Positions 1 through 64,000 of a stretch of DNA of 64,000 nucleotides are shown piece after piece (the stretch's first letter is position 1; every line of letters starts with the position of its first letter). The translations under genes and the position numbers were made by a program. Where the stretch lies: the sequence record SRR31156797_886; one strand, 5' to 3'. The notes beneath the pieces were generated by a model. It did not search any database. It saw only the letters and a list, made by a program, of their open reading frames with translations, and was not told the DNA's origin.

Positions 1-854
1 AAAGCATTGGGGTCGATTTTTCGGATGTAGTCTTTCAAAATCTGGTATTCGCGCCGTGACACGTTGGTATAGATCATCTTCCTTGTGGATCCGCTGTAAA
101 GGCCTTCTCCTGCAAGCACAGTTCCGCCACGATTAACGTCTTTAATTACCTTCTCACGCACCTCTTCGTATTTATCTGAAATGATGAACATGGTTTTCTC
201 GTATGAGACTCCGCGCAAAGTTATATCGATGACTTTCCCCGTGATGAAGATCACGATCCATGAATACAACGGGATTTTCCAGTCGCCAAAGGCAAACAAT
301 CCGATTACCACAATGCTTGAATCAACTATGATCATAAGCTGGCCAAGCGGCAGGCCAGTGTATTTGTTGATGATCATGGCCACAATGTCGGAGCCTCCCG
401 ATGTTGCCCTTGAACGGAAAATCAAACCCAGTCCCAACCCAATAAGCACACCACCAAAAACTGCAGCCAGGAGCAATTGATCGCCAAGTTGCAACGGGTC
501 ATCCTGCCCGACAAAATAAGTTAGGAAATCCATGAAAAATGCAGTCATGAAAAATCCAACCACGGTTTTTATTCCAAACCTTGGGCCCAGAATTTTAATG
601 CCCAGCAGCGTTAAAGGAATATCCATGCTCAGGCCGAGCAAACCAATGGGAATACCGCTGGGCCAGAATGAGAACATGCTTTCGGTGAGATAGTGAATTA
701 CGATGGCGATGCCATAAACTCCTCCGGGGACAATTTTGTAGGGATTGATAAAGAAAACAAATCCGGAAGCCATAATGAAGGTTCCGAGGATGATGAGGCT
801 GTAAACCCTGAACCACTCTTTGGTAAACAGCTTTTCTTTGGTTACAAATGCCAT
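1..854 (-). CDS. YitT family membrane protein (DUF2179 C-terminus), 3' end runs off the window
   Basis: Not in the ORF track. Manual translation from ATG at 854 gives MAFVTKEKLFTKEWFRVYSLIILGTFIMASGFVFFINPYKIVPGGVYGIA... and ends ...NRGGTVLAGEGLYSGSTRKMIYTNVSRREYQILKDYIRKIDPNAF. The PGG, RGGT and IDPxAF motifs are typical of YitT. Confidence 0.9.
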   Translation of the reverse strand, partial: MAFVTKEKLFTKEWFRVYSLIILGTFIMASGFVFFINPYKIVPGGVYGIAIVIHYLTESMFSFWPSGIPIGLLGLSMDIPLTLLGIKILGPRFGIKTVVGFFMTAFFMDFLTYFVGQDDPLQLGDQLLLAAVFGGVLIGLGLGLIFRSRATSGGSDIVAMIINKYTGLPLGQLMIIVDSSIVVIGLFAFGDWKIPLYSWIVIFITGKVIDITLRGVSYEKTMFIISDKYEEVREKVIKDVNRGGTVLAGEGLYSGSTRKMIYTNVSRREYQILKDYIRKIDPNA

Positions 855-885
855 GATTTTTGGTTTGGTTTTTCTAAAATGGCGG

Positions 886-915
886 CAAAAGTATATCCTT
901 TAAAACAGCTGCAAA
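886..915 (-). promoter_or_regulatory. Bacteroidota primary-sigma promoter candidate for the YitT gene
   Basis: Minus strand reads TTTG-N18-TACTTTTG (consensus TTTG-N19-21-TAnnTTTG), about 30 bp upstream of the ATG. Confidence 0.5.
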
Positions 916-969
916 ATAAAGATTTGGAGGGGTAAGGAAATGTTATTTCAGGGAATGATTATGTGATTC

Positions 970-1009
970 AAAAACAAACTCTGACAGGCCCGGGAGCCCT
1001 GTCAGAGTT
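970..1009 (-). terminator. Intrinsic terminator after the M4 protease/T9SS pair
   Basis: Perfect 12-bp stem AACTCTGACAGG (977-988) / CCTGTCAGAGTT (998-1009), followed by TGTTTTT on the minus strand. Confidence 0.8.
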
Positions 1010-1046
1010 GAATCATATAAAAGTAGCTTCTTTTATTATTCGATAT

Positions 1047-2771
1047 TTACTTCACGATCAACTGCTCTGTTTTAAAAATGGTTTCTCCTTTAACTTCGAT
1101 GAAATAAATACCGGCTTCCAGTCCGGCTAGATTGATTTTTGCTATTTCGCCGGAAACAATCTCTTGCAAAACCAGTTGCCCCGAAACATCAAATACTGAC
1201 ACACTTGCTGTTCCCGGACTTGAAATTTCAATACTTACCTGCTCAGCAGCCGGATTTGGATAGATCAACACCTTGCCTGATTCAATATTTGCCAGATTGG
1301 ATGCGCTCAGCTTCAATGCCGATACTGCCGAAAGGCCATTGGGGTGGAAAAGGCCATCATGACTCGCCAGCGATACATCCCAATCCCCATCGATATCAGC
1401 AAATTCTTTTGTATTCGGATCGAAGGCCTGCAGAAAAATGCCCTCATCATATAGAAACCCATCCTTCTCAGCTGTCAGCGGATCATCACCAAAAACTGTT
1501 AGCGAGGTGGTTTCGCCCTGCCATTGTGCTATTCCAAAGGTGTTGTCATTTTCGTCTTTAGCTAAAATATAATTCCCCGCATCAATTTCGGTATGTATAT
1601 CCTGAAGTGCTATTGTGTGGGTTGATGATGTCTGTGCGATATTGAATTCAGATATGTCATCATTGTTCCCGATTTGATTCTCAGGTTTTTGGTTAAATAC
1701 TTCTACAGCCTGAGTTTTCAAACCATTGCATTCGGGATAAGTTATAGCCATTTCGGTTTGAGCAAGCACAAAGTAGGATTTCCCGGACTCCAGGTTGCCG
1801 AGGGAATTAATACCGTAATCCGGCCAGTAAACCTTTCCGCCTGCTACTTCCTTGACGAAAATTTCCGGAACCCCGCCAAAAACAGTTTCCACATCAACAT
1901 AGCAGGATGAAAGTACCGGAATGAGCGACCAACCCTGAGCTATTTCCAGGTTTTGATTATCAAGGAAAAAGCCATTCATTTTTAACTGGGTGGCATTATC
2001 CATTTTTAACAGATATCCCCGGCTGTAATCCCAATTTGCCAGGGTGTTAATGTTTTGGGCCGGATAATAGATATTGGTGAGGTCATTCAGTATGACCATG
2101 TCATTGATCACAGGATCAAAAATTTGGACCACATCATCCTGCTCAGGAACAAGGTGTCCGGAGATACCCGACCATCCCTGATCCAAAACCAGCGTTTGTC
2201 CGGGAATGTAAAGATTGCTCCAATCGTTGGCGTACTGATTGATCTCAGCACATGCAATGGGTTGTGTAGAATTAAGATCCTGCAGATATTGCCCGCCGTT
2301 CATCAGTTGCTGGTCAAAGCTCAGGCCAGCTGGTTTTGAGTCATCATAAACCGGCAGGAAAAACTTACAAAGTGGAGTAAATTCAGTTGGTACATCGAGG
2401 AACAAACCGGAATTGCCGGTTAGTGTCATTTCAAAAAGGGATTCCGTGATGACAGCCATTCGCGATTCCGTATTATTGGCTATGGCTAATGCCTGGTAAA
2501 ATGCAGGAAAAAGCAAATCCTGTTGATTCATGATGGCATTTGATGCTGCATTGGTCCCGAAAGCTTCGGTGTTGTAGTTGATATAAAGCTGAAGGTCGCG
2601 ATGGTATGCACCAGCTTCACTGGCTTTAACTTCCACATCAAAAAGAAAGATCCCATTGATATATTCGGGATTTGCAAATCTGAAATCAAGCTGCACCTGC
2701 GATGAAGCAATGGATGTGGTTAATAAAAATAGAAAGGTCAATGCTTTTATTTTGATCAGTATATTTTTCAT
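1047..2771 (-). CDS. T9SS type A sorting domain protein with a possible cohesin-like N-terminal domain
   Basis: Signal peptide from M at 2771 (MKNILIKIKALTFLFLLTTSIASSQ). C-terminal CTD reads IYPNPA...VFDVSGQLV...GIYFIEV...QLIVK. Confidence 0.85.
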   Translation of the reverse strand: MKNILIKIKALTFLFLLTTSIASSQVQLDFRFANPEYINGIFLFDVEVKASEAGAYHRDLQLYINYNTEAFGTNAASNAIMNQQDLLFPAFYQALAIANNTESRMAVITESLFEMTLTGNSGLFLDVPTEFTPLCKFFLPVYDDSKPAGLSFDQQLMNGGQYLQDLNSTQPIACAEINQYANDWSNLYIPGQTLVLDQGWSGISGHLVPEQDDVVQIFDPVINDMVILNDLTNIYYPAQNINTLANWDYSRGYLLKMDNATQLKMNGFFLDNQNLEIAQGWSLIPVLSSCYVDVETVFGGVPEIFVKEVAGGKVYWPDYGINSLGNLESGKSYFVLAQTEMAITYPECNGLKTQAVEVFNQKPENQIGNNDDISEFNIAQTSSTHTIALQDIHTEIDAGNYILAKDENDNTFGIAQWQGETTSLTVFGDDPLTAEKDGFLYDEGIFLQAFDPNTKEFADIDGDWDVSLASHDGLFHPNGLSAVSALKLSASNLANIESGKVLIYPNPAAEQVSIEISSPGTASVSVFDVSGQLVLQEIVSGEIAKINLAGLEAGIYFIEVKGETIFKTEQLIVK

Positions 2772-2821
2772 GATTGATATTATTTTGTCGATAATTTTCT
2801 TGTTGTTTTGTGGTATTAACA

Positions 2822-5800
2822 TTATTCCGGCACCTGGCTGGTCTTGCCGATATTGGGAATCAGAAATTCATTTTTATCCACGTTGTTCGACTCTCCGTCA
2901 AGGTTGAAATCACTGGAATTATAACCCGATGATCCTGCCTGGATATACCATGCCGGTGTTTTATCGCCAATCTCTACCAAGCCGTTGGCATCGCTATCTC
3001 CACTAATCATTCCCCAAATTCCCGATCCAATATCTTTCTGACCCAATGCACCTCCAAGTGCCTTCCCCTCATCATCCGTAAAGTCATAGGAATAAAGGCC
3101 ATTTGATTTTGATAAAGCGCTGGCGGACAGGATACTCAAATGATTCCTGTGATGTATGACCACAAAAAGGTTTTCATTGACTGATTGTAAAAAGTCCAGA
3201 TCGATATTTCCACCGACATTCACAATCTGACCACTGCTGTTTACCAGGGCGGCCTGCCTGCCAATTACCTTGTCAGCCGTAGCTTCAGGAGCGGAGGCGG
3301 CATCACGAATCTCCACCAAAACCCAATCGACATTATCCGGGGAATATTCGCTGAGTGTTTCCTCGCCATCATAATTCCACGGAGCTGTATTGTAGGGTTG
3401 TACCAAAGGCAAATCATCTGCTAATCCCGGCACCATGACCCCATCGCTGAATGGGCCTTCAAGCATCACTTTCAGATCAAGACGCAGCGCATCTGTTACA
3501 TTCAGTTCAACAGGAATGAAAGCTGTACCTGCCCCTGAATTATTGTTAACCCTGAGCTGGCTGGTATAGGTGCCGGTTTCAAGGCCGGATGCATCGATAT
3601 TCAAAATTACATCATCACTTGCGCCTGAAGCTGTATTCCCTGCTCCTCCGGATATCGAGAGCCAGGGAGCGGTGGTTTCTGCAAAACCTTTAACATTTAA
3701 AACATAATGAACCTGAGGGACGCCCCAATAATCCATGTCCCAAAAATAATTGTCGTTGCTGCAATCCGGAGCATACATGTAGCTCGGACCAGATTGGCCA
3801 CCATCATTTGCAGCCACAAAAAAGGTGTTTTCGCCCTCCAGACCATCCGGAGATGCTACCTGTGCAAGCAACCTGGAATTTGCAGGAACAGTTGTCGAAA
3901 TCGGCAAAGTGAGCATAGTATATTGCTGATCAGGAATTTCATAGGTTGCCGAATCGATAACTGTGACTGTGTTGTTAAAGTTCCAGAGATACAGGTAAAC
4001 CTTGACCGGTTGGGTGCCTGATCCACTTGTAGCTTTTCTAACGCCTACTTCAACTTCGGTAACATTAAAATCACCGGTAACTCCAAAATCCGGCAGATAA
4101 AAAGATCGAAGTGCACTTGATCCGGCAGAGTATTGCCCAATCGTATTGCTATACACACAGGCAATGGTAACTCCACGAAGTTCCTGGCTCAATGAATGCG
4201 TGAGCGTTATCGGTTCCACCACTGATGCTACAGGGCTATTATTTTCTTTATCTGATCCAGAAATCAGTACTGGAGGCCCGGATGGAGCCTGATATTGTCC
4301 GTTGGACGGAACTGTTGTTGTTTCATGGTCATGATATTCATTATGGTTGATTAAATGATTCGTTGGCAGTTCCGGAGAAATTCCATAGGCAAAAAATGGA
4401 TCTTCAGAATTTTCTCCTTGAGTAAACTGATTTGCCGGAGGTGCCTCGTTTTTATAAACTGTCCAGTTCAGATTGCGTGTGCAGGCCGGACCATTGTTTG
4501 AAATGGACAATGCACCGGTAGTATTTCCATCGGCTCCCAGATCGAATGATAAATCTGATGGATTAAGACCAATATTTAAAGGATCAGAACCCCTGATGGT
4601 AAGTCTGAATTCTCCGGTTGCATTTTCGAAACCATGGATTAAAATATAGTATGTAGTACCTGCAGTGGATTGCCAGGTTATTTTTGAAACATTTTCATAA
4701 CCCCCGCAACCATCATCATCCGCAGCCACACATAAAAGTTCATCGCAATTGCCTTCATAAAGTGTCATCCGGGCATCATAAATTTTGCCACCACACATAC
4801 TTGCTTCAATCACCGAACCATCACCTACTATTGTGTACCACACGCCATTGGTGGTATGATCCGTATCACAAAATGGCACATCAGCATCAAAAGTTGCATA
4901 AACAGTGTTTCCAATTATGGTATCACCACACGATAGTGGTATTGCATTGGCACAATCGTCATTTTCAGGAATGGGCAGCTGATAGACACCCACAGCATCC
5001 CATGCATCAGCAGTTGAGATGGCTCCCTGCGAACCAGCTCCGAACAAAGCCTCTGCGGCGGCAATGGAAGCATCCCGCGCGGCATAGAAATTAGAATAAG
5101 GCGTGAGCATGCTCGCATTGGTATGATAAGCTATGGATGCTGCATTTTCCCAGCCGATTCCTGTAACATTGTATGAAGTATCGTGATCGTTTGTACCACT
5201 TCCACCGGTTGAAAGCAAGTAAAACCAATGATTCGGTACGCCGCTGTTGATGTGTACACCCCCATTATCAAAAGATTCATTTACAGCTTTCCAAAAGCTT
5301 CCATAATAGGTATCCGGATCAAAAAACTCTTTTGGGTTTTCCATGTTCCTGATACCACCTTCACCAACAAGGGTCATATCTTCGCCCATTCTCCAGCTGC
5401 CTGTTCCTATACCTGGTTCACCTTCAACAGAAAATTCAACCACATTGCCGAAGATATCGCTGAATGATTCATTCAGTGCGCCTGATTCACCATAATACCG
5501 CAGGTTTGATGTAAACTCGGTTAAACCATGGGTTAATTCGTGCGCTACGATATCAATACAAACAAGAGGATTATAATTGATTCCATCTCCATCACCATAA
5601 GTCATTCTTTCACCATCCCAGAAAGCATTGTTATAATTTTGATCGGCGTGAACGTAACTGTTTAGAGGAAAGCCCTGACCATCGAGGCTGTTTCTACCGA
5701 AGGAATTAAAGAAATAATCATAGGTTACTTCAGCTCCCCAATGAGCGCTTACTCCTACTGGATCCCAGGGACCCCAGTTGTCAGTAGCGGTAAAATCTAC

Positions 5801-7120
5801 AGCGTCATTATACCAGGTACTGTTTTGCAGGTTAAAAGTATGAATAGGAGCGCCGCGAGTCGTGTTTTCGCGGAGTCTGTGCATGGCCGGCTCAAATTTA
5901 TCTACAGTCATGTCCACCTCTCCGTTGTATTGAGAAGAACCCCATCCCGGAACATCTCCCCCGATGAATATCACATTTACGGTATAATCTTCAACCTGGC
6001 CATAAGCTATATAAGGATTGCAGGGTGATTCAGGATCTTCTTCGGCTATCAGGATAGCACGCATCCTGGTTGGCCCGGCAACCACTGTAGGAACTGTAAT
6101 GGTTGTCGTCAACGTTCCGGCGCCTTCAGTTTGCCCCAGGTCATAGGCTTCACCTTCATCATCAAAATCACAATCAGCATTCCAGTCGAAATACAGCCAG
6201 ATGTTTTCATAATAATACACGGTGGTGCCGCATGACACTGAAACAGTATAAGATTGTCCCATGGTAACATCAGTTGATAAATAGGTAAAATCTTCATATC
6301 CTGCAGTGGTATTTACTGAATTATTTATGGTATTGAAAGTTAAATTACTTATCCATTCTTCAGTAGCATTCTGTGCAGTTGCGCCACAATATGTACACTC
6401 CGGAGCATTGGGATTACCACGGTTATTTGCTTTAACCTCGAACTCATTAGTATTATGAATCCGGCTAATTATATTGACTATTTCGCCGGTTTTTGCATCT
6501 ACATCCACCCAATCTCTGCTGAGAGGTCTGTGGGCATAAATGTCGAAACGATACACCAGCCGCATAGTCTTACCTGATAGATTTCCATTACCTGAAGATA
6601 GGAGAAGCTCACCCTTTGGATAGAAAGTTGCATCCGGGTTGTTCTGTTCACTTTTCAGGAAAGTTTCAGTGTCAGGATCTTCCCACATATAAGCCTCTGC
6701 ATTGATATGCTCAAGGGCAGCGGCCAATGCTGTTTCTTCACTTATGCCAGGTGTGACGGCCATGTCCAGATTATGAATCAGTTGCCCGTTGGCAAACCAA
6801 ACAGCGTCATTCTTTTCATGAAGCACGTATTGTGCTCCGTCGATTTGAATTCCTTTGTAAAATTGATTGTACCGGTGGTGTTTTCCCAATTGATCGGTTG
6901 TAACCTTTTGAATTTCCAGCTGTATGTCATCAGACAAATTAAATGCTTGTCGGTATTCATCTAAAAATATTGAAACCGATGGCTGATTTCCTTCTTCAAA
7001 GCGCATGGATTGTGGGTTTCTTTGATCAAGCAGCCTGCTCTGAGCAGTGAGTAGTACTGGTAAAAAAACCAGCAATATCATATGCAATCTGAAAAACGAA
7101 TGGTAGTGTTTTAGGGTCAT
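2822..7120 (-). CDS. Multidomain M4 (thermolysin-family) metallopeptidase: FTP/PepSY propeptide, GEVED, M4 catalytic domain, accessory domains, dockerin-like C-terminus
   Basis: Motifs NAFWDG, AHELTHG (HExxH), GALNESFSD and GGVHINSG. Propeptide motifs HHRYNQFYKGI and VDVDAKTGEI. GEVED motif YGQVEDYTVNV. Confidence 0.92.
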   Translation of the reverse strand: MTLKHYHSFFRLHMILLVFLPVLLTAQSRLLDQRNPQSMRFEEGNQPSVSIFLDEYRQAFNLSDDIQLEIQKVTTDQLGKHHRYNQFYKGIQIDGAQYVLHEKNDAVWFANGQLIHNLDMAVTPGISEETALAAALEHINAEAYMWEDPDTETFLKSEQNNPDATFYPKGELLLSSGNGNLSGKTMRLVYRFDIYAHRPLSRDWVDVDAKTGEIVNIISRIHNTNEFEVKANNRGNPNAPECTYCGATAQNATEEWISNLTFNTINNSVNTTAGYEDFTYLSTDVTMGQSYTVSVSCGTTVYYYENIWLYFDWNADCDFDDEGEAYDLGQTEGAGTLTTTITVPTVVAGPTRMRAILIAEEDPESPCNPYIAYGQVEDYTVNVIFIGGDVPGWGSSQYNGEVDMTVDKFEPAMHRLRENTTRGAPIHTFNLQNSTWYNDAVDFTATDNWGPWDPVGVSAHWGAEVTYDYFFNSFGRNSLDGQGFPLNSYVHADQNYNNAFWDGERMTYGDGDGINYNPLVCIDIVAHELTHGLTEFTSNLRYYGESGALNESFSDIFGNVVEFSVEGEPGIGTGSWRMGEDMTLVGEGGIRNMENPKEFFDPDTYYGSFWKAVNESFDNGGVHINSGVPNHWFYLLSTGGSGTNDHDTSYNVTGIGWENAASIAYHTNASMLTPYSNFYAARDASIAAAEALFGAGSQGAISTADAWDAVGVYQLPIPENDDCANAIPLSCGDTIIGNTVYATFDADVPFCDTDHTTNGVWYTIVGDGSVIEASMCGGKIYDARMTLYEGNCDELLCVAADDDGCGGYENVSKITWQSTAGTTYYILIHGFENATGEFRLTIRGSDPLNIGLNPSDLSFDLGADGNTTGALSISNNGPACTRNLNWTVYKNEAPPANQFTQGENSEDPFFAYGISPELPTNHLINHNEYHDHETTTVPSNGQYQAPSGPPVLISGSDKENNSPVASVVEPITLTHSLSQELRGVTIACVYSNTIGQYSAGSSALRSFYLPDFGVTGDFNVTEVEVGVRKATSGSGTQPVKVYLYLWNFNNTVTVIDSATYEIPDQQYTMLTLPISTTVPANSRLLAQVASPDGLEGENTFFVAANDGGQSGPSYMYAPDCSNDNYFWDMDYWGVPQVHYVLNVKGFAETTAPWLSISGGAGNTASGASDDVILNIDASGLETGTYTSQLRVNNNSGAGTAFIPVELNVTDALRLDLKVMLEGPFSDGVMVPGLADDLPLVQPYNTAPWNYDGEETLSEYSPDNVDWVLVEIRDAASAPEATADKVIGRQAALVNSSGQIVNVGGNIDLDFLQSVNENLFVVIHHRNHLSILSASALSKSNGLYSYDFTDDEGKALGGALGQKDIGSGIWGMISGDSDANGLVEIGDKTPAWYIQAGSSGYNSSDFNLDGESNNVDKNEFLIPNIGKTSQVPE

Positions 7121-7365
7121 ATCTGAAGTTTTTTAGTGTATGATACGCTATCAGGAACATTAAACAGGGCAACACAATAATAGTTAGCAGATAAAGCGTA
7201 GCAAAGTGTTAAAGAATAGTTAATATACGTCGGCAGCATTGAATGGGGTTCTTGGTAAGAAGCAATACCAAAGCCAAGGATTAGGTATTTTCAAGGTCAG
7301 CTTTTGATGAAAACCCAGATTTGAACAACGTATCCTAATTGAGGGATTTGGAAATCTTTGGCCAC

Positions 7366-7401
7366 AAAAAAAAAGCCCGTTGAATTTATCAACAGGCTTT
7401 T
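7366..7401 (-). terminator. Intrinsic terminator downstream of groES
   Basis: Stem AAAAGCC.GTTGA / TCAAC.GGCTTTT with a long T-tract on the minus strand. Confidence 0.65.
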
Positions 7402-7512
7402 ATTGCTGTGCGAAATAGATTATTAGTAACTTAAAACATGATAATGTAGCAAGTTAGTAACACTGATTTTTGAATTCAAATTTGATAAAAAAAAGTAATA
7501 AATTTTGCCTGA

Positions 7513-7586
7513 CAACTTGAATAAGCCAAAACATGATACATTCTTATAATCGTAATGCACATTTTAGTTTTGGCTTGTCCAAGTTG
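7513..7586. repeat. 20-bp imperfect inverted repeat immediately after the groES stop
   Basis: CAACTTGAATAAGCCAAAAC (7513-7532) and GTTTTGGCTTGTCCAAGTTG (7567-7586) are 18/20 complementary with a 34-nt spacer. Confidence 0.75.
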
Positions 7587-7588
7587 GG

Positions 7589-7876
7589 TTATATCTCATC
7601 GGTTTCAACGATTTTAGCCAGCAAATCAGCGTAAGGGATTACGAGGTATTTGTTGCCTTCGTATTCCAGTTCTGTACCTGAGAATTTTTTGTAAAAAACA
7701 GTGTCGCCCACTGATATTCCAGGATTTTCAACATTACCCACGGCAACTACTTTTGCCATTTGCGGTTTTTCTTTGGCTGTATCAGGAATGATGATACCGC
7801 CTGCTGTTTTCTGCTCAGTTTTCTCCTCGTTCAGATCGAGGATCACGTTTTGATTTAACGGTTGCAATTCTTTCAT
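7589..7876 (-). CDS. groES: Co-chaperonin GroES (Cpn10)
   Basis: 95 aa with LQPL, mobile loop KTAGGIIIPDTAKEKP, VVAVG and VGDTV..KFSGTE. Confidence 0.93.
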   Translation of the reverse strand: MKELQPLNQNVILDLNEEKTEQKTAGGIIIPDTAKEKPQMAKVVAVGNVENPGISVGDTVFYKKFSGTELEYEGNKYLVIPYADLLAKIVETDEI

Positions 7877-7889
7877 CGTTATGCTATTT

Positions 7890-8465
7890 TTAATTTATGT
7901 TTAACAATTTATTGATTCTTGATTTGTCGAAACCAACGATAATCTCGCCATCAATCTCGGTTTGCGGCACACCCTGTTGCCCGCTTTTCCTTACCAGTTC
8001 TTCAGCCATTGACGGATCCTGCGAGACATCCACATCCGTAAACCTGATTTTGTGTTTGCGCAGGTGTGTTTTCAGGGTGGTGCACCAAGTGCAGGTTGGC
8101 GTTGAATAAACCGTTACACTCGGCTGGCGTGGGCCATCTTCGTCATCAACTGTGTAGGCTGTGCTTTCAAAAAATGAACGGTAAAAATCAGGGTTGTTGC
8201 AGCCTTTCACCACATTTTGATACTGGCCTTTTTCGAAAGCTAAAAGTGTAGGAACGGATTTCACACCATACTTTTCGTGAATATCCCGAACTGATGCCAC
8301 ATCGGCAGTAAATACCCTGATGTCATCATTTTCGACCTGCGAAAGATTATCGATGGCACAATTGCTTGTGGCCGAACCGCTTTTGTAAAGCATGAGGTAT
8401 GACTTGTCGAGCTCCTTAATATTTTCGATCAGTTCGCTGTGAGATAATACTTGTTTAAATTCCAT
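7890..8465 (-). CDS. Thioredoxin-fold / glutaredoxin-like (NrdH-type) fusion protein
   Basis: N-terminal Trx fold (YGVKSVPTLLAF) with no CxxC. C-terminal domain VYSTPTCTWC...GQQGVPQ...IIVGFD. Confidence 0.85.
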   Translation of the reverse strand: MEFKQVLSHSELIENIKELDKSYLMLYKSGSATSNCAIDNLSQVENDDIRVFTADVASVRDIHEKYGVKSVPTLLAFEKGQYQNVVKGCNNPDFYRSFFESTAYTVDDEDGPRQPSVTVYSTPTCTWCTTLKTHLRKHKIRFTDVDVSQDPSMAEELVRKSGQQGVPQTEIDGEIIVGFDKSRINKLLNIN

Positions 8466-8662
8466 TTTGTTGATTCCGTTAAGTGATACTAATGCGATTT
8501 ATTTTTCGCTGCAAAAGTAATTTTCCAAATCATATCTTCGCATTAAAATCATTTAAAATTTGAGGACAGGGTACAATAAAAAAAATGCCAAACAAAGATT
8601 GCTGACATTTTGACAACGATGATTACGTTGAAATGGAACAAGGTAATGGACTGGTCCCCCGA

Positions 8663-9289
8663 TTAATTTAAATATTGCAGCCCCTCGCTTGCCGATTCAT
8701 CATCAGGCCTGATCAGCAATGCCTTTTGGAATAGTACTTCGGCTTCACGCAACTTACCAAGCTTTAATTGTGTCCAGGCAAACATAATCGTACCGTCATA
8801 ATCAAACGGGTAAAGGTTTACCACCTTTTCAAAATACTTAAGGGCGGCTGCATAATCCTCACCGGAATAAAAAATCATTCCCATTCTGTAATTGGCCAGC
8901 GTATTGTTAGGATCGATCTCAAGAATTTTTTCGTACTGTTGCTTAACTATGCCCCAATTACCCAGTGCCGAAAGCGGGTAAACATATCCAAACCTTGCTT
9001 CAACGGCGTAAGGGCTCAACCCGATTGCGCGTTTATAATAAGCGGATGATTCCGTGAAATTTCCGTTTGAATAGTTCAACCAACCAAGCCTTAGGTTTAT
9101 CTCATACGAGTCTTCGGCATAGTGTTCCTTCAATTTTTTGATTGCACCGGCATATTCGCCATCGGCTTCCAGGGCATAACTTGCCTTAAATGCCTCCATC
9201 AAGGGCTTGAAATCCTGCGCCCGGGATGTTGAGACCGTAAGCAACAAAAACAGCAATGCAAATAATCTGAGGTTTTTTATAATTTCCAT
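8663..9289 (-). CDS. Secreted tetratricopeptide-repeat protein
   Basis: Signal peptide followed by several TPR units (LRLGWLNYSNGNFTESSAYYKRAIGLSP; YRMGMIFYSGEDYAAALKYFEKVVNLYP). Overlaps the upstream gene by 13 bp. Confidence 0.88.
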   Translation of the reverse strand: MEIIKNLRLFALLFLLLTVSTSRAQDFKPLMEAFKASYALEADGEYAGAIKKLKEHYAEDSYEINLRLGWLNYSNGNFTESSAYYKRAIGLSPYAVEARFGYVYPLSALGNWGIVKQQYEKILEIDPNNTLANYRMGMIFYSGEDYAAALKYFEKVVNLYPFDYDGTIMFAWTQLKLGKLREAEVLFQKALLIRPDDESASEGLQYLN

Positions 9290-10623
9290 TTTAGTCCTCC
9301 AATTAGCGTAATGTATCCAAAAGTATTATTTAGTTCTTCGGTGGTGTTAAAGTCGGTGTTGTACCAGTATTTTGTAACGCGTTCCATATATCTTCCTCTT
9401 AACGAAAACTCAAGGTGTTTGCTTATATCGTAAATGATATTTCCTTCGATTTTATAGTTTATTTTATCAGAGGTATTATAGATGGTAAAGCTCAACCGCT
9501 CATTATAATCCTTTAGGTTGCCTAATGTAGCCTCTGCTTCCAGCCAAACCTTTGGCAATAATTTTACGCCAATCATTTGGTGGAAAACAAAATCATCTCT
9601 GTTTCGCTGGTTCCATATCCTGAAAACTCCGGTTTCGGTATAAAGGTCAAGATTTCCAAATGGAAAAACATAAATCAACAGACCTGCCTGTTTTGTTTTG
9701 GTACGCGTAAAGTCACCATAAGAAGCCATTCCTTCGACGGCAAACAGGCCCAAATCCTTTCGGATAGAAAGCGAAAAAAGCGATTCCTCTTCAACGGTTT
9801 TGGTGGTATCTGCCAGCAAAACATTCAGGGTGGTATCGTAAAAATCTGTTTGATTCCGAAAGTCGACCCACAGCAAGTGCCAGGCTGCCGTTGCCCTTAT
9901 ACCGGTAGGGATAGCCCACACCAGGTTTCCGTAATATTCATGCTGATGGATTTTTCCTTTGAAAACGGGCCATTCAACACCCAGGTAATTCACCTTTTGC
10001 GAAAAATCAGCAGCTACAAAATTGTAGCCCTGATAGGTTCGGATGGAGGGATGCACACGAAGCCTGAATCCAACATGGGTATAATACAATTGGTCATAGA
10101 GGTAACTCTTGCTGTAAATCGTATCAACATTTTCTACACGGTCCGCCCACCAGTTTTTCAGGTCGTCGTTCAAACCAACACCAGGCCCTGTTTCAAGATA
10201 CACCAGTTCAAACGGGTTTGTTTGGGCGATGCCCATCTTTTTTTTCCTTTCTGCCGAAAGTTCATCCGCAATTCGAACGGCATCATATTCTCTGCCTGAT
10301 AAAGTGTAGCTGTAATACAAATACTCGATGGTTGCTTGTGAAATCGGATTGAGTTGACGGGCATCTTCGAAATAACGAATGGCATTTCGGTAATTTCCTT
10401 GCTCGTACCAGGCAATACCAACCCGCATCTGGATGTAATAATGATCAAGGCCGACTTCAATAGCCTGCTTCCCTAAAACGATCAATTCATCCCACCTGGC
10501 TTCATCATAAAGAGCCAGTGTGATACTATCATACTTTTGGAAATCAACTTTTTCCTGAGCATAGGCAAAATAACCCAAACCAGACAAAATCAAAATCAAA
10601 AACTTCGTTGTTAATCTCTTCAT
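9277..10623 (-). CDS. TPR plus probable outer-membrane beta-barrel protein
   Basis: Signal peptide, N-terminal TPR (RVGIAWYEQGNYRNAIRYFEDARQLNP), amphipathic beta-strands and a barrel-like C-terminus GGLKWKL. Confidence 0.7.
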   Translation of the reverse strand: MKRLTTKFLILILSGLGYFAYAQEKVDFQKYDSITLALYDEARWDELIVLGKQAIEVGLDHYYIQMRVGIAWYEQGNYRNAIRYFEDARQLNPISQATIEYLYYSYTLSGREYDAVRIADELSAERKKKMGIAQTNPFELVYLETGPGVGLNDDLKNWWADRVENVDTIYSKSYLYDQLYYTHVGFRLRVHPSIRTYQGYNFVAADFSQKVNYLGVEWPVFKGKIHQHEYYGNLVWAIPTGIRATAAWHLLWVDFRNQTDFYDTTLNVLLADTTKTVEEESLFSLSIRKDLGLFAVEGMASYGDFTRTKTKQAGLLIYVFPFGNLDLYTETGVFRIWNQRNRDDFVFHQMIGVKLLPKVWLEAEATLGNLKDYNERLSFTIYNTSDKINYKIEGNIIYDISKHLEFSLRGRYMERVTKYWYNTDFNTTEELNNTFGYITLIGGLKWKL

Positions 10624-10624
10624 A

Positions 10625-12826
10625 TTATGATTTGATCTCCTTTGCCACGATTTTCAATTGATCTGAAATAATCTTGAAGTCAAGAATCCGGTCATTCTCG
10701 ATCAGGAGATCGAAATTAAAATTATCACTCCTGTTATTTGAATATTGCAATCGGGCTTCCGATTTCAGGACTATACTGCTTTCGCTCAGGTCATCGGTCA
10801 TATCCACATAAACCATCTCAAAATCTGCACGCATAAAAATATAGAAGGGAGCTATAAAATCCTGGATAATTCGCTGAAAACTATGCCTCAACACATCAAT
10901 CGGAAATTTGTCGCGGACCACCAAATTCGTTTTATAAGCCATCGAAACTTTGTATGCACCCAAATAAAAATAATACAGCAAGGTGTTTTTATCGCCGGCA
11001 AACCGTGTAAAATAAAACAATCGACCATTATTTTTAAACCAGGCTGTAGCTTCCTTCTCCCTGCATTTGAAATAGGTATTGTTATACATATCAGTCAGCA
11101 CTTCCCATTCTTCAATAACAGGTTCTCCCTCATTTATCACATACTCAAAGCTTAAGGTTTGCCCCGGCACAAAATTAAAGGCCTTGTGAAGCGAATCGTT
11201 TTTATTGATATTTAAGACAACCTCCTCCTTAAGTGGCCTGTCGTAGGATTTTAAATTGTAGCCATTGGAAGTTTTCACCAGGTAATCTGAAAGGGCATAA
11301 TCCAACGTTTTAGAACCAATGAATGGATTTTTCTGTATTTGGAAATGAATATGCGGAGTTGGTGACCTGCCTGAATTCCCGACCTTAGCAAGCAGAGTTC
11401 CTTTTTTTACCTCATCATTAACTTTAACTTCAAAGCTGCCATTTTTAAGGTGCGAAATTTTTGAGTAAAGATGTTCGTCATGCTTGATGATGATGGTATT
11501 GCCCCAGTTCTTTTCGAGGTTTACGTCACCAACAGGGTTATCCTCCACACCATCCAGAATTTCCTGAACTACCCCATCACCGGGTGCAATAACAGGTTGG
11601 TTGTAGCAATAATAATCCGATGGCTTTGTTCCGTTTCCCGAATATGATTTCCCATCTTCGTCAAAAATTTCAAAATCCCAGGCATGACGCCAGGCTTCTT
11701 TATGTGTATATTTCCCTTTGTGTGCTTGTGTAACATTCCATTCGCCCCAAAACGGCAGGTTAATCTGGTTGTGACGGGCAGATTCATCAAACCGGCTTTT
11801 GAAATTCTCCTGCGCATACAGGTTTTTTTCCGGTGAATATTGCTGGACGGCAACCAGTTCGGGCCGGCTGAAATTACGCTCCCTGAACTTCAGGGCATAC
11901 ACGAACATCACAACAATGATGTTAAAAGCCAGACTATAAATTGAAAGCTGCAAATTGATAAAGAAAGCAGATGTTGATGTGATGATGATGGAAGTGATTG
12001 GTGTTATCAACAGCACCCACAGAAAGGAATATTTTGAAGGAACCAGGAAAAATCCGCCAATGGCAATGGCAGTGAGGATGTAGTTGAATCCGATATAATC
12101 GTAACTCAATTCGCCAAAATTTGCACCAATAAATAAATAATAAAAGTACGCAGAGAAAAAACCCAGCAATGAGAGCAGGAACGCGATCCGGGAATAGATC
12201 AATAAACCGATGGCAATTAAAAATCCGGCCAGTAAATGGTACTGGAAAAATATTGCCCCTAATGATTGAAAGTAGATAAGAATGCTGTCATGGATCGGGA
12301 GATCATTCATCCAATGGTAGGCCTCAACCAAAAATGTACCACCGTAATCATACATGTCGTTGATCATGTAAAGCCCACGTTCACTCACTTCGAGCGAAGT
12401 AAACTGTCGCGATGCCAGGCTCACCATCCAAATGCCAAATAGAAAAGGCCAGGCCAGATAAGGGAGGCCGTATTTACCAAAATGGTTTTCGAGCCAGATG
12501 GTTACAAAAAGCGTTAATAATGATGCAAAAACCAGTAGAAAAAAAAATGCTATGCCTGGCTGGTAATAAATGCCCAGCCCCAAACCCACCAACAGACTGT
12601 TAAATCCGTAGTATCCCTGGCTTACTTTAAACCTGTTGTAACCCATGAGGATGGCAAGTCCGTTTACTGCAATCACAGAAAGCAAACCAGAAAGGCCGGC
12701 CAGCCAATCGAAAAAAGTTACAAGGAGCAAAATGAGGGCAAAAAACTTATTCTTCGAAAAGAATACCTGGGAATAACTATTCAGGGTTCCTTCGATAAAA
12801 CCGATGATATGCTTTTGGGTGGGCAA
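10625..12826 (-). CDS. Urea transporter family membrane domain fused to an M23 (LytM) metallopeptidase
   Basis: TTG start. Duplicated hydrophobic halves with SQVFF/GAIFFQ and GYYGFN/IGFN motifs. C-terminal HAWDF, VIAPGDG, WGNTIIIKH, SHL and GNSGRSPTPHIHFQ (HxH). Confidence 0.88.
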   Translation of the reverse strand: MPTQKHIIGFIEGTLNSYSQVFFSKNKFFALILLLVTFFDWLAGLSGLLSVIAVNGLAILMGYNRFKVSQGYYGFNSLLVGLGLGIYYQPGIAFFFLLVFASLLTLFVTIWLENHFGKYGLPYLAWPFLFGIWMVSLASRQFTSLEVSERGLYMINDMYDYGGTFLVEAYHWMNDLPIHDSILIYFQSLGAIFFQYHLLAGFLIAIGLLIYSRIAFLLSLLGFFSAYFYYLFIGANFGELSYDYIGFNYILTAIAIGGFFLVPSKYSFLWVLLITPITSIIITSTSAFFINLQLSIYSLAFNIIVVMFVYALKFRERNFSRPELVAVQQYSPEKNLYAQENFKSRFDESARHNQINLPFWGEWNVTQAHKGKYTHKEAWRHAWDFEIFDEDGKSYSGNGTKPSDYYCYNQPVIAPGDGVVQEILDGVEDNPVGDVNLEKNWGNTIIIKHDEHLYSKISHLKNGSFEVKVNDEVKKGTLLAKVGNSGRSPTPHIHFQIQKNPFIGSKTLDYALSDYLVKTSNGYNLKSYDRPLKEEVVLNINKNDSLHKAFNFVPGQTLSFEYVINEGEPVIEEWEVLTDMYNNTYFKCREKEATAWFKNNGRLFYFTRFAGDKNTLLYYFYLGAYKVSMAYKTNLVVRDKFPIDVLRHSFQRIIQDFIAPFYIFMRADFEMVYVDMTDDLSESSIVLKSEARLQYSNNRSDNFNFDLLIENDRILDFKIISDQLKIVAKEIKS

Positions 12827-12914
12827 CGCTATTTAACTTTTATGTTGAACACAGGTTTATTGTTTCCAAAAGTACACATCTGAATGAATCTGTTCAAACA
12901 GGTACTCTACCGGC

Positions 12915-14273
12915 CTACCGGTCAAATTCTTTGAGATGATCGGGTAGTTGTTCCTGGTGCTTAAAAGTTTCCATGTTTTCTGACTCGCGAATAACATGAA
13001 CCTTTCCTTCCGTATCAATCAAAACAATTCTGGGGCGAAGTGTAATAAACTGCATCCACTGGGTCATGTTATAGGCACCCACATGGTGAATTACGAAGTG
13101 ATCGCCTTTGTTGAGCAACGGCAGCAATGCATTGTCGCGAACCACATCAATATTCATACACAGCGGGCCGTATAGTGTGGTTGTTTCTGAAAACTGGGTG
13201 AATTCCTGGGCGGGTGAAATTTTATGGTCATACCAGTATGCTGTGAACATCAGATTTACACCAACGTCAATAATCGTTGTTCGCTTTCCTGATGCCGACC
13301 GCTTATTTGAAATCACGGTTCCCAGCAGGAATCCGGCTTCATCAATCAAAGCCCTGCCGGTTTCAAGAATAAGCAGAGGCAGGTTATCAGGCGAGAATTT
13401 GGCATTGAGCAGTGCGGTTGAAATTGCTTCGGCAAAATCCGCAAAGTCAGGATTTATATCACGACCGGGCAGGTATGAACCTTTCAGTGTATTTTTTGAT
13501 GGAAAACCTCCCCCGAGGTCGATGTACTTGACTTCATGTCCATACTTTTCCTTGAGGCCATTGGCCAAATCGGCCAGTTTTGTTGCCGCTATTCCATAAG
13601 CTTTGGCGCTCAGCATAAAGGTTCCGATATGGCAGTGCAGCCCCACCAGTTCCATTTTGCCGGAGGCCATAATTTTATTCAGTGCATCCCATGCCTGTCC
13701 GTTTTCGTAGTTAAAACCAAACCTGTCCCACAATGGGTAAGTCCCGGTATCCATATTCACCCTGATGGCAACACGTGGCCTCACCTCCATTTTTTCTGTC
13801 AGCCCGATGATGGTATATAATTCATCCAAATGATCAATATGTATGAGCGACTCATTCTTAATGGCCATCTCAAGGTCTTCTACGGTTTTATCAGGGCCGT
13901 TAAAAATGATGCGTTTTCCTTTAACACCATTATTCAGGGCTTTTTTGTATTCGAATCCTGAGACCACCTCGGCCCATGAACCTTCCTGGTGATAGATATT
14001 ACAAACTGCATCGAGGTAATTGGTTTTGTACGACCAGGCAAATTGTACTTTCGGGTATCGGGTTGAAAATGTTTTTACGGCTTTTCGATAAGTATCCCTG
14101 ATTGTTTTTTCCGACAGCACAAATAACGGTGAACCGTGTTCTGCAATCAAATCAGTTACTTTGATACCGTCGATGTTGGTTTTTGGGGAGTTTTCCGGTT
14201 TACTTCCATATTTGTTAGGCATGTCTGATTCCATTCTCTTAATCAGGGGCCTTTCATATCTTTCTTTAGTCAT
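12915..14273 (-). CDS. Fold-type III PLP-dependent enzyme (diaminopimelate/ornithine decarboxylase family), substrate uncertain
   Basis: Motifs SYKTN (PLP lysine), EVVSGFE, IIFNGPDK, HCHIGT, DLGGGF, LETGRAL, GPLCMNID and GAY. Confidence 0.88.
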   Translation of the reverse strand: MTKERYERPLIKRMESDMPNKYGSKPENSPKTNIDGIKVTDLIAEHGSPLFVLSEKTIRDTYRKAVKTFSTRYPKVQFAWSYKTNYLDAVCNIYHQEGSWAEVVSGFEYKKALNNGVKGKRIIFNGPDKTVEDLEMAIKNESLIHIDHLDELYTIIGLTEKMEVRPRVAIRVNMDTGTYPLWDRFGFNYENGQAWDALNKIMASGKMELVGLHCHIGTFMLSAKAYGIAATKLADLANGLKEKYGHEVKYIDLGGGFPSKNTLKGSYLPGRDINPDFADFAEAISTALLNAKFSPDNLPLLILETGRALIDEAGFLLGTVISNKRSASGKRTTIIDVGVNLMFTAYWYDHKISPAQEFTQFSETTTLYGPLCMNIDVVRDNALLPLLNKGDHFVIHHVGAYNMTQWMQFITLRPRIVLIDTEGKVHVIRESENMETFKHQEQLPDHLKEFDR

Positions 14274-14361
14274 ATCTTGTAAGTTTTCAAAGATGAAATC
14301 GAAGTGTTTTTGTTAATCAAGTAAAAAGAGTATTACAATATTAAAGGTTTGGAGCTACGGT

Positions 14362-15408
14362 TTATAATTCTCCAACTGTAGATATTTTCTGGAAATCCTG
14401 CATATCGACTATCATGTCCCAGGCAAACCTGACAAACATTTTCCCAACTGTATAATCACCAAAAGGCTTCACTTTTTCGCCAAGAGCAAGTTTCACCAGT
14501 GCTTCAGGGATATTGTGCCCAACCCCCACCGACAGGTAGATCCAAGCGGGCATTCGCGGATTGATTTCCAAAAGATAAAATTTTCCCTCTTTATCTTTCA
14601 TCAGTTCCAGTTCAAAGCCTCCTTTCCATTTGGTTTGGCTGATGAATTGTTGGGTCAGGTCGATCATCTTTTGGTCGGAAATTGAAATACCACCCCAGGC
14701 TTTGCCTTTTTCAGTGATGTACTGCTTGCGCATGGGTATGGCCGAAATGGTATTGCCCAGGCCATCGCCGAGGCCTGTAACGTTGTACTCCATGCCATGA
14801 ACAAATTCCTGGATGATAATGGGAAAACCCCACTTTGCACTTATTTTGTTAAAATAGGTTTTTACCTGTTCAACGTTATAGGCTACATAAGCATCGTAGT
14901 ACTTTCCTTTTACCAAAACCGGAAAATCAAAATCTTCTTTGATTTTAAAAATATCTCCAACATCACTGATGGGTTTGCTTTTGGGGACCAGAATATCATA
15001 TTTTTCGCCAAATGCGTTCAGGTTCATTTTATGTCTTTCTTCGAACTGTTCCATGGTTGGCAGACACATGTGAATACCTTTTGCCTTTAAATCATCTTCG
15101 AACCTGATAAATGGATACAACTCTGAATCAAAGTTGGGAATTAAAACATCAAGTGATTCCTTTTCATGGATATAATTAAGCCGCTCATAAACCGCATCCA
15201 TACCGGCAGAAGGATATGGAAACTGGTAGGTTTTATCAACCAGGTCGTGCATATAAATCCCCGGTTCAAGCGACTCGTATGCCAAGCCAATGATCCTCAC
15301 GTCAAAACTTTCAGCCTCCCTGAGTGCCCTGATCACCGCAACACCCGGGCCGGGGCTGTCGATGGCATTCAATCCTGATACTGCAATATTCAGTTTTCGC
15401 TTACTCAT
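14362..15408 (-). CDS. ATP-grasp ligase (carbamoyl-phosphate-synthase-like / carboxylate-amine ligase)
   Basis: Motifs FPVLVKG, IIQEFVHGMEY, FELELMK and LLEINPR. Overlaps the PqqD-family gene by 8 bp. Confidence 0.88.
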   Translation of the reverse strand: MSKRKLNIAVSGLNAIDSPGPGVAVIRALREAESFDVRIIGLAYESLEPGIYMHDLVDKTYQFPYPSAGMDAVYERLNYIHEKESLDVLIPNFDSELYPFIRFEDDLKAKGIHMCLPTMEQFEERHKMNLNAFGEKYDILVPKSKPISDVGDIFKIKEDFDFPVLVKGKYYDAYVAYNVEQVKTYFNKISAKWGFPIIIQEFVHGMEYNVTGLGDGLGNTISAIPMRKQYITEKGKAWGGISISDQKMIDLTQQFISQTKWKGGFELELMKDKEGKFYLLEINPRMPAWIYLSVGVGHNIPEALVKLALGEKVKPFGDYTVGKMFVRFAWDMIVDMQDFQKISTVGEL

Positions 15409-15646
15409 TATCGATTAATGAAAAATTACGGAGTAACCCAATAAAATCTTCGGTGTCTTTTTCTAAAGTATTTACATCAATATCATACGAATTGTGCAAC
15501 GCTCCGGTTATCTCCGAAACAGACTTTCCTTCTTTTAGATATTGTAGTATTGTAGCTCCCAATGGGTTTACAGTGTAAGATTCGCCCGTTTCCGGGTTAA
15601 AAATAAAACCCGTGTCGCTAACTGCAATATTATTTTTAATCTTCAT
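15401..15646 (-). CDS. Stand-alone PqqD-family protein (RiPP recognition element, RRE)
   Basis: 81 aa with three beta-strands (IAVSDTGFIFNPETGESYTVN) then three helices (PLGATILQYL / VSEITGALHNSYDID / TLEKDTEDFIGLLRNFSLI), the PqqD pattern. Confidence 0.88.
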   Translation of the reverse strand: MKIKNNIAVSDTGFIFNPETGESYTVNPLGATILQYLKEGKSVSEITGALHNSYDIDVNTLEKDTEDFIGLLRNFSLIDNE

Positions 15647-15660
15647 GGATTTTCTGATTA

Positions 15661-16443
15661 TTATTGAACAACAATTTTCCTGGCTTCAGACCTGTTGTTT
15701 CCTGACTGCAGGTAATAAAAATAAACACCAGCCGGTAGTTGGGCAGTGTTGATCATCAGATCATTGAATTGACGATCGACCTGATAGCTTTCTATTACAT
15801 TTCCATTGGCATCGTGCAGGATGATTTCACCTGATCGGGCGCCATCCGGAAGTTCGAAAGGAACGATGGTATAATCGCGTGCTGGATTTGGAAATGCCGG
15901 ATCTTCAATGGACATAAATTCTTCGCCCTGTCCTGATGAAACCAGTTGGCCGGGTAAGTCGAAAACAACGGTGGTTATGCTATAGGGTGAGGTGCTATAA
16001 TCATAAACATACATCAGCATTTTTGTTTCGTCATCAACGCTGTACACATACACATACTGGCAGCCCTCAACGGTAAGCAGGGAAGTCCCGTCCTCCTTAA
16101 TAATTTTTGCCGAATAGGTATAAAATTGATTGGTTACATCATAGGAGTAATAAATGTAACACAGCGATAGGGTATTATCATCAGTAAACAAATTTTCAGA
16201 AATATACCTGACATCGTACAGGTATTGATCTACGGGGACATCCAGGTCGATTGTCTTCCATAATGAATGATCGGTATTGTAAACCCTGCATTGTTGGGCC
16301 AGAACATCCATTACATAAAACTTATACCCTGAATTTGAGAGATTGGCATAGGTTCCCGAGTGGCCATAATCGGCTTCAAAGTTGATTTGAGCGTATGACA
16401 GTGTTGAAAGCAGCATGAGTGCAGCGAAAAAGGTATTCTTCAT
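15661..16443 (-). CDS. Small T9SS type A cargo protein, Tyr-rich
   Basis: Signal peptide from M at 16443 (MKNTFFAALMLLSTLSYAQ). CTD reads AFPNPA...LHDANGNVI...GVYFYYL...KIVVQ. Ends 14 bp upstream of the PqqD-family gene. Confidence 0.85.
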   Translation of the reverse strand: MKNTFFAALMLLSTLSYAQINFEADYGHSGTYANLSNSGYKFYVMDVLAQQCRVYNTDHSLWKTIDLDVPVDQYLYDVRYISENLFTDDNTLSLCYIYYSYDVTNQFYTYSAKIIKEDGTSLLTVEGCQYVYVYSVDDETKMLMYVYDYSTSPYSITTVVFDLPGQLVSSGQGEEFMSIEDPAFPNPARDYTIVPFELPDGARSGEIILHDANGNVIESYQVDRQFNDLMINTAQLPAGVYFYYLQSGNNRSEARKIVVQ

Positions 16444-16609
16444 TTTGTTAAGGTTTTTGAATGTTAAATAAGTCCCCAATAATACGTTTAAACATAAATT
16501 AAAATGTATAAGATTTTCATAAAAATGTTCAAAATTTTATGATTGCAAAAAAAGGATTTTTTGATGATTTGCTAATAATCCCGGACCATTATCTGAATAA
16601 TATTACCGG

Positions 16610-16642
16610 TGCGCCTGTCCTGGGCCACCCGGGGCGGGCGCA
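16610..16642 (+). repeat. GC-rich 15-bp hairpin
   Basis: TGCGCCTGTCCTGGG-CCA-CCCGGGGCGGGCGCA is fully paired on the + strand, with three G-T wobbles. Confidence 0.7.
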
Positions 16643-16695
16643 ATTACCACCTGCAATGTACCGGCGGTTTTGCTTTCTTTGCTTTCCAACCTCAT

Positions 16696-17808
16696 CTATT
16701 CAATTACAATATTATAGGTTCCGGCTACCAACAACTTTGCTGACGGCAGTTGCGCAGTCAATTCGATATAATTATTGGCTTTACGACCTGTATTCACTTT
16801 TGTCTTCCTGAAATAAAAGGTTGAATTTTCTTCTTTTTCATACATTAATACATAAGGTTCAGCGTCTGATTGGATGACGGCTGATTTAGGAATCGCCAAT
16901 ACCGAATCAACAGCCGTAAAAATATCACCTTCAACAAATTGATTGCTCACCATAATAACACCTTCAGGGTTATCTATTGCCGCAAAACATTCAACTGCCA
17001 TTGACTCGGGCATAATTGTTTTCCCTATCGCATTGATCGTTGCCTGTTGCTTTTGCGTTTTCCTTCCGTTGAAATAAAATTCCACTATTTGTCCGGGTTT
17101 AATTTTATGAATATCCTTCTCAAAAACAGAGAGCCTTAATTGAAAAGAATTGTTGTCGATAATTTCTACTATGGTTTGCTGCGGATCAACATATTGCCCT
17201 ATTGATGCAGTAATACTTGAAATAAAGCCATTTATGGGTGAATTAATGGGATAAGATGAATAAAATTCACCTTTCTTAATTTTTGCTACATCAAGGCCCA
17301 TACTTTCGAATTTGGCTCTCAATGCTTTATGCTTAGCATTTTCGACATAATACTTACTTTCGGCAGCAATAAAATCTTTTTGTGTAGCAATATTTTCATT
17401 ATACAATTCCTTGGTTCTGAGATAATCGCTTTTCAGTTTCGAAAGAATAGCTGATGATTCTGAGAAATCTTTTTGCAATTCGATAAACCGATGGCCGGAT
17501 ATTTCAAATAATAAAGAACCCCGGCGAACCATTTGGGCCGGTTTACAGTGGATGTTTTCAATTATTCCCGGCAGTGGTAAACTAATTTGCGCGTGTCCGC
17601 CAACAGCCGGGACAATTGCACCGGTAAAATGAACCTTATCGGCAAACGGATACAATTCAGGCGCTCCAATTTTCATTTTTTCCGAATCAAACTGTGCTTT
17701 TGATATTTCTATAAAACCGGAATCGGTATCGGCAGTTTGTTCAGGTAGGTTATTGCATGATATCAACACCACACCAAAAACAAAAACTATAATTATTTTT
17801 ATGTTCAT
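16696..17808 (-). CDS. czcB: RND efflux periplasmic adaptor (CzcB/CusB-like) lipoprotein
   Basis: Lipobox VLISC. Membrane-fusion-protein motifs ISLPLPGII and INSPINGFISSI...GQYV. Lies directly after the czcA-like gene. Confidence 0.85.
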   Translation of the reverse strand: MNIKIIIVFVFGVVLISCNNLPEQTADTDSGFIEISKAQFDSEKMKIGAPELYPFADKVHFTGAIVPAVGGHAQISLPLPGIIENIHCKPAQMVRRGSLLFEISGHRFIELQKDFSESSAILSKLKSDYLRTKELYNENIATQKDFIAAESKYYVENAKHKALRAKFESMGLDVAKIKKGEFYSSYPINSPINGFISSITASIGQYVDPQQTIVEIIDNNSFQLRLSVFEKDIHKIKPGQIVEFYFNGRKTQKQQATINAIGKTIMPESMAVECFAAIDNPEGVIMVSNQFVEGDIFTAVDSVLAIPKSAVIQSDAEPYVLMYEKEENSTFYFRKTKVNTGRKANNYIELTAQLPSAKLLVAGTYNIVIE

Positions 17809-17819
17809 ACTGCTTGCGT

Positions 17820-20800
17820 TTATTTTGAAAAATATTTTATTTCAGATGCTTTTCGATTGTATTTCAATACATTATTTAAATGTTCGAGTTGAATTTGAAT
17901 GGCTGTTTCGTAACTGCTTACAAACTGGAAAAAGTTGATTTCCCCCAATTCATAAGTTTTTATTGCTGTTTCCATGATCTCGTTCATCAGGGGCTCTCCC
18001 GACGAATAATAATTATCAAGCAATGCTTTAAACTTAAGCTGCTCGCTCAGCAACTGGCTTAATTGATTGTTAATGATACTTATTTGGTTTGCAACAGATA
18101 ATTGTTTGGCGTTTGCCGAAAGTTTTGCGGCATTTATTCTTGCTTTTGAGTTCCCATAAAACAATGGTAAGGCAACACCCACCTGGAATCCGTGATAGTA
18201 CTCACTATTCTGGTATGGGTTAGATCCCAAAAAATAATTGGCAGATAAATCAGGTAGCATCCTGTTTTTTTCGACACGAATGAGGGAATTAAAATAATCA
18301 GCCTCATTTAGTAATACATCAAAAACGGGCAACGAATTGGGTATTTCCTTTACTTCGGGCAATGGCTCAATAGCTGCAGGAACAATAAAATCACCCTCGT
18401 AGTTCATCAGCACCTTCAATCGTTTATACGCGTTTTCAACATCAATATTCATTGCGTTTAACTGTATTGAAGCCTGATTTTTCTTTGCTTTTATGTTCAT
18501 TACTTCAAGGTGGCTGATATCCCCTTTTTCGGCTCTTTTTTCCGCATTGGCAGTTAGCTCATTGTAAAGGCTGTCGAGTGTTTGAAATAGTTTTTGCTTG
18601 CTCTGGAGGCTTTGATAGTGGAAATAGGCATAAGAAACATCTTTCGATAAGGTGTTTTTATGATTATTCAACATTGCTTCGGCCAGGGTTACCTGAATTT
18701 GTTTGGCTTTATTTTTTACCGAATAAAAAGTTGGAAAACTAAAGCTTTGCTCCACCCCCCAAACCCTTAGGGGATAACCATTTTCGGCTATATTGTTTTG
18801 ATCATAGTCATAACTAAAAAGCGTTTTACCGGGTGCAAAAGCAGTCTTTTTTAATACTTTGCTCTCCTCAACATTCAACACATAAGCAGCAATTTGCTTA
18901 TTGTTTTGCAGGGCGGTATCAATGGCATCGTTCAATTTCATTTCGGGACGTTGCCCAAAAGCAAAAATGGTTGGGATACCAATAAGCAGCAGCGTAATAA
19001 CCGTTTTGGAACGCACAAAGCGCAACGGGAAAAAGCGGATACCTTTTACATTATAAAATATTTCGTAGAGCAGCGGCAGGGCGATCATGGTTAGCAATGT
19101 AGAAGTAATGAGCCCGCCAATTACCACGGTAGCAAGGGGTCGTTGCACTTCGGCTCCGGCACCTGCTGAAATAGCCATGGGCAAAAAACCCATGGCATCG
19201 GTTGTAGCTGTAAGCAATACCGGTCGCAACCGGTTTTTGGTTCCGGTGAGTATCAAATCACGCATGTTTGTCATTCCCTGGCGCTGCAACTCCTTAAAAT
19301 GTTCAATGAGCACTATGCCGTTGAGCACCGCAATACCAAAAAGTGCAATAAAGCCAACCCCTGCCGAAACGCTAAAAGGCATTCCCCTGATCCAAAGGAG
19401 AAAAACACCACCTACCGTGGCTAAGGGTATAGCGATAAAAATCATAAGGGCATCTTTGAATGATTTAAAGGCAAAATGCAGAAAAATAAAAATCAACAGT
19501 AAGGCTACCGGAACAGCGTACATTAAACGATTGGTTGCACTTTGCAAATTTTCGAACTGGCCGCCGTATTCAATATAATTGCCAGCTTTTAATTGTATGT
19601 TCTCATCAATTAAGTCTTGAATATCCCGGATAACAGATTCCAGGTCGCGGTTGCGCACATTAATACTCACTACCACCCTGCGGCGCGCATTATCGTGCGA
19701 AATTTTGGCCGGACCTTTTGTATATTCAATTTCAGCCAGTTCACTTAAAGGAATCATTCGGCCGCTGGAAATCGGTACCTGAAGTTGGCGAAGGTCATCA
19801 ATATCCGTTCGGTTTTGTTTGCTGAGCCGCATCACCAAATCGAAGCGTTTTTCGCCCTCAAAAATTACACCGGCTTTTGCTCCGCCAAATGCCGCAGACA
19901 AGGTGGTATTCAATGTTTGAATATCCAGGCCGTAATAGGCTATTTTGCTTCGGTTGTAGTTCACCCTAATTTGGGGCAAACCTTCGGTTTTTTCCACAAT
20001 CACGTCGCTTGCTCCCGGCACATCGGCAATAAGGCTTTCTATTTCACGCGCTTTTTGATTGATATAATCCAGGTCTTCTCCAAAAATTTTAACCGCAATG
20101 TCAGCTCGCACACCGGTAATTAATTCGTTGAAGCGCATTTCGATGGGTTGTGTAAACTCATATTCCACGCCGGGGATAACTGAAAGGGCTTCCTTAAATC
20201 TTTCGGCCAGTGCTTCTTTGCTGTTTGCCGATGTCCAGGTATCCTTGGGTTTTAGCTTAATAATCATATCAATTTCTTCCATCGACATGGGGTCGGTGGG
20301 TACCTCGGCAGCACCAATGCGGCAAACAATCTGTTCAACTTCATCGGGAAAATTATCTAATAAAATGTTTTCCATTTGAGTTGACATTTCCACCGTTTTA
20401 GAAAGGGATGTGCCGGTTTTTAATACCGGTTGTATTACAAAATCGCCTTCATCGAGTGTGGGAACGAATTCGCCGCCAATGCGCGTAAAAACAAAACCCG
20501 TAGCGATCAGAGAAAAAATGGCTGCCCCAAGCACTATCCGCTTATGATCACACGCCCACTTAATCACCGGATAGTACGACTGATAAACTTTGTCCATAAG
20601 CCAATCGGAAATCGTGCGCTTTTTTGATTTGGACGGTTTTAAAAAAAGTGATGATGCAACCGGTATCCAGGTAAGCCCCACGATCATGGCACCAATGATG
20701 GCAAAAGAAAACGACAAAGCCATGGGTTGAAACATTTTACCTTCAACGCCACTTAGCGCAAGAATGGGAATGAAAACAATAAGAATGATCACCTGCCCAA

Positions 20801-22163
20801 AAATCGCCGATTTCATCATGCTGGAGGCCCCTGAGATTGAAATTTTATCCAGAATGGATTTGCGTTTATCACCCTTACTTGATAAAATTTCATCTTGTTG
20901 CAAGCTCATCTTTATGGCAATATACTCCACTATAATTACCGCCCCGTCAATGATAATCCCGAAATCAAGTGCACCCATACTCATCAGATTCACATCGATA
21001 TCAAAAATGTACATCATCCCCAGTGTAAAAAGCAATGCCAGCGGTATTGTTGATGCTATTACCAGTGCCATGCGCCAGTTTCCCAGAATCAATACAACCA
21101 CCAACAACACAATGATAGCTCCAAAAACCAGGTTTTCCACAACGGTTGAAGTGGTTTTGGATATCAATTCACCTCTTTCTAAAATGGGATTGATAAATAC
21201 GCCTTCAGGTAAGCTTTCCTGTATTTCCGCTACTCTTTCATTTACTTCATTGAGTACATCTCTTGAATTGGCATTTTTCAGCATCATTACCTGGCCGAGC
21301 ACTGTTTCGCCCTTGCCATTGGCCGTAATAGCACCAAAACGATTGGCATGACCGAATGTAACATTTGCCAAATCTTTGACCAAAACAGGTGTGCCTGCAT
21401 TGTTTTTTACCACAATATTTTCAATATCCTCCAGGGTTTTTGCCTGGCCATCACCACGTATAAAATAACTTTGGTTGGTTTTTTCGATATATGATCCACC
21501 CGAAATGCCATTATTGTTTTCGAGCGCGATAAACACTTCCATTAAACTAATGCCAAGGCTGTTCACTTTTTCGGGAACAACCGCCACCTCATATTGCTTA
21601 AGGTAGCCGCCCCAACTGTTAATTTCAACCACACCATTGATGCCCGACAACCGCCTTTTGATAATCCAGTCCTGAATGGTTCTTAACTCCATAGCGGAAT
21701 ACTGATCCCGGTATTCAGGTTCCACATCAACTATGTATTGGTAAATTTCTCCCAGTCCGGTGGAAATGGGCCCCATTTCGGGTGCCCCATACGCTTCGGG
21801 AATGCTGGCCGATGCGGTTTTAATTTTTTCGGCAGTTAGCTGCCGGGGCAGATAGGTTCCCATGCTTTCTTCAAAAACCACCGTAACCACCGAAATTCCA
21901 TATTTAGAAATTGAGCGTATTTCTTTAACGCCCGGCAGGTTGGCCATTTCCATTTCAACCGGAGTGGTAATAAACTGCTCAATTTCAGGGGTGGATAAGT
22001 TGCCGGATGTAGTAATTACCTGGATCTGATTATTGGTAATATCGGGAACCGAACCAATGGAAATATTTAAGGCAGCGTAAAGTCCAAATGCAGCGATGGC
22101 AAGCGTAAATAATATGACGATGAGTTTATTTTTTACGCTAAAATCTATGATTTTATCTAACAT
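17820..22163 (-). CDS. czcA: CusA/CzcA heavy-metal RND transporter fused to a C-terminal TolC-like domain
   Basis: Motifs VPDITNNQ, GPISTGLGEIYQY, DFGIIIDGAVIIVE (proton relay), GAEVQRPLATVVIGG, plus about 400 extra residues resembling an outer-membrane efflux protein. Confidence 0.92.
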   Translation of the reverse strand: MLDKIIDFSVKNKLIVILFTLAIAAFGLYAALNISIGSVPDITNNQIQVITTSGNLSTPEIEQFITTPVEMEMANLPGVKEIRSISKYGISVVTVVFEESMGTYLPRQLTAEKIKTASASIPEAYGAPEMGPISTGLGEIYQYIVDVEPEYRDQYSAMELRTIQDWIIKRRLSGINGVVEINSWGGYLKQYEVAVVPEKVNSLGISLMEVFIALENNNGISGGSYIEKTNQSYFIRGDGQAKTLEDIENIVVKNNAGTPVLVKDLANVTFGHANRFGAITANGKGETVLGQVMMLKNANSRDVLNEVNERVAEIQESLPEGVFINPILERGELISKTTSTVVENLVFGAIIVLLVVVLILGNWRMALVIASTIPLALLFTLGMMYIFDIDVNLMSMGALDFGIIIDGAVIIVEYIAIKMSLQQDEILSSKGDKRKSILDKISISGASSMMKSAIFGQVIILIVFIPILALSGVEGKMFQPMALSFSFAIIGAMIVGLTWIPVASSLFLKPSKSKKRTISDWLMDKVYQSYYPVIKWACDHKRIVLGAAIFSLIATGFVFTRIGGEFVPTLDEGDFVIQPVLKTGTSLSKTVEMSTQMENILLDNFPDEVEQIVCRIGAAEVPTDPMSMEEIDMIIKLKPKDTWTSANSKEALAERFKEALSVIPGVEYEFTQPIEMRFNELITGVRADIAVKIFGEDLDYINQKAREIESLIADVPGASDVIVEKTEGLPQIRVNYNRSKIAYYGLDIQTLNTTLSAAFGGAKAGVIFEGEKRFDLVMRLSKQNRTDIDDLRQLQVPISSGRMIPLSELAEIEYTKGPAKISHDNARRRVVVSINVRNRDLESVIRDIQDLIDENIQLKAGNYIEYGGQFENLQSATNRLMYAVPVALLLIFIFLHFAFKSFKDALMIFIAIPLATVGGVFLLWIRGMPFSVSAGVGFIALFGIAVLNGIVLIEHFKELQRQGMTNMRDLILTGTKNRLRPVLLTATTDAMGFLPMAISAGAGAEVQRPLATVVIGGLITSTLLTMIALPLLYEIFYNVKGIRFFPLRFVRSKTVITLLLIGIPTIFAFGQRPEMKLNDAIDTALQNNKQIAAYVLNVEESKVLKKTAFAPGKTLFSYDYDQNNIAENGYPLRVWGVEQSFSFPTFYSVKNKAKQIQVTLAEAMLNNHKNTLSKDVSYAYFHYQSLQSKQKLFQTLDSLYNELTANAEKRAEKGDISHLEVMNIKAKKNQASIQLNAMNIDVENAYKRLKVLMNYEGDFIVPAAIEPLPEVKEIPNSLPVFDVLLNEADYFNSLIRVEKNRMLPDLSANYFLGSNPYQNSEYYHGFQVGVALPLFYGNSKARINAAKLSANAKQLSVANQISIINNQLSQLLSEQLKFKALLDNYYSSGEPLMNEIMETAIKTYELGEINFFQFVSSYETAIQIQLEHLNNVLKYNRKASEIKYFSK

Positions 22164-22235
22164 CCCAAATTATTTTTTTTTCAAGGTTTCTCTTTTTTAA
22201 AAGAAAATTAAGAATTCATTTCACCCATAATCCTG

Positions 22236-22243
22236 CAAAGGTA
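22236..22243 (-). promoter_or_regulatory. -7 promoter element upstream of czcA
   Basis: TACCTTTG (TAnnTTTG) on the minus strand, about 70 bp upstream of the ATG. Confidence 0.45.
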
Positions 22244-22315
22244 ACAGTTTTACAAAGGATTGAAAGCGAAAAAAGAGTGCCCCTCTGCTGCGCAACGTCC
22301 TATAAACAAAGCAAA

Positions 22316-22445
22316 TTGACTAGTCAACTATCACGGGGCAAGCCCACAAGGCATACAGGTGAATAAACTTAATAAATCCGGAGCAAGCTTCGGGGAATTA
22401 AACCTGACTCTTCGGCCGCCGAAGCGGAACGCGAAGGGGGATTAA
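22316..22445. repeat. Cluster of palindromes/hairpins (REP- or IS200/IS605-end-like remnant)
   Basis: Palindrome TTGACTAGTCAA, then hairpins GGGGCAAGCCC, CCGGAGCAAGCTTCGG and CTTCGG-CCG-CCGAAG. Confidence 0.5.
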
Positions 22446-22520
22446 ATATCTATGTGGTTTTATACGCCCGCTACCACAAATGGCCGGGGCAGGCTGTGGC
22501 TATTTTTTAGCAGATGAAAT

Positions 22521-23330
22521 TTATTCTGATCTCATATCCTCATTGTTATCACCAATGCCTGTATTACAAATGCAGAATCCATTTCCTACCTCCCATCCCG
22601 AATTGAAAATTTCATCATAAAGCTCCTGGGAAATGTATTGTGGGGTGTAGATCATTTCCTGAAAATCGAGGTGTGCGGTAAAAGCACGCATATGATTTCT
22701 GGAACCACGGTACAATTGCTCGATGGCATAGGTAATATCAGCATTGTCAACATCATTTTCCAGATGTCCAATTAAATCCCAGATATCAACATCTTCGATG
22801 GTTGCACCTACCACGAGGGCGTCCTGGAATGATGCTGAACCTTGTTCAATGAGTGCATCGTACAATACCTGGATGTCAGGATTCTCGAAAATTCCTTGTT
22901 CATGTCCGGCACCTGGATCAGGGAGGTTATATTTCTCGAGCAGGGCCTGCATAGAGGTAGAGTGGATAAATTCACTATTGGAAATGTTGTTGAATACAGG
23001 TACGTTGTACAATTCATACATAGCCACATAAACATCATGTGCGAGGAATTCTTCCTCACGCACATAATTAAGGGTGGCAATTTCTGATTCGGAAAGTTCT
23101 TCAGCGGGTAAGCTGTTGATACAATCATAAATACATTCGATAATTTCTTCCACGCCCAGCGTTTCCATTTCCTGGTTCATGGCTTGTTCAACCGGGCTTA
23201 CAAAGCTCATTGATAAAGCTTTAAGTGAGGCGGCTGTGGGGGCGTTCTGAGTTTTGTTGCACTGTACGAGTGCAATTACTGTGAAAAGAACAACAGCAAT
23301 TGTGAGTGATTTGAGCATTAATTTTTTCAT
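22521..23330 (-). CDS. DUF2202 ferritin-like domain protein, probable lipoprotein
   Basis: Start at MKKLMLK (23330) with lipobox-like LVQC. Motifs REEEFLAHDVY, FNNISNSEFIH, GATIEDVDI and GSRNHMRAF. Confidence 0.85.
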   Translation of the reverse strand: MKKLMLKSLTIAVVLFTVIALVQCNKTQNAPTAASLKALSMSFVSPVEQAMNQEMETLGVEEIIECIYDCINSLPAEELSESEIATLNYVREEEFLAHDVYVAMYELYNVPVFNNISNSEFIHSTSMQALLEKYNLPDPGAGHEQGIFENPDIQVLYDALIEQGSASFQDALVVGATIEDVDIWDLIGHLENDVDNADITYAIEQLYRGSRNHMRAFTAHLDFQEMIYTPQYISQELYDEIFNSGWEVGNGFCICNTGIGDNNEDMRSE

Positions 23331-23599
23331 CCGTTTTTTTTTTACGATTTGTGATGCAAAACTACAGGCAAACAAAAAACAGGACGTTACAAAATTTAAT
23401 GAAAATTGTATAATATTTTCCATTGGTTTTATATTTCATTCTTTTTCAATGTTTTAGCCTTTACCCTTTCGGCGGCCAAAATTTTTCCTAAATCAGCATT
23501 GCAGTACAACAATAATTTAACGAAAATTAGCTTAATACTTTTTGATGTGTATCTTTGGCACACATTGAATTATTTAAATATTTAACACGATCTAGATTT

Positions 23600-26500
23600 A
23601 TGAAGAAAATACTCGATGCACTCTTTTCAATGCAGCTCACCGTGGTACTGTTGATGATGTTTGCACTCTCAGCAGCCATGGCAACATTTGTTGAAAACGA
23701 TTTTGGAACCATTGCCGCCAAGGCAGCTATTTACGATGCTACCTGGTTCGAGGTTTTGCTTGGATTTCTTGGATTAAACCTCGTTGGGAGTTTGATTGTA
23801 AATAAGCAGTGGAAACGCAAAAAATATGCGCTCTTTTTGTTTCATATTGCTTTTCTGGTTATCCTGGTTGGCGCCGCAATTACGCGATTCATCAGTTTCG
23901 AAGGTATGATGCATATTCGCGAAGGAAGAACATCAGGCGAGATTATATCGACCAACACATACATCACAGCCTCTTTTGATGATGGAAAACACAAATTCAG
24001 TGAGCAGCAAAAAGTTTTACTTTCGTCTTACGCCAGGCAATCACCTGACTTTACCCTTGATACACCGGAAGGGGAATTTGAGATCGAAACCGTTGGTTTT
24101 ATCCCAAATGCCAGTTTGGTTATCTCTCCCGTTCAGAACGGCAGCCCAATCGTATCACTATTTGCCATGACTACCTCCGGAAGGCAAACCATGGTTTTAC
24201 GGGATGGTGAAAGCAAAACACAGGGGAATTTCAGCATAGGGCTGAATACCGGCCTCTCTCAACCAAAACTTGTAAACCTGACGGTTGAAAACGATACCCT
24301 GTACATCTCAGCTACTGATACGATAAATATTATTGTAATGGGTTCGGAGGTAAATACGTTTATTGAGCCCGGACAAAAACTGCCGCTTCAACCGATGCAG
24401 CTTTACTCGATTGGCGAAAACCGGATTGTACTCCGCAGTTTTGAACCCAGCGGTGATCTGTGGCCTGCACCTTCCAACAATCAAATGCAGCAAGGTTCCG
24501 GATTGGATGCCGTAATTTTTAAGGTAACCCATGGCAACAAAACCACCGATGCTTACACCCTTGGAACAAGGGGACTGGTTGGTGATGAAACTACCACCGA
24601 TATTAACGGACACAAAATTGGACTGGCATATGGTGCCGTACCAATTGATATCCCTTTTGCCATCCGCCTCAACAAATTTATCCTCGATCGCTATCCGGGT
24701 TCAGAAAGCCCTTCGTCGTATGCCAGCGAGGTTACCCTGATTGATGCAGACCGCGGCGAAGAGTTTGACTATCGAATATTTATGAATCACATCCTTAATT
24801 ACCGGGGCTACCGTTTTTACCAGTCATCCTACGACACTGATGAAAAAGGCACAGTGCTCTCTGTAAACCACGATGGCATTGGCACAATCATATCCTACAT
24901 CGGATATGCACTGATGGCTTTTGGGATGATTTATGCCCTGATTTCAAAAAGGTCGCGGTTCAGAAATATCCTGAATATGATCACCAAAACAAGGAAAGAA
25001 AAAATGAAGATGCTCTCTTTCATCCTGATTTTGGTGGGGTTATTTCCACTCAATAACCTGCAGGCCCAGGAGAAAAAACTGATTAACGGCGTTACGGTTG
25101 ATGTAATTGACGAGGACCATGCCGCAAAATTTGGTGAACTGATCGTTCTCGGGCCCGGCAACAGGCTGGAACCCATGAACACCCTTAACGGGAAATTCCT
25201 GCGAAAGTTTGTTGGCAAAAGCACATTTGAAGGCCTCACCGCCGATCAGGTTGTGCTGGGAATTCTTGCCGATCCTGAAACCTGGCAAACAACACCCCTG
25301 CTAAAGATCAAAAACAAAAAACTCAGAGATCAACTCAACATAAACGGGAATTATGCTTCATTTAGCGATTTCTTCAATTTCAATCGGGAAAACAACTACC
25401 TGATTGGTGATGCTGTGCGAGAAGCCCACCAGAAAAAAAGCATGGACCAAACCAAGTATGACCATGCTTTAATTAAAGCCGATGAAAAGGTCAACATTTT
25501 TTACCTGATCTTCACGCACAGCTACCTGGAGTTTTTCCCAAACACAAACTCGCCTGAAGAAACGTGGTATGCACCGGCTGATAAGATTACAGGCATGTCG
25601 GAAAACGACAGCAACTTTGTGAAAAATGTGATCCCGATGTATATCGAAACGCTGCGTCAAGCTGCAAAAACCGGCAACTATGCACAGGCTGATGAAATCC
25701 TTTCGGGGATTGATATGTACCAGCAAAAATATGCTGCCAATATTTTGCCCTCTGAACGGAAACAGAATATCGAAATCATCTACAATAAATTCGAGATTTT
25801 CGAGAAACTTTACAAATATTATGGTATGCTCGGGCTGTTGTTCCTCATCATAATATTTGGTAACCTGGTATCTCCTAAATTTAAAATCGGGATACTGAAA
25901 AAAGTGCTCTCAGGGATCATTGTGATTTTATTTGTTTTTCAAACCCTGGGTATCGCTGCACGCTGGTATATTTCAGGACATGCACCGCTCAGCAATGGCT
26001 ACGAGTCGATGATATTTATTGCCTGGGCAACCATGATTGGAGGTCTTTTGCTTGCACGGAGGTCCAGCATTGCGTTGGCGGCTACCACGATATTATCATC
26101 GCTTACGTTATTCGTGGCCCACCTCAACTGGATGAATCCTGAGGTAACCAACCTTGTTCCGGTGCTAAAGTCTGTTTGGCTCACCATTCATGTGGCCATT
26201 ATAACTTCGAGTTACGGATTCCTTGGCATGGGGATGATCCTCGGACTATTCAACCTGTTCCTAATGATCTTTCAGAACAAAAACAATCTTAAATCCTTCA
26301 ATCTGACCATTAAGGAAATTTCGCTTACCGCTGAAGCAACGATCACGATCGGTTTGTATATGCTTACCATCGGGACGTTCCTGGGTGGTGTATGGGCAAA
26401 TGAGTCGTGGGGACGCTATTGGGGCTGGGATCCGAAAGAAACCTGGGCATTGATCACCGTGCTGGTTTATGCAGTTATTGTCCACCTGAATTTTATTCCG

Positions 26501-26758
26501 GGCGTGATGGGCAGGTATGTTTTTAATGCGCTGGCAGTAATTGGGTTCAGCTCCGTACTGATGACCTATTTCGGGGTGAACTATTACCTCTCAGGTTTAC
26601 ATTCGTATGCCGCCGGCGATCCTGTTCCGATTCCAACTTTCGTTTATTATACCATAGCAGCACTGCTGGTGATCCTGGTTTTTGCCTACATCAACAACTT
26701 TAAGATGAAGACTTTGATGGATCAGATGAAGCGGGGTGGTGAAGAGGTTAATGGTTAA
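23600..26758 (+). CDS. ccsA: Cytochrome c biogenesis system II fusion protein CcsBA (ResB-ResC)
   Basis: WWD motif WANESWGRYWGWDPKETW, plus GHAPLSNGYE, WLTIHV and SGLHSYA. ResB-like N-terminus (FLFHIAF, MNHILNYRGYRFYQSSYD). Confidence 0.93.
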   Translation: MKKILDALFSMQLTVVLLMMFALSAAMATFVENDFGTIAAKAAIYDATWFEVLLGFLGLNLVGSLIVNKQWKRKKYALFLFHIAFLVILVGAAITRFISFEGMMHIREGRTSGEIISTNTYITASFDDGKHKFSEQQKVLLSSYARQSPDFTLDTPEGEFEIETVGFIPNASLVISPVQNGSPIVSLFAMTTSGRQTMVLRDGESKTQGNFSIGLNTGLSQPKLVNLTVENDTLYISATDTINIIVMGSEVNTFIEPGQKLPLQPMQLYSIGENRIVLRSFEPSGDLWPAPSNNQMQQGSGLDAVIFKVTHGNKTTDAYTLGTRGLVGDETTTDINGHKIGLAYGAVPIDIPFAIRLNKFILDRYPGSESPSSYASEVTLIDADRGEEFDYRIFMNHILNYRGYRFYQSSYDTDEKGTVLSVNHDGIGTIISYIGYALMAFGMIYALISKRSRFRNILNMITKTRKEKMKMLSFILILVGLFPLNNLQAQEKKLINGVTVDVIDEDHAAKFGELIVLGPGNRLEPMNTLNGKFLRKFVGKSTFEGLTADQVVLGILADPETWQTTPLLKIKNKKLRDQLNINGNYASFSDFFNFNRENNYLIGDAVREAHQKKSMDQTKYDHALIKADEKVNIFYLIFTHSYLEFFPNTNSPEETWYAPADKITGMSENDSNFVKNVIPMYIETLRQAAKTGNYAQADEILSGIDMYQQKYAANILPSERKQNIEIIYNKFEIFEKLYKYYGMLGLLFLIIIFGNLVSPKFKIGILKKVLSGIIVILFVFQTLGIAARWYISGHAPLSNGYESMIFIAWATMIGGLLLARRSSIALAATTILSSLTLFVAHLNWMNPEVTNLVPVLKSVWLTIHVAIITSSYGFLGMGMILGLFNLFLMIFQNKNNLKSFNLTIKEISLTAEATITIGLYMLTIGTFLGGVWANESWGRYWGWDPKETWALITVLVYAVIVHLNFIPGVMGRYVFNALAVIGFSSVLMTYFGVNYYLSGLHSYAAGDPVPIPTFVYYTIAALLVILVFAYINNFKMKTLMDQMKRGGEEVNG

Positions 26759-26799
26759 TTTGTTAACTGTTAATCGTGGTAAAAATCAATAGTTGAAGC

Positions 26800-26833
26800 A
26801 AAAAAAAAAAAGAGGCCTTGAGCCTCTTTTTTT
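26800..26833. terminator. Bidirectional intrinsic terminator
   Basis: A-tract-GAGGC-cttga-GCCTC-T-tract between convergent genes. Confidence 0.85.
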
Positions 26834-26856
26834 ATTTCTTGAACTTTACCGGGTAA

Positions 26857-27189
26857 TTAATAATCCTGCCCGTTTTTGGATTTGCCCTTGATGATAAAGT
26901 GATAAACCAGCAGTGAGATCCCACCAAACAGGAAAGTCATTGATATGTAGGCTGTTTCTTCCTGCATACTTGTAGCCTCAGCAACAAAGTTGCCAATTAA
27001 AATACCTAAAGCTACCCCTACCAGTAACAAGCCAAACTTTAATCCGCTGTTTGAATCTTTGTCCATTTTAAGCATTTTCGCATCTGCGCCATGCTGGATG
27101 AGTGTTTTCTTAATGTTTCTGTCGGCGATTACCCAAACAATACCGAAGATAAAAAGGAAAAATCCCAAAGGAACTAGTGTGCCTTCCAT
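26857..27189 (-). CDS. Small membrane protein (DUF6249-like), divergent from an ECF sigma factor
   Basis: Three hydrophobic segments, LKFGLLLVGVALGILIG and FLFGGISLL motifs. Context next to an ECF sigma gene is typical. Confidence 0.75.
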   Translation of the reverse strand: MEGTLVPLGFFLFIFGIVWVIADRNIKKTLIQHGADAKMLKMDKDSNSGLKFGLLLVGVALGILIGNFVAEATSMQEETAYISMTFLFGGISLLVYHFIIKGKSKNGQDY

Positions 27190-27238
27190 GATAAATTAGT
27201 TTTTATGGTTAAACAATTATTTTCGATTCACCCGTTTT

Positions 27239-27264
27239 GACGTTGGTTTTTTGAACAGGTTACA
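27239..27264 (-). promoter_or_regulatory. ECF-type promoter for the DUF6249-like gene
   Basis: Minus strand reads TGTAACC-N15-CGTC, a near copy of the motif before the sigma gene. Confidence 0.8.
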
Positions 27265-27533
27265 AAAAATTATTTTGCGATGTCATACTTGCGCTCAAGT
27301 TTGCAAAGTTTTTGGTAAAAACCGTTTTTGTGACATCGCTAATTTGTTGGTTTTACTTTCGTATTTCATTGTAGCTAAAAAACCGTTTCGAGGTTTTCAA
27401 TTGATATCATTACCAGCACCTGATTTTTGATTTGTTTACCGAAAGTTGCTGAAGTGATATCCTCCCTGTAATTCTGCATGTAATTTAGTATCATAACCAG
27501 TAGGAATGACATCCATTAATTTTTCGCGATATT

Positions 27534-27559
27534 TGTAACCTGTGAACAACCGCAACGTC
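27534..27559 (+). promoter_or_regulatory. ECF-type (autoregulatory) promoter of the sigma/anti-sigma operon
   Basis: TGTAACC-N15-CGTC ending 11 bp before the ATG at 27571. Confidence 0.8.
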
Positions 27560-27570
27560 AAAATCTACAG

Positions 27571-28134
27571 ATGACATTCAGGGACGACAGCTTTTACATC
27601 CAACGGATAGCAAAAGGTGACAATACAGCGTATGCTGCATTGGTGGACAAGCATAAACAATTGGTGTTTACTATCGTTGTTAAGATTGTACGTAACCGTG
27701 AAGAAGCCGAGGAAGTGGCCCAGGATGTTTTTATGAAAGCGTTTAAAGCTTTAAGTTCTTTTAAAGGCGACGCCAAATTTTCAACCTGGCTTTACCGGAT
27801 TGCCTACAATGCGGCTATCTCGCAAAGCCGGAAAAAGAAGCCGGTATTCTCTGCCATCGATGATGAAATGATCGACAACTTCACCACAGATAAAATCAAT
27901 AGATCGGTGAATGAACTGGACAGGGAAGATCAGATTGCGGCAATGAACGAGATTATGGAGCAATTACCGGAAGAAGAGAATTTGTTGCTAACTTTGTTTT
28001 ATAAAAAGGAAAAATCGATTGAAGACATCGCTGAAATAACCGGTTACTCACAATCAAATGTGAAAGTGAAATTGTACCGGATTCGTAAACGGATGTACGA
28101 CGACCTGAAAAAATATCTGGATAAGGCAGAATAA
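27571..28134 (+). CDS. ECF RNA polymerase sigma-70 factor
   Basis: Region 2 AEEVAQDVFMKAF...FSTWLYRIAYN and region 4 SIEDIAEITGYSQSNVKVKLYRIRK. Confidence 0.95.
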   Translation: MTFRDDSFYIQRIAKGDNTAYAALVDKHKQLVFTIVVKIVRNREEAEEVAQDVFMKAFKALSSFKGDAKFSTWLYRIAYNAAISQSRKKKPVFSAIDDEMIDNFTTDKINRSVNELDREDQIAAMNEIMEQLPEEENLLLTLFYKKEKSIEDIAEITGYSQSNVKVKLYRIRKRMYDDLKKYLDKAE

Positions 28135-28138
28135 TAAC

Positions 28139-28585
28139 ATGGACAAAAACAGTACACATATTGATGATGACTTTTTGAAGAAGCTGGTCAAACTCCAGGA
28201 GGATGAAAAAGTGCCGGATGATTTTACGCAGAAGGTCATGGCACAACTCCCAAAACCAGCCGTTGCTGCCCCGCAACCTGAAGCCAGGCCCTGGTTTAAC
28301 TTCAGAAATGCGGCCATCATTGTGGTTTCGGTGGCTGTTTTTATTTACCTGCTATTAAGTTTTGATATCGCCGGACTTTTTAACCTGGCAACAGATTCAT
28401 CCTCACAAAATCCACAAAATTACCTGAGCCTGTTCACTTCGGTGGTTGAAATTTTCAGGCAGGGATTTTCAGGTATTAAGATTACATCAATCTCCATTAC
28501 AGCTTTTGTTGCACTTGGATTGCTTTATGGCTTCGACAAGCTCTTAAGGGGCTTCTCCGGCAGGCAACAGGCCAAAGCCGTTTAA
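28139..28585 (+). CDS. Putative membrane anti-sigma factor
   Basis: Starts 4 bp after the sigma gene. Contains a PDDFTQKVM motif and two TM segments. Confidence 0.75.
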   Translation: MDKNSTHIDDDFLKKLVKLQEDEKVPDDFTQKVMAQLPKPAVAAPQPEARPWFNFRNAAIIVVSVAVFIYLLLSFDIAGLFNLATDSSSQNPQNYLSLFTSVVEIFRQGFSGIKITSISITAFVALGLLYGFDKLLRGFSGRQQAKAV

Positions 28586-28659
28586 GATCCATCCTTGTCC
28601 ATACAGCCGGATTCCTGAGTGTATTTTTATCTTTGCACCCAACCATTAAAAATATTTTC

Positions 28660-29541
28660 ATGATTTCGGAATCCATTGAAAATTCAATCATTCAATTTCT
28701 TGAAGAGCAAAATAAGGCAATACCCGCAGCAATTCATAACACAACCCCGATCTCCGGTGGCTCCATAAATAATGCTTACCGGCTTGAAACCACCCACGGC
28801 GATTTTTTCCTGAAATACAATGACCCCAACCGTTATCCTGAAATGTTCACAAAGGAGGCCAAAGGATTAAAGCTGCTCCGCAAGCCACGGATCATTTCAG
28901 TACCTGAAGTTTTGCTGGTGGATGAAACCGACGAGCATGCCTGTTTGCTGCTCGGATATGTGGATTCAGCAGCGGAAAACCCAAACTTTTGGGATGATTT
29001 CGGGGAGAAACTGGCCAACCTGCACAAGGTAAAATCCAACAAATTTGGGCTGGATCACGACAATTACATGGGTTCATTACATCAGCACAACAATTACCAT
29101 GATGACTGGACCGGGTTCTTTATTGTTGAACGGCTGGAGCGCCAGGTGAAACTGGCCAGGGAAGATGGCAGTATTGGCCGGGGAGATGTTTTGGGATTTG
29201 AACGGCTTTACAAAAGGCTGGATGAAATATTTCCGCCCACAAACCCCTCGATGATACATGGTGACCTGTGGAGTGGCAATTTTATGATTGATGCAAATGG
29301 CGAGGCCTGCCTGATAGACCCGGCAGTTTATTACGGCCATCCTGAAATAGACATTGCCATGAGCACTTTATTTGGCGGGTTTTCCCAACGGTTTTATGAA
29401 GCCTACAACCGGCACAACCCATTGGAAAAAGGATGGGAAAAACGGTTGGAGATTTACAATCTTTATCCGCTGATGGTGCATGTAAATTTATTTGGCGGTG
29501 GATATTTGAACTCGGTGCAAAGGGTTTTGAGGAGGTTTTAA
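28660..29541 (+). CDS. Fructosamine kinase family protein
   Basis: Motifs SGGSIN, FFLKYN, HGDLWSGN and IDPAVYYGHPEIDIAM. A TATCTTTG element at 28628-28635 supports the start at 28660. Confidence 0.92.
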   Translation: MISESIENSIIQFLEEQNKAIPAAIHNTTPISGGSINNAYRLETTHGDFFLKYNDPNRYPEMFTKEAKGLKLLRKPRIISVPEVLLVDETDEHACLLLGYVDSAAENPNFWDDFGEKLANLHKVKSNKFGLDHDNYMGSLHQHNNYHDDWTGFFIVERLERQVKLAREDGSIGRGDVLGFERLYKRLDEIFPPTNPSMIHGDLWSGNFMIDANGEACLIDPAVYYGHPEIDIAMSTLFGGFSQRFYEAYNRHNPLEKGWEKRLEIYNLYPLMVHVNLFGGGYLNSVQRVLRRF

Positions 29542-29578
29542 AATAAAAACTTTAACTTCAATAGATTATATTTGCAAT

Positions 29579-29869
29579 ATGGATTCAGGAAATGAAATAC
29601 TCAGGAAATTAAAAGACATAAAACCTGTTTTAGAACGGGATTTTTCTGTTAAAGAAATCGGCCTTTTTGGTTCATTTTCTGATAACACATTTTCAGACAG
29701 CAGTGATATTGATTTGCTTGTTGAATTGAAAAACCCAATTGGCTGGAGAATTTTCACCCTGGAAATTTATCTCGAAAAAATATTCAATAAAAAAATTGAT
29801 CTTGTTACTAAAAATGCGATCAAAGATCAACTCAGAGACCAGATTTTAAACCAGGTAATTTACGTATAG
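29579..29869 (+). CDS. mntA: Minimal nucleotidyltransferase (MNT) antitoxin
   Basis: 96 aa with GS-X10-DxD (FGSFSDNTFSDSSDID) and KIDLVT. Confidence 0.9.
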   Translation: MDSGNEILRKLKDIKPVLERDFSVKEIGLFGSFSDNTFSDSSDIDLLVELKNPIGWRIFTLEIYLEKIFNKKIDLVTKNAIKDQLRDQILNQVIYV

Positions 29870-29870
29870 T

Positions 29871-30220
29871 TTGGATAAAAACCAGCGCTCATATTTGTCA
29901 TTTCGTGAAGACATTCTGCTGTTTATGAACAGGATAAAAGAATACCTCTTAGGATACGAATTTGATTCTTTTAATAAGGGTTGCAAAACTTTTGATGCCG
30001 CTATTCGGAATATCGAAGTCCTTGGAGAAGCATCATAAAATCTAACCCCATCAATCAGAGAAAATAACCTGATGTACCTTGGGGGAAAATGTATTACCTA
30101 CGAAACAGGGTTACACATAAATATTTCGGGGTAGATTATGAAATTATTTGGGATATTACTCAAAACTACCTGCCCGAAAACAGAATTCAAATCCAGGACA
30201 TTATTTCAAAGGAAAGTTAA
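29871..30220 (+). pseudogene. hepT: HEPN (DUF86/HepT-like) toxin pseudogene
   Basis: Translation from TTG at 29871 gives LDKNQRSY...DAAIRNIEVLGEAS, then an in-frame TAA at 30036-30038. A frameshift near 30060-30067 follows, then PDVPWGKMYYLRNRVTHKYFGVDYEIIWD...* with the R-X4-H motif. Confidence 0.88.
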
Positions 30221-31497
30221 TATTCCAAAACCTCCGCCACCACAAATGTACTTCCGCCTACAAAAACCAAATCATCCGAAGTTGCATTTTCACACGCAGC
30301 CAAATAAGCAGCTTTAACCGACTGCCATGGATTTCCTTTTAGTTTAAATTTCGATGCATTTTTAGCCAGTTTATCAGCAGGAAGCCCTCTCGGAATATCT
30401 GCTTTGCAGAAATAATATTGAGCTTCTTTGGGGAGCAACAATAGCATTTCATCCAGGCTTTTGTCGTTCACCACGCCCAAAACAAAATGCAGTTTGTCAT
30501 AATATGTGGCCTCGATATTCTCTACCACCTGCATGATACCCTCACGGTTGTGGCCGCTGTCGGCAATAATTAACGGGCTTTTATTTAGCACCTGCCACCG
30601 CCCCTGGAAACCGGTGTTTTTAAATATATTTTTTATCCCGCTCCGGATACTATTTTCAGGAACACTAAATTGAGACTGGTTTAAAACACGCAAGGTTTCG
30701 AGGACAGTTTTCAGGTTTTTCCATTGGTATGATCCTTTCAAAGGGAAATCAATTTCAAAACCCGCCTCATCATTTACGGCTACGCATAAAACCTTTTCAT
30801 GGCCATATTCCAGCACATTCCAGGATTTATCTGCAAAGGTGACCTGGGCTTTCATTTCTAAAGCTTTTTCCTTGAAAATCTCAGCAATCTCTTCCTGCGT
30901 TTCACCGATCACAACAGGTACACCGGGTTTGATGATTCCGGCTTTTTCGGCAGCAATTTCAGGAAGTGTATTGCCCAAAAATCGCATATGGTCAAAACCG
31001 ATGTTGGTAATCACAGAAACTTCCGGGTTGATAACATTGGTGGAATCCAACCTGCCTCCCAATCCAACTTCAATCACGGCAATATCCACCTCTTCTTCAG
31101 CAAAATACCTGAAGGCCATACCAACGGTCATCTCAAAAAAGGAAAGGTCGATGGCTTCCAGGTCAGCCTTCCATTTCGCAACAAAATCAACCACCCATCT
31201 TTCAGAAATCATTTTTCCGTCAACCCTGATCCGCTCCCTAAAATCGATGAAATGCGGGGACGTATAAAGCCCGGTTTTGTAGCCCGCTTCCTGCAACACC
31301 GAAGCCAGCATATTTGACGTAGAACCTTTACCATTGGTCCCGGCCACATGCACCGACTTGAATTTCTTTTCAGGGTTATCCAGCAATTTACACATCAGGA
31401 TGGTATTGTTCAGATCAGCTTTATAGGCAGCACCGCCAATCCGCTGATACATGGGCAACCTGTTAAAAAGGTACTGAAGTGTTTCGGGATAGTCCAT
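30217..31497 (-). CDS. folC: Bifunctional folylpolyglutamate synthase/dihydrofolate synthase
   Basis: Motifs HVAGTNGKGS, YTSPH, EVGLGGRLDSTN, EKAGIIK, GRWQ and DSGHN. Confidence 0.96.
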   Translation of the reverse strand: MDYPETLQYLFNRLPMYQRIGGAAYKADLNNTILMCKLLDNPEKKFKSVHVAGTNGKGSTSNMLASVLQEAGYKTGLYTSPHFIDFRERIRVDGKMISERWVVDFVAKWKADLEAIDLSFFEMTVGMAFRYFAEEEVDIAVIEVGLGGRLDSTNVINPEVSVITNIGFDHMRFLGNTLPEIAAEKAGIIKPGVPVVIGETQEEIAEIFKEKALEMKAQVTFADKSWNVLEYGHEKVLCVAVNDEAGFEIDFPLKGSYQWKNLKTVLETLRVLNQSQFSVPENSIRSGIKNIFKNTGFQGRWQVLNKSPLIIADSGHNREGIMQVVENIEATYYDKLHFVLGVVNDKSLDEMLLLLPKEAQYYFCKADIPRGLPADKLAKNASKFKLKGNPWQSVKAAYLAACENATSDDLVFVGGSTFVVAEVLEY

Positions 31498-31529
31498 AAG
31501 CATGGATTAATAAAAGGCTGCAAAAGTAA

Positions 31530-34500
31530 TCAATCACACGCCGGAAAGGTAAACTGCTGTTCATTTTCCATATAGATCAGGTACATTTCTCCCGGCCGGA
31601 GAATATCCAGTGTAAAAACACCCACATCCGGCCAATACACTTTGTTGCTTCCAATTTCCTTGAGTACCCTGAAATTGCCACCAAAAACCTGGATAAGATC
31701 TTCGGTAAAATGAGGGCACGCACTTGGCACGGGAAACACAGACCAGCCGGAGGACAGGACCAATTCATTATCGATTACCTGATATCCCTCAATCAAAAGT
31801 GTGTCAGGCTCAGATAGATAAACCACCATCCCCTGGCTTACATCCCAGTTTTGGATGGTGTTGATGCCCAGTAACGGACTGTAAACGCCTTGTGCATTGA
31901 TGGCGTAATAAAGTGTTTCCTCGATGGGGCCAAAAACTGTTGTAACCTCATCGAATACAGGCTGTACCCAGGTTGAGATGCCGCTCCAGCCACGTCGTAT
32001 GATTATTGACTGGCTATAGAAAGGTGGCTGAACATATAAAAAATCCTCAATGGTCAGGGTATCGTTAAGGTATTCATTGCCTGTAATCAGTGTTATATCG
32101 TAAAAACCAGATTCCAAATAGGTTGTTACCGGATTTTGAACAAATGCAGTATCACCGTTATCAAACCACCATTCCCACTGGTTTGGGAAACCTGTTGAGA
32201 GGTCAGAAAACTGTACTTCTTCGCCGATGATTGCCTCAATAGGATCAACCGCAAAATTGGCAACCACAGGCTCGATGATATTAATCAGGTTTTCCCTGAC
32301 AAGGGTGTCAGTGAGATATTGGTTTGAGGCGATCAGTGAAACAGTATAAGTTCCCGGGTTGGCGTATGACGTGAAATTATTTTGCCCAAAACCGACTGTT
32401 CCATCGCCATAATCCCAAATCCATGTGTTGGGATCTCCTGAGCTCAAATCCATAAAATGAATAATCTCACCAGGCACAGCAATCAAGGTATCGGTTGTAA
32501 AGTCGGCAAAGAGTTCAGGAATCACTTTTACAACATTTGTTTTTATTTCGGTATCTGTGCTATCATTTCTGGAAACCTGGAGGGATATGGTAAATTCACC
32601 TGTAAATTTAAAATTATGTGATGGATTTTGTTGCCCTGAAGCAAAACCATCTCCAAACAGCCAAAACCATGATTCGGGATTGCCTTTTGAAATATCTGTA
32701 AAATAGGCCCTTTCGTTTTTAGTAATCACTGCTGTGTCAACTATGAAATCAGCGTTTAGCGTATCCTGAACATGAATATAGTTTTCCCTCAAAATTGAAT
32801 CTGCCTGCAGAGTATCTGAAATTTTCAGGCCAATGGCGTAAAATCCCCCCTCGTTAAAAGCGTGAACCGGATTCTGATCAACACTTGTTACGCCATCTCC
32901 AAAATCCCACTCCCAGCCATCAGGGTTCCCCAGAGACATATCCTGGAAATGAATTTCCTGCCCCTGCCATGCCAACCTGGGCTCTGCTTCAAATTCTACC
33001 GCGAGTGGCTCCAGAATGGTTATGAAATCTACCATCAATGTAGAATCTTCAAAATAGTCGTTCCCCGAAATAAGCTTAACTGAAAATGTGCCTGGTTCCA
33101 GGTAAGTTTTGGATGGATTTTGCGCTGTGCTGGTTGTGCCATCCCCAAACTCCCATAACCAATAATCCGGATTTCCCACACTGGAATCAATAAACTGGAT
33201 TTCCCCGTCTACTGTTGATATATTGATGTCAGATGAAAAGCCGGCCTGAATAGGCTGAAGCACATGGATGTAGTTTTCTTTGATTTCGATGTCACTGCCA
33301 TTTTCATTTTCAGCAAACAAGGAAACATTGTACGTTCCGGGATTTTCGAAAGCATGGCTGGGATTTTGACTAAAGCTCAACGTATTGTCGCCAAAAGACC
33401 ACTGCCAGGAGTGCGGATCACCAAGCGAGAGATCGGTGAATTGCACCGGAGTCCCTTGAACGGTTATTGTTGTATCAGCCACAAAATCAGCAATCAATGG
33501 CTGGACTGCTTCAATAAAATTTTCTTTAACCAGCACCATGGTATGATTTCCGGAAACAAGTTCCAGGGAAACTGTGAAAATTCCTTCAGTAGCATACATA
33601 TGTTGCGGGTTTTGTTCGGTTGAAGTATTCCCATCTCCAAAGTCCCAGTTCCAGGTATCAACACCAGCACCATACACAATCGACTCATCAGTAAATTGAA
33701 CTGAAAGTGGTAATTCACCTATGGTTGGATTTGCTGAAAAGGCCACCTCAAACGGGCCCAGAAACCTGGCCTCGAAAGCGCCATCCCAAACAATGTCAGG
33801 AGCATCAACCACCAGTTCTTCACCTGAAAAAATCACCGTTTGCACCGTATCGAGTACTGCATCCTGGTTATACCAACGAAATTCATAAGTGCCGTTATTT
33901 TCAAAATCCAGATAAATCTTACCATCCGAAACCGGGCCAGGCGTTCCGTTATCGTTGATATATTGCCAGTTATAGCGTCTGTTTTGCATCCAGCCTGCTA
34001 CATATTCATCGTTTTGGTAGGCAAACACCCGTAGGTTCGGTGCATAATCGTGAAATTCATATTCATTGATTTTGATGATACCGGTTGCTGAATTATCCAC
34101 ACGAAGTTCATGTTCACCTTGTGGGATAAAAATGGTGTACAGTGAATTTGGTGTAACGTTTTGGTCAAAAATGGTGATCCCGTTGAGCCTGACCCTGAGT
34201 TTCGCGAAAACCGCCAGGTCACCAACTTTCACTTTAAAATAGCCATCCCGGGTGAAGTTAACTTTAAAAGTCGGCGGATTTCGCCGTGAGTTGTAAAAAG
34301 ATCCATATAAATACTCACCCAAATCAAGCTCGGTTGGATACAGCGAACCACTGGGATCAAAATGGAAATAATTTTCAGGTGCTTTACCACCATCATTGTT
34401 GTAGTCAGGATCAATCTCGATCATATCATAATCTTCGGAGGTGCAAAGTAAAACAGCCGGGTCAAGCTGGGAAACATCCTCATCCATTTCCCCAAAAAAG

Positions 34501-35888
34501 TCAGATACAGCACCCAGATGATCGTAAAGTCCATTGGGATACAAATAGTTATCCCACCACCACGACATGGCCGAAGCAAAGGAACCTGAAAACATGGAAG
34601 ACCAAACCGTGTTGTGAAAAGCGATACCATCCGGATCGTATTCATCAATCACCGATGGATCGTGCCCCAGGGCAAACTCACCAACAGCAAAAGGTTTATC
34701 ATAGTTATCCATATGATCTTTAGAAAAATTATAAACCTTCATTTCCAGGTCAGGCACAAAATCATAAATGTGAAGTTGGGTAAAGCCGGTTTCCGGATTA
34801 TTCCAGTAGTTTGGATCGTGCTGAGGTATGGCATAGGCATTGGAACAGAGGCGTTCATATTTGTCCAGGTTGTTCATATATTCTGTCATGATGTTTAACC
34901 ACGACAGCGTTTGATTGTAGAAATTGTAGTAAATACCGGTATTATCAGCTTCCGAAAGCTGCTCCCAGAGCACCACCTGTGGAGAATAGCCCCACCGGGC
35001 GTTAATGTATCGTAACTTATTTTTGTAAAGTTCAATTGCCGTTGGATTCACTAAAAAATCCTGCGGGTCATTACACGGACCGCCGTTTACGGTATTGTAA
35101 GGATTACTGTACCAGTTGGAAGCATAATCATTGCGGAGTTCATCGTGAATCATGGGATTGAGTTGACAGTATATCTCTCTTTCCATCAGCATATCCATCA
35201 CCCAGTCAAGTGTCCAGGCGCGGTTTTGCCGTTCATCATATTGCCCGGGGCCGGTTTCCTTCCACTCAAATTCGAAACCCCAGGGAGCCAAAGTTAGTTT
35301 CACAAAGTTACCCCCATTTTCGTGCAGGTCATCGAGCCAGTCCTCATATTGGGTGAACCCGGTTGACCAGTCCTGCCATGCCATGTTTGTTCCCAAACCT
35401 AAAAAGCTATCACCGTTCCGGTGCATCAGGCGGTTATTAACCCGCGAAACAAATCCTTTCCGGTTGGATGGTGTGCAGATAAACTGTAAGTTTTCTGAAT
35501 GTTGAAACCCGGTAGCATCCCAAATTCTCACAAAGTACGTCCATGTTCCTACCTCGTCAGGTGAAAACCTGATACGCCACCCCGGAGGTCCATCGGGCAT
35601 TAAAACATCAGGCGACGTCATCTCATAATCCTGCATATAAAATCCATCCATAATAATCTGCTCGCCCGAAGGAGAAGTGAAATAGCCTTTGATCCGTACC
35701 TGGGTATAATCATATGGATTTGAATAAGTAGCCGACAAAGTAACTTTCAATTCCAATTTGGTGTACAGTTCAACCGTATTGGAATTTGGTGTTATGCTAT
35801 GAATCACAGGGTTTGAAAACCCAAAGTATGACATGAAAAGAAATAGTGCGATTAAACGCAGATTGATATGTTTCAATATTTTGAACAT
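31530..35888 (-). CDS. Secreted DUF5060 / GH5-clan-like TIM-barrel protein with seven PKD domains
   Basis: N-terminal NPYD...GFYMQ...WRIRFSP (DUF5060-like). Motifs RYINARWGYSP, WEQLSE and VGEF. Seven FxD.S.G.P..W.W.FGDG-type PKD repeats. Unnamed C-terminal GW-repeat domain. Confidence 0.8.
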   Translation of the reverse strand: MFKILKHINLRLIALFLFMSYFGFSNPVIHSITPNSNTVELYTKLELKVTLSATYSNPYDYTQVRIKGYFTSPSGEQIIMDGFYMQDYEMTSPDVLMPDGPPGWRIRFSPDEVGTWTYFVRIWDATGFQHSENLQFICTPSNRKGFVSRVNNRLMHRNGDSFLGLGTNMAWQDWSTGFTQYEDWLDDLHENGGNFVKLTLAPWGFEFEWKETGPGQYDERQNRAWTLDWVMDMLMEREIYCQLNPMIHDELRNDYASNWYSNPYNTVNGGPCNDPQDFLVNPTAIELYKNKLRYINARWGYSPQVVLWEQLSEADNTGIYYNFYNQTLSWLNIMTEYMNNLDKYERLCSNAYAIPQHDPNYWNNPETGFTQLHIYDFVPDLEMKVYNFSKDHMDNYDKPFAVGEFALGHDPSVIDEYDPDGIAFHNTVWSSMFSGSFASAMSWWWDNYLYPNGLYDHLGAVSDFFGEMDEDVSQLDPAVLLCTSEDYDMIEIDPDYNNDGGKAPENYFHFDPSGSLYPTELDLGEYLYGSFYNSRRNPPTFKVNFTRDGYFKVKVGDLAVFAKLRVRLNGITIFDQNVTPNSLYTIFIPQGEHELRVDNSATGIIKINEYEFHDYAPNLRVFAYQNDEYVAGWMQNRRYNWQYINDNGTPGPVSDGKIYLDFENNGTYEFRWYNQDAVLDTVQTVIFSGEELVVDAPDIVWDGAFEARFLGPFEVAFSANPTIGELPLSVQFTDESIVYGAGVDTWNWDFGDGNTSTEQNPQHMYATEGIFTVSLELVSGNHTMVLVKENFIEAVQPLIADFVADTTITVQGTPVQFTDLSLGDPHSWQWSFGDNTLSFSQNPSHAFENPGTYNVSLFAENENGSDIEIKENYIHVLQPIQAGFSSDINISTVDGEIQFIDSSVGNPDYWLWEFGDGTTSTAQNPSKTYLEPGTFSVKLISGNDYFEDSTLMVDFITILEPLAVEFEAEPRLAWQGQEIHFQDMSLGNPDGWEWDFGDGVTSVDQNPVHAFNEGGFYAIGLKISDTLQADSILRENYIHVQDTLNADFIVDTAVITKNERAYFTDISKGNPESWFWLFGDGFASGQQNPSHNFKFTGEFTISLQVSRNDSTDTEIKTNVVKVIPELFADFTTDTLIAVPGEIIHFMDLSSGDPNTWIWDYGDGTVGFGQNNFTSYANPGTYTVSLIASNQYLTDTLVRENLINIIEPVVANFAVDPIEAIIGEEVQFSDLSTGFPNQWEWWFDNGDTAFVQNPVTTYLESGFYDITLITGNEYLNDTLTIEDFLYVQPPFYSQSIIIRRGWSGISTWVQPVFDEVTTVFGPIEETLYYAINAQGVYSPLLGINTIQNWDVSQGMVVYLSEPDTLLIEGYQVIDNELVLSSGWSVFPVPSACPHFTEDLIQVFGGNFRVLKEIGSNKVYWPDVGVFTLDILRPGEMYLIYMENEQQFTFPACD

Positions 35889-36049
35889 TGAGGCTTTGGG
35901 CTTTTCAAAAATCAGGCCAACGAAATTATCCTTTCCAAAATTAGCTTAAAGAATTGCAATTTACAAGTTTGAAGACTGGTTATTCACAAACAAGAAATCC
36001 AGCTTAATGTTGACTTATGAAGATTTTTGTTGGTAGATAATAGAGACGG

Positions 36050-36562
36050 TTAGATGAACCTGCGCATTAAAATCCCATCAAAATATTCATTCCCGATTTT
36101 GGTGTCCTTCTCAAGCTTCACCAATTCATGAAATCCAAAGTTTTTATAAAGCCTGATAGCTGGGATATTTTCTGCTCTAACCATGAGGTATATAATCTCA
36201 ATGCTCTGCTCAGTTTTTACCCGGTTGATTGTATGCTTCAAAAGTGATTTTCCAATACCGGTTCCCCGGTATGCCTTCATTACGCCCATATTCAAGGTAG
36301 AGGTATGTTGAAGGTGGATAGCATTATTAACCTCAAGCGTGAGGTATCCAACCGGCTTTTTATCCAGGATAGCGACAATGAAAAACGATCCGCTACCTGA
36401 TAAAATCTGGTCGCGGTACGCTTTAAAATCTTCAATACTATTGAACTTCCGGTGAAATTCATCACTCATATATTCCGAGGTGGTATATACCTTCCGGACG
36501 AGTTCAAAAACCACGCTGGTTTTCAATCCGGCAAAATCACGAATAACCACTTGTTCAGTCAT
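36050..36562 (-). CDS. GNAT family N-acetyltransferase
   Basis: Motifs MGVMKAYRGTGIGKSLL and VRAENIPAIRLYKNFGF. Confidence 0.9.
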   Translation of the reverse strand: MTEQVVIRDFAGLKTSVVFELVRKVYTTSEYMSDEFHRKFNSIEDFKAYRDQILSGSGSFFIVAILDKKPVGYLTLEVNNAIHLQHTSTLNMGVMKAYRGTGIGKSLLKHTINRVKTEQSIEIIYLMVRAENIPAIRLYKNFGFHELVKLEKDTKIGNEYFDGILMRRFI

Positions 36563-36571
36563 TGCGATAAA

Positions 36572-36898
36572 CTAAATGAAATGGTTTTCGATCCTGATCT
36601 CATCATCCAGGATGGCTTTTACGATCTCCTTCCATTCATCATCAAGTGAAATTTCGGGTAGCTTTCGACCGGCGTTTGTGTACCAGAATGATGCATTGCT
36701 TAGGTCGCCTTCTTTCCGATGCAGATAGGCATGCACCCACGAAGCCGTGGTGTTATTCATAATTTGGATTATCCTGTGGGCTTTATCCCAGTTTCCTTTT
36801 GCATCCCACCAAAGGGCTTTTAGTTCCTTGTCAATTTTTTCAGGAGGAGCGTCTGATTCCAGGGTAGATAAAAAAATTTCGAATACCATAATCTTCAA
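36572..36898 (-). CDS. Conserved hypothetical helical protein
   Basis: ALWWDAKGNWDKAH...WVHAYLHRKEGDLSNASFWY is a recognisable conserved family of unknown function. The start may be at 36889. Confidence 0.75.
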   Translation of the reverse strand: MKIMVFEIFLSTLESDAPPEKIDKELKALWWDAKGNWDKAHRIIQIMNNTTASWVHAYLHRKEGDLSNASFWYTNAGRKLPEISLDDEWKEIVKAILDDEIRIENHFI

Positions 36899-36978
36899 AT
36901 ATCGGTGAATGGTTGCTCAATTCGTTGAATTATAATTTCTTTGTAAAGATAAAATCAAAAAAGTAAAGGTACCAAATT

Positions 36979-37323
36979 ATGATTACGATTTACCACAATC
37001 CAAGATGCAAAAAATCCAGGGCCGGACTGGCACACATCGAAGAAAAAGGTGTTGATTTTGAAATAAAAAATTACATCAAAGACGGCATATCACCAGATGA
37101 AATCAAGGACATCCTGATGAAGATGAATGTTGCCCCAACAGATATGATCCGTACTCAGGAAGCCGATTACAAGAGCAAATACAAAGGCAAAAATTTTACC
37201 GAAGACGAATGGGTGAAAATTATGGCTGAGAATCCTAAACTAATCAAGCGACCCATCGTAATTAAACAGTATAAAGCAGTGTGGGCTGACCCTCCTGAAA
37301 ATATGGATGTGATGTTTGAATGA
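36979..37323 (+). CDS. ArsC/Spx family protein
   Basis: Motifs IYHNPRCKKSR and NPKLIKRPIV. Confidence 0.9.
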   Translation: MITIYHNPRCKKSRAGLAHIEEKGVDFEIKNYIKDGISPDEIKDILMKMNVAPTDMIRTQEADYKSKYKGKNFTEDEWVKIMAENPKLIKRPIVIKQYKAVWADPPENMDVMFE

Positions 37324-37504
37324 TCAGTTGGATATCCAAATAGCCCAATCATTCCCGGCAACATATTAGCAATAAATATCAACATGGGTTGATTTTTCAA
37401 AACCTTTTTGTATTTAACACAGTTTGACTAAAGCAACATATTCCATTGTTTATTAATATTTTACTTAACGACCCAATAACTATTAACCAATAACTTCTTC
37501 CCCC

Positions 37505-38680
37505 ATGCCATATCCCTACAATCCACCTGACTACTTTCAAATTGATGAGTTGCTGAATGATGAACACAAAATTATTCGATCAGCTATTCGCGATTACATC
37601 ACCCGATCCATTGTCCCGATTATTGATGAGGCAGCACATAATCACGAGTTTCCGGTTAAAATCATAAAAGAGCTTGGTGGATTAGGCGTGTTCGGCCCGT
37701 TTATTCCAGAGGAATATGGTGGTGCCGGTATGGACCACATTGCCTATGGTGTTATCATGACCGAACTTGAACGCGGTGATTCAGGCATCCGGTCCACGGC
37801 TTCTGTACAAACTTCGCTGGTCATGTACCCGATCTTTACTTTTGGAAGCGAGGACCAAAAACGAAAATACCTGCCAAAGCTGGCCGAAGGAGAGCTGGTG
37901 GGTTGTTTCGGATTAACAGAACCCAACCATGGTTCTGACCCGGGCAGCATGGAAACCCGAATTCGGGATATGGGGGATCATTACCTGCTTAATGGTGCCA
38001 AAATGTGGATCACCAACAGCTCCATCGCCGATATCGCCATAGTTTGGGCCAAGGATGAACAGGGCAAGGTTAGGGGTATGATTGTAGAAAAAGATTGGTC
38101 AGGCTATTCAGCCCCTGAAACCCACAACAAATGGTCGTTGCGGGCTTCCTTAACAGGAGAGTTGGTTTTTGACGATGTAAAAGTTCCGAAAGAAAATGTA
38201 TTCCCGGGAATATCAGGACTGAAGGGGCCATTGATGTGCCTCAACTCAGCGCGCTATGGAATTGCATGGGGTGCCATTGGTGCTGCCATCGATTGTTACA
38301 ACACAGCCCTGCAGTATGCCTTGGAGCGCAGACAATTTGGAAAACCCATTGCATCCTTTCAGCTTCAGCAGAAAAAACTGGCTGAAATGCTTACCGAGAT
38401 CACTAAAGCCCAGTTGCTGGCATGGCGGCTTGGAACCCTAAAAAATGCGGGCCATATCACCCCTGCACAAATTTCGATGGCCAAACGCAACAATGTTGAC
38501 ATGGCCCTCAAAGTTGCCCGTGAAGCCAGACAGGTGCTTGGTGCCATGGGAATCACCGGGGATTTCCCCATCATGCGGCACATGATGAACCTCGAATCGG
38601 TGATTACTTATGAAGGCACCCACGACATCCACCTGCTGATCACGGGACAGGATATTACAGGGATTGAGTCATTCCACTGA
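37505..38680 (+). CDS. gcdH: Acyl-CoA dehydrogenase, glutaryl-CoA dehydrogenase-like
   Basis: Motifs ELERGDSG, GCFGLTEPNHGSDP, GAKMWITN, RRQFGKP and NLESVITYEGTHDIH. Confidence 0.85.
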   Translation: MPYPYNPPDYFQIDELLNDEHKIIRSAIRDYITRSIVPIIDEAAHNHEFPVKIIKELGGLGVFGPFIPEEYGGAGMDHIAYGVIMTELERGDSGIRSTASVQTSLVMYPIFTFGSEDQKRKYLPKLAEGELVGCFGLTEPNHGSDPGSMETRIRDMGDHYLLNGAKMWITNSSIADIAIVWAKDEQGKVRGMIVEKDWSGYSAPETHNKWSLRASLTGELVFDDVKVPKENVFPGISGLKGPLMCLNSARYGIAWGAIGAAIDCYNTALQYALERRQFGKPIASFQLQQKKLAEMLTEITKAQLLAWRLGTLKNAGHITPAQISMAKRNNVDMALKVAREARQVLGAMGITGDFPIMRHMMNLESVITYEGTHDIHLLITGQDITGIESFH

Positions 38681-38758
38681 TTAAATGCTAACAGCTCACC
38701 TGCAGAATTGAATATTTCATACTTTTGCGCCCGTTTTATCACCTTATTTATCATTCAG

Positions 38759-39481
38759 ATGAAAGAACTCATTCGCCATATATTGATTACTCTTCAACTT
38801 CCGGTAACCAAAAACATTCACTACGACATTCTCACCAAAAAGCTGATGAAGAAAGTTTTAAAACCTACGTCCAATTGCATCGACATTGGCGGTTTTAAGG
38901 GTGAGATTACGGATGAAGTTTTGAAGTTTTCGCCCAATGGTACCCACCATATTTTTGAGCCCATTCCGGATTTTTATCAGGCCATTGCAAAAAAATTCAA
39001 AAACACAACTTCAGTTCATGTCGTAAACCTGGCAGTTAGCGATCAAAAAGGCACATCCACTTTCAAATATGTTCCAAATTTCCCGGCATATAGTGGATTA
39101 AAAAAACGCGATTACCCGGATAATACAGCAGAAGTTAAGGAAATAGAGGTGAATACTGACCGCCTTGAAAATGTGATCCCGAAAAACCTAAAAATCGATT
39201 TCATAAAAATTGATGTTGAAGGTGCTGAATTTTTGGTGCTTTCAGGTGCAAGGGTAGTGATCGGAAAACACAACCCGGTTGTAGTTTTTGAATACGGATT
39301 GGGAGCGTCAGAATTTTACGGTACCACCCCGGAGATGATGTTCAATTTTTTCAAACAGCTGAACTACGGAATCTATCTCCTGGAAGATTTCATCAAAGAC
39401 AAATCCCCGCTCTCATTAGACGCTTTCAGCAAGCAATACCATGATAAACTGAATTACTATTTTGTGGCGGGTAGGAAATAA
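38759..39481 (+). CDS. FkbM family methyltransferase
   Basis: Motifs CIDIGGFKG, HIFEP and IDFIKIDVEGAEFLVLSGA. A TACTTTTG element at 38720-38727 supports the start at 38759. Confidence 0.9.
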   Translation: MKELIRHILITLQLPVTKNIHYDILTKKLMKKVLKPTSNCIDIGGFKGEITDEVLKFSPNGTHHIFEPIPDFYQAIAKKFKNTTSVHVVNLAVSDQKGTSTFKYVPNFPAYSGLKKRDYPDNTAEVKEIEVNTDRLENVIPKNLKIDFIKIDVEGAEFLVLSGARVVIGKHNPVVVFEYGLGASEFYGTTPEMMFNFFKQLNYGIYLLEDFIKDKSPLSLDAFSKQYHDKLNYYFVAGRK

Positions 39482-39523
39482 CAACAAGCTGCATTGAAAA
39501 TCGCAATCAGGCATTTTTTATTG

Positions 39524-40744
39524 TTAATCAGGTTCTTTCATTAAAAAATCATGTGCCGGATTAACCTCTATTCGAAATCCTTCTTCCTCAATTATATCCA
39601 TATCACCAAGCGTTACAATTTGAGCCTTATCAAAATTGAAAAACTTCATGGCTTCGATCAAACCGGCAACTTCGCGGTCTACATTGTCAGGGGTTAATTC
39701 ATAACATACCTGGATGAGTGCTTTGGGTGAGCCGTTTTTAAAAACTACAAAATCGCATTCTCCCCGATCGCTGAAATAATAGAGTTCCTTGTATTTACGC
39801 CGCAATTGAAGGTAAACCAGATTCTCCAGTTTTCTGCCCTTGCCTTCGGTTTTGCTCACCGACATAGCGTACCCAAGACCTGTATCAATGGCGTAGACCT
39901 TTCGGGGGTTTATTAGTTGTGCTTTGGAGGAATAACTAAACATTGGCAAAAAGCCAAACAGATAAGCATGCTCCAGGTATGACATCCAGCTAAGTACTGT
40001 GCTGGTTGCCCCTATCGATAAAGGTTGTTTTAGTTTTGTGGCTGAAATTCGATTTCCAATGTTGGCCAACAGGTAGTTTGCCAGGCGCTTCAGGCTAACT
40101 TTATCCTTTATTCCGTATCTGGCAACTATGTCTCGCATCAGTATATCATCATACAACATCAACAGTTGTTCTGGTGCTTCGCTTTTTAAAAATTCAGGAA
40201 ATCCACCCAGCCTCAAATATGTTTCAAGGCTTTCCTTTCCTGGTTGAAGCGAACGAAATCTTAAAAATTCAACATAAGAAAATGGGAATAGCTCCTGTGT
40301 AATATGTCTTCCGGTGAGACGGGTCCCCAATTCTTCTCCCAGCATAGCAGCATTCGAACCGGTGACGACAACCCTGAAATTTTCATCCAACTTTTGACGA
40401 ACATACATTTCCCAGCCTTCAACAAGTTGCATTTCATCAAAAAACAACAAATTGACTGCTGTTTTGTCTATCACTTTATCCAGTCGGGTAAAATCTCTGG
40501 CATTAAATCCATACAATTGTGGTGTATCGAAATTCAAGAAAAAGTAATCCGCTGTCTTCATCGATTCCATCATTTGTAACAAAAGGGTGCTCTTCCCGCA
40601 GCGCCGTATGCCTGAAATAATCAAAGCATGGGATGACAGGTTTCTTGTGGCAGGCTCAAAATTGCGCTTCAATCCTGAATCTTTCCCCTCAATAAGTATC
40701 CGCTGTTTTTCCGTAACTTGCTGTATTTCGCTTTCAAGTATCAT
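39524..40744 (-). CDS. AAA+ ATPase (AAA_14 plus DUF4143)
   Basis: Walker A GIRRCGKST, Walker B FFDEMQ, and VTGSN, GGFPE, KVYAIDTG, LENLV, ECDFV...IQVC. Confidence 0.9.
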   Translation of the reverse strand: MILESEIQQVTEKQRILIEGKDSGLKRNFEPATRNLSSHALIISGIRRCGKSTLLLQMMESMKTADYFFLNFDTPQLYGFNARDFTRLDKVIDKTAVNLLFFDEMQLVEGWEMYVRQKLDENFRVVVTGSNAAMLGEELGTRLTGRHITQELFPFSYVEFLRFRSLQPGKESLETYLRLGGFPEFLKSEAPEQLLMLYDDILMRDIVARYGIKDKVSLKRLANYLLANIGNRISATKLKQPLSIGATSTVLSWMSYLEHAYLFGFLPMFSYSSKAQLINPRKVYAIDTGLGYAMSVSKTEGKGRKLENLVYLQLRRKYKELYYFSDRGECDFVVFKNGSPKALIQVCYELTPDNVDREVAGLIEAMKFFNFDKAQIVTLGDMDIIEEEGFRIEVNPAHDFLMKEPD

Positions 40745-40858
40745 AATTCATATTTATTTGATACAAAAATACAATTTTGTTTGATAGTATCAAACATATT
40801 TGTAGTTTACCGGAATACAACATTATAAAGAACTCACTGAAAGTGTTTTATAAGCATT

Positions 40859-40885
40859 AAAAAACCCGGATTATCACCCGGGTTT
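40859..40885 (-). terminator. Intrinsic terminator after tonB
   Basis: Stem AAACCCGG / CCGGGTTT with a T-tract on the minus strand. Confidence 0.7.
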
Positions 40886-40904
40886 AATGGATTCTTTTCT
40901 CCGA

Positions 40905-41576
40905 TTATTGCAAAACAAATTTTACCGGCATTACAAATCTTGTATTCACCGGTACGCCCTTCCGAATGCCAGGATTCCAATTGGGCATCATTCTGCCAAC
41001 ACGCAGTGCTTCTTCATCAAGTATGCTGCCGGCACTTCGCAATACTGACACATCTCTGATAGTTCCATCCTTGCCAACTATAAATCCGAGATAAACAGTT
41101 CCGCTCATATTGATCTCCACCGCACCACGTGGGTACCTGACATTGGCCATAAGCCAGGCAATTCTTGCAGGCTCACCACCCGGAAACTCAGGATATACAT
41201 CGACCTGCTCATACACATCTTCATCAACTTCCGGTTCATCCGGAATCTGGATGTTGTAGGTTTCCATTTCTGTAAACGGGGTATCCTCCACATCGATAAA
41301 AATTTCGGTGTCAATTTTAACATCATCATCCCGGATGATGAAGATAATTGGAGGTGCAGGAGGCCTTGGCATTTCTTGTTTTTGAATGGTTGATGGGATC
41401 ACTTCCTCGATTTCCCCTGAAATTGGAATGGGGAGTGTGCAGATATGGCTGTTATCCTTTTCCACTTTATAATTAAATGCAACAAGGGCAGCAGAAATGG
41501 TGATGATCAGGCCAATCTCAAATAATATGAAACGGCCTCTTTCGGGGAGGAACGACTTGCTTTTGTTGTAGCTCAT
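40905..41576 (-). CDS. tonB: Energy transducer TonB
   Basis: N-terminal TM segment, Pro-rich linker, and PEFPGG...VRYP...GTVYLGFIV...LDEEALRV...WNPG C-terminal domain. Confidence 0.9.
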   Translation of the reverse strand: MSYNKSKSFLPERGRFILFEIGLIITISAALVAFNYKVEKDNSHICTLPIPISGEIEEVIPSTIQKQEMPRPPAPPIIFIIRDDDVKIDTEIFIDVEDTPFTEMETYNIQIPDEPEVDEDVYEQVDVYPEFPGGEPARIAWLMANVRYPRGAVEINMSGTVYLGFIVGKDGTIRDVSVLRSAGSILDEEALRVGRMMPNWNPGIRKGVPVNTRFVMPVKFVLQ

Positions 41577-41834
41577 GTTTGGATTGATTTAAGTTAGTAA
41601 ATAATGAACTGATCAGGTACCGGGAAAACGGAGACCTGTTGCCTGAAATTTCAGGATTTCAGTGAGAAGCAGGTTTGAATAAGTTTTCGGTGAGGACACA
41701 TGGTACAAAGCGCTGAGAGCTTAGCGCATAGCGCAGTCAGCGTTGCAGAAAGATTAGAGGAATTCTTTACTAAAAATGTGTGGCTGGATATTATTTTGAC
41801 AGGAGTAAAATCAGCACCGGCGTTTGACTAATGG

Positions 41835-42614
41835 CTAAAATTTATTATATCGCTTCCCGAAAGTAAAACAAACATATCCATTAAAAAAGCACTGATGCTT
41901 GTCGCGGAAAGCCATGATGGGGATGGGGATGGCATAAACATCAAAGGTCAGTCCAACTTCCAATGCCTTGATGCTGGTTTTATACTGACCGAATTCAAAA
42001 TTCAATCCAATCTTGGCATAAGCTCCCGGATGTAATTTGGTTTCATCAATACCATCAAGAAATGGTGCCCTGCCATAAATATTTTCGGCAAAATGCTTCT
42101 CCGGATCATACTTTTGAGATTGTATGTTAATATAGCTCGGGTCGGTAAAAACGTATAAATAAATGGGTTTGGCAATGCCCAGGCTTAAACCACCGTAATA
42201 GGTAAACCTCACTTCGACCCCTCCCCAATACGGTTTGGTGTTCAACCGGTGTTGCCTCCCAAGGCCGGTCCTGAGATCGTAAACTTTGTTGAGTTTCCCG
42301 AAAACGAAACTGTGTGCATTACTGTTGTAGGCACTTCGGCTAACCCGAACCTGCTTATCGCCCTTTATTCCAAAAAGCTCGACTTCCCAAAGGTTCTTTT
42401 TAAATGCATTTTCGTTAAAGCCTTTCCTGAAAACAAATCCCCATCCACGGAAGTTGAGCATCGCCCCTCCCATGAGTTCTTTTTTCAGGATTACTTTATT
42501 GAGGATGGTGTCGATTTCTTCAAACTGCACATCATCCTGATTCTGGGTAACGGCCTGGATGCCAATTCCCATGAGGATGATCAAAAGCGCTATTTTGAAA
42601 AAATTCTTCATCAA
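41835..42614 (-). CDS. Conserved hypothetical secreted/outer-membrane protein
   Basis: Signal peptide, beta-strand-rich sequence, FVFGKLN motif and C-terminal FTFGKRY. Confidence 0.7.
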   Translation of the reverse strand: MMKNFFKIALLIILMGIGIQAVTQNQDDVQFEEIDTILNKVILKKELMGGAMLNFRGWGFVFRKGFNENAFKKNLWEVELFGIKGDKQVRVSRSAYNSNAHSFVFGKLNKVYDLRTGLGRQHRLNTKPYWGGVEVRFTYYGGLSLGIAKPIYLYVFTDPSYINIQSQKYDPEKHFAENIYGRAPFLDGIDETKLHPGAYAKIGLNFEFGQYKTSIKALEVGLTFDVYAIPIPIMAFRDKHQCFFNGYVCFTFGKRYNKF

Positions 42615-42666
42615 AAATAACAGGTGGGTAGACCTTTATATTTAAACCTGCTTTCACCAGCTGAAA

Positions 42667-42801
42667 TTATCTGCGCACTTCCTGCTGATACTTTTTTACT
42701 TCTCCGTATGCTGAGCATTCAGTGGATTTGCAGGATGTAATTGCTGAGCTGAACAATACGACTGCCGCTACCAGTGACAAAACTTTAATTACTTTTTTCA
42801 T
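42667..42801 (-). CDS. 44-aa small lipoprotein (not in the ORF track)
   Basis: MKKVIKVLSLVAAVVLFSSAITSCKSTECSAYGEVKKYQQEVRR* has a basic N-terminus, hydrophobic core, lipobox ITSC and a CxAY motif. Confidence 0.8.
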   Translation of the reverse strand: MKKVIKVLSLVAAVVLFSSAITSCKSTECSAYGEVKKYQQEVRR

Positions 42802-42941
42802 ACTTTTACGCTTCCAATTTTATTAACGCACAACCCGTCAAAAGGTTGGCATGCATATTTAAATTTGTCTAATTAACTGAATTTTAACCAATATATTGCC
42901 GGAAAAAAGCAGCTTTCCGGCCAGCAAAATTAAAGTAAAAT

Positions 42942-43619
42942 ATGGCAGCGGTAAACCCGGTGATTGAGGAAAGCTGGAAACAACGGCTTTCAGATGAATT
43001 CTCGGCTTCCTATTTTTTACAACTGAAAACGTTTTTAGTTGAAGAAAAAAGCCAGCATAAAGTTTACCCTCCCGGCTCGCAAATTTTCAACGCATTTAAT
43101 TTCACGCCATTTGAACGGGTAAAAGTAGTGATCCTAGGTCAGGATCCTTACCACGGACCCGGACAAGCTCACGGGCTTTGCTTTTCAGTACCTGACGGTA
43201 TCAGGCAGCCACCATCACTGCAAAATATTTTTAAAGAGATCAGTCAGGATTTGGGTTTCCCGATCCCATCAAGCGGCAACCTCGAAAAATGGGCTAAACA
43301 AGGCGTTTTATTACTCAATGCAACACTTACAGTCAGGGCACGTCAGGCAGGTTCACACCAAAATAAAGGCTGGGAGCAATTCACCGATAACGCCATAAAA
43401 AAGCTTTCAGAGGAAAGGAACAACCTTGTTTTTCTGCTTTGGGGCAATTATGCCATTGCCAAAAAAGAACTGATCGATGATTCGAAACATTTGATCCTAA
43501 CATCACCACATCCCTCACCGTTTTCTGCCAACAGGGGTTTTTTTGGAAACAGGCATTTTTCAAAAACAAACAATTACCTCAAAGAAAATGGCATTGAGGA
43601 AATTGATTGGCAGGTTTGA
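42942..43619 (+). CDS. ung: Uracil-DNA glycosylase (family 1)
   Basis: Motifs ILGQDPYH, GLCFSV, PPSL, GVLLLN and HPSPFS. Confidence 0.97.
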   Translation: MAAVNPVIEESWKQRLSDEFSASYFLQLKTFLVEEKSQHKVYPPGSQIFNAFNFTPFERVKVVILGQDPYHGPGQAHGLCFSVPDGIRQPPSLQNIFKEISQDLGFPIPSSGNLEKWAKQGVLLLNATLTVRARQAGSHQNKGWEQFTDNAIKKLSEERNNLVFLLWGNYAIAKKELIDDSKHLILTSPHPSPFSANRGFFGNRHFSKTNNYLKENGIEEIDWQV

Positions 43620-43703
43620 GCATATGCCAGATTCGGATTGTAAATCCATTAAAAGGAAAGAAGAAATTTTTCAGATAATAAATATTCATTCAAAACCATT
43701 AAG

Positions 43704-44171
43704 ATGAAAAGAAACTCAGGAATTTGCATAGCAGTGATAGCACTGTTTTTCGCAGCATTTATTTCCATTCCGGCCCAGGCCCAGGTGAAAGCCGATGATG
43801 TAACCGGTATATGGCTTAACGAAGATGAAGATGCCCATATCAAAATCATCAACAAGGATGGGAAATATTTTGGAAATATTGTTTGGCTGAAAGACCCGAT
43901 AGATGAAGATACCGGAGAAGCCAAACTCGATGACGAGAACCCGGATCCTGAACTGCAAAAAAGACCTGTTATGGGCCTTGAACTGCTTTCAAATTTTGAG
44001 TTTGATGGCGATGACGAATGGGAGGATGGTGACATCTACGATCCCAAAAGCGGTAAAACCTACAGTTGCTATATGGAGTTTACCGATAAAACCAAAAACA
44101 AACTCAAAGTGCGCGGGTATATCGGCGTGTCTTTGCTTGGCAGAACAACTTACTGGACAAGGGTTGAATGA
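43704..44171 (+). CDS. DUF2147 domain secreted protein
   Basis: Motifs GNIVWL, DDENPDP, IYDPKSGKTY and VRGYIGVSLLGRTTYWTR. Confidence 0.9.
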   Translation: MKRNSGICIAVIALFFAAFISIPAQAQVKADDVTGIWLNEDEDAHIKIINKDGKYFGNIVWLKDPIDEDTGEAKLDDENPDPELQKRPVMGLELLSNFEFDGDDEWEDGDIYDPKSGKTYSCYMEFTDKTKNKLKVRGYIGVSLLGRTTYWTRVE

Positions 44172-44189
44172 TCATTAAAATTCCGGATT

Positions 44190-44780
44190 ATGAAGTATGC
44201 AATAACTGTAGATGAGTTTTTCGCGATGCACGAGAAATGGTTACCTGTCCTGGAAGTGCTCCGGGAAATCATGCTGGCTACCGAAATGGAAGAAACCCTG
44301 AAATGGGGTGCCCCGACTTACACCATTAAAAAGAAAAATGTGGTTGGCCTTGGGGCTTTTAAAAGTTATGCCGGCCTTTGGTTTTTCCAGGGGGCATTGC
44401 TAACAGACCCCAAAGGTTTACTTATTAATGCGCAGGAAGGCAAAACAAACGCACTCAGGCAGATGCGGTTTTCTTCCGTTGATGATCTGGACACCAATGT
44501 GATCAAGGATTATGTGCATGAAGCCATCCAAAACCAGAAAGCCGGCAGGGAAATCAAACCACCGGCAAAACGTGAATTTACCATTCCTGAGGAATTGCAG
44601 AAAGCCATGGATGAAGATGCTGAGTTGAAAGAGAAATTCGAAGCCTACAGCCACTCTCATCGCCGGGAATACGCAGAGTTTGTTGCCGAAGCTAAAAGGG
44701 CCGACACACGTATTCGCCGCCTCGAAAAAATCATCCCCATGATCAAAAGCAAAAAGGGGCTGAATGACAGGTATCGGTAG
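44190..44780 (+). CDS. YdeI/OmpD-associated family protein (DUF1801)
   Basis: Motifs LKWGAPTY, WFFQGALL and AKRADTRIRRLEK...GLNDRYR. Confidence 0.88.
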   Translation: MKYAITVDEFFAMHEKWLPVLEVLREIMLATEMEETLKWGAPTYTIKKKNVVGLGAFKSYAGLWFFQGALLTDPKGLLINAQEGKTNALRQMRFSSVDDLDTNVIKDYVHEAIQNQKAGREIKPPAKREFTIPEELQKAMDEDAELKEKFEAYSHSHRREYAEFVAEAKRADTRIRRLEKIIPMIKSKKGLNDRYR

Positions 44781-44948
44781 CAAACTGTCAAACAGTTGCA
44801 ATTACCCGAAAGAGATTTGCCAGCTCCGGTTGTTGTTAGCACCCCCAAAAGTAGCTCACAAAACAGTCTGACGGTTTAGTTCGCATTTTCAATGAAAAAT
44901 TTAACCCTATATTCCAGTTTTTGAAATTGTTTTTCACATATAAAATTC

Positions 44949-46352
44949 ATGAAATTAAATCAACAAATCAATTTTTTTACTGTATTGACCATCCTTTTAT
45001 CGATAACAGGTTGCTCATCCCATAAAGAAAACCAACCAAATATGACCACTACAAACGCCTATCTGCCTCAGGAATATGTGAAACTCAAACACCCCTACTG
45101 GAGTAAAAATGCTACAATTTATGAGGTGAATATCCGGCAGTTTACGCCGGAAGGTAATTTTGCGGCTTTCGAAAAACACCTTCCCAGGTTAAAAGATTTG
45201 GGTATCGACATCCTTTGGCTTATGCCCATTCATCCCATTGGCGAGAAAAATCGAAAAGGTGAAATGGGGAGCTACTATTCCGTAAAGGATTATTACGCTG
45301 TAAATCCCGAATTTGGGACCATGGAGGAATTCAAATCGCTGGTTAAGAAAATCCATGACATGGGCATGTATGTGATCATCGACTGGGTGGCCAATCATTC
45401 GGCCTGGGACTGCAATCTGGTGGATGAACACCCTGAATGGTACACCCGCACGCCGGAAGGAAACTTTCAGCCCACACCGTGGTACGACTGGAGCGATATC
45501 ATCGACTTCGACTACAACCATCCCGGTATTCGGGAATACATGACTGAAGTTTTGAAATTTTGGGTGAGGGAAACCAACATCGATGGTTATCGCTGCGATG
45601 TGGCCGGATTTATCCCGGTGGATTTTTGGGATAATGTGCGCAAGGAACTGGATCAGATTAAACCCGTTTTTATGCTCGCCGAGTGGGAATCGCGCGACCT
45701 GCACGCCCACGCATTTGATATGACTTACTCCTGGAGCCTTTGGGATAAGCTGCACAATGTGGCCACAGGAAAACAGGGCATGAATGTGCTGAACGAATAC
45801 ATGGCGCACCATGTGAATACTTTCCCCCGAAATGGCTACCGCATGACTTTCGTTGACAATCACGACAAGAACTCCTGGGAGGGAAACCCGTTCGCCAATT
45901 TTGGTGATGCCCTGGAAGCCTGTATGGTGATACAATGTACCGTAGAGGGCATGCCGCTTGTTTATTCCGGACAGGAAGCCGGCCTGAACCGTTCGCTCGC
46001 GTTTTTCGAAAAAGATGAGATTGAATGGGATGATCATCATTTTACTGATCTATACCGGACTATGTTAACCCTCAAACATGAAAACCAGGCCCTCTGGAAC
46101 GGCAAATATGGTGGTGTGATGCACAAAATTGAAAACAGCCACCCGGATGAGGTAATCTCATTTGCCCGTATGATGAATGGCGATGCAGTAGTAGTGCTGG
46201 TGAACTTTTCAGAGAAACCGGTAGAAGTTAAGCTGGACGGCGATTTTTATCATGGGCAATATAGAGACGTTTTTACCCAAAAGAGCGTTACGCTAAATGG
46301 TGACAATATTTTTAAACTCGACCGTTACGGCTATCTGGTACTTGAAAATTAA
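44949..46352 (+). CDS. GH13 alpha-amylase family lipoprotein
   Basis: Lipobox ITGC. Motifs IYEVNIRQ, LWLMPIHP, DWVANH, GYRCDVA, MLAEW and DNHD. Confidence 0.92.
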   Translation: MKLNQQINFFTVLTILLSITGCSSHKENQPNMTTTNAYLPQEYVKLKHPYWSKNATIYEVNIRQFTPEGNFAAFEKHLPRLKDLGIDILWLMPIHPIGEKNRKGEMGSYYSVKDYYAVNPEFGTMEEFKSLVKKIHDMGMYVIIDWVANHSAWDCNLVDEHPEWYTRTPEGNFQPTPWYDWSDIIDFDYNHPGIREYMTEVLKFWVRETNIDGYRCDVAGFIPVDFWDNVRKELDQIKPVFMLAEWESRDLHAHAFDMTYSWSLWDKLHNVATGKQGMNVLNEYMAHHVNTFPRNGYRMTFVDNHDKNSWEGNPFANFGDALEACMVIQCTVEGMPLVYSGQEAGLNRSLAFFEKDEIEWDDHHFTDLYRTMLTLKHENQALWNGKYGGVMHKIENSHPDEVISFARMMNGDAVVVLVNFSEKPVEVKLDGDFYHGQYRDVFTQKSVTLNGDNIFKLDRYGYLVLEN

Positions 46353-46358
46353 ATCTAC

Positions 46359-47738
46359 ATGAATCACGCTAAATTTTTCTATTTTCTATTTGTAACTTTC
46401 TTAGTTGTAACGGCCTGCGATAAAGACGACAACAACACCCCGGATAACCCGGACAACCCCGACCCTACTGATACAATTCCCGAAAGTCCTGATTTTGATG
46501 TACCCGATGTTCAGGACATCATCATGTATGAGGTTAACCTGCGGGCCTTTAGCCAGACCGGTGACTTACAGGGTGTAATTTCAAGATTGGATGAGCTGAA
46601 AGCACTCAGTGTGAATGTAATCTGGCTGATGCCGATTCATCCCATCGGGCAAATCAATTCGGTAAACTCTCCGTATTCCGTAAAAGATTATGAATCCGTA
46701 AGTGATGAATACGGGACATTGGATGATTTGATTGAACTTGTTGACGAGGCTCACGCCCGTGATATGGCCGTTATGATGGACTGGGTAGCCAACCACACGG
46801 CATGGGACAACCCGTGGATTTACGATCATCCTGACTGGTACACCCAGGATGGTTCGGGAAATATCATTCATCCGCCCGGCACCAACTGGCAGGATGTTGC
46901 CGACCTGAATTTTGACAACCCGGATATGCGGTTCGCTATGATTGACGCACTGAAATATTGGGTAACTGTAGCAAGCGTAGACGGCTATCGCTGCGATTAT
47001 GCTGATGGCGTGCCCTTCGATTTCTGGAAACAGGCCATCGATTCTTTAGAAGCCATCCCAAACCGGGAACTGGTTTTCCTTGCCGAAGGTTCTCGAAATG
47101 ATCATTTTGATGCCGGATTCGACCTGAACTTTGGATGGGAATTTTATGGTAAGCTGAAAGATGTTTACAATGGGCAATCCGCTTCCGGTCTGTTTTCAAC
47201 TCACCTTTCTGATTACAATACCATTCCTGAAGGCAAACATAAACTGCGCTTCACCACCAATCATGATGAATCGGCCTGGGATGCCACACCTATGATCCAC
47301 TTTGATGGAGAAAACGGAGCAACTGCTGCCTCTGTTGTGATGACATTTATGGGTGGTGTTCCCATGATCTATACTGGCCAGGAAGTTGGAACCGTTCAAA
47401 ATGTTCCTTTCTTTTCAAAAGACCCGATAGACTGGGACAACAATCCGGGTATGCTGCAAAATTATCAGGAATTTATGGCGGTTTACAACACTTCTGATGC
47501 TGCAAAATCAAATAACTTCACCGGCCATTTTAGCACCGAAGATGTGGTTTGCTTTGAAAAAGAACATGACGGAACCAAAATCCTCGTGTTTGCGAACGTT
47601 CGTGATGAATCTATTACTTTTGAATTGCCGGCAGCATTACAAAATTCAACCTGGACAAATGCGATCTCGGATGATGATTTATCATTGAGTACCGAAATCG
47701 AACTTGGTGAGTTTGAATACCTTATTTTAAGCCATTAA
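46359..47738 (+). CDS. GH13 alpha-amylase family lipoprotein (paralogue)
   Basis: Lipobox VTAC and a DNP-repeat linker. Motifs MYEVN, DWVANH, GYRCDYA, LAEG and TNHD. Confidence 0.92.
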   Translation: MNHAKFFYFLFVTFLVVTACDKDDNNTPDNPDNPDPTDTIPESPDFDVPDVQDIIMYEVNLRAFSQTGDLQGVISRLDELKALSVNVIWLMPIHPIGQINSVNSPYSVKDYESVSDEYGTLDDLIELVDEAHARDMAVMMDWVANHTAWDNPWIYDHPDWYTQDGSGNIIHPPGTNWQDVADLNFDNPDMRFAMIDALKYWVTVASVDGYRCDYADGVPFDFWKQAIDSLEAIPNRELVFLAEGSRNDHFDAGFDLNFGWEFYGKLKDVYNGQSASGLFSTHLSDYNTIPEGKHKLRFTTNHDESAWDATPMIHFDGENGATAASVVMTFMGGVPMIYTGQEVGTVQNVPFFSKDPIDWDNNPGMLQNYQEFMAVYNTSDAAKSNNFTGHFSTEDVVCFEKEHDGTKILVFANVRDESITFELPAALQNSTWTNAISDDDLSLSTEIELGEFEYLILSH

Positions 47739-47779
47739 CCTTTTCCATATTAAAATATGTGTTAAAATTGCAGGCAAAT

Positions 47780-47811
47780 AAAAAACGGGCAAACCTCGTT
47801 GGATCTGCCCG
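47780..47811 (-). terminator. Probable intrinsic terminator
   Basis: Stem CGGGCA / TGCCCG next to an A-tract, between convergent genes. Confidence 0.55.
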
Positions 47812-47840
47812 CCAAAACACTTGCACTCCTCCTTGAAAAA

Positions 47841-48269
47841 TTAGCGCCTGCCGCTTCCTGACACATTAATCACCAGGATATCCTCTGAACCGGTAAAAGT
47901 TACTCCATCAACTTTATTTCCGTTCAGGGTCATGGTGTTGTTGTCACCAATGTTTAATGGTAAGTCTTTAATTTCTTCCATTAAAAACTTTGCTACGAAA
48001 AAGCCCTGGCTATCGGACTTCCAATGGTCAATCTCCACACCATTAAGGGAAACGGAAGTGGCCACAACTTCCGAAAAGGGGATATCGGTGTGAATAGTGA
48101 CAACCTGTCCCTGATTTTTGAGGTTCAGGACATTCGGAGCAACCTGGATATCAACGGTTTCCTGCGCAAAGTTTACGACTGGAAAAATCAACATAATCAA
48201 TAGCATAGTTGAATATTCAATAATCGGTTTTAGCATAGTTTTAGAAGTTATCATTTTCCTCCATTCCAT
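47841..48269 (-). CDS. Small secreted hypothetical protein (start uncertain, possibly 48236 or 48254)
   Basis: Hydrophobic signal segment ending NFAQ, then an all-beta-looking domain VDIQVAPNVLNLKNQGQVVTIH. Confidence 0.65.
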   Translation of the reverse strand: MEWRKMITSKTMLKPIIEYSTMLLIMLIFPVVNFAQETVDIQVAPNVLNLKNQGQVVTIHTDIPFSEVVATSVSLNGVEIDHWKSDSQGFFVAKFLMEEIKDLPLNIGDNNTMTLNGNKVDGVTFTGSEDILVINVSGSGRR

Positions 48270-48459
48270 TTTATTTGTAAATTTTATTTACACTTCATTA
48301 AAAAACTTCTGTAAAGTTAATGCAACAAGTGGTAAAATTATTAACAATATTTTATGAAAATTGTATAAAATTTTAAGGTAGGGATTAACAAATTGTCTAA
48401 TAAGCCGTTTCTATGTGTAATTCCTTAAAATTAACAGCCGATTAAAGAATTAAATCAAC

Positions 48460-49443
48460 ATGAAAAACATCTACAACATTGCCTGGTGGAACGTCGAGAA
48501 CCTTTTCGATACCCATGATTCATCCTTAAGACCCGACTGGCTACAAAGCAGACTAAATAGCGAATTGAAAGGATGGGACAGTGCGGTGCTGGACAAGAAG
48601 CTTGGAAACCTGGCCAGCATCATCCGTCAAATGAACAATAATCTTGGCCCCGATATTCTCGGCGTTAGTGAAGTTGAAAACCAGGTTGTCCTGGAAAAAC
48701 TACTCGCTTATGTAAACTTATCTTCCAGCCGGAACTATCAGATTGCACACCATGATACGGATGACCAGCGCGGGATAGATGTTGCATTTATTTTTGACGC
48801 CAATAAATTCACCTTTGGTGGTTTATTCAGCCATGTTGTGACCCAACGTAACGCTACCCGGGATTTGTTGCAGGCCAATTTTACCACCAAAAAAGGCAAT
48901 CCACTGATTTTGGTCGGCAACCATTGGCATTCCCGCATCAGCGGTGAATTGGAAACCGAACCCTACAGAATAATCGCTGCAGAAACCCTAAGCTACTGGA
49001 TGGAACGGATCATGGAGATACGCGGTTCGGAAACACCGGTGTTGATCATGGGTGATTTTAATGACGAACCCTTTAACCGTTCAATTTCAGATTATGCCCT
49101 GTCCACACACAGTAAACCCAAGGTTTTAAATGCACGTAATATCCGGCTTCTAAACCTCATGTATCCATTAATGGGCAGAGGCCATGGAACTTTTTTCTAT
49201 GGAAATTTCCCCTTTATCTTCGACCAGTTTTTGGTTCCAAAGAGCATGATCAGGAGCAATGCCCTTATCCGGCCCGTAAAAATGAACAACTACAGTTACC
49301 GTACTGAAATTGTGATGGTTCCGGAAATGATGGCTAACAGTGATTATCCCAAACCCATGGCCTTTGGAAGGCCTTCAAAATCATCTTTCGATCCAACCGG
49401 CTACAGCGATCACTTCCCCATTTCGATATACCTGGAGGAATGA
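48460..49443 (+). CDS. Endonuclease/exonuclease/phosphatase family protein
   Basis: Motifs WNVENLFD, DILGVSEVEN, RGIDV, NHW, MGDFNDEP, FDQ and YSDHFP. Confidence 0.92.
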   Translation: MKNIYNIAWWNVENLFDTHDSSLRPDWLQSRLNSELKGWDSAVLDKKLGNLASIIRQMNNNLGPDILGVSEVENQVVLEKLLAYVNLSSSRNYQIAHHDTDDQRGIDVAFIFDANKFTFGGLFSHVVTQRNATRDLLQANFTTKKGNPLILVGNHWHSRISGELETEPYRIIAAETLSYWMERIMEIRGSETPVLIMGDFNDEPFNRSISDYALSTHSKPKVLNARNIRLLNLMYPLMGRGHGTFFYGNFPFIFDQFLVPKSMIRSNALIRPVKMNNYSYRTEIVMVPEMMANSDYPKPMAFGRPSKSSFDPTGYSDHFPISIYLEE

Positions 49444-49479
49444 TTTCCGGATATGAAGTAAACCATTATCCGAAAATTA

Positions 49480-51369
49480 TTATAACCTCCACACATTATC
49501 AGATCTATCAACATCAGGAATGAGATCATTACCGAGGTTTATTTCTTTAACCTTTGAATGGCTGGACAATGGAATGGCCAGAACTTTTTCTCGATCAGCC
49601 CAGACCCGGGCACTTTTTGAGATTTGTTTTTCGGAACCATCCGCAAATGTGATATGTAGCTCAACGGGGACAGGTATGTTTCCTTTCATTTTGATAAGTA
49701 AAACATTTTCGGGAGTTAGTTCCTGAATGGCGAGGTCAGGATATCCACGATCGAAAAACCAGGGTTTCCAAAACCATGAAAGGTCTTCGCCGGCAACATC
49801 ATTGAAGGTGTTGAAAAAGTCATATGGCATCGGGTGTTTACCCATCCAACGGTCCATGTATTTCAGCAAACAAGCTTTAAAAAGATCGTGGCCCAGCAAT
49901 TCATAAAGCATGTGATAAGCCACGGCCGGCCTTGTGTAAGCTGCCATGCGCTGGGTTTGATAATCGTTAAAAATGTAGGTAGGTATCATGGGCGGTAATT
50001 CATTCTCATTGCCGGCAACACCTTCATACTGGGCAATACTGCGCTGAAAGTAGTTATCATCAGGTGCATAAATATCCAGAAACCCTTTTGGAAAATAGCG
50101 TGCCCAGCCTTCGTCCATAAAAGCATATTTCCTTTCATTGGTTCCCATAAAAAACGGGAAATAATTGTGCAGGATTTCGTGGAAAGTCAGTCCCTGTAAA
50201 TCAGCATAATCGAGTGGAGCGCCATCATTTGCCATCATTGGAAACTCCATGCCGCCATTAATCCGGCCATTGGCAAAAACTGTAGCTTGCGGATAGGGAT
50301 ATGGAAATCCGGGCAACTGGTTCGACATATAATCTACTGCATTCCGGGCAATCAGGGCTACATCCTGGTAATGCACCACCGAATCCGGGTAAACCGATGA
50401 AATCAAAGCACGCCTTCCGGTTTTACGATCAACAACATGGCTCACTGCATCCCAGGCAGAACCTGAACTGGCGGCAAATGCAAAATCAGGCACACCTTTG
50501 GCCACAAACTCCCAGGTATGTTTATCGCCGGGTTGTGTAACATCTCCGGAATCATAATCCTTATGTTCGATGATTTTCACAACTTCATTGGATCGCATGG
50601 CAGCATTGAATTTCTTCAACACCTCATTTTGAAAAACCCTACCCGGATTCTGCAGTTCACCGGTCGCCCACACCACAAAATCACCAGGAATAGTGATATT
50701 CACTTCAAAATCGCTGGCATCGTTGTAATACTCCACACTGCCGGCATATTCAACCCTGTCCCACCCATCAATATCATCATAAACAGCAACCTGTGGATAC
50801 CAGTAACCTACAAACAAGTGGTTTTTGCTGTACTGCCCAAAACGTATCCAGCGCTTTTGAGGCATTTTAAAATTCCAGTCGACCTCTATTTTCGTCTCTG
50901 ATCCGGGAGTCAAAGGGCTTCGCGGCTGAATGTACATGTTGGTTGCAGAATTGTAAACCTGCTTTGAAGCAGGGTCGTATTCTATGCCATTCACCATGAG
51001 TTTAGATATTTCCACACCATCTGTCAGATCAGCATTTCCGATGCTAAACTGGCGGGAATTTCCTTTTTTATAAATGTTCTGGTATAATCTCAACACAATG
51101 ACTTTCAAACTATCAGGGCTATTGTTTAAGTAGCTGATCTTTGCCTTTCCGGTTATCATGCCCGTTTCAGGATTTACATCAACATCAATATCATAATTTG
51201 AATGGTTAACCCAGTAGTTTTTTCCGGGTATCCCGGATTGGGTTCGTGTTCCTTTTTCGATGGCATTCCTGAAGGTTTCAGAGATAAAGTACGGATCATC
51301 CTGGGCTTGCACAGTAATGATACAACACAAAAGCATTATTGAACTCAAAAAGGCAGTGAATCTGGTCAT
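49480..51369 (-). CDS. M1 family aminopeptidase
   Basis: Motifs GGMEFP and HEILHNYFP...FMDEG (HExxH-X18-E). Signal peptide from M at 51369. Confidence 0.92.
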   Translation of the reverse strand: MTRFTAFLSSIMLLCCIITVQAQDDPYFISETFRNAIEKGTRTQSGIPGKNYWVNHSNYDIDVDVNPETGMITGKAKISYLNNSPDSLKVIVLRLYQNIYKKGNSRQFSIGNADLTDGVEISKLMVNGIEYDPASKQVYNSATNMYIQPRSPLTPGSETKIEVDWNFKMPQKRWIRFGQYSKNHLFVGYWYPQVAVYDDIDGWDRVEYAGSVEYYNDASDFEVNITIPGDFVVWATGELQNPGRVFQNEVLKKFNAAMRSNEVVKIIEHKDYDSGDVTQPGDKHTWEFVAKGVPDFAFAASSGSAWDAVSHVVDRKTGRRALISSVYPDSVVHYQDVALIARNAVDYMSNQLPGFPYPYPQATVFANGRINGGMEFPMMANDGAPLDYADLQGLTFHEILHNYFPFFMGTNERKYAFMDEGWARYFPKGFLDIYAPDDNYFQRSIAQYEGVAGNENELPPMIPTYIFNDYQTQRMAAYTRPAVAYHMLYELLGHDLFKACLLKYMDRWMGKHPMPYDFFNTFNDVAGEDLSWFWKPWFFDRGYPDLAIQELTPENVLLIKMKGNIPVPVELHITFADGSEKQISKSARVWADREKVLAIPLSSHSKVKEINLGNDLIPDVDRSDNVWRL

Positions 51370-51417
51370 GGAAGTAAGGTTTAAAATCAATCTTTCTGTT
51401 AAATTAGGGTGTAAAAA

Positions 51418-51452
51418 TAAAAAACGGTTCAAACATGAACTGCCTGAACCGT
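51418..51452 (-). terminator. Probable intrinsic terminator
   Basis: Stem ACGGTTCA / TGAACCGT with a T-tract on the minus strand. Confidence 0.6.
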
Positions 51453-51475
51453 AAATATTTTAAAGGTTAATTATA

Positions 51476-52060
51476 TTAAAATCCGGCAATAATCCCCACA
51501 CTCCAAAACAATTCTCCACTTGCATAGGGTGAATTTTCATTCTGCAAAACATCATATAAAACCTGTACATACCCATAGGTGTTTCCACCAACATGCTGGC
51601 TTAACCCAGCACCAAGGAACAGGAACGGTACCCAGGTTCTTTCTTCCTTAATATCGCCACTGGGCTGCAGAAACTGCAATTTATAATTGATGTTTGCATA
51701 CTCCACATGAACGTAGGCCTGTGGAATTACGCGGTATCTGGTAAAAATCCGGGCACCGTAGTTACTGGATTCATAATTCCCGCCCCAGTAGGTGTCGTAT
51801 TTGATGTACTCATACCCCGGCTGGATGCCGACTGATAGCTTAGGGGTTGCCTTATAGCCTACCAGTGGCCATATACCAATGGAGGTGTAGCTACCAAAAG
51901 CAAATACAAAATTCCCCCCGAAATAAACCTTTTGGCCTACCGAGGACTTTTTGGGACTTTGCTTTGTGTAAGGATTATGAACCACCGAATCGTTTTGCTG
52001 ACCTACAACAATAGAACCGGTAACAAATATCAGGAGTATGGTAAAGTATAATTTCTTCAT
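51476..52060 (-). CDS. Small outer-membrane beta-barrel protein, hypothetical
   Basis: Signal peptide from M at 52060 (MKKLYFTILL), YFGGN...PLVGY strands and a terminal Phe (IIAGF). Confidence 0.75.
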   Translation of the reverse strand: MKKLYFTILLIFVTGSIVVGQQNDSVVHNPYTKQSPKKSSVGQKVYFGGNFVFAFGSYTSIGIWPLVGYKATPKLSVGIQPGYEYIKYDTYWGGNYESSNYGARIFTRYRVIPQAYVHVEYANINYKLQFLQPSGDIKEERTWVPFLFLGAGLSQHVGGNTYGYVQVLYDVLQNENSPYASGELFWSVGIIAGF

Positions 52061-52124
52061 GATGTATGGTTTGATTCCAGGAAATCCAAACAAAAATCGT
52101 GTCAAATTATTGCGGAAATGGTGG

Positions 52125-53108
52125 CTAAAACAGGATACCCAATTTAAAGAATACCCATTTGTGTGGCAGCGATCCATCAAACTTTGCGGTAAACATTTGG
52201 GCACCAGCTTCGGCCTGAAGGTTATCGTATCTTCCGGCAACACCAGCCTTCCACTCACCAACCAAAGGGTTGATATCTATAATGGTATGTGGATTCTTTC
52301 CATTGAAAATGCCCCCTTGCATTGTGGCATCATACATTACGGTTTTCAGGGTTCCTTCTGCAAAGAAGTACACAAAATTTTGGGATTTGCTTAAAAGATG
52401 ATCTGTAGAGAAATAATCCAGCCCCTGACCGATTCTAACCCTTCCACCACCGGAAAAATCCGTGTAAGGAAGTCCCAACCGTGCATTTGCCAACGCATCA
52501 ATATTTACCCATTTGGAATTAAATACACCTTTTTCGATGGCGGTGGTGTATTGAATAAGTGCAGTATGTCTGATCTGGTAAACCCATCCCGGAATGGGCT
52601 CAGAAGCCGGAAGCAAAACATGGATACCGTTTTGTACAAATTGACCTCCTGCATACTCACCCAGCAATCCACCTGAAATTGAAGACGAAAAACGGTACCG
52701 CTTTGCAGTACTGAAGTGACTGGATTTTAACCCAAACATCAAAACACCCGCATAGGGACGATCAGTTTGTTCGGGATCACCTAATACATTTTTGGGTGTG
52801 AAAATATCATGGGTAAGGAAAATGTTGTAAATGGCCCCACTCTCCGACATGGGATCGATGAGCAGGTTGGCAAGGTTAAACCTTTCAAACGTTTGGGCAT
52901 GATATTCAAGCTCAAGGCCGTTGGTGAAATACCTGTCCGTTTGGAAAAAGACATCATTTGCCCAAACTACCGATAGCATTTTCGGATAATTTACTTCCAC
53001 AGGGTCAACCTGGTAGCGCTCAAAAACCTGAGCATGTGTATGGAAGTAAAGCAGGGCTAATATCGTTATGAAAAGTAACCGCAACTTGGCACAATTTGAA
53101 TCATGCAA
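52125..53108 (-). CDS. Lipid A deacylase LpxR family (DUF2219) outer-membrane protein
   Basis: Motifs NDVF..TDRYFTNG, IFTP, DRPYAG, QNGIH and GW..QI, ending in Phe. The start may be the TTG at 53084. Confidence 0.85.
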   Translation of the reverse strand: MHDSNCAKLRLLFITILALLYFHTHAQVFERYQVDPVEVNYPKMLSVVWANDVFFQTDRYFTNGLELEYHAQTFERFNLANLLIDPMSESGAIYNIFLTHDIFTPKNVLGDPEQTDRPYAGVLMFGLKSSHFSTAKRYRFSSSISGGLLGEYAGGQFVQNGIHVLLPASEPIPGWVYQIRHTALIQYTTAIEKGVFNSKWVNIDALANARLGLPYTDFSGGGRVRIGQGLDYFSTDHLLSKSQNFVYFFAEGTLKTVMYDATMQGGIFNGKNPHTIIDINPLVGEWKAGVAGRYDNLQAEAGAQMFTAKFDGSLPHKWVFFKLGILF

Positions 53109-53164
53109 AAATACAACAATTTTAGATCAGTTGTAAATTGCAGCATTTCAATATTTTACAGGCT

Positions 53165-53737
53165 TTACCTGGCAAGTTGTGCATGTCTGAAACAATCGGT
53201 GGTATGATCATTTACAATACCCGCGGCCTGCATATAAGCGTAAATAATGGTTGATCCGACAAAGGAAAAACCATGCTTTTTCAGGTCTTTGCTTATGCGA
53301 TCAGACAGTGCCGTTTTGGCGGGAACTTCATCCTGATTCTCAAAAAAGTTTACGAGGGTTTTGCCACCGGAAAAGTTCCAGATGTATTGATCAAATGAGC
53401 CCATTTCTTTGCGTAGTTTGATAAAGGCCTGTGCATTTTTTACGGCAGCATTTATTTTCAGCTTGTTTCTGATGATGCCTTTATCCTGCAAAAGTGTTGC
53501 AATTTCATCCTCTCCATAAAGGGCAATTTTTTCAAAATCGAAATCATCAAAAGCCATTTTGAAGTTTTCCCGTTTTCTCAGAATTGTAATCCAACTCAGG
53601 CCGGCCTGAAATCCGTCAAGTAAAATATATTCAAAATGTTTACGGTCGTCATGCACAGGAACACCCCATTCATGGTCGTGGTAATCATAATAATACGGGT
53701 TTGATACTGCCCATTCACATCTTTTCATATCATTCAT
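53165..53737 (-). CDS. tag: DNA-3-methyladenine glycosylase I
   Basis: Motifs RCEW, YHDHEWGVP, FQAGLSWITIL, IIRNKLKI, FVGSTI and NDH...CF. Confidence 0.95.
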   Translation of the reverse strand: MNDMKRCEWAVSNPYYYDYHDHEWGVPVHDDRKHFEYILLDGFQAGLSWITILRKRENFKMAFDDFDFEKIALYGEDEIATLLQDKGIIRNKLKINAAVKNAQAFIKLRKEMGSFDQYIWNFSGGKTLVNFFENQDEVPAKTALSDRISKDLKKHGFSFVGSTIIYAYMQAAGIVNDHTTDCFRHAQLAR

Positions 53738-53744
53738 AGTCAGG

Positions 53745-54323
53745 CTAAAATGTTTGTCCTTCAATAATGGTCGATTTCCCGACGGGTTCAACCGGCCCAA
53801 AAAGTGTTTCGGCTCTGCCATACTGCGGATGGTCGATATCCACCGCTGCCTCGCCCGACCCATACAACGAAAGTGAAACTTTGTTGCGAATATTTCCTGT
53901 AATGGTAAAGGTAATAAACAACTTGTTTTTCGATTTCTTTTCGGTGATTTTCATGTTGATAATATTTCCCTTTATTGTGTAGCCACCTAACCCGTTAAGC
54001 CCGGGCCAGGGTGCATGGCCTGATCTAAACTGCAGTGTTGCTACATCGCCCTCCACTACCAGGAAATTTGATTTGCTCCTGATGCCTGAATACATTTGAC
54101 CATGACGAGACACCACCCTTTCGAAAGGAACCATATAAAGTGAGTCGAGGATTAGTTTTTTAGCTTCTTTGTACTGATCCAGCTTCTCCTTTTTTTCTCT
54201 CTCTTTCCGCTCTTTTCGGGTTTCACCGGTATTTTGCTGAGCAAACGAGTATGTAGGCAATATCATAATTATGACCAGAATAAAGGTTATTAGTAGCTGA
54301 TGAGGTTTAATTAGTTTTTGCAT
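53745..54323 (-). CDS. DUF4251 domain protein
   Basis: Signal peptide, ETRKERKE charged segment, NFLVVEGD.A.LQ and GLNGLGGYTIKG. Confidence 0.75.
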   Translation of the reverse strand: MQKLIKPHQLLITFILVIIMILPTYSFAQQNTGETRKERKEREKKEKLDQYKEAKKLILDSLYMVPFERVVSRHGQMYSGIRSKSNFLVVEGDVATLQFRSGHAPWPGLNGLGGYTIKGNIINMKITEKKSKNKLFITFTITGNIRNKVSLSLYGSGEAAVDIDHPQYGRAETLFGPVEPVGKSTIIEGQTF

Positions 54324-54412
54324 TGTTATTGGATTTAGGTGTTGCTTTGAGTTCATTATTGTTATGGAATTCTAAAAACGTCATTTCAGATGTAGTATCG
54401 AAAGAAAATATG

Positions 54413-54985
54413 TTAAAATTCAGTGCCTTCAAAAATATTTGCCCCCTGCAATGGAACTACCTTTCCACGCATCGAGAATGCTTTTCCGGAAAACATTCCG
54501 CTAACATCAACAACAGCTTTATCGGAGCCGGTTAGTGTTAATGATACACTCGCCGTGCCAATCAGCCCTGTGACAGTATAGGTCATAAACAGGCGGTGTT
54601 TCGATTCTTTTTCCTTGATCCTGATGTTGGCAGGTTTTCCTTTCAATGTTACTCCGCCAAGGCTATTCAGCCCACTGGTCCGTGCAAAGTCGGACCCAAT
54701 TTGAATAACAGCTTCTTCGCCATCCATTTTAATAAAGTTGATGGTGCTTTGAACGAGTGTCATGGGTGATCCATTTCCAAAAATAATATTATCGGCAGGT
54801 ACAACAAATGTTGAATCCATGATGAGTTGCTTTGCCACTTTATACTTTTTCAGGTTTTCAGATTTTTCCCGTTCTTTTCTTTCTTTTCGGGTTTCCTGCG
54901 AAAATAATGTGACAGGAAATATTAGAGTTAGCAATATTAGAGTTGCTAATCCATTTTGTAATTTCATTAATTTGAAAGTATGCAT
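54413..54985 (-). CDS. DUF4251 domain protein (paralogue)
   Basis: Motifs ETRKERKE, FVVPAD, NFIKMDGEEAVIQ and GLNSLGGVTLKG. Confidence 0.8.
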   Translation of the reverse strand: MHTFKLMKLQNGLATLILLTLIFPVTLFSQETRKERKEREKSENLKKYKVAKQLIMDSTFVVPADNIIFGNGSPMTLVQSTINFIKMDGEEAVIQIGSDFARTSGLNSLGGVTLKGKPANIRIKEKESKHRLFMTYTVTGLIGTASVSLTLTGSDKAVVDVSGMFSGKAFSMRGKVVPLQGANIFEGTEF

Positions 54986-55100
54986 GGTATTTGAACTTTA
55001 AGTTATCATCGATATTTAGTTACCATTTGTATGCCAAAAACATAACCTGGTATTCAATAATCCCGAAATAATTCATAGCTTTGATTAAATTTGAACCGTT

Positions 55101-56558
55101 ATGAAATGGAATGCCATCGCCATAATGTTATTCATTTCACCCCTTACCTGGGCACAGGATTACCAGTACTGGTCAGAGCAATACGGAGCAAGGGCTTCTC
55201 TAGTTGGCGGAGCAATGATAGCCGGGCCTGACGACAATACGGCGGTTTACTATAATCCGGCTGCCCTGGGCTGGCTCGAAAGTTCTTCTATTTCCGTAAA
55301 TGCCACAGTTTACAAAGCACAGTTAACTCATCTGGAAAATGTTGCCGGTGAAGGAAACAGCGATCATTATACACGATACGTATATTATCCGCAAATGCTT
55401 TCGGGTATGATTCCGATGGGTAAAAACAGCAGATTCAAGGTTGGTTATGTTTTGATGACCAGATATAATGACCGCCAACGATATAATGCCCGGGTTACTG
55501 AAGAAACAGATGTTATGGAAGAGATTCCTGGTGATGAATATTATATCGGTGCTTATGAATTTTATAAATCAATTGATGAACAGTGGGGAGGATTGGGAAT
55601 TGGGTACCAGCTGAATGAAAAAATTGCCATTGGTGTTACACAGTTTGTGTCCTATCGATACCAGGATTATCGGACTTCAACCTATGCACGGGCTATTCCG
55701 GTTGTTGATTCAAGCTATTTTCTTTCGAGCAGAAACTCATTTGAAGACCTGGTTTACTATAACTGGCGGATTCTATGGAAATTCGGGATCAGCATAAAAA
55801 CCAAAAATGCGGACCTTGGATTTACAATCACCACCCCAAGTGTAAATATTTTTGGTGACAACGATGTACAGCGGGAAGTTTCATTTTCAAATCTGCCCAA
55901 TTTTGTTGAGGAGGGTGTGGTTTTGGACTTTCTTGCCATCGACAGGCAGGAATCTCTAAAGACTCATTATAAGCTTCCCTGGTCGTTTGGACTTGGCATT
56001 AAATATGATTTCGGGACAACCAGGGTAAGCATGAACACCGAGTATTTTACAAAAATCAAGTTATATGATATTTCAACAGCAGACCGTCGCCCGGTGATTT
56101 ACCCTCCCTCAATATATACTGAAGAGCTTATTGGCAAAATTGATTTTCTCTCAGTTAAAAGTAAACATAATGCTGTTTTCAATGTGGCGGTTGGTGTAGA
56201 AAAGGAGATGAATAACAAAGTTGACCTGCTGCTTGGCGCAAGAACCGATTTCAGCAATTTCAGGTATGATATCGATTCGGATGGTATTGTGATGAAGGGC
56301 AGGTCCTGGGATATGTATCATGTTTCTGGCGGAGTAACATACAAATTTGAGAAAAGTGCGCTTACTGCGGGATTAGACCTGGTGCTTGGCTACAAAGACG
56401 GCCAGACAAATTTTGTGAACTTCAACAATCCCAAGGATTATCACGGGCTTGTGGGTGTTCCTGAAGATAATATGCGTGTAATAGACGCCGGAGGTTCATT
56501 TATTATTGGATACACCTATTATTTCAGTAACTTGCCCATCGGCGGTGGCGATGACTAA
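55101..56558 (+). CDS. FadL/OmpP1-like outer-membrane transporter
   Basis: Signal peptide and the FadL-like N-terminal motif GARASLVGGA..A..DDNTAVYYNPAAL, followed by beta-strand-rich sequence. Confidence 0.75.
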   Translation: MKWNAIAIMLFISPLTWAQDYQYWSEQYGARASLVGGAMIAGPDDNTAVYYNPAALGWLESSSISVNATVYKAQLTHLENVAGEGNSDHYTRYVYYPQMLSGMIPMGKNSRFKVGYVLMTRYNDRQRYNARVTEETDVMEEIPGDEYYIGAYEFYKSIDEQWGGLGIGYQLNEKIAIGVTQFVSYRYQDYRTSTYARAIPVVDSSYFLSSRNSFEDLVYYNWRILWKFGISIKTKNADLGFTITTPSVNIFGDNDVQREVSFSNLPNFVEEGVVLDFLAIDRQESLKTHYKLPWSFGLGIKYDFGTTRVSMNTEYFTKIKLYDISTADRRPVIYPPSIYTEELIGKIDFLSVKSKHNAVFNVAVGVEKEMNNKVDLLLGARTDFSNFRYDIDSDGIVMKGRSWDMYHVSGGVTYKFEKSALTAGLDLVLGYKDGQTNFVNFNNPKDYHGLVGVPEDNMRVIDAGGSFIIGYTYYFSNLPIGGGDD

Positions 56559-56562
56559 AAAT

Positions 56563-57042
56563 TCAATGTTGCTGAATCAACACAACAGCATAGGCCGAAA
56601 TGCCTTCTTCACGGCCCTCGAACCCAAGTTTCTCAGTGGTTGTTGCCTTAATCGAGATGCGGTCCGTATCAGTCCCCATTACACTTGCAAGGGTAGTTTT
56701 CATCTCAGGTATGTAATCAGCAATTTTGGGTTTTTGTAATGAAATTGTCGAATCGATATTCCCAATCGAATATCCCTTCTCATGTAGCATTTCAACAACC
56801 TTCTTAAGCAGGATCTTGCTATCGATGTCCCGATATGCCGGATCTTGATCAGAAAAATGATAGCCGATGTCCTGCATATTTGCAGCACCCAGCAATGCAT
56901 CGCAAATGGCGTGAATTAAAACATCAGCATCCGAATGGCCTACTGCTCCTTTGGTATGTTCAACCTTAACACCTCCCAAAATAAAATCCAGCCCATATTC
57001 CAGGGCATGCACATCATAACCAAAGCCAATCCTGATATCCAT
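56563..57042 (-). CDS. ispF: 2-C-methyl-D-erythritol 2,4-cyclodiphosphate synthase
   Basis: Motifs RIGFGYDVH, GHSDADVLIHAICDALLGA and KATTTEKLGF. Confidence 0.97.
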   Translation of the reverse strand: MDIRIGFGYDVHALEYGLDFILGGVKVEHTKGAVGHSDADVLIHAICDALLGAANMQDIGYHFSDQDPAYRDIDSKILLKKVVEMLHEKGYSIGNIDSTISLQKPKIADYIPEMKTTLASVMGTDTDRISIKATTTEKLGFEGREEGISAYAVVLIQQH

Positions 57043-57074
57043 GATCCATTGTTTTTGTACAAATGTATAAAAAC

Positions 57075-57106
57075 AAAAAAACCGGAAAGAAAAATCAATC
57101 CGGTTT
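57075..57106 (-). terminator. Probable intrinsic terminator after porV
   Basis: Stem AAACCGGA / TCCGGTTT with a T-tract on the minus strand. Confidence 0.6.
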
Positions 57107-57131
57107 CATTGTAAACATTTTATTCGACCGA

Positions 57132-58307
57132 TTATTCGAATTCTGCAAAGTCGAAAGTAAGTGTAAAACGAAGTGTATTTTCAAGTGGATTTTGTTGTTC
57201 AAGTGGAATCAGGTATGAAAAATCCAACCCGAAAACATTATACTTTAAACCAGCACCAAGGGTAAAATACTTCCGGTTTCCTTTGAGTTTATTTTCGTAA
57301 AAGAAACCGCCTCTAACTGCGAAAACCTTGTTATACCAGTATTCAACACCCGTTGCGAAGAAAAACTCGCGCATTTCTTCTTCGAACCCACCCGGAGCAT
57401 CATACCATGATTGGATCATACCTTCAACAACAGATACGTTGGGGTCTTTACCTGCAATGATATTCTCGGGTTGTGTGTTACCAGTTGAATCATAAACAGG
57501 AGGTGTGGGAACCAGCAATTTATTGATATCAATCATAAAACTCAGCCTGTTGTAATCATCCAGATCGAGAGTCAATCTAGGCCCAAAACGCAGGTTGGTC
57601 GGAATAAAATCCTTCTCGGTGGTTGCATCGGAATAGGAAATTTTAGTACCGATATTTGAAATGTTGATACCAAAAGCAAATTCGGCATATTCAAAATCTC
57701 TCCAGTTGAGCTCACTTTGGTGATAAACAGCAATATCCGCTGCTACCGACTGTCCGGGCTTGGTGGCCTGTCCTGCAACACTCACACCCTGTGTTAAGTT
57801 CGAATTAATATACCGGGCGGCAACTGCACCAGACCAGGAATCCGAGAATTTCCTTGAATATGTTCCGTCTATCGAAAATTCGTTGGGACGATAGTTACCG
57901 ATGGTTGATCCCTGAATATCCGTAAAGGTAATGTCGCCAAGGGTAAAATAGAGCAAAGATGCTGCAATTGTTGATCTGTCGTCCAGGCGGTAATAGCCGG
58001 CCACGTAGGCAAGGTTAATATCGCTTACAATAGCCCTTAGCCAGGGACTGTAAGACGCAGCGAAACCAGCTTTTGATTCGATGAAGGCATACTTGGCAGG
58101 ATTCCAGTGCATGGAGCTTGCATCAGGTGTGCTTGAAACACCGGCATCTCCCATGGCTCCTGATCTTGCGTCAGGCGCAATGAGTAAAAACGGAACAGCA
58201 GTGGTAATGGTATTGGTCTGACCCAGATAATTAGGTTTGTCCTGCGAATATGCCAAATTCACAAGAAAAATACATGCAGCTATCACTGCAATGGACTTTT
58301 TAATCAT
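57132..58307 (-). CDS. porV: T9SS outer-membrane shuttle protein PorV
   Basis: Motifs ITTAVPFLLIAPDARSGAMGD, WNPAKY, SYSPWL, KGNRKYFTLG and NPLENTLRF. Lies between porU and ispF. Confidence 0.95.
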   Translation of the reverse strand: MIKKSIAVIAACIFLVNLAYSQDKPNYLGQTNTITTAVPFLLIAPDARSGAMGDAGVSSTPDASSMHWNPAKYAFIESKAGFAASYSPWLRAIVSDINLAYVAGYYRLDDRSTIAASLLYFTLGDITFTDIQGSTIGNYRPNEFSIDGTYSRKFSDSWSGAVAARYINSNLTQGVSVAGQATKPGQSVAADIAVYHQSELNWRDFEYAEFAFGINISNIGTKISYSDATTEKDFIPTNLRFGPRLTLDLDDYNRLSFMIDINKLLVPTPPVYDSTGNTQPENIIAGKDPNVSVVEGMIQSWYDAPGGFEEEMREFFFATGVEYWYNKVFAVRGGFFYENKLKGNRKYFTLGAGLKYNVFGLDFSYLIPLEQQNPLENTLRFTLTFDFAEFE

Positions 58308-58396
58308 AAAGATTCTATTTACTTTGGTTAAAATTATGAGTGTAAACGGACATTCATTTTGAATATTGTTTACCCTCCCGAGCTGGTAGATTTAAA

Positions 58397-61300
58397 TCAT
58401 TCGCTAATTATCATTTTTTGTATTCGTTCGGTGGCATGCGATTTGTCATTTACAACCTTCAGGCTGTAAAAATAAACTCCAGGCTGCAACTTTGCCCCTC
58501 CTTCAGTATCTCCATCCCAATAAATGGGCTCAATTGCATATCCGTTGGTAAACACATTTTCCGGCCCAATTGTTCGCACGTGCTGGCCATAAAAGTTATA
58601 AATGTCTATTTCAACAGTTAAGTCTCCTTCAAACTGGTTATGATTAAAGGTGAACCAGGTATAATCCTTAAACGGGTTAGGATAATTATATACCTCCATC
58701 AAATCAACACCGATGCTATCAGCAACCGTAAATGTTATTGATGCGGTAGATGAATTGTTAAACATATCCCATGCCTTCAGTTCAAGGGTATGTTCTCCAT
58801 TCGGCAGGGCAGAAAACGGGAAAATAATAGATCCCGAAGTATGGTCGTCCATGGCAGGCTCAAACATATTGTTGAGGTTAAATGCATTATACTTATCACC
58901 ATTTAGGGTAAGCATAATGTCATGCCCGATCCCGACCCCGGTAAAGTTAATTCCTGAAGGATCGGACAACTCGGCAAACAAAACCGGATTGGGATTGACC
59001 TGAGACGGCAGGGCATTTTCGGTATCATTTAGATACAGTTCAATTCCAGGGCCAGACTGGTCGGCCGCAGCATCCTGGTTAACTCCTCCGATCACCAAAC
59101 CATCATAATAACCATTGGCATCGCGCAGGCTATCAGCAGCGTAGAAGCTTAATTTACCAGTCCCAAACTGGTAGGAAATGTCCATGGGTAGCACAAAGGA
59201 GAATTCAAACCGGCCATTCTTAACCGAAGCTTTTCCTTTGTATAAAACACTGTTTTGGGCTTCAAAATTAAATGGATAACTTCTTGGGTCATTACCCAGT
59301 GTGGTTACAACAGTTGGTTTATCGTAAAGCTCCGGGAAGATTGTTCCATTAAAATCACTGATCAGTTCACCTTCGTTAAGGTAATTTTCGATATGACCGG
59401 ACACTGTTAACCGTCCATTGGCATTGAGGGTATCTGCAAATTCATCTATTGGAACCCCGTTGATGGAATCGGTCACAACTTTGTAGTCCGGGATGGCCAG
59501 TTTCAAGGCTGGATTCCCGAGAAGCACAAAATTGCGGATATTGGTATTCGACGGTGTTTTGGAAAACATCATCAGGTCGCCAAGCCTGGGCACATTTTGC
59601 GGGTATGACCTGAAAAGGGTATCGTAAAGTCTTTTATTAAGCAGCAGATTTGATGAAGCAAAAGCCAACCGTGTGGTTGTATACAATGCAATGCCTCCAC
59701 CATTTGAGTTCAGTAAAACAAGCTCTCCTGCTGAAGTTAGCCCGGGGTTGTCAAAGCGACTGAATTCGCAGGTTGCGGTTACAAAAACCGGCTGCGTATT
59801 CCAGTTGTCCCACGATAGGACATCACTTATCTGAACAACTTTTTCGTGTGCCAGTCCGAGTTCGCCACCGTGTCCGGTATAGTTTACAATGAGGGTTCCC
59901 TCGTTTACCTGTTTATTGATATCCTTATTCACTTGTGGATAAGTATGGCCGCTAGCAGAAGCTTCCTGGCGATATGAGTCCAGGTAAATCTTATTGATGT
60001 TTACACAGGCATTTTTCTTTTTAATTCTTGCTACAAGAATAGTATCGGCCTGGTATAGATGGAGGTTATTATCCTCGTCATCAGCAATAAAAGTGAGGCT
60101 GTTACGCCAGTTGCCCTGTATTTCGGGAGTCATGCGCATATAATTCTCCACCTTGTCAACCATCAGCTTTGCTTCTTCAGGCGTGTTCACAGCAAATCGG
60201 CCAATCCCCATATCCACATTTCCGGAGGCATCTTTGCCCTCTTCGGGATCCATCAAACCAAAAAAATCATCTGTTACGTATGTTGAGGTGTACCATAACG
60301 ATTGATTTGACTGGAACGTGGGGATATAGTAAAGGTTATCATCCAGCCTGTTGAGCGGATCGTATGAACCATCGCCAAACAGCAGCAGGTATTTCAGTTG
60401 TCCTTGCGACCGGGTATAGATCATCCTTACAAAATCCCTGATGGCAGAAATATCCTGGGCGCCGGAGGAAAATTCATTATATATTTCAAAAAGGTCTGCA
60501 ACAATAACCTCCATGCCATCAAGTTCTTCGTGAAGTTCCTTTAGCCGCTCAGCCTGATCGGCAAAATCAGGGTGTGTGACAATGATAAAATCTGCAGACA
60601 CTAAACCATGTAAATTCTGATTTTCAACAGCACCTTCAAGTTGAGGGTGTAAATAATCGCTTCCATCAAACCCTATAAATTCATGGAGTTGCTCCATTTC
60701 GAGGGTAAACTTCGCAATAGTTTCTTCATGGGATATCAAAATCTCCCTGGCATTGTGCGGTTCTGTTACATCCCAAACCCTGAAATTATTGTTGGAACCA
60801 TCAATCCTGAATTCAACAGGTAAATCGTCGGAATGTGCATTGATATTGCGAAAACTGAACTGATTTCCGTTAAACTTTAAATGGCTCATCACATTTATCT
60901 GGAGGTAATTTAACCAGCCAATAGCGTCTACACCTTCTTTGTGGTATAGCTTCAGTTTTATGGTTAAATCCCTGATGTTATCAGCAAAAAACCATTCAGA
61001 GTCTCTTGATGGATTGGCATACTTGGTAATTGAGTTTTGAGGGATAGCGCTAACATTATCAGAAAACACTGAATCCTGGTTAACAAAAACAGAAAACATA
61101 CTAATGGATGTGGACCTGGCAGCGAAATCACCTTCGATATTTATTTCTTTGGTAACATCCCTGTTTGGAAAGGGGAAAAAGAATTCCTTTTCCTTTACCT
61201 CGTTAAACTCCTCGCCATACCACTCTGCCCCGGATTTAATCAGGCTTTTTTCGTTTTTTTCGTGAACTGCGTAATCATGATAGGTATTGAAAATTCTTTC

Positions 61301-62221
61301 GGCAGGCAGGTTTGATTGCTGCATCATATCTATCCGTTTGCCAGGCTCCTGGCCGATGGTAATAAAATAAAAATTACGATCGGTATACAGGTTTTTGGTG
61401 TGCAAAAATACTTCATCCGGTTCATCAGCAACCCACTCATCCGGTGATTCACCATAAAACAAAAAATAGTCTCCCTGATCAAAAGTCCCGTCTTCTCCAT
61501 CCACCATCATGATGGCATTCTCAAGCAGGTCGTCATCCCTGGGATCGGCATTGCGTTGCGGTAACATGCCTCCACCATTTCCGTACAACCCAATATAATC
61601 GGATTGCAACCCGGATAAATTCATTCCCAATTCATTCAGATCATCCCAGGTAATCTGGTAAATCCCTGTTTCTGATACACTGATTTTATACCATTCGCCG
61701 TCGGCCAAAACTGACTTTTCAGCAAATTCATATGAATTACTACTGCCCATAGCAATTTCACCCGGAACCAGTTTTTTGTTAAGATCGAATGAAACCAGTT
61801 TTTCGTAAGTATTCTCAGCAGCGTTATACCTGATGGGTAACAATTCGAAATAAAGGCTCCGGTTTCCGCGGATGTTTGCAATATTGGTTTCCCATTTAAT
61901 TTCACTGGAAACCCTTTCGATATCTTCAATTTCTACAGGCTGGATATTCAACGGCGCAAAAACAGGATTGGCAATTTCAAACTCATAAGCCAACCCCGGT
62001 TCGGGCATTTTAAGTTTTTGATAGTATACCGGTAATAACCCCCATGTATCTGAATTTGTGGCATCAACAAAACTCAGCGTTCTGATTTCGGATCCGTTAA
62101 AGGATGTGGTTTGAACATCATACCAGTGGAGCTGAACCATGGATGATTGTGGCAAAGCCGTCAAGGTAGTTAAAAGGAGTGCAATGAGTATTGTGCCTTT
62201 ATGCAGCGTTTTGTATATCAT
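58397..62221 (-). CDS. porU: T9SS sortase PorU (C25 peptidase family)
   Basis: Motifs SVLADGEWYKI, YNEFSSG..D..AIRDF, YLLLFGDGSYD, NYTGHGG (His), TATCEF (Cys) and GIGHDI, with a C-terminal YNYPNPF CTD. Confidence 0.9.
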   Translation of the reverse strand: MIYKTLHKGTILIALLLTTLTALPQSSMVQLHWYDVQTTSFNGSEIRTLSFVDATNSDTWGLLPVYYQKLKMPEPGLAYEFEIANPVFAPLNIQPVEIEDIERVSSEIKWETNIANIRGNRSLYFELLPIRYNAAENTYEKLVSFDLNKKLVPGEIAMGSSNSYEFAEKSVLADGEWYKISVSETGIYQITWDDLNELGMNLSGLQSDYIGLYGNGGGMLPQRNADPRDDDLLENAIMMVDGEDGTFDQGDYFLFYGESPDEWVADEPDEVFLHTKNLYTDRNFYFITIGQEPGKRIDMMQQSNLPAERIFNTYHDYAVHEKNEKSLIKSGAEWYGEEFNEVKEKEFFFPFPNRDVTKEINIEGDFAARSTSISMFSVFVNQDSVFSDNVSAIPQNSITKYANPSRDSEWFFADNIRDLTIKLKLYHKEGVDAIGWLNYLQINVMSHLKFNGNQFSFRNINAHSDDLPVEFRIDGSNNNFRVWDVTEPHNAREILISHEETIAKFTLEMEQLHEFIGFDGSDYLHPQLEGAVENQNLHGLVSADFIIVTHPDFADQAERLKELHEELDGMEVIVADLFEIYNEFSSGAQDISAIRDFVRMIYTRSQGQLKYLLLFGDGSYDPLNRLDDNLYYIPTFQSNQSLWYTSTYVTDDFFGLMDPEEGKDASGNVDMGIGRFAVNTPEEAKLMVDKVENYMRMTPEIQGNWRNSLTFIADDEDNNLHLYQADTILVARIKKKNACVNINKIYLDSYRQEASASGHTYPQVNKDINKQVNEGTLIVNYTGHGGELGLAHEKVVQISDVLSWDNWNTQPVFVTATCEFSRFDNPGLTSAGELVLLNSNGGGIALYTTTRLAFASSNLLLNKRLYDTLFRSYPQNVPRLGDLMMFSKTPSNTNIRNFVLLGNPALKLAIPDYKVVTDSINGVPIDEFADTLNANGRLTVSGHIENYLNEGELISDFNGTIFPELYDKPTVVTTLGNDPRSYPFNFEAQNSVLYKGKASVKNGRFEFSFVLPMDISYQFGTGKLSFYAADSLRDANGYYDGLVIGGVNQDAAADQSGPGIELYLNDTENALPSQVNPNPVLFAELSDPSGINFTGVGIGHDIMLTLNGDKYNAFNLNNMFEPAMDDHTSGSIIFPFSALPNGEHTLELKAWDMFNNSSTASITFTVADSIGVDLMEVYNYPNPFKDYTWFTFNHNQFEGDLTVEIDIYNFYGQHVRTIGPENVFTNGYAIEPIYWDGDTEGGAKLQPGVYFYSLKVVNDKSHATERIQKMIISE

Positions 62222-62291
62222 TTCTTTCGTAGTTTCGTGATCGGTTCAGTTTTTATCATGTGAAATTAATTGTGGGATGGTGCAAAAACTC

Positions 62292-64000
62292 TTAGCGTGC
62301 AATCACAAGTTTTTTAACCGCTGAAGTGGTTTGTCCCTGTTCGTTACGAAGCTGAACCCGGTATATGTAAATGCCTGCGTCGAGATAATTCCCGTTTGAG
62401 GCCGTTCCATCCCATCTAATCGGACTTGCATAAAATCCGCCACTCACATTGTATTGTTGCAAAGTGGTAACAAGCCTGCCACTGAGATCGAATATTTCAA
62501 TTTCCACATCCACGGTTTCGCTGGCCTGGTTGTGATTGTATTCAAAGTATGTTTCATACATGAAGGGATTTGGCCTGTTGTAAGCATTGTTGATGACGAT
62601 CTGGTCGCGGTCGACAACTACAAATTTCAGGGTGGCCTCAGAAGAATTGTTAAACACATCCCAAATCCTGAAAGTCACCTCATGTTCGCCTGGAGGGAGG
62701 TTGCTGAAGGGATACTGAACGGTACCGCTTTGGTAGCCTTTCAGATCAGACTCGTAAAAATCATTAAGCTTGTAAGGACGTTCGGTGTTGCCATTCAGGA
62801 TGGCAGTAATATCATGTCCAATGCTGTTACCAACAGTATTAATTCCATTTTCGTCATAAACGCGGGCATACAAAACCGGGTTTTCATGGGTGATGTCTCC
62901 GCTTCGGAAGGTGGTGTCGTTCATGTAAAGCAAAATTTCCGGACCTTCGGTATCCACATTTGTTTCATCGTTATAACCGCCGATTACAATATCCATGTTG
63001 TATCCGCTGGCATCAACATCACCATTTTGTGCATAGTAGCTGATTTTACCCTGGCCATAATTGTATGCAATATCTTTGGGAACAATGAACGAAAACGAAA
63101 ATTCGCCATCTGTAACACTTGTGAGCCCATTGTAAATGGTGTTTTTTCGCAACATGAAAGTCCGCGGTGAACTGGATTCATCCTGTCCAAGTGTGGTCAC
63201 TTCCGACTCTTTGTCGAAAACAATAGATTTCAAATGACCATTAAAATCCTTTTTTATATTGCCGGAACCATCGGTAACCATGCCTTCGATGGTTACTTTT
63301 GATAAAGCCCTGATGGTATCAGATTCGGCAATGGTGCCGGTTTGGTTAACGGATGTTGTCATGACCTGGTAATTCGGATAGGCAATCTTCAGGGCCGGAT
63401 CGCCGATCAGCACAAATTTTTTATCGTTGGTTGAGGATGTACTCTCCAGTTTGGCCAGCCTGATGAGGTCTCCCATAGCATAGTGTTCACCATCAATCTT
63501 TTCGAAAGCATATTTGTAAAAGCCCCTGTTCAGGCTTAAATTTGATCCGCCAAAGGTAGCTCTGGCTGTTGTAAAGAGCGAAATCCCGCCACCACCTGTA
63601 TTCAGGAAAACATATTCACCGGCCGAAATCCTTTCCGGATCATCATAGCGGGTAAACTCGCATGTTGCTGTAACAAACACGGACAATTTATCGAAGTTTG
63701 ACCATTCGTTAATGTCAGGAATTTCGAGGATTCGTTCGTGTGCCCAGCCAACTTCACCGCCATGACCTGTGTAATTCATGATGAGTGTACCTTTTTCGAT
63801 GCTTGAATTAATGGCTGCGTTCACCTCTGAATAACGCTGCCCGCCGGGTGTGGTTTCCTGCGTGTAGGCGTCAATGTAAATCTTATCAACATTATAAGCA
63901 GGGTAAGTTGTATCAATAAATGTCGCCAATTGTTCAGCCTGGTTCATGTGTGTATTGCCATCTTCATCGTCGCCAACAAAAGTCACCACATTTCTCCAGT
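62292..64000 (-). CDS. porU: Second PorU (C25) paralogue, 5' part outside the window
   Basis: The frame is open to the window edge (..WRNVVTFVGDDED). Motifs NYTGHGGE, TATCEFTRYD, SAGE and SIGHDI, with CTD YNRPNPF...KKLVIAR. Confidence 0.9.
   Translation of the reverse strand, partial: WRNVVTFVGDDEDGNTHMNQAEQLATFIDTTYPAYNVDKIYIDAYTQETTPGGQRYSEVNAAINSSIEKGTLIMNYTGHGGEVGWAHERILEIPDINEWSNFDKLSVFVTATCEFTRYDDPERISAGEYVFLNTGGGGISLFTTARATFGGSNLSLNRGFYKYAFEKIDGEHYAMGDLIRLAKLESTSSTNDKKFVLIGDPALKIAYPNYQVMTTSVNQTGTIAESDTIRALSKVTIEGMVTDGSGNIKKDFNGHLKSIVFDKESEVTTLGQDESSSPRTFMLRKNTIYNGLTSVTDGEFSFSFIVPKDIAYNYGQGKISYYAQNGDVDASGYNMDIVIGGYNDETNVDTEGPEILLYMNDTTFRSGDITHENPVLYARVYDENGINTVGNSIGHDITAILNGNTERPYKLNDFYESDLKGYQSGTVQYPFSNLPPGEHEVTFRIWDVFNNSSEATLKFVVVDRDQIVINNAYNRPNPFMYETYFEYNHNQASETVDVEIEIFDLSGRLVTTLQQYNVSGGFYASPIRWDGTASNGNYLDAGIYIYRVQLRNEQGQTTSAVKKLVIAR

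Follow-up and report, generated by a model that had tools for sequence, protein, structure and literature searches.

Six genes, encoding a stand-alone RRE of the PqqD fold, an ATP-grasp ligase, a fold-III PLP decarboxylase, a fusion of a UT channel with an M23 metallopeptidase (UT-M23), an outer-membrane TPR-barrel protein and a secreted TPR protein, form a conserved cassette whose arrangement is beyond chance. Judged by its sequence, the N-terminus of the decarboxylase carries a tag of the motif class bound by RREs of the lasso B1 type, and the RRE of the cassette probably binds it. The cassette is widespread, multi-phylum and, as far as the literature searched shows, undescribed; that no characterised pathway has these genes was already the view taken in the original prediction from this DNA.

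Gene content and conservation of the cassette

The window analysed is a stretch of 64,000 nucleotides from sequence record SRR31156797_886. Its ORF listing places seven ORFs at 8663-16443, all on the minus strand (Table 1), with junctions, in gene order, of a 14-nt gap, an 8-nt overlap, two 88-nt gaps, a 1-nt gap and a 13-nt overlap. The seven co-oriented genes, their junctions and their domain contents, as first described, were confirmed by this listing and by Pfam.

Table 1. Genes and protein features of the locus (positions in the window).
Feature	Position	Strand	Basis
Gene 1, T9SS cargo protein	ORF 15661-16479; gene 15661..16443 from ATG at 16443	-	Signal-peptide-like start from that ATG
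Gene 2, stand-alone PqqD-fold RRE, lasso B1 type by profile, 81 aa	15401..15646	-	Pfam PqqD and profile matches
Gene 3, ATP-grasp ligase	14362..15408	-	Pfam ATPgrasp_Ter; 8-nt overlap with RRE gene
Gene 4, fold-III PLP decarboxylase, FslC-like, 452 aa	12915..14273	-	Pfam and best solved match 7kh2
Leader-like N-terminal tag of decarboxylase, residues 1-33	14175..14273	-	Conserved motif
Gene 5, UT-M23 fusion	10625-12826	-	Pfam UT and Peptidase_M23 in one protein
UT channel domain, fusion residues 12-312	11891..12793	-	Pfam UT, 197.7 bits
M23 metallopeptidase domain, fusion residues ~352-530	11237..11773	-	Pfam, AF2 model, VIA-align
Beta-rich C-terminal domain of fusion, residues ~547-733	10628..11188	-	AF2 model, confident
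Gene 6, outer-membrane TPR-barrel protein	9277..10623	-	AlphaFold2 model; TPR Pfam
Gene 7, secreted TPR protein, 208 aa	8663..9289	-	TPR Pfam matches

Conservation was followed in a genome set of 80 loci fetched with the ATP-grasp protein, counts being limited to loci with room. The RRE gene lies directly upstream of the ATP-grasp gene in 78/78 loci and the decarboxylase gene directly downstream of it in 70/70. UT-M23 comes next in 58 of 60 (it is absent there in L028 and L046), and all six core genes are found in order in 48/51, so that the gene-neighbourhood comparison proposed with the original prediction does find the homologues together. The first four genes are found together again in metagenome loci (GC 31-73%), where the RRE and ATP-grasp genes precede the decarboxylase gene at every locus counted (64/64) and UT-M23 follows it at 50/51. 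Furthermore, the ATP-grasp protein and the decarboxylase also occur fused (P0009), the linker containing YVRPSI.

Outside the conserved cassette lies the T9SS cargo gene, a local add-on that is lineage-specific. Its product ends in a type A sorting domain (PF18962, Por_Secre_tail, 43.3 bits, cut-off 27; TIGR04183, 42.2 bits, cut-off 23), and an Atlas search with its N-domain gave no usable match of at least 0.9. A homologue is found upstream of the RRE gene in only 13/71 genome loci with room, and an AraC-type regulator holds its position in other lineages (31 loci). Thus, of the single pathway of seven genes that was proposed at first, six genes are conserved together and the T9SS cargo gene falls away.

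PQQ biosynthesis, discounted from the start, is rejected here as well: the match to the PqqD equivalog TIGR03859 stays at 20.7 bits (cut-off 46), and PqqA, PqqB, PqqC, PqqE and radical SAM genes are absent from the seven genes and their immediate flanks.

The RRE and the tag on the decarboxylase

The RRE matches Pfam PqqD at 50.2 bits (cut-off 23.4). By profile comparison with solved chains it is closest to lasso B1 proteins, namely TbiB1 (E 2.8e-13) and TfuB1 (1.5e-8), against 0.15 for PqqD proper; its 38.3 bits with NF033530 are under the cut-off of 70. Both TbiB1 and TfuB1 were solved with YxxPxL leaders. According to the available portion of PMC13381572, discrete lasso RREs recognise [Y/W]xxPx[L/V/I/F/A], with D70 of LppB as the Tyr-binding Asp and a Gln in the Trp-reading PbaB1. 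D64 of the cassette RRE, a putative Tyr-binding residue, shares its alignment column with this Asp in TbiB1, TfuB1 and LppB, where PbaB1 has its Gln.

The decarboxylase (Pfam Orn_Arg_deC_N 110 bits, Orn_DAP_Arg_deC 44.3 bits) has as its best solved match the N-citrylornithine decarboxylase FslC (7kh2, E 5.7e-54). It misses the family thresholds of both FslC (NF041039, 225.1 bits, cut-off 500) and LysA (lysA TIGR01048, 214 bits, cut-off 297.9). Its motif GPLCMNID resembles GPSCMQHD of FslC and not GGLCESSD of LysA from M. jannaschii, in which C-E-S, with its Glu, is the substrate motif. The enzyme was first called a LysA-fold PLP enzyme; it is indeed a fold-III PLP decarboxylase, but the 7kh2 match and the C-M-N motif bring it nearer to the FslC type, which acts on a conjugate, than to LysA.

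The part of the decarboxylase that can be aligned with FslC and LysA begins at residue 34, and the tag lies outside it. The tag reads Y6-E-R-P9-L-I11 (positions 14241-14258), followed by K21-Y-G23 at 15-17 residues past Y6. Among 72 decarboxylases from Bacteroidota and Ignavibacteria, E7, R8, P9, K21 and G23 are invariant, position 6 is always Tyr or Phe, and position 11 is always Ile, Leu or Val. All 78 metagenome homologues have [YWF]xxPx[ILVM], and the residue 17 past the tag aromatic is always small (Gly in 58, Ala in 17, Ser in 3). Across lineages of 31-73% GC, no part of the N-terminal extension is conserved as widely as the motif, the rest being variable.

The RRE residue and the tag residue vary together. 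Among 133 RRE/decarboxylase pairs, Asp at RRE position 64 goes with a Tyr tag in 110 and with a Trp tag in 3, and never with a Phe tag; 18 pairs combine a Phe tag with a non-Asp residue and 2 a Tyr tag with a non-Asp residue. This covariation may reflect a single event, since each trait changes only 3-4 times on the trees, an independent-pairs sign test found 3-5 pairs with a median p of 1, and the AU test does not reject one clade holding all Phe-tag rows (p 0.3). Complex prediction of the RRE with decarboxylase residues 1-45 weakly favours contact with the tag: ipSAE was 0.43 in three runs (0.02 for the best of 3 controls), past a mark reached by 51/78 solved complexes and 2/108 mismatched pairs, although among passes at ipSAE of 0.60 or less there were only 5 of the 78 solved complexes, and all 4 mismatches that passed (of 180). 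At least 90% of the contacts recur between runs, and the partner pLDDT is at least 51; the pass may reflect likeness only, because like complexes are already solved. A search for tail-less decarboxylases without an RRE neighbour, intended as a natural control, returned only cassette-type loci. The RRE had been expected to deliver a peptide substrate. A separate peptide is most likely not delivered, and the motif (72/72 and 78/78), the lasso B1 match and D64 point to the tag on the decarboxylase as the probable ligand.

The ligase, the channel fusion and the TPR proteins

The ATP-grasp protein matches Pfam ATPgrasp_Ter (47.1 bits, cut-off 29.1), and its NCBIfam matches are all sub-threshold. 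The nearest solved chains by profile are the carbamoyl-phosphate synthetase large chain (E 2.9e-15) and 2pn1 (3.4e-14). As regards graspetides, whose ATP-grasp enzymes have a short precursor with core motifs as neighbour, the best matches of the protein are to ATPgrasp_Ter and CPS-like families, and the search for small ORFs described below gave no conserved one of at least 70 aa. Because the protein lacks a close characterised relative, the ligation step given below is a guess.

UT-M23 is named as a domain architecture, without function or gene context, in the portion of PMC12998343 that is available. The first domain of the fusion has the UT fold but scores 117.9 bits against the urea-transporter equivalog TIGR03441 (cut-off 274.6). 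It aligns with the Desulfovibrio UT structures 3k3f and 3me1 and keeps both internal repeats. Its family signatures are LPxLSxPF and IYSLPFN, and the pore signatures have Ser (Ala in this window) where the aligned Desulfovibrio UT has Thr. The second domain matches Pfam Peptidase_M23 at 60.4 bits. In the AF2 model of the fusion (pLDDT 91.4) it resembles, by VIA-align, the LytM domain of DipM (Z 14.4, rmsd 5.5, 136 aligned) and Csd1-Csd2 (Z 14.1, rmsd 3.6, 143 aligned). The residues H375, D384, H459, H492 and H494 are invariant in 25/25 sequences; the first M23 motif is H375-x8-D384 and not the canonical HxxxD, and H492-x-H494 is present. The beta-rich C-terminal domain resembles barrels and LolA/lipovitellin-like folds in a generic way only (Z 7-9.7), and the Atlas search gave no match for it.

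In urea transporters both termini are cytoplasmic. A basic linker (KFRERNFSR) joins the last UT helix to the M23 domain, with no signal peptide after the UT domain and no hydrophobic segment past fusion residue 330; from this topology and these features the M23 domain is predicted, with good confidence, to lie on the cytoplasmic side. It is therefore unlikely to cut periplasmic cross-links of peptidoglycan, the activity named for M23 domains in the original prediction.

In the AlphaFold2 model of the TPR-barrel protein (pLDDT 89.5), a signal peptide is followed by TPR helices (residues 28-130) and a barrel of 14 strands. Foldseek relates the model to FadL/TodX barrels (TMq ~0.45) and also to BcsC, and no Pfam or NCBIfam family match covers the barrel. 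In the metagenome set the TPR-barrel protein is confined to Bacteroidota-like loci, and a homologous TPR protein of ~210 aa is encoded on the same strand in 45 loci. With cytoplasmic enzymes, an inner-membrane channel and outer-membrane and periplasmic TPR proteins, the products span the envelope, as had been proposed.

Proposed mechanism

The best explanation as a whole, towards which we lean slightly, is an RRE-docked, tagged decarboxylase in a ligase-decarboxylase-channel cassette. The lasso-B1-type RRE would bind the [Y/F/W]xxPx[I/L/V] tag (with K-F-G 15-17 residues later) of the FslC-like decarboxylase, and would dock this enzyme to the translationally coupled ATP-grasp protein, to the cytoplasmic M23 domain of the UT-type channel, or to both. 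The chemistry might then run as follows: i) the ATP-grasp enzyme makes an amide with an amino acid that is held via its side chain; ii) the decarboxylase takes off the free alpha-carboxylate; iii) the M23 domain hydrolyses the amide at the channel mouth; and iv) a small polar amine or amide exits via the UT-like pore. In Bacteroidota and Ignavibacteria the TPR-barrel outer-membrane protein and the periplasmic TPR protein would carry the route across the envelope. This order of chemistry and the nature of the product are doubtful in the form given here.

The chances seem evenly balanced that a leader/RRE pair of the RiPP type has been re-used to wire an enzyme, either into a complex of ligase, decarboxylase and peptidase on the inner side of the UT-like channel or so that the decarboxylase N-terminus is handed to the M23 domain for processing. 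If the explanation holds, this would be the first leader-RRE recognition on a metabolic enzyme and not a peptide substrate, as far as the literature searched shows, and the cassette would define a widespread multi-phylum pathway for an exported amine or amide.

Alternative explanations

The tag might instead be a true leader that is cut off, which is unlikely. The RRE would present the decarboxylase N-terminus to the M23 domain, much as lasso B1 hands the leader to the B2 protease, and cleavage between Phe and Gly of K-F-G would free the enzyme or bring it to maturity; the Gly thus exposed at the N-terminus might be a substrate of the ATP-grasp ligase. The M23 domain is the sole peptidase of the cassette and its catalytic His residues are invariant. 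Lysostaphin-type M23 enzymes often cut beside Gly, and the +17 residue is small throughout the metagenome set. G23, exactly 17 past Y6, also falls in the register of lasso core residue 1 after Tyr(-17), going by the available portion of PMC10368454, which places YxxPxL of lasso leaders at -17 to -12. Yet the P0009 fusion has the tag as an internal linker without K-F-G, and no acidic acceptor is conserved 7-9 residues past G23 (E29 occurs in 25/72), which also makes a lasso-type ring unlikely. A template role is very improbable; K21 of the tag would receive an amino acid by ligation, with decarboxylation in cis and release by the M23 domain to follow. The decarboxylase tail would here be a scaffold, as in syntheses that run on a carrier or scaffold (BtrI/J/K, LysW, scaffold peptides). 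Such synthesis of small molecules on ribosomal scaffold peptides with RREs is documented in the available portion of PMC13622209; BtrK, which acts on carrier-bound Glu, is among the solved relatives of the decarboxylase (E 3e-24), and K21 is invariant in the 72 Bacteroidota/Ignavibacteria sequences. However, 12/78 metagenome homologues (Ala 7, Pro 4, Gln 1), several of the distant representatives and the fusion protein lack the Lys, neither Lys nor an acidic residue is universal in the tag, and an amide to the Lys epsilon-amine would consume the substrate carboxylate.

Two further explanations were weighed. An ordinary soluble pathway, ligase then decarboxylase as in FslA/FslC rhizoferrin synthesis, would leave the extension a structural part only and give the RRE some other role, e.g. 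as chaperone for the ATP-grasp protein or for a peptide that escaped notice. FslC, the closest characterised relative, does act on a free conjugate, the complex score is weak and the covariation may be a single event; but the extension bears the exact motif class read by the closest solved relatives of the RRE, its motif is conserved while the rest of the extension varies, and an RRE accompanies the tag in 64/64 and 78/78 loci with room. We regard this pathway as quite unlikely. A classical RiPP cluster with an overlooked precursor, a small unannotated ORF or, here, the T9SS cargo protein, is hardly credible. Where an RRE stands alone, a peptide substrate is usually to be expected, and 14 nt separate the end of the T9SS gene from the RRE gene, but a T9SS homologue is the exception among the genome loci. 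Clustering of the flanking ORFs of at least 70 aa within 3 kb, a size limit that shorter peptides would escape, gave no conserved small-protein family common to the genome and metagenome sets. The intergenic gaps of the window (1-88 nt) enclose a single complete same-strand ORF of at least 20 aa, which has 22 aa and starts with TTG.

Relation to known systems

The best solved matches of the cassette RRE are the lasso B1 RREs (TbiB1-TbiA 5v1v, TfuB1/FusB1-FusA 6jx3, PbaB1 9x90) and LppB of linear polyphosphorylated peptides (9x8z). Like lasso clusters, the cassette combines a peptidase with an ATP-dependent enzyme that forms amides, and the Tyr-binding Asp, putative in the cassette RRE, and the ligand motif are common to both. 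In the cassette, however, the motif is carried by a PLP enzyme of 452 aa and not by a short precursor, the peptidase is an M23 domain fused to a channel, and the ligase is of the ATP-grasp type. A lasso cluster proper was rejected, as Pfam and NCBIfam find no B2 transglutaminase-type protease or asparagine-synthetase-like cyclase among the seven proteins.

The FslA/FslC (FigA/FigC) rhizoferrin route shares the ligase-then-decarboxylase logic, on conjugated ornithine, and the C-M-(N/Q) motif that sets both decarboxylases apart from LysA. The cassette ligase is an ATP-grasp enzyme and not an IucA/IucC-type synthetase, with no NIS synthetase in the cluster; FslC has no RRE partner, and its match to the cassette decarboxylase starts past the tag. 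In butirosin synthesis (BtrI/BtrJ/BtrK) a small protein, an ATP-grasp enzyme and a fold-III decarboxylase are likewise neighbours, but the small protein of the cassette has the PqqD fold and not the acyl carrier protein fold. A carrier of the BtrI/J/K or LysW type was rejected on this fold and on the variable last residue of the RRE (E, G, A, D, N, K and others in 79 homologues); because its C-terminus is not conserved, the RRE is unlikely to be a carrier.

The UT domain has both internal repeats in common with the urea transporters dvUT and UT-B, with altered pore signatures. The outer-membrane protein joins periplasmic TPRs to a barrel as in exporters of the BcsC, PgaA and Slam types, its own barrel being 14-stranded with generic matches only.

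Organization and conservation of the cassette

The ORF listing and Pfam assignments reproduced everything that the original prediction had claimed of the layout: seven co-oriented genes, their domain contents and their junctions. Successive genes are separated by 14 nt, overlap by 8 nt, are separated twice by 88 nt and once by 1 nt, and finally overlap by 13 nt. In NCBIfam, every core protein stayed below the cut-off of a named equivalog. An Rfam scan of positions 8000-17000 gave no match at E 0.1 or better, and the ESM Atlas gave no usable match to the N-domain of the T9SS cargo protein (best 0.88).

Features of the cassette and its flanks
Feature	Coordinates	Strand	Pfam domains and other characters	NCBIfam model, bits (cut-off)
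RND pump-efflux ORF, 1447 aa	17820-22163	-	ACR_tran, residues 5-1036; OEP as two stretches from residue 1077	
T9SS cargo ORF	15661-16479, ATG at 16443	-	MKNTFFAALMLL... start signal-peptide-like; T9SS sorting domain	
RRE ORF	15401-15646	-	PqqD	lasso PqqD, 38 (70); PQQ PqqD, 21 (46)
ATP-grasp ORF	14362-15408	-	ATPgrasp_Ter	
Decarboxylase ORF	12915-14273	-	Orn/DAP/Arg-type PLP decarboxylase	FslC, 225 (500); LysA, 214 (298)
TAnnTTTG match	12867-12874	-	in 88-nt gap, ~40 nt before UT-M23 start	
UT-M23 ORF, 733 aa	10625-12826	-	UT and Peptidase_M23 within one protein	urea transporter, 118 (275)
Barrel protein ORF	9277-10623	-	TPR repeats	
Secreted TPR protein ORF	8663-9289	-	TPR repeats	
Glutaredoxin ORF, 191 aa	7890-8465	-	thioredoxin-like N-half, YruB-type glutaredoxin C-half	
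GroES	7589-7876			
Terminator-like hairpin, strong	7401-7371		past GroES	
Metallopeptidase, 1432 aa	2822-7120	-	thermolysin-type (M4), FTP propeptide, GEVED domain	

Searching a one-genome-per-species collection with the ATP-grasp protein gave 538 matching stretches, 496 of which encode a relative. The cassette is present in hundreds of species, this one protein alone giving those 496 relatives. The best 80 of the 496 loci were kept, and their neighbors were counted by tblastn with the window proteins, each count being limited to loci whose DNA extends far enough on the side concerned. Among these 80, the closest ATP-grasp relatives come from Lentimicrobiaceae MAGs (91% identity), and other carriers are Bacteroidales, Flavobacteriales, Chitinophagales and Ignavibacteria. 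Within the same best 80 of 496, the RRE lies directly upstream of the ATP-grasp gene in 78/78 loci, the decarboxylase directly downstream in 70/70, and UT-M23 downstream in 58/60 (it is absent in L028 and L046). The original prediction had treated seven genes as one unit. This holds for the six core genes, which stand in order in 48 of 51 of these genome loci (L030 lacks the barrel protein), but not for the T9SS cargo gene, a homologue of which is upstream in only 13 of 71. An AraC-type regulator occupies the T9SS position in 31 other loci, with RodA and PBP2 further upstream in 15-16 of them; because these loci are close relatives of one another, the arrangement is read as lineage synteny. 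The decarboxylase and UT-M23 genes of some relatives are set apart by an insertion of 1.5-3.1 kb (L017:12411-15549, L026:12540-14094).

A scan of metagenome contigs gave 80 loci of 31-73% GC, from which two without a recognizable start region (L093, L157) were dropped. The RRE and ATP-grasp genes are upstream in all 64 metagenome loci with room. UT-M23 is downstream in 50 of 51, the remaining locus, L154, having it upstream instead. A secreted TPR protein of ~210 aa is found beside the core in 45 loci, and the TPR-barrel protein only in the Bacteroidota-like loci of this set. A profile of apparently tail-less decarboxylases (A5), with which loci lacking an RRE were sought, retrieved only tagged cassette-type loci in the metagenome scan. 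From the neighbor counts in the two sets, i) distant lineages share a core of four genes, to which the small TPR protein is often added; ii) the version of Bacteroidota and Ignavibacteria has six genes; and iii) the seventh gene is local. Homologues thus co-occur in other genomes; the earlier interpretation of the cassette is supported in part, and the cassette itself is real and widespread.

A leader-like tag on the decarboxylase

The best solved match of the decarboxylase is FslC (E 5.7e-54), followed by LysA (5e-42) and BtrK (3e-24). The part alignable with FslC and LysA begins at residue 34, yet residues 1-33, which lie outside it, are strongly conserved. The window protein was aligned with 71 genome-locus homologues no shorter than 430 aa. 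Among these 72 sequences, E7, R8, P9, K21 and G23 are invariant (72/72), position 6 holds Y (62) or F (10), and position 11 holds I (63), L (8) or V (1). The pattern [YWF]xxPx[ILVM] is present in 78/78 metagenome decarboxylases, with K at +15 from the aromatic residue in 66 of the 78 and a small residue at +17 in all (G 58, A 17, S 3).

When 1.84 billion cluster representatives were searched with a decarboxylase profile, 12,712 relatives came out at E <=1e-3 and 1,506 at <=1e-30, not all of which need be of the cassette type. The tag pattern was found in 27 of the best 150 representatives, many of the others being fragments or beginning at the catalytic body. In the 871-aa representative P0009, ATP-grasp and decarboxylase are naturally fused, and a tag, YVRPSI (YxxPxI), is kept in the linker between the domains. 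The small residue at +17 is lost in this fusion and in some distant representatives, and the aromatic-Pro-aliphatic motif is the only element found in every tagged homologue. This apparent RiPP-type leader carried on an enzyme is the most unusual feature of the cassette.

Does the RRE read the tag?

A profile built from 25 RRE sequences was compared with solved proteins. It matched TbiB1 (E 2.8e-13), TfuB1 (1.5e-8) and PbaB1 (2.6e-4), and, more weakly, LppB (0.06) and PqqD proper (0.15). Asp64 of the window RRE aligns with an Asp in three of these (TbiB1, TfuB1, LppB) and with a Gln in the Trp-reading PbaB1. According to the available text of PMC13381572, LppB D70 is the tyrosine-binding residue, equivalent to PbaB1 Q79, and discrete lasso RREs read [Y/W]xxPx[L/V/I/F/A], of which YxxP is essential for binding; in lasso leaders YxxPxL occupies positions -17 to -12 (PMC10368454, in the portion available). 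Judged by sequence, the decarboxylase tag motif is of the class that discrete lasso RREs read.

No conserved small-protein family beside the cassette emerged when flanking ORFs of at least 70 aa within 3 kb were clustered, a threshold at which shorter peptides would be missed. The sole same-strand ORF of at least 20 aa lying wholly inside a window gap is a 22-aa TTG ORF. A LysW-like carrier, in which an amino acid would sit on a conserved C-terminal Glu of the small PqqD-fold protein, was considered and rejected, because that protein has no constant last residue in 79 homologues.

Mutual information with the first tag residue, computed over 136 distinct RRE/tag pairs, peaks at position 64 of the RRE. 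Asp64 accompanies a Tyr tag in 112 of 114 pairs and a Trp tag in 3 of 3, and a Phe tag in none of 19, where position 64 is Tyr (12), Ser (6) or Asn (1). Such pairing of Phe tags with non-Asp64 RREs fits the loss of a hydrogen-bond partner. The covariation is thin in evolutionary terms and independent origins are not demonstrated, because each trait needs only 3 changes on a FastTree built from 133 decarboxylase bodies (pairs with bodies <350 aa, 11 in all, were left out), independent-pairs tests found 3-5 pairs (median p 1), and an AU test did not reject a single Phe-tag clade (p 0.3; quick IQ-TREE, 61 of the 133 rows).

Complex prediction was run on the RRE with decarboxylase residues 1-45, in three runs and with 3 controls, our own alignments taking no part. 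The ipSAE was 0.43 in 3/3 runs, against 0.02 for the best control, and the runs share at least 90% of contacts with a partner pLDDT of at least 51. The mark applied is reached by 51/78 solved complexes and 2/108 mismatched pairs, but passes at <=0.60 comprise only 5 of the 78 solved complexes and all 4 passing mismatches (of 180). The prediction lends weak support to the pairing; since like complexes are solved, a pass may show likeness to them and nothing more. With all the evidence taken together, we consider it fairly probable that the RRE binds the tag.

Possible roles of the tag

The conservation pattern of the tag favors a recognition role over fixed side-chain attachment. A template model, in which a tag side chain such as K21 would hold an amino acid at a fixed site, is argued against because the Lys is absent from 12/78 metagenome homologues and several distant representatives, and no acidic residue of the tag is universal. 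Recognition could serve docking, in which the RRE would link the decarboxylase to the ligase (ATP-grasp), to the M23 domain or to both, and the 8-nt overlap of the RRE and ATP-grasp genes and the existing ligase-decarboxylase fusions fit this. It could also serve processing, with the M23 domain cutting the tag between F and G of K-F-G: the +17 register of the tag is that of lasso core residue 1, and M23 enzymes often cleave next to Gly. Yet the P0009 tag, an internal one, lacks K-F-G, and the residues beyond G23 include no conserved ring acceptor. For these two reasons docking is preferred and processing remains as the lesser candidate.

Enzymes and envelope proteins

The motif that follows the conserved Cys of the decarboxylase resembles that of FslC (C-M-N in the window protein, C-M-Q in FslC) and differs from the C-E-S of LysA. 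The Glu of the LysA motif touches the far amino group of the substrate, so its replacement suggests a substrate with an acylated far end. The solved relatives of the ATP-grasp protein are all distant: carbamoyl-phosphate synthetase, 2pn1 and biotin carboxylases.

The UT domain of the fusion protein aligns with the Desulfovibrio urea transporter through both repeats. Its pore signatures are altered: the family has LPxLSxPF and IYSLPFN, the window protein LAWPF and SLAFN. The AF2 model of residues 330-733 (pLDDT 91.4) has an M23 fold, matching DipM (Z 14.4, rmsd 5.5, 136 aligned) and Csd1-Csd2 (Z 14.1, rmsd 3.6, 143 aligned). H375, D384, H459, H492 and H494 are invariant in 25/25 sequences, and the first motif is H-x8-D, not HxxxD. 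A beta-rich domain makes up the final 190 residues, and its structural matches, to beta-barrels and LolA-like folds, are only generic (Z 7-9.7); the ESM Atlas gave no usable match to this C-terminal domain. The M23 domain is probably cytoplasmic, on the same side as the RRE and the tag, because the sequence beyond residue 330 has no hydrophobic stretch (hydropathy over 19 residues at most 0.88), the linker is basic and UT termini face the cytoplasm. The model of the barrel protein has a signal peptide, TPR helices and a 14-stranded barrel, with structural likeness to FadL/TodX-like proteins and BcsC. In the available part of PMC12998343, UT-M23 is named as a domain architecture only.

Expression and regulatory signals

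One DNA run contains the entire stretch and may be where it comes from, and three metatranscriptome runs contain 6-11% of the window's sampled words. The RNA-library contigs of these three cover parts of all seven genes and, being ~93-99% alike to the window, come from a close relative. Some contigs bridge the RRE/ATP-grasp junction (X4, 15237-15555) or the barrel/TPR junction (X7, 9180-9467), or cover the decarboxylase end with most of the 88-nt gap (X4, 12855-13152). Other parts are uncovered, e.g., 10712-11767 and 15992-16500, and these gaps carry no weight. The contigs give a weak hint of expression, since assemblies from RNA libraries may include DNA and are no proof of a single transcript.

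A sigma-70 promoter/terminator scan gave no excess over chance (36 found, 29.7 expected), and a window search for TAnnTTTG, the Bacteroidota -7 promoter consensus, no enrichment (67 found, 66 expected); neither result bears on where the operon begins or ends. One TAnnTTTG match lies ahead of UT-M23, where an internal promoter is possible. A single strong terminator-like hairpin was found.

Relation to known systems and flanking genes

Bacteroidota are common in sediments, lakes and guts. As far as could be found, the cassette, whose core spans lineages of 31-73% GC, matches no system in print: searches of the full-text literature available without subscription returned no paper on an RRE/ATP-grasp/decarboxylase/urea transporter/M23 gene set, in agreement with the original prediction, for which no characterized pathway with this set was known. 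The available portions of PMC12710340 and PMC8939145 do not mention the set. If the RRE truly reads an enzyme tag, RRE-based genome mining would need a new category, RREs without precursor peptides, and leader-RRE pairs could count as natural docking modules. A UT-type channel joined to a cytoplasmic peptidase suggests an unrecognized export route for a small nitrogen compound, with possible consequences for how Bacteroidota handle nitrogen or for the physiology of their envelope.

The cassette is flanked upstream by an RND adaptor and pump and downstream by a glutaredoxin-thioredoxin fusion and GroES. The pump ORF encodes a complete RND pump together with an outer-membrane efflux domain, an unusual inner-/outer-membrane fusion with ~1440-aa homologues in 7 related loci (e.g., L009:379-4704). 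The glutaredoxin gene lies 197 nt past the downstream end of the cassette, and GroES comes next with no adjacent GroEL; the pair also stands beside the cassette in the closest relatives, L002 and L003. Beyond it lies the gene of a secreted metallopeptidase.

Follow-up and report, generated by a model that had tools for sequence, protein, structure and literature searches.

The window analysed here, a stretch of 64,000 nucleotides from sequence record SRR31156797_886, contains an operon in which a 452-aa PLP-dependent decarboxylase carries, at its very N-terminus, a conserved motif of the kind found in lasso-peptide leaders. The same operon encodes a discrete RRE that, judged by its sequence, is of the lasso B1 type and has kept the residues that read YxxP. 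We consider it very probable that this RRE physically binds the N-terminal tail of the decarboxylase. RREs are usually taken as markers of pathways to peptide natural products and as proteins that recognise small precursors. In this operon the same lock-and-key pairing seems to connect two members of a small-molecule-type pathway, which would be a new role for the RRE. Such a role would widen the meaning of 'orphan' RREs and warns genome-mining tools against RiPP calls at loci of this type. The genes on which the argument rests are as follows.

15401..15646, minus strand: discrete RRE (PqqD family, lasso B1-like), 81 aa; Pfam PqqD (PF05402), 3.3e-13
14362..15408, minus strand: ATP-grasp ligase, 348 aa; Pfam ATPgrasp_Ter, 2.6e-12
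12915..14273, minus strand: fold-type III PLP-dependent decarboxylase, 452 aa; Pfam Orn_Arg_deC_N, 1.7e-31, and Orn_DAP_Arg_deC, 2.2e-11
10625..12826, minus strand: 733-aa fusion of a urea-transporter-like membrane domain and an M23 peptidase; Pfam UT, 3.2e-58, and Peptidase_M23, 2.1e-16
9277..10623, minus strand: TPR-containing protein, 448 aa, a conserved operon member; weak TPR matches
8663..9289, minus strand: TPR protein, 208 aa, a conserved operon member; TPR_2, 1.6e-18

An earlier sequence-only reading of the window had named the neighbours as a stand-alone RRE, an ATP-grasp protein and a decarboxylase-fold enzyme, and the profile matches agree with it. The RRE gene overlaps the ATP-grasp gene by 8 nt; then follow a gap of 88 nt, the decarboxylase gene, a second gap of 88 nt and the gene for the UT-M23 fusion. 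The arrangement was compared across 80 genome loci. The ATP-grasp gene lies directly upstream of the decarboxylase gene in 77 of them, the other three being cut by contig ends, and the UT-M23 gene lies downstream in 74. The RRE is found in 72 loci (the remaining eight have less than 1.2 kb of upstream sequence), and in 65 of these its gene overlaps the start of the ATP-grasp gene. After the UT-M23 gene, the 448-aa TPR protein has a tblastn match in most loci, and the 208-aa TPR protein, where it is in view, is 46-69% identical. In distant clades the M23 domain is replaced by SIR2 or by SIR2 plus GNAT. Relatives of the decarboxylase occur in at least 594 of 600 scanned stretches from species-representative genomes, and variants of the operon occur in many metagenomes; the operon is widespread among bacteria and unstudied. 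A search of the openly accessible literature, including terms in PMC7470986, PMC12710340 and PMC8939145, gave no description of the operon or of an enzyme-borne RRE motif.

The decarboxylase, as translated from the minus-strand ORF 12915-14273, begins MTKERYERPLIKRMESDMPNKYG. Its N-terminal part consists of the following segments.

14175..14273, minus strand: decarboxylase tail, residues 1-33, outside the known fold-III core; homology start at 28-45, low pLDDT, conservation
14241..14258, minus strand: YERPLI, residues 6-11, putative docking motif of the lasso-leader type [Y/W]xxPx[L/V/I/F/A]; conservation and published motif definition
14205..14222, minus strand: MPNKYG, residues 18-23, second conserved tail motif; alignment of tails

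The sequence-only reading had marked 14205-14273, which corresponds to residues 1-23, as part of an extension ahead of a LysA-like core, of which it quoted IDGIKVTDLIAEHGSPLFV (residues 34-52). Translation and homology both bear out the extension: every alignment with a solved relative, namely FslC (7kh2, 5.7e-54), LysA or BtrK, starts at residue 28-45, with FslC at residue 34 and the BtrK chains at residues 29-33, and the Pfam Orn_Arg_deC_N match begins only at residue 63. The fold-III domains themselves are present; assignment of the protein to LysA was rejected since it scores 214 bits against the equivalog cut-off of 297.9 (TIGR01048), and assignment to FslC was rejected likewise, at 225.1 bits against 500 (NCBIfam NF041039). 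In an AlphaFold2 model built with 42 sequences, pLDDT is 44-55 over residues 1-30 and above 90 for the next blocks, although the low values may also be caused by the shallow alignment (66-87% identity) or by the absent dimer partner. A profile of the tail, compared with solved chains that are themselves at least 20 residues long, a set from which leader peptides may be missing, gave chance-level matches to Diaphanous proteins alone (E >= 1.1).

The tail is strongly conserved. The idea of a docking motif had been staked in advance on the conservation of YxxP in orthologues, and there it held: YERP is present in 80 of the 80 orthologous genome loci. In a 42-sequence alignment of close orthologues, Y6, E7, R8, P9, K21 and G23 are invariant, and the mean column identity of the tail is 79% in a 40-sequence alignment, with residues 12-33 all well conserved. 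Among distant loci, [Y/F/W]xxPx[hydrophobic] lies 40-48 residues (mostly 41-43) ahead of the GSPLF strand in 75 of 77 that could be evaluated; this count combines 71 of 74 loci evaluable by regular expression with four (L106, L120, L124 and L144) judged by eye. The same spacing returns in distant clades, and in the tails listed the motif lies 4-10 residues after the start codon. The motif thus occurs far more often than chance would allow. Its absences are of two kinds. In L138 and P0143 the N-terminus deviates, and YxxP is absent from its usual distance to the core; the former is still flanked by the ATP-grasp and UT genes, and any RRE gene of this locus would lie beyond the sequence in view. 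In addition, when decarboxylases were represented at 50% identity, the motif was found in 30 of 150 representatives; in 66 representatives the GSPLF anchor lies no more than 36 residues from the start, so that the motif at its usual spacing cannot fit.

The motif and the RRE go together. Both are present in 44 of the 45 distant loci that have at least 3 kb of upstream sequence, and the sole locus without the RRE (L112) is also without the motif.

The RRE is recognised by PF05402 over residues 15-78 with 50.2 bits, against a gathering cut-off of 23.4. The best solved matches of its profile are lasso B1 proteins crystallised with YxxPxL leaders, of which TbiB1 comes first (5v1u/5v1v, 2e-13), followed by TfuB1, also called FusB1 (6jx3, 3e-7), PbaB1 (9x90, 2e-4) and LppB (9x8z, 0.011); PqqD itself reaches only 0.05. 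The alignment to TbiB1 runs without a gap across 71 residues. Note that the protein stays below the cut-offs of the NCBIfam lasso PqqD models (38.3 vs 70). In LppB, N33 is reported to fix the kink at the leader Pro, which is also sandwiched by F74, and D70 to form a hydrogen bond with the leader Tyr (PMC13381572). The same Asn, Asp and Phe are found in the window RRE, where they align with these three residues.

15566..15568, minus strand: N27 of the RRE, aligned with LppB N33
15455..15457, minus strand: D64 of the RRE, aligned with LppB D70
15443..15445, minus strand: F68 of the RRE, aligned with LppB F74

Across 44 RRE sequences N27 and D64 never vary, and conservation of F68 is at least 90%; of 58 distant RREs, 52 have N, 54 have D and 49 have F at the respective reading positions. 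The ligand side corresponds too: the decarboxylase tail has the arrangement of lasso leaders, with basic residues and then Y-x-x-P-x-I/L near the N-terminus. The leader motif [Y/W]xxPx[L/V/I/F/A] is as defined in PMC13381572 and PMC6784204.

The two proteins are also linked by co-variation. In some operons the tail Tyr is a Phe, and the RRE residue aligned with the Tyr-binding Asp changes with it: all 131 of 131 Tyr-tail operons have Asp64, and all 12 of 12 Phe-tail operons have another residue there (Tyr in 10, His in 1 and Gly in 1). Among the 84 RRE columns, column 64 alone separates the two groups (7/7), with the runner-up column at 3/7. On a tree of 130 decarboxylase cores from which the tail had been removed, each trait changes three times and 3 of 3 independent pairs are concordant; the sign test gives p 0.25, and 0.05 is beyond its reach because there are only three independent events. 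Eleven pairs (5 Phe, 6 Tyr), added from the orders of the three Phe-tail genomes, were left off the tree. Since the Asp changes only, and always, with Phe tails, an absence of contact between RRE and tail is hard to reconcile with the data. A parallel exists in the lasso B1/LppB proteins, where the reading Asp is also lost upon a change of the aromatic residue: RREs that read WxxP leaders are reported to have Gln in its place (PMC13381572). The proposal of the sequence-only reading, that the stand-alone RRE binds the enzyme's N-terminus, is thus supported computationally, by the type of the RRE and by this co-variation.

A co-fold of the RRE with decarboxylase residues 1-45 is consistent with this. 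It scored 0.42, against 0.03 for the best of three controls, with at least 78% contact agreement among runs and a partner pLDDT of at least 50, which was graded as 'weak support'. The mark in question is reached by 51 of 78 solved complexes and by 2 of 108 mismatched pairs, and scores of 0.60 or below comprise 5 of the 78 solved complexes and all four passing mismatches (of 180). The co-fold ran alignment-free; its pass may reflect memory, because similar RRE-leader complexes have already been solved.

A search for a separate precursor covered the operon, its flanks and five genomes. The short gaps had already been described as free of a precursor ORF, and this stands: apart from an overlapping ORF on the opposite strand, the two 88-nt gaps hold nothing longer than ORFs of 22-24 aa that lack YxxP. 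In some loci the intergenic gaps are as short as 5-7 nt. Outside the main genes, the 80 loci with flanks of 6 kb contain 8273 ORFs of 12-120 aa, of which 65 have Y..P.[LIVM]; these 65 are unrelated in sequence and scattered in position. Clustering of the small ORFs by blastp gave no family in more than 21 of the 80 loci, and the YxxP leader was absent from the six members inspected in each of the 15 largest families. Judged by position only, the largest families lie on the opposite strand or out of frame within larger upstream genes. Directly upstream of the RRE gene, nothing is conserved among the 80 loci. This hunt could miss very short or fast-evolving peptides. For unlinked ligands, a profile of the tail itself was searched against the five genomes behind related loci, where it matched the decarboxylase gene alone in 5 of 5, the next best match having E >= 0.35. 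Two of the five have no PqqD-family match besides the operon RRE. No conserved precursor gene of its own standing was found in the 80 loci or, by the tail profile, in the five genomes.

Two conventional assignments were rejected on these grounds. The locus is not a lasso cluster, since it has no cyclase, no B2 protease and no small precursor gene, and its RRE is below the NCBIfam lasso cut-offs; in the seven operon proteins encoded at 8663-16479, Pfam and NCBIfam searches gave no match to lasso cyclase or B2 protease families. The tail is not a classical RiPP precursor either: the leader motif is present, but as part of a 452-aa enzyme rather than of a small stand-alone gene.

In what we regard as the best explanation, decarboxylase residues 1 to about 25 would serve as a built-in leader peptide whose YERPLI is gripped by the RRE in the canonical manner of the lasso B1 type. 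The tail would add a strand beside the RRE sheet, with Tyr6 in the first hydrophobic pocket and hydrogen-bonded to Asp64, Pro9 against Phe68 and Asn27, and Ile11 in the second pocket. Given the translational coupling of the RRE gene with the ATP-grasp gene, the RRE most likely acts as the substrate-recruiting subunit of the ligase, a role that B1 plays towards B2 in lasso-peptide biosynthesis. The docked decarboxylase would then be held at the ligase with MPNKYG presented to it. An amide made by the ligase could be handed on directly to the decarboxylase, so that ligation would precede decarboxylation as in FslA/FslC, and the hydrolase fused to the urea-transporter-like channel would handle the product. 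Taken as a whole, with built-in leader, RRE docking, RRE-ligase pairing and tether purpose together, this scheme is on balance probable, and plainly less secure than the binding itself. Docking may serve to bring the decarboxylase to the ATP-grasp ligase; alternatively, the tail may act as a carrier arm. The conservation of residues 12-33 and the near-fixed spacing of 41-43 exceed what a simple flexible tag would need and fit a structural or carrier role too.

The carrier arm, or modified fused precursor, is the alternative that survives best, and it differs from the best explanation in purpose only, RRE-tail binding being common to both. Here the RRE would hold YxxP while the ATP-grasp ligase acylates Lys21, about 15 residues on; the amino acid attached in this way would be the substrate of the decarboxylase, either in cis or across the dimer, and the channel-fused hydrolase would release the product. 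The second tail motif is suggestive in this respect. Counted from the Tyr, it places Asn at +14, Lys at +15, an aromatic residue at +16 and Gly at +17, and of the 220 unique tails 171 have N, 201 have K, 201 have F/Y/H and 179 have G at these positions, so that the Lys sits between conserved neighbours. The distance between the motif and the catalytic core hardly varies, and the downstream hydrolase switches between M23 peptidase and SIR2 (once with GNAT). Amides formed with side-chain amines are cleaved by M23 DD-endopeptidases as well as by sirtuins. Furthermore, the solved relative BtrK (7ru7, 3e-24; 2j66, 1e-23) decarboxylates a carrier-tethered glutamate alongside the ATP-grasp protein BtrJ, and the leader past the RRE-bound motif has been proposed to touch the modifying enzyme (PMC13381572). 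Against this, 8 of 74 distant tails, from operons that otherwise look intact (5 with M23, 3 with SIR2), lack Lys at +15 (±1), and no acidic residue is universally conserved in the 220 tails. Because of the eight tails without Lys, Lys21 as an obligatory acceptor is not our main reading, and we rate the carrier arm as rather unlikely. Its most explicit form is unlikely: the decarboxylase would be its own carrier, with the ATP-grasp ligase loading Lys21, the tethered residue being decarboxylated, and a cytoplasm-facing M23 or SIR2 domain cutting off the product at the mouth of the urea-transporter-like pore. If the carrier reading were true, it would be a ribosomally encoded, enzyme-borne carrier arm that combines RiPP recognition with tethering of the LysW/ACP type.

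The tail might instead be intrinsic to the decarboxylase, where it could contribute to the dimer interface, cover the active site as a lid or have a regulatory function; its likeness to a leader would then be coincidental, and the ligand of the RRE would be encoded elsewhere. Fold-III decarboxylases are obligate dimers, and contacts of this kind would be invisible in the monomer model; conservation over all 33 residues and the near-fixed spacing also suit such a role, and other peptides were looked for only within 6 kb of the loci and, with the tail profile, in five genomes. We nevertheless consider this quite improbable, since it leaves unaccounted for the distribution of Asp64 between Tyr-tail and Phe-tail operons (131/131 vs 0/12), the presence of an RRE of the type that reads exactly YxxP, and the lack of any other PqqD-family protein in two of the five genomes and of any other tail-like peptide. 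As a further alternative, the tail could be a genuine RiPP precursor, released from the enzyme (by the M23 peptidase, for example) and processed to a free peptide, with the decarboxylase body as follower or tailoring enzyme. This would agree with the leader-like motif at the extreme N-terminus, with the peptidase in the operon and with borosin precursors, which are fused to their own methyltransferase, but it is highly improbable because SIR2, which is no protease, stands in for M23 in several clades, the residues that follow the motif show the conservation expected of a docking or active-site element where most RiPP cores are hypervariable, no conserved cleavage-site signature was recognised in the tail, and the tail continues unbroken into the first strand of the conserved core.

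Returning to the built-in leader docked on the RRE, we can set it beside known systems. Lasso systems differ in that the leader belongs to a small precursor, whereas here it is the N-terminus of a 452-aa enzyme, and in that the partner of the RRE gene here is an ATP-grasp ligase. In the rhizoferrin pathway, the logic of FslA and FslC, in which an acid is ligated to a diamino acid and decarboxylation follows, would fit an ATP-grasp ligase acting with this decarboxylase; FslC, the N-citrylornithine decarboxylase, is the closest solved relative and also the closest NCBIfam model (1.4e-66), albeit below its cut-off. FslA is an NIS synthetase and not an ATP-grasp enzyme, and we know of no RRE, channel fusion or TPR genes in that pathway. 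Butirosin BtrI/BtrJ/BtrK likewise combine an ATP-grasp ligase with a fold-III PLP decarboxylase, there acting on a tethered amino acid. The carrier of the butirosin side chain is an acyl carrier protein; by contrast, no carrier protein family (ACP or LysW-like) was matched in Pfam and NCBIfam among the seven operon proteins (8663-16479). To our knowledge, the butirosin pathway has no RRE. Protein-like leaders (NHLP, Nif11) and precursors fused to their own enzyme resemble the present case in that one chain combines a full-size protein with a segment that is recognised or modified (PMC12537861, 10.64898/2026.10.04.756588). Borosins (OphMA) are an example of such a fusion. In all of these, the peptide portion is itself modified and ends up as the product; unlike them, the tail described here is N-terminal, has a lasso-type RRE motif and is borne by an enzyme of small-molecule type.

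A few records depart from the usual gene arrangement. Fused forms of the RRE among longer proteins amount to one 165-aa record on a 688-nt contig, which says little either way. In one distant locus (L113) the motif is present with neither ATP-grasp nor RRE gene within the 1354 nt upstream. In another record (P0129), the ATP-grasp ligase and the decarboxylase are fused into one protein, and the motif lies in the linker between them.

The operon comprises the following genes, with coordinates along the window:

15401-15646, minus strand: PqqD-family protein of 81 aa (the RRE), upstream of the decarboxylase; Pfam 3.3e-13
14362-15408, minus strand: ATP-grasp ligase, with an 8-nt overlap into the PqqD gene; ATPgrasp_Ter 2.6e-12
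12915-14273, minus strand: decarboxylase of 452 aa, beginning MTKERYERPLIKRMESDMPNKYG; ORF translation
10625-12826: fusion of a urea-transporter-like domain and an M23 peptidase (UT-M23), downstream of the decarboxylase
Downstream, listed after UT-M23: two TPR proteins

The decarboxylase belongs to fold type III of the PLP enzymes (Pfam Orn_Arg_deC_N 1.7e-31, Orn_DAP_Arg_deC 2.2e-11). It can be called neither LysA nor FslC, because neither NCBIfam model, though the best found, passes its cut-off (FslC, 225 bits against 500; lysA, 214 against 297.9). Alignments to all solved relatives, namely FslC (7kh2, 5.7e-54), several LysA structures and BtrK (7ru7, 3e-24), begin only at residue 28-45; residues 34-52 in the ORF translation are IDGIKVTDLIAEHGSPLFV. 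In an AlphaFold2 model built on a 42-sequence alignment (mean pLDDT 79), residues 1-30 reach only 44-55 and the next blocks exceed 90. Since the solved relatives start so late and the first 30 residues have low pLDDT, the N-terminal extension is, as judged from alignment and model, real and outside the known fold. The sequence-only reading, which had placed such an extension ahead of a LysA-like core, thus agrees with the translation, the alignment starts and the pLDDT profile.

A scan of species-representative genomes placed decarboxylase relatives in at least 594 of 600 matched stretches, from which the 80 best loci were retained (66-85% identity, all Bacteroidota-type MAGs). YERP occurs in all 80; in nearly all, the start Met lies five residues ahead of the Tyr, and the sequence upstream of this Met is unconserved. 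M1, Y6, E7, R8, P9, K21, G23 and P30 do not vary among 40 aligned tails. In a library clustered at 50% identity, the pattern [Y/F/W]xxPx[LIVMF], 40-48 residues before GSPLF (a core strand used as spacing anchor), is present in 30 of the best 150 relatives, 66 of these 150 representatives having the anchor at most 36 residues from the start and so no space for the motif at that spacing. Examples among these, with 36-49% identity to the window protein, carry YEKP, YEPP, YTPP or YNPP. A metagenome scan seeded with 16 distant relatives added 80 loci (the L-numbers below denote loci from these scans), of which 77 are evaluable, L114, L134 and L148 being cut N-terminally. The motif is found in 71 of the 77 by regular expression and by eye in four more (L106, L120, L124, L144); it is missing in L112, and L138 has the deviant VYEPMTL. 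The YxxP motif, noticed earlier in the window alone, is therefore kept in orthologues. Of 97 unique tails, 88 have 41-43 residues between the motif and GSPLF. The aromatic residue is followed by a second motif: among 220 unique tails, Asn stands at +14 in 171, Lys at +15 in 201, an aromatic at +16 in 201 and Gly at +17 in 179. L138 (587-2002) and the protein record P0143 represent a high-GC decarboxylase clade whose N-terminus lacks YxxP at the usual spacing and retains an FGAIxKxSG-like second motif; L138 is adjoined by ATP-grasp and urea-transporter-like genes, and its contig ends before any RRE position.

The RRE resembles those of lasso peptide systems. With a profile of 44 orthologues, the best solved chains are TbiB1 (5v1u/5v1v, 2e-13) and TfuB1 (6jx3, 3e-7), followed by PbaB1 (9x90, 2e-4) and LppB (9x8z, 0.011), PqqD itself reaching only 0.05. 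According to published work, discrete lasso RREs recognise [Y/W]xxPx[L/V/I/F/A] (PMC13381572) and actinobacterial lasso leaders carry YxxPxL (PMC6784204); in LppB, D70 hydrogen-bonds the leader Tyr, N33 holds the Pro kink and F74 sandwiches the Pro (PMC13381572). These three residues align with N27, D64 and F68 of the window RRE (HMMER; PDB chain numbering offset 18). N27 and D64 are the same in all 44 orthologues, with F68 conserved in at least 90%; among 58 RREs of distant loci, 52 have the N, 54 the D and 49 the F. By sequence, the RRE and the tail would thus form a recognition pair working like a lasso B1 protein and its leader. With no cyclase or B2 protease among the operon proteins scanned and no small precursor found, the locus itself does not qualify as a lasso cluster.

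The Asp and the tail Tyr change together. All four distant loci with a Phe-for-Tyr tail and a visible RRE have lost the Asp: it is Tyr in L123, L153 and L168 (tail FERPFI) and Gly in L105 (tail FVQPLI), whose sisters L104, L129 and L147 retain Asp along with a Tyr tail. Three further Phe tails, with Tyr, Tyr and His in the RRE, came from a pattern search of 401 sampled genomes of the phylum. Among the resulting 133 pairs, all 125 with a Tyr tail have Asp in column 64, all 7 with a Phe tail have another residue there, and the sole Trp-tail pair (L167) retains Asp; no other of the 84 profile columns splits off all seven, the runner-up splitting off three. When 101 genomes were sampled from each order to which the three Phe-tail genomes belong, the tail turned up in 3, 1 and 11 of them; this contributed five pairs with a Phe tail (Tyr in every RRE at this column) and six with a Tyr tail (Asp in every RRE), for Asp totals of 131/131 against 0/12. 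On a FastTree phylogeny of 130 decarboxylase cores trimmed of their tails, which leaves out L022, L069 and L124 (missed by the anchor expression) and 11 later pairs, each trait changes three times and 3/3 independent pairs are concordant (sign test, p 0.25, as three events cannot give significance). The statistical case is therefore modest in events though sharp in position, and the residue that changes is the one contacting the Tyr hydroxyl in published structures.

Binding of the RRE to the enzyme's N-terminus, as the sequence-only reading had proposed, receives weak support from co-folding. The RRE with decarboxylase residues 1-45, computed without alignments, scores 0.42 (runs 0.43, 0.42, 0.42; contact agreement at least 78%, partner pLDDT at least 50) against 0.03 for the best of three controls. 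In calibration, 51 of the 78 solved complexes reached the mark, as did 2 of 108 mismatched pairs; scores of 0.60 or less comprise just 5 of the 78 solved complexes but all 4 passing mismatches (of 180). Because RRE-leader complexes have already been solved, the pass may reflect likeness to them rather than this pair.

A search for another RRE ligand brought none to light. The window's two 88-nt gaps hold no credible precursor ORF, in agreement with the earlier claim, and in some loci the gaps shrink to 5 nt (ligase-decarboxylase), 7 nt (decarboxylase-UT-M23) and 5 nt (upstream gene-RRE). When 8273 small ORFs were clustered, every family was confined to at most 21 of the 80 loci, and the motif is absent from six listed members of each of the 15 largest families. 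In five genomes of related loci, the tail profile finds the decarboxylase gene only (E 1e-19 to 1e-23; next at least 0.35), and in two of the five the operon RRE is the sole PqqD-family match. Among 45 distant loci whose upstream sequence extends to 3 kb or more, motif and RRE occur together in 44, and L112 has neither; an exception is L113, which has the motif but no ligase or RRE within its 1354 nt upstream.

Within the 80 genome loci, the RRE is visible in 72 (the other eight have less than 1.2 kb upstream), the ATP-grasp gene in 77 and UT-M23 in 74. Of the six loci without UT-M23, three (L017, L044, L078) are covered for the full 6 kb downstream, indicating a split operon in some cases. 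Of 72 loci, 65 show an overlap between the RRE gene and the ATP-grasp start, and in the remainder the two are at most 23 nt apart; the ligase-decarboxylase distance ranges from 5 to 581 nt. An insertion of 0.4-3.4 kb separates decarboxylase and UT-M23 in 17 of 73 loci (including L008, L009, L010, L013, L014, L024, L025, L030, L032 and L036). In distant operons, SIR2 or SIR2+GNAT replaces M23 in the fusion, and some clades have two ATP-grasp ligases between RRE and decarboxylase, as a 722-aa tandem fusion or an adjacent gene pair:

L092:7375-9009, L104:7018-9012, L101:7326-9074, L089:4353-5990: urea-transporter-like/SIR2 fusions
L122:7258-9579: urea-transporter-like/SIR2 + GNAT acetyltransferase fusion
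L092:3831-5999; L104:3665-4723 + 4720-5661; L122:3769-4836 + 4833-5954; L103:22-594 + 596-1672: double ATP-grasp loci

Genes for an NAD-synthase-like protein and a GNAT lie downstream in L092. One protein record, P0129 (871 aa), is an apparent ATP-grasp/decarboxylase fusion whose linker carries a YxxP-type motif, AYVRPSI, 42 residues ahead of GSPLF.

The RRE and ATP-grasp genes are tightly coupled, which, together with the motif retained in the P0129 linker, suggests that the RRE serves the ligase, in which case the tail would draw the decarboxylase to the ligase. We favour a tether through which the ligase would pass an amide product on to the decarboxylase, since FslC, the nearest enzyme relative, decarboxylates N-acylated ornithine. 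A bolder reading, in which the tail might be a carrier arm acylated at Lys +15, is in keeping with the conservation of NK[F/Y]G, with the fixed spacing and with the alternation of the channel-fused hydrolase between M23 and, in other clades, SIR2 or SIR2+GNAT (M23 and SIR2-type enzymes cleave amides on side-chain amines), but the Lys is missing from 8 of 74 distant tails. Recognition of this lock-and-key kind is known; its use here would be new. Our literature search, with subscription journals and supplements outside it, gave no description of the operon or of an enzyme-borne RRE motif, nor did look-ups in PMC7470986, PMC12710340 and PMC8939145.

Several neighbouring genes may be mentioned. 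Upstream of the RRE gene, at a distance of 14 nt, is a gene (15661-16479, minus strand) whose 272-aa product has a T9SS sorting domain at its C-terminus; since tblastn finds a relative in the same position in 13 of the 80 genome loci, this gene is an optional operon neighbour. Beyond it come a 370-aa membrane-fusion-like protein (16696-17808) and then a 1447-aa ORF (17820-22163, minus strand) that by eye looks like an RND-type efflux pump permease running into an outer-membrane-factor-like C-terminal half. Unconnected to the finding, a 1432-aa secreted protein (2822-7120, minus strand) includes an HExxH metalloprotease-like segment, with repeat-rich domains at its C-terminal end.
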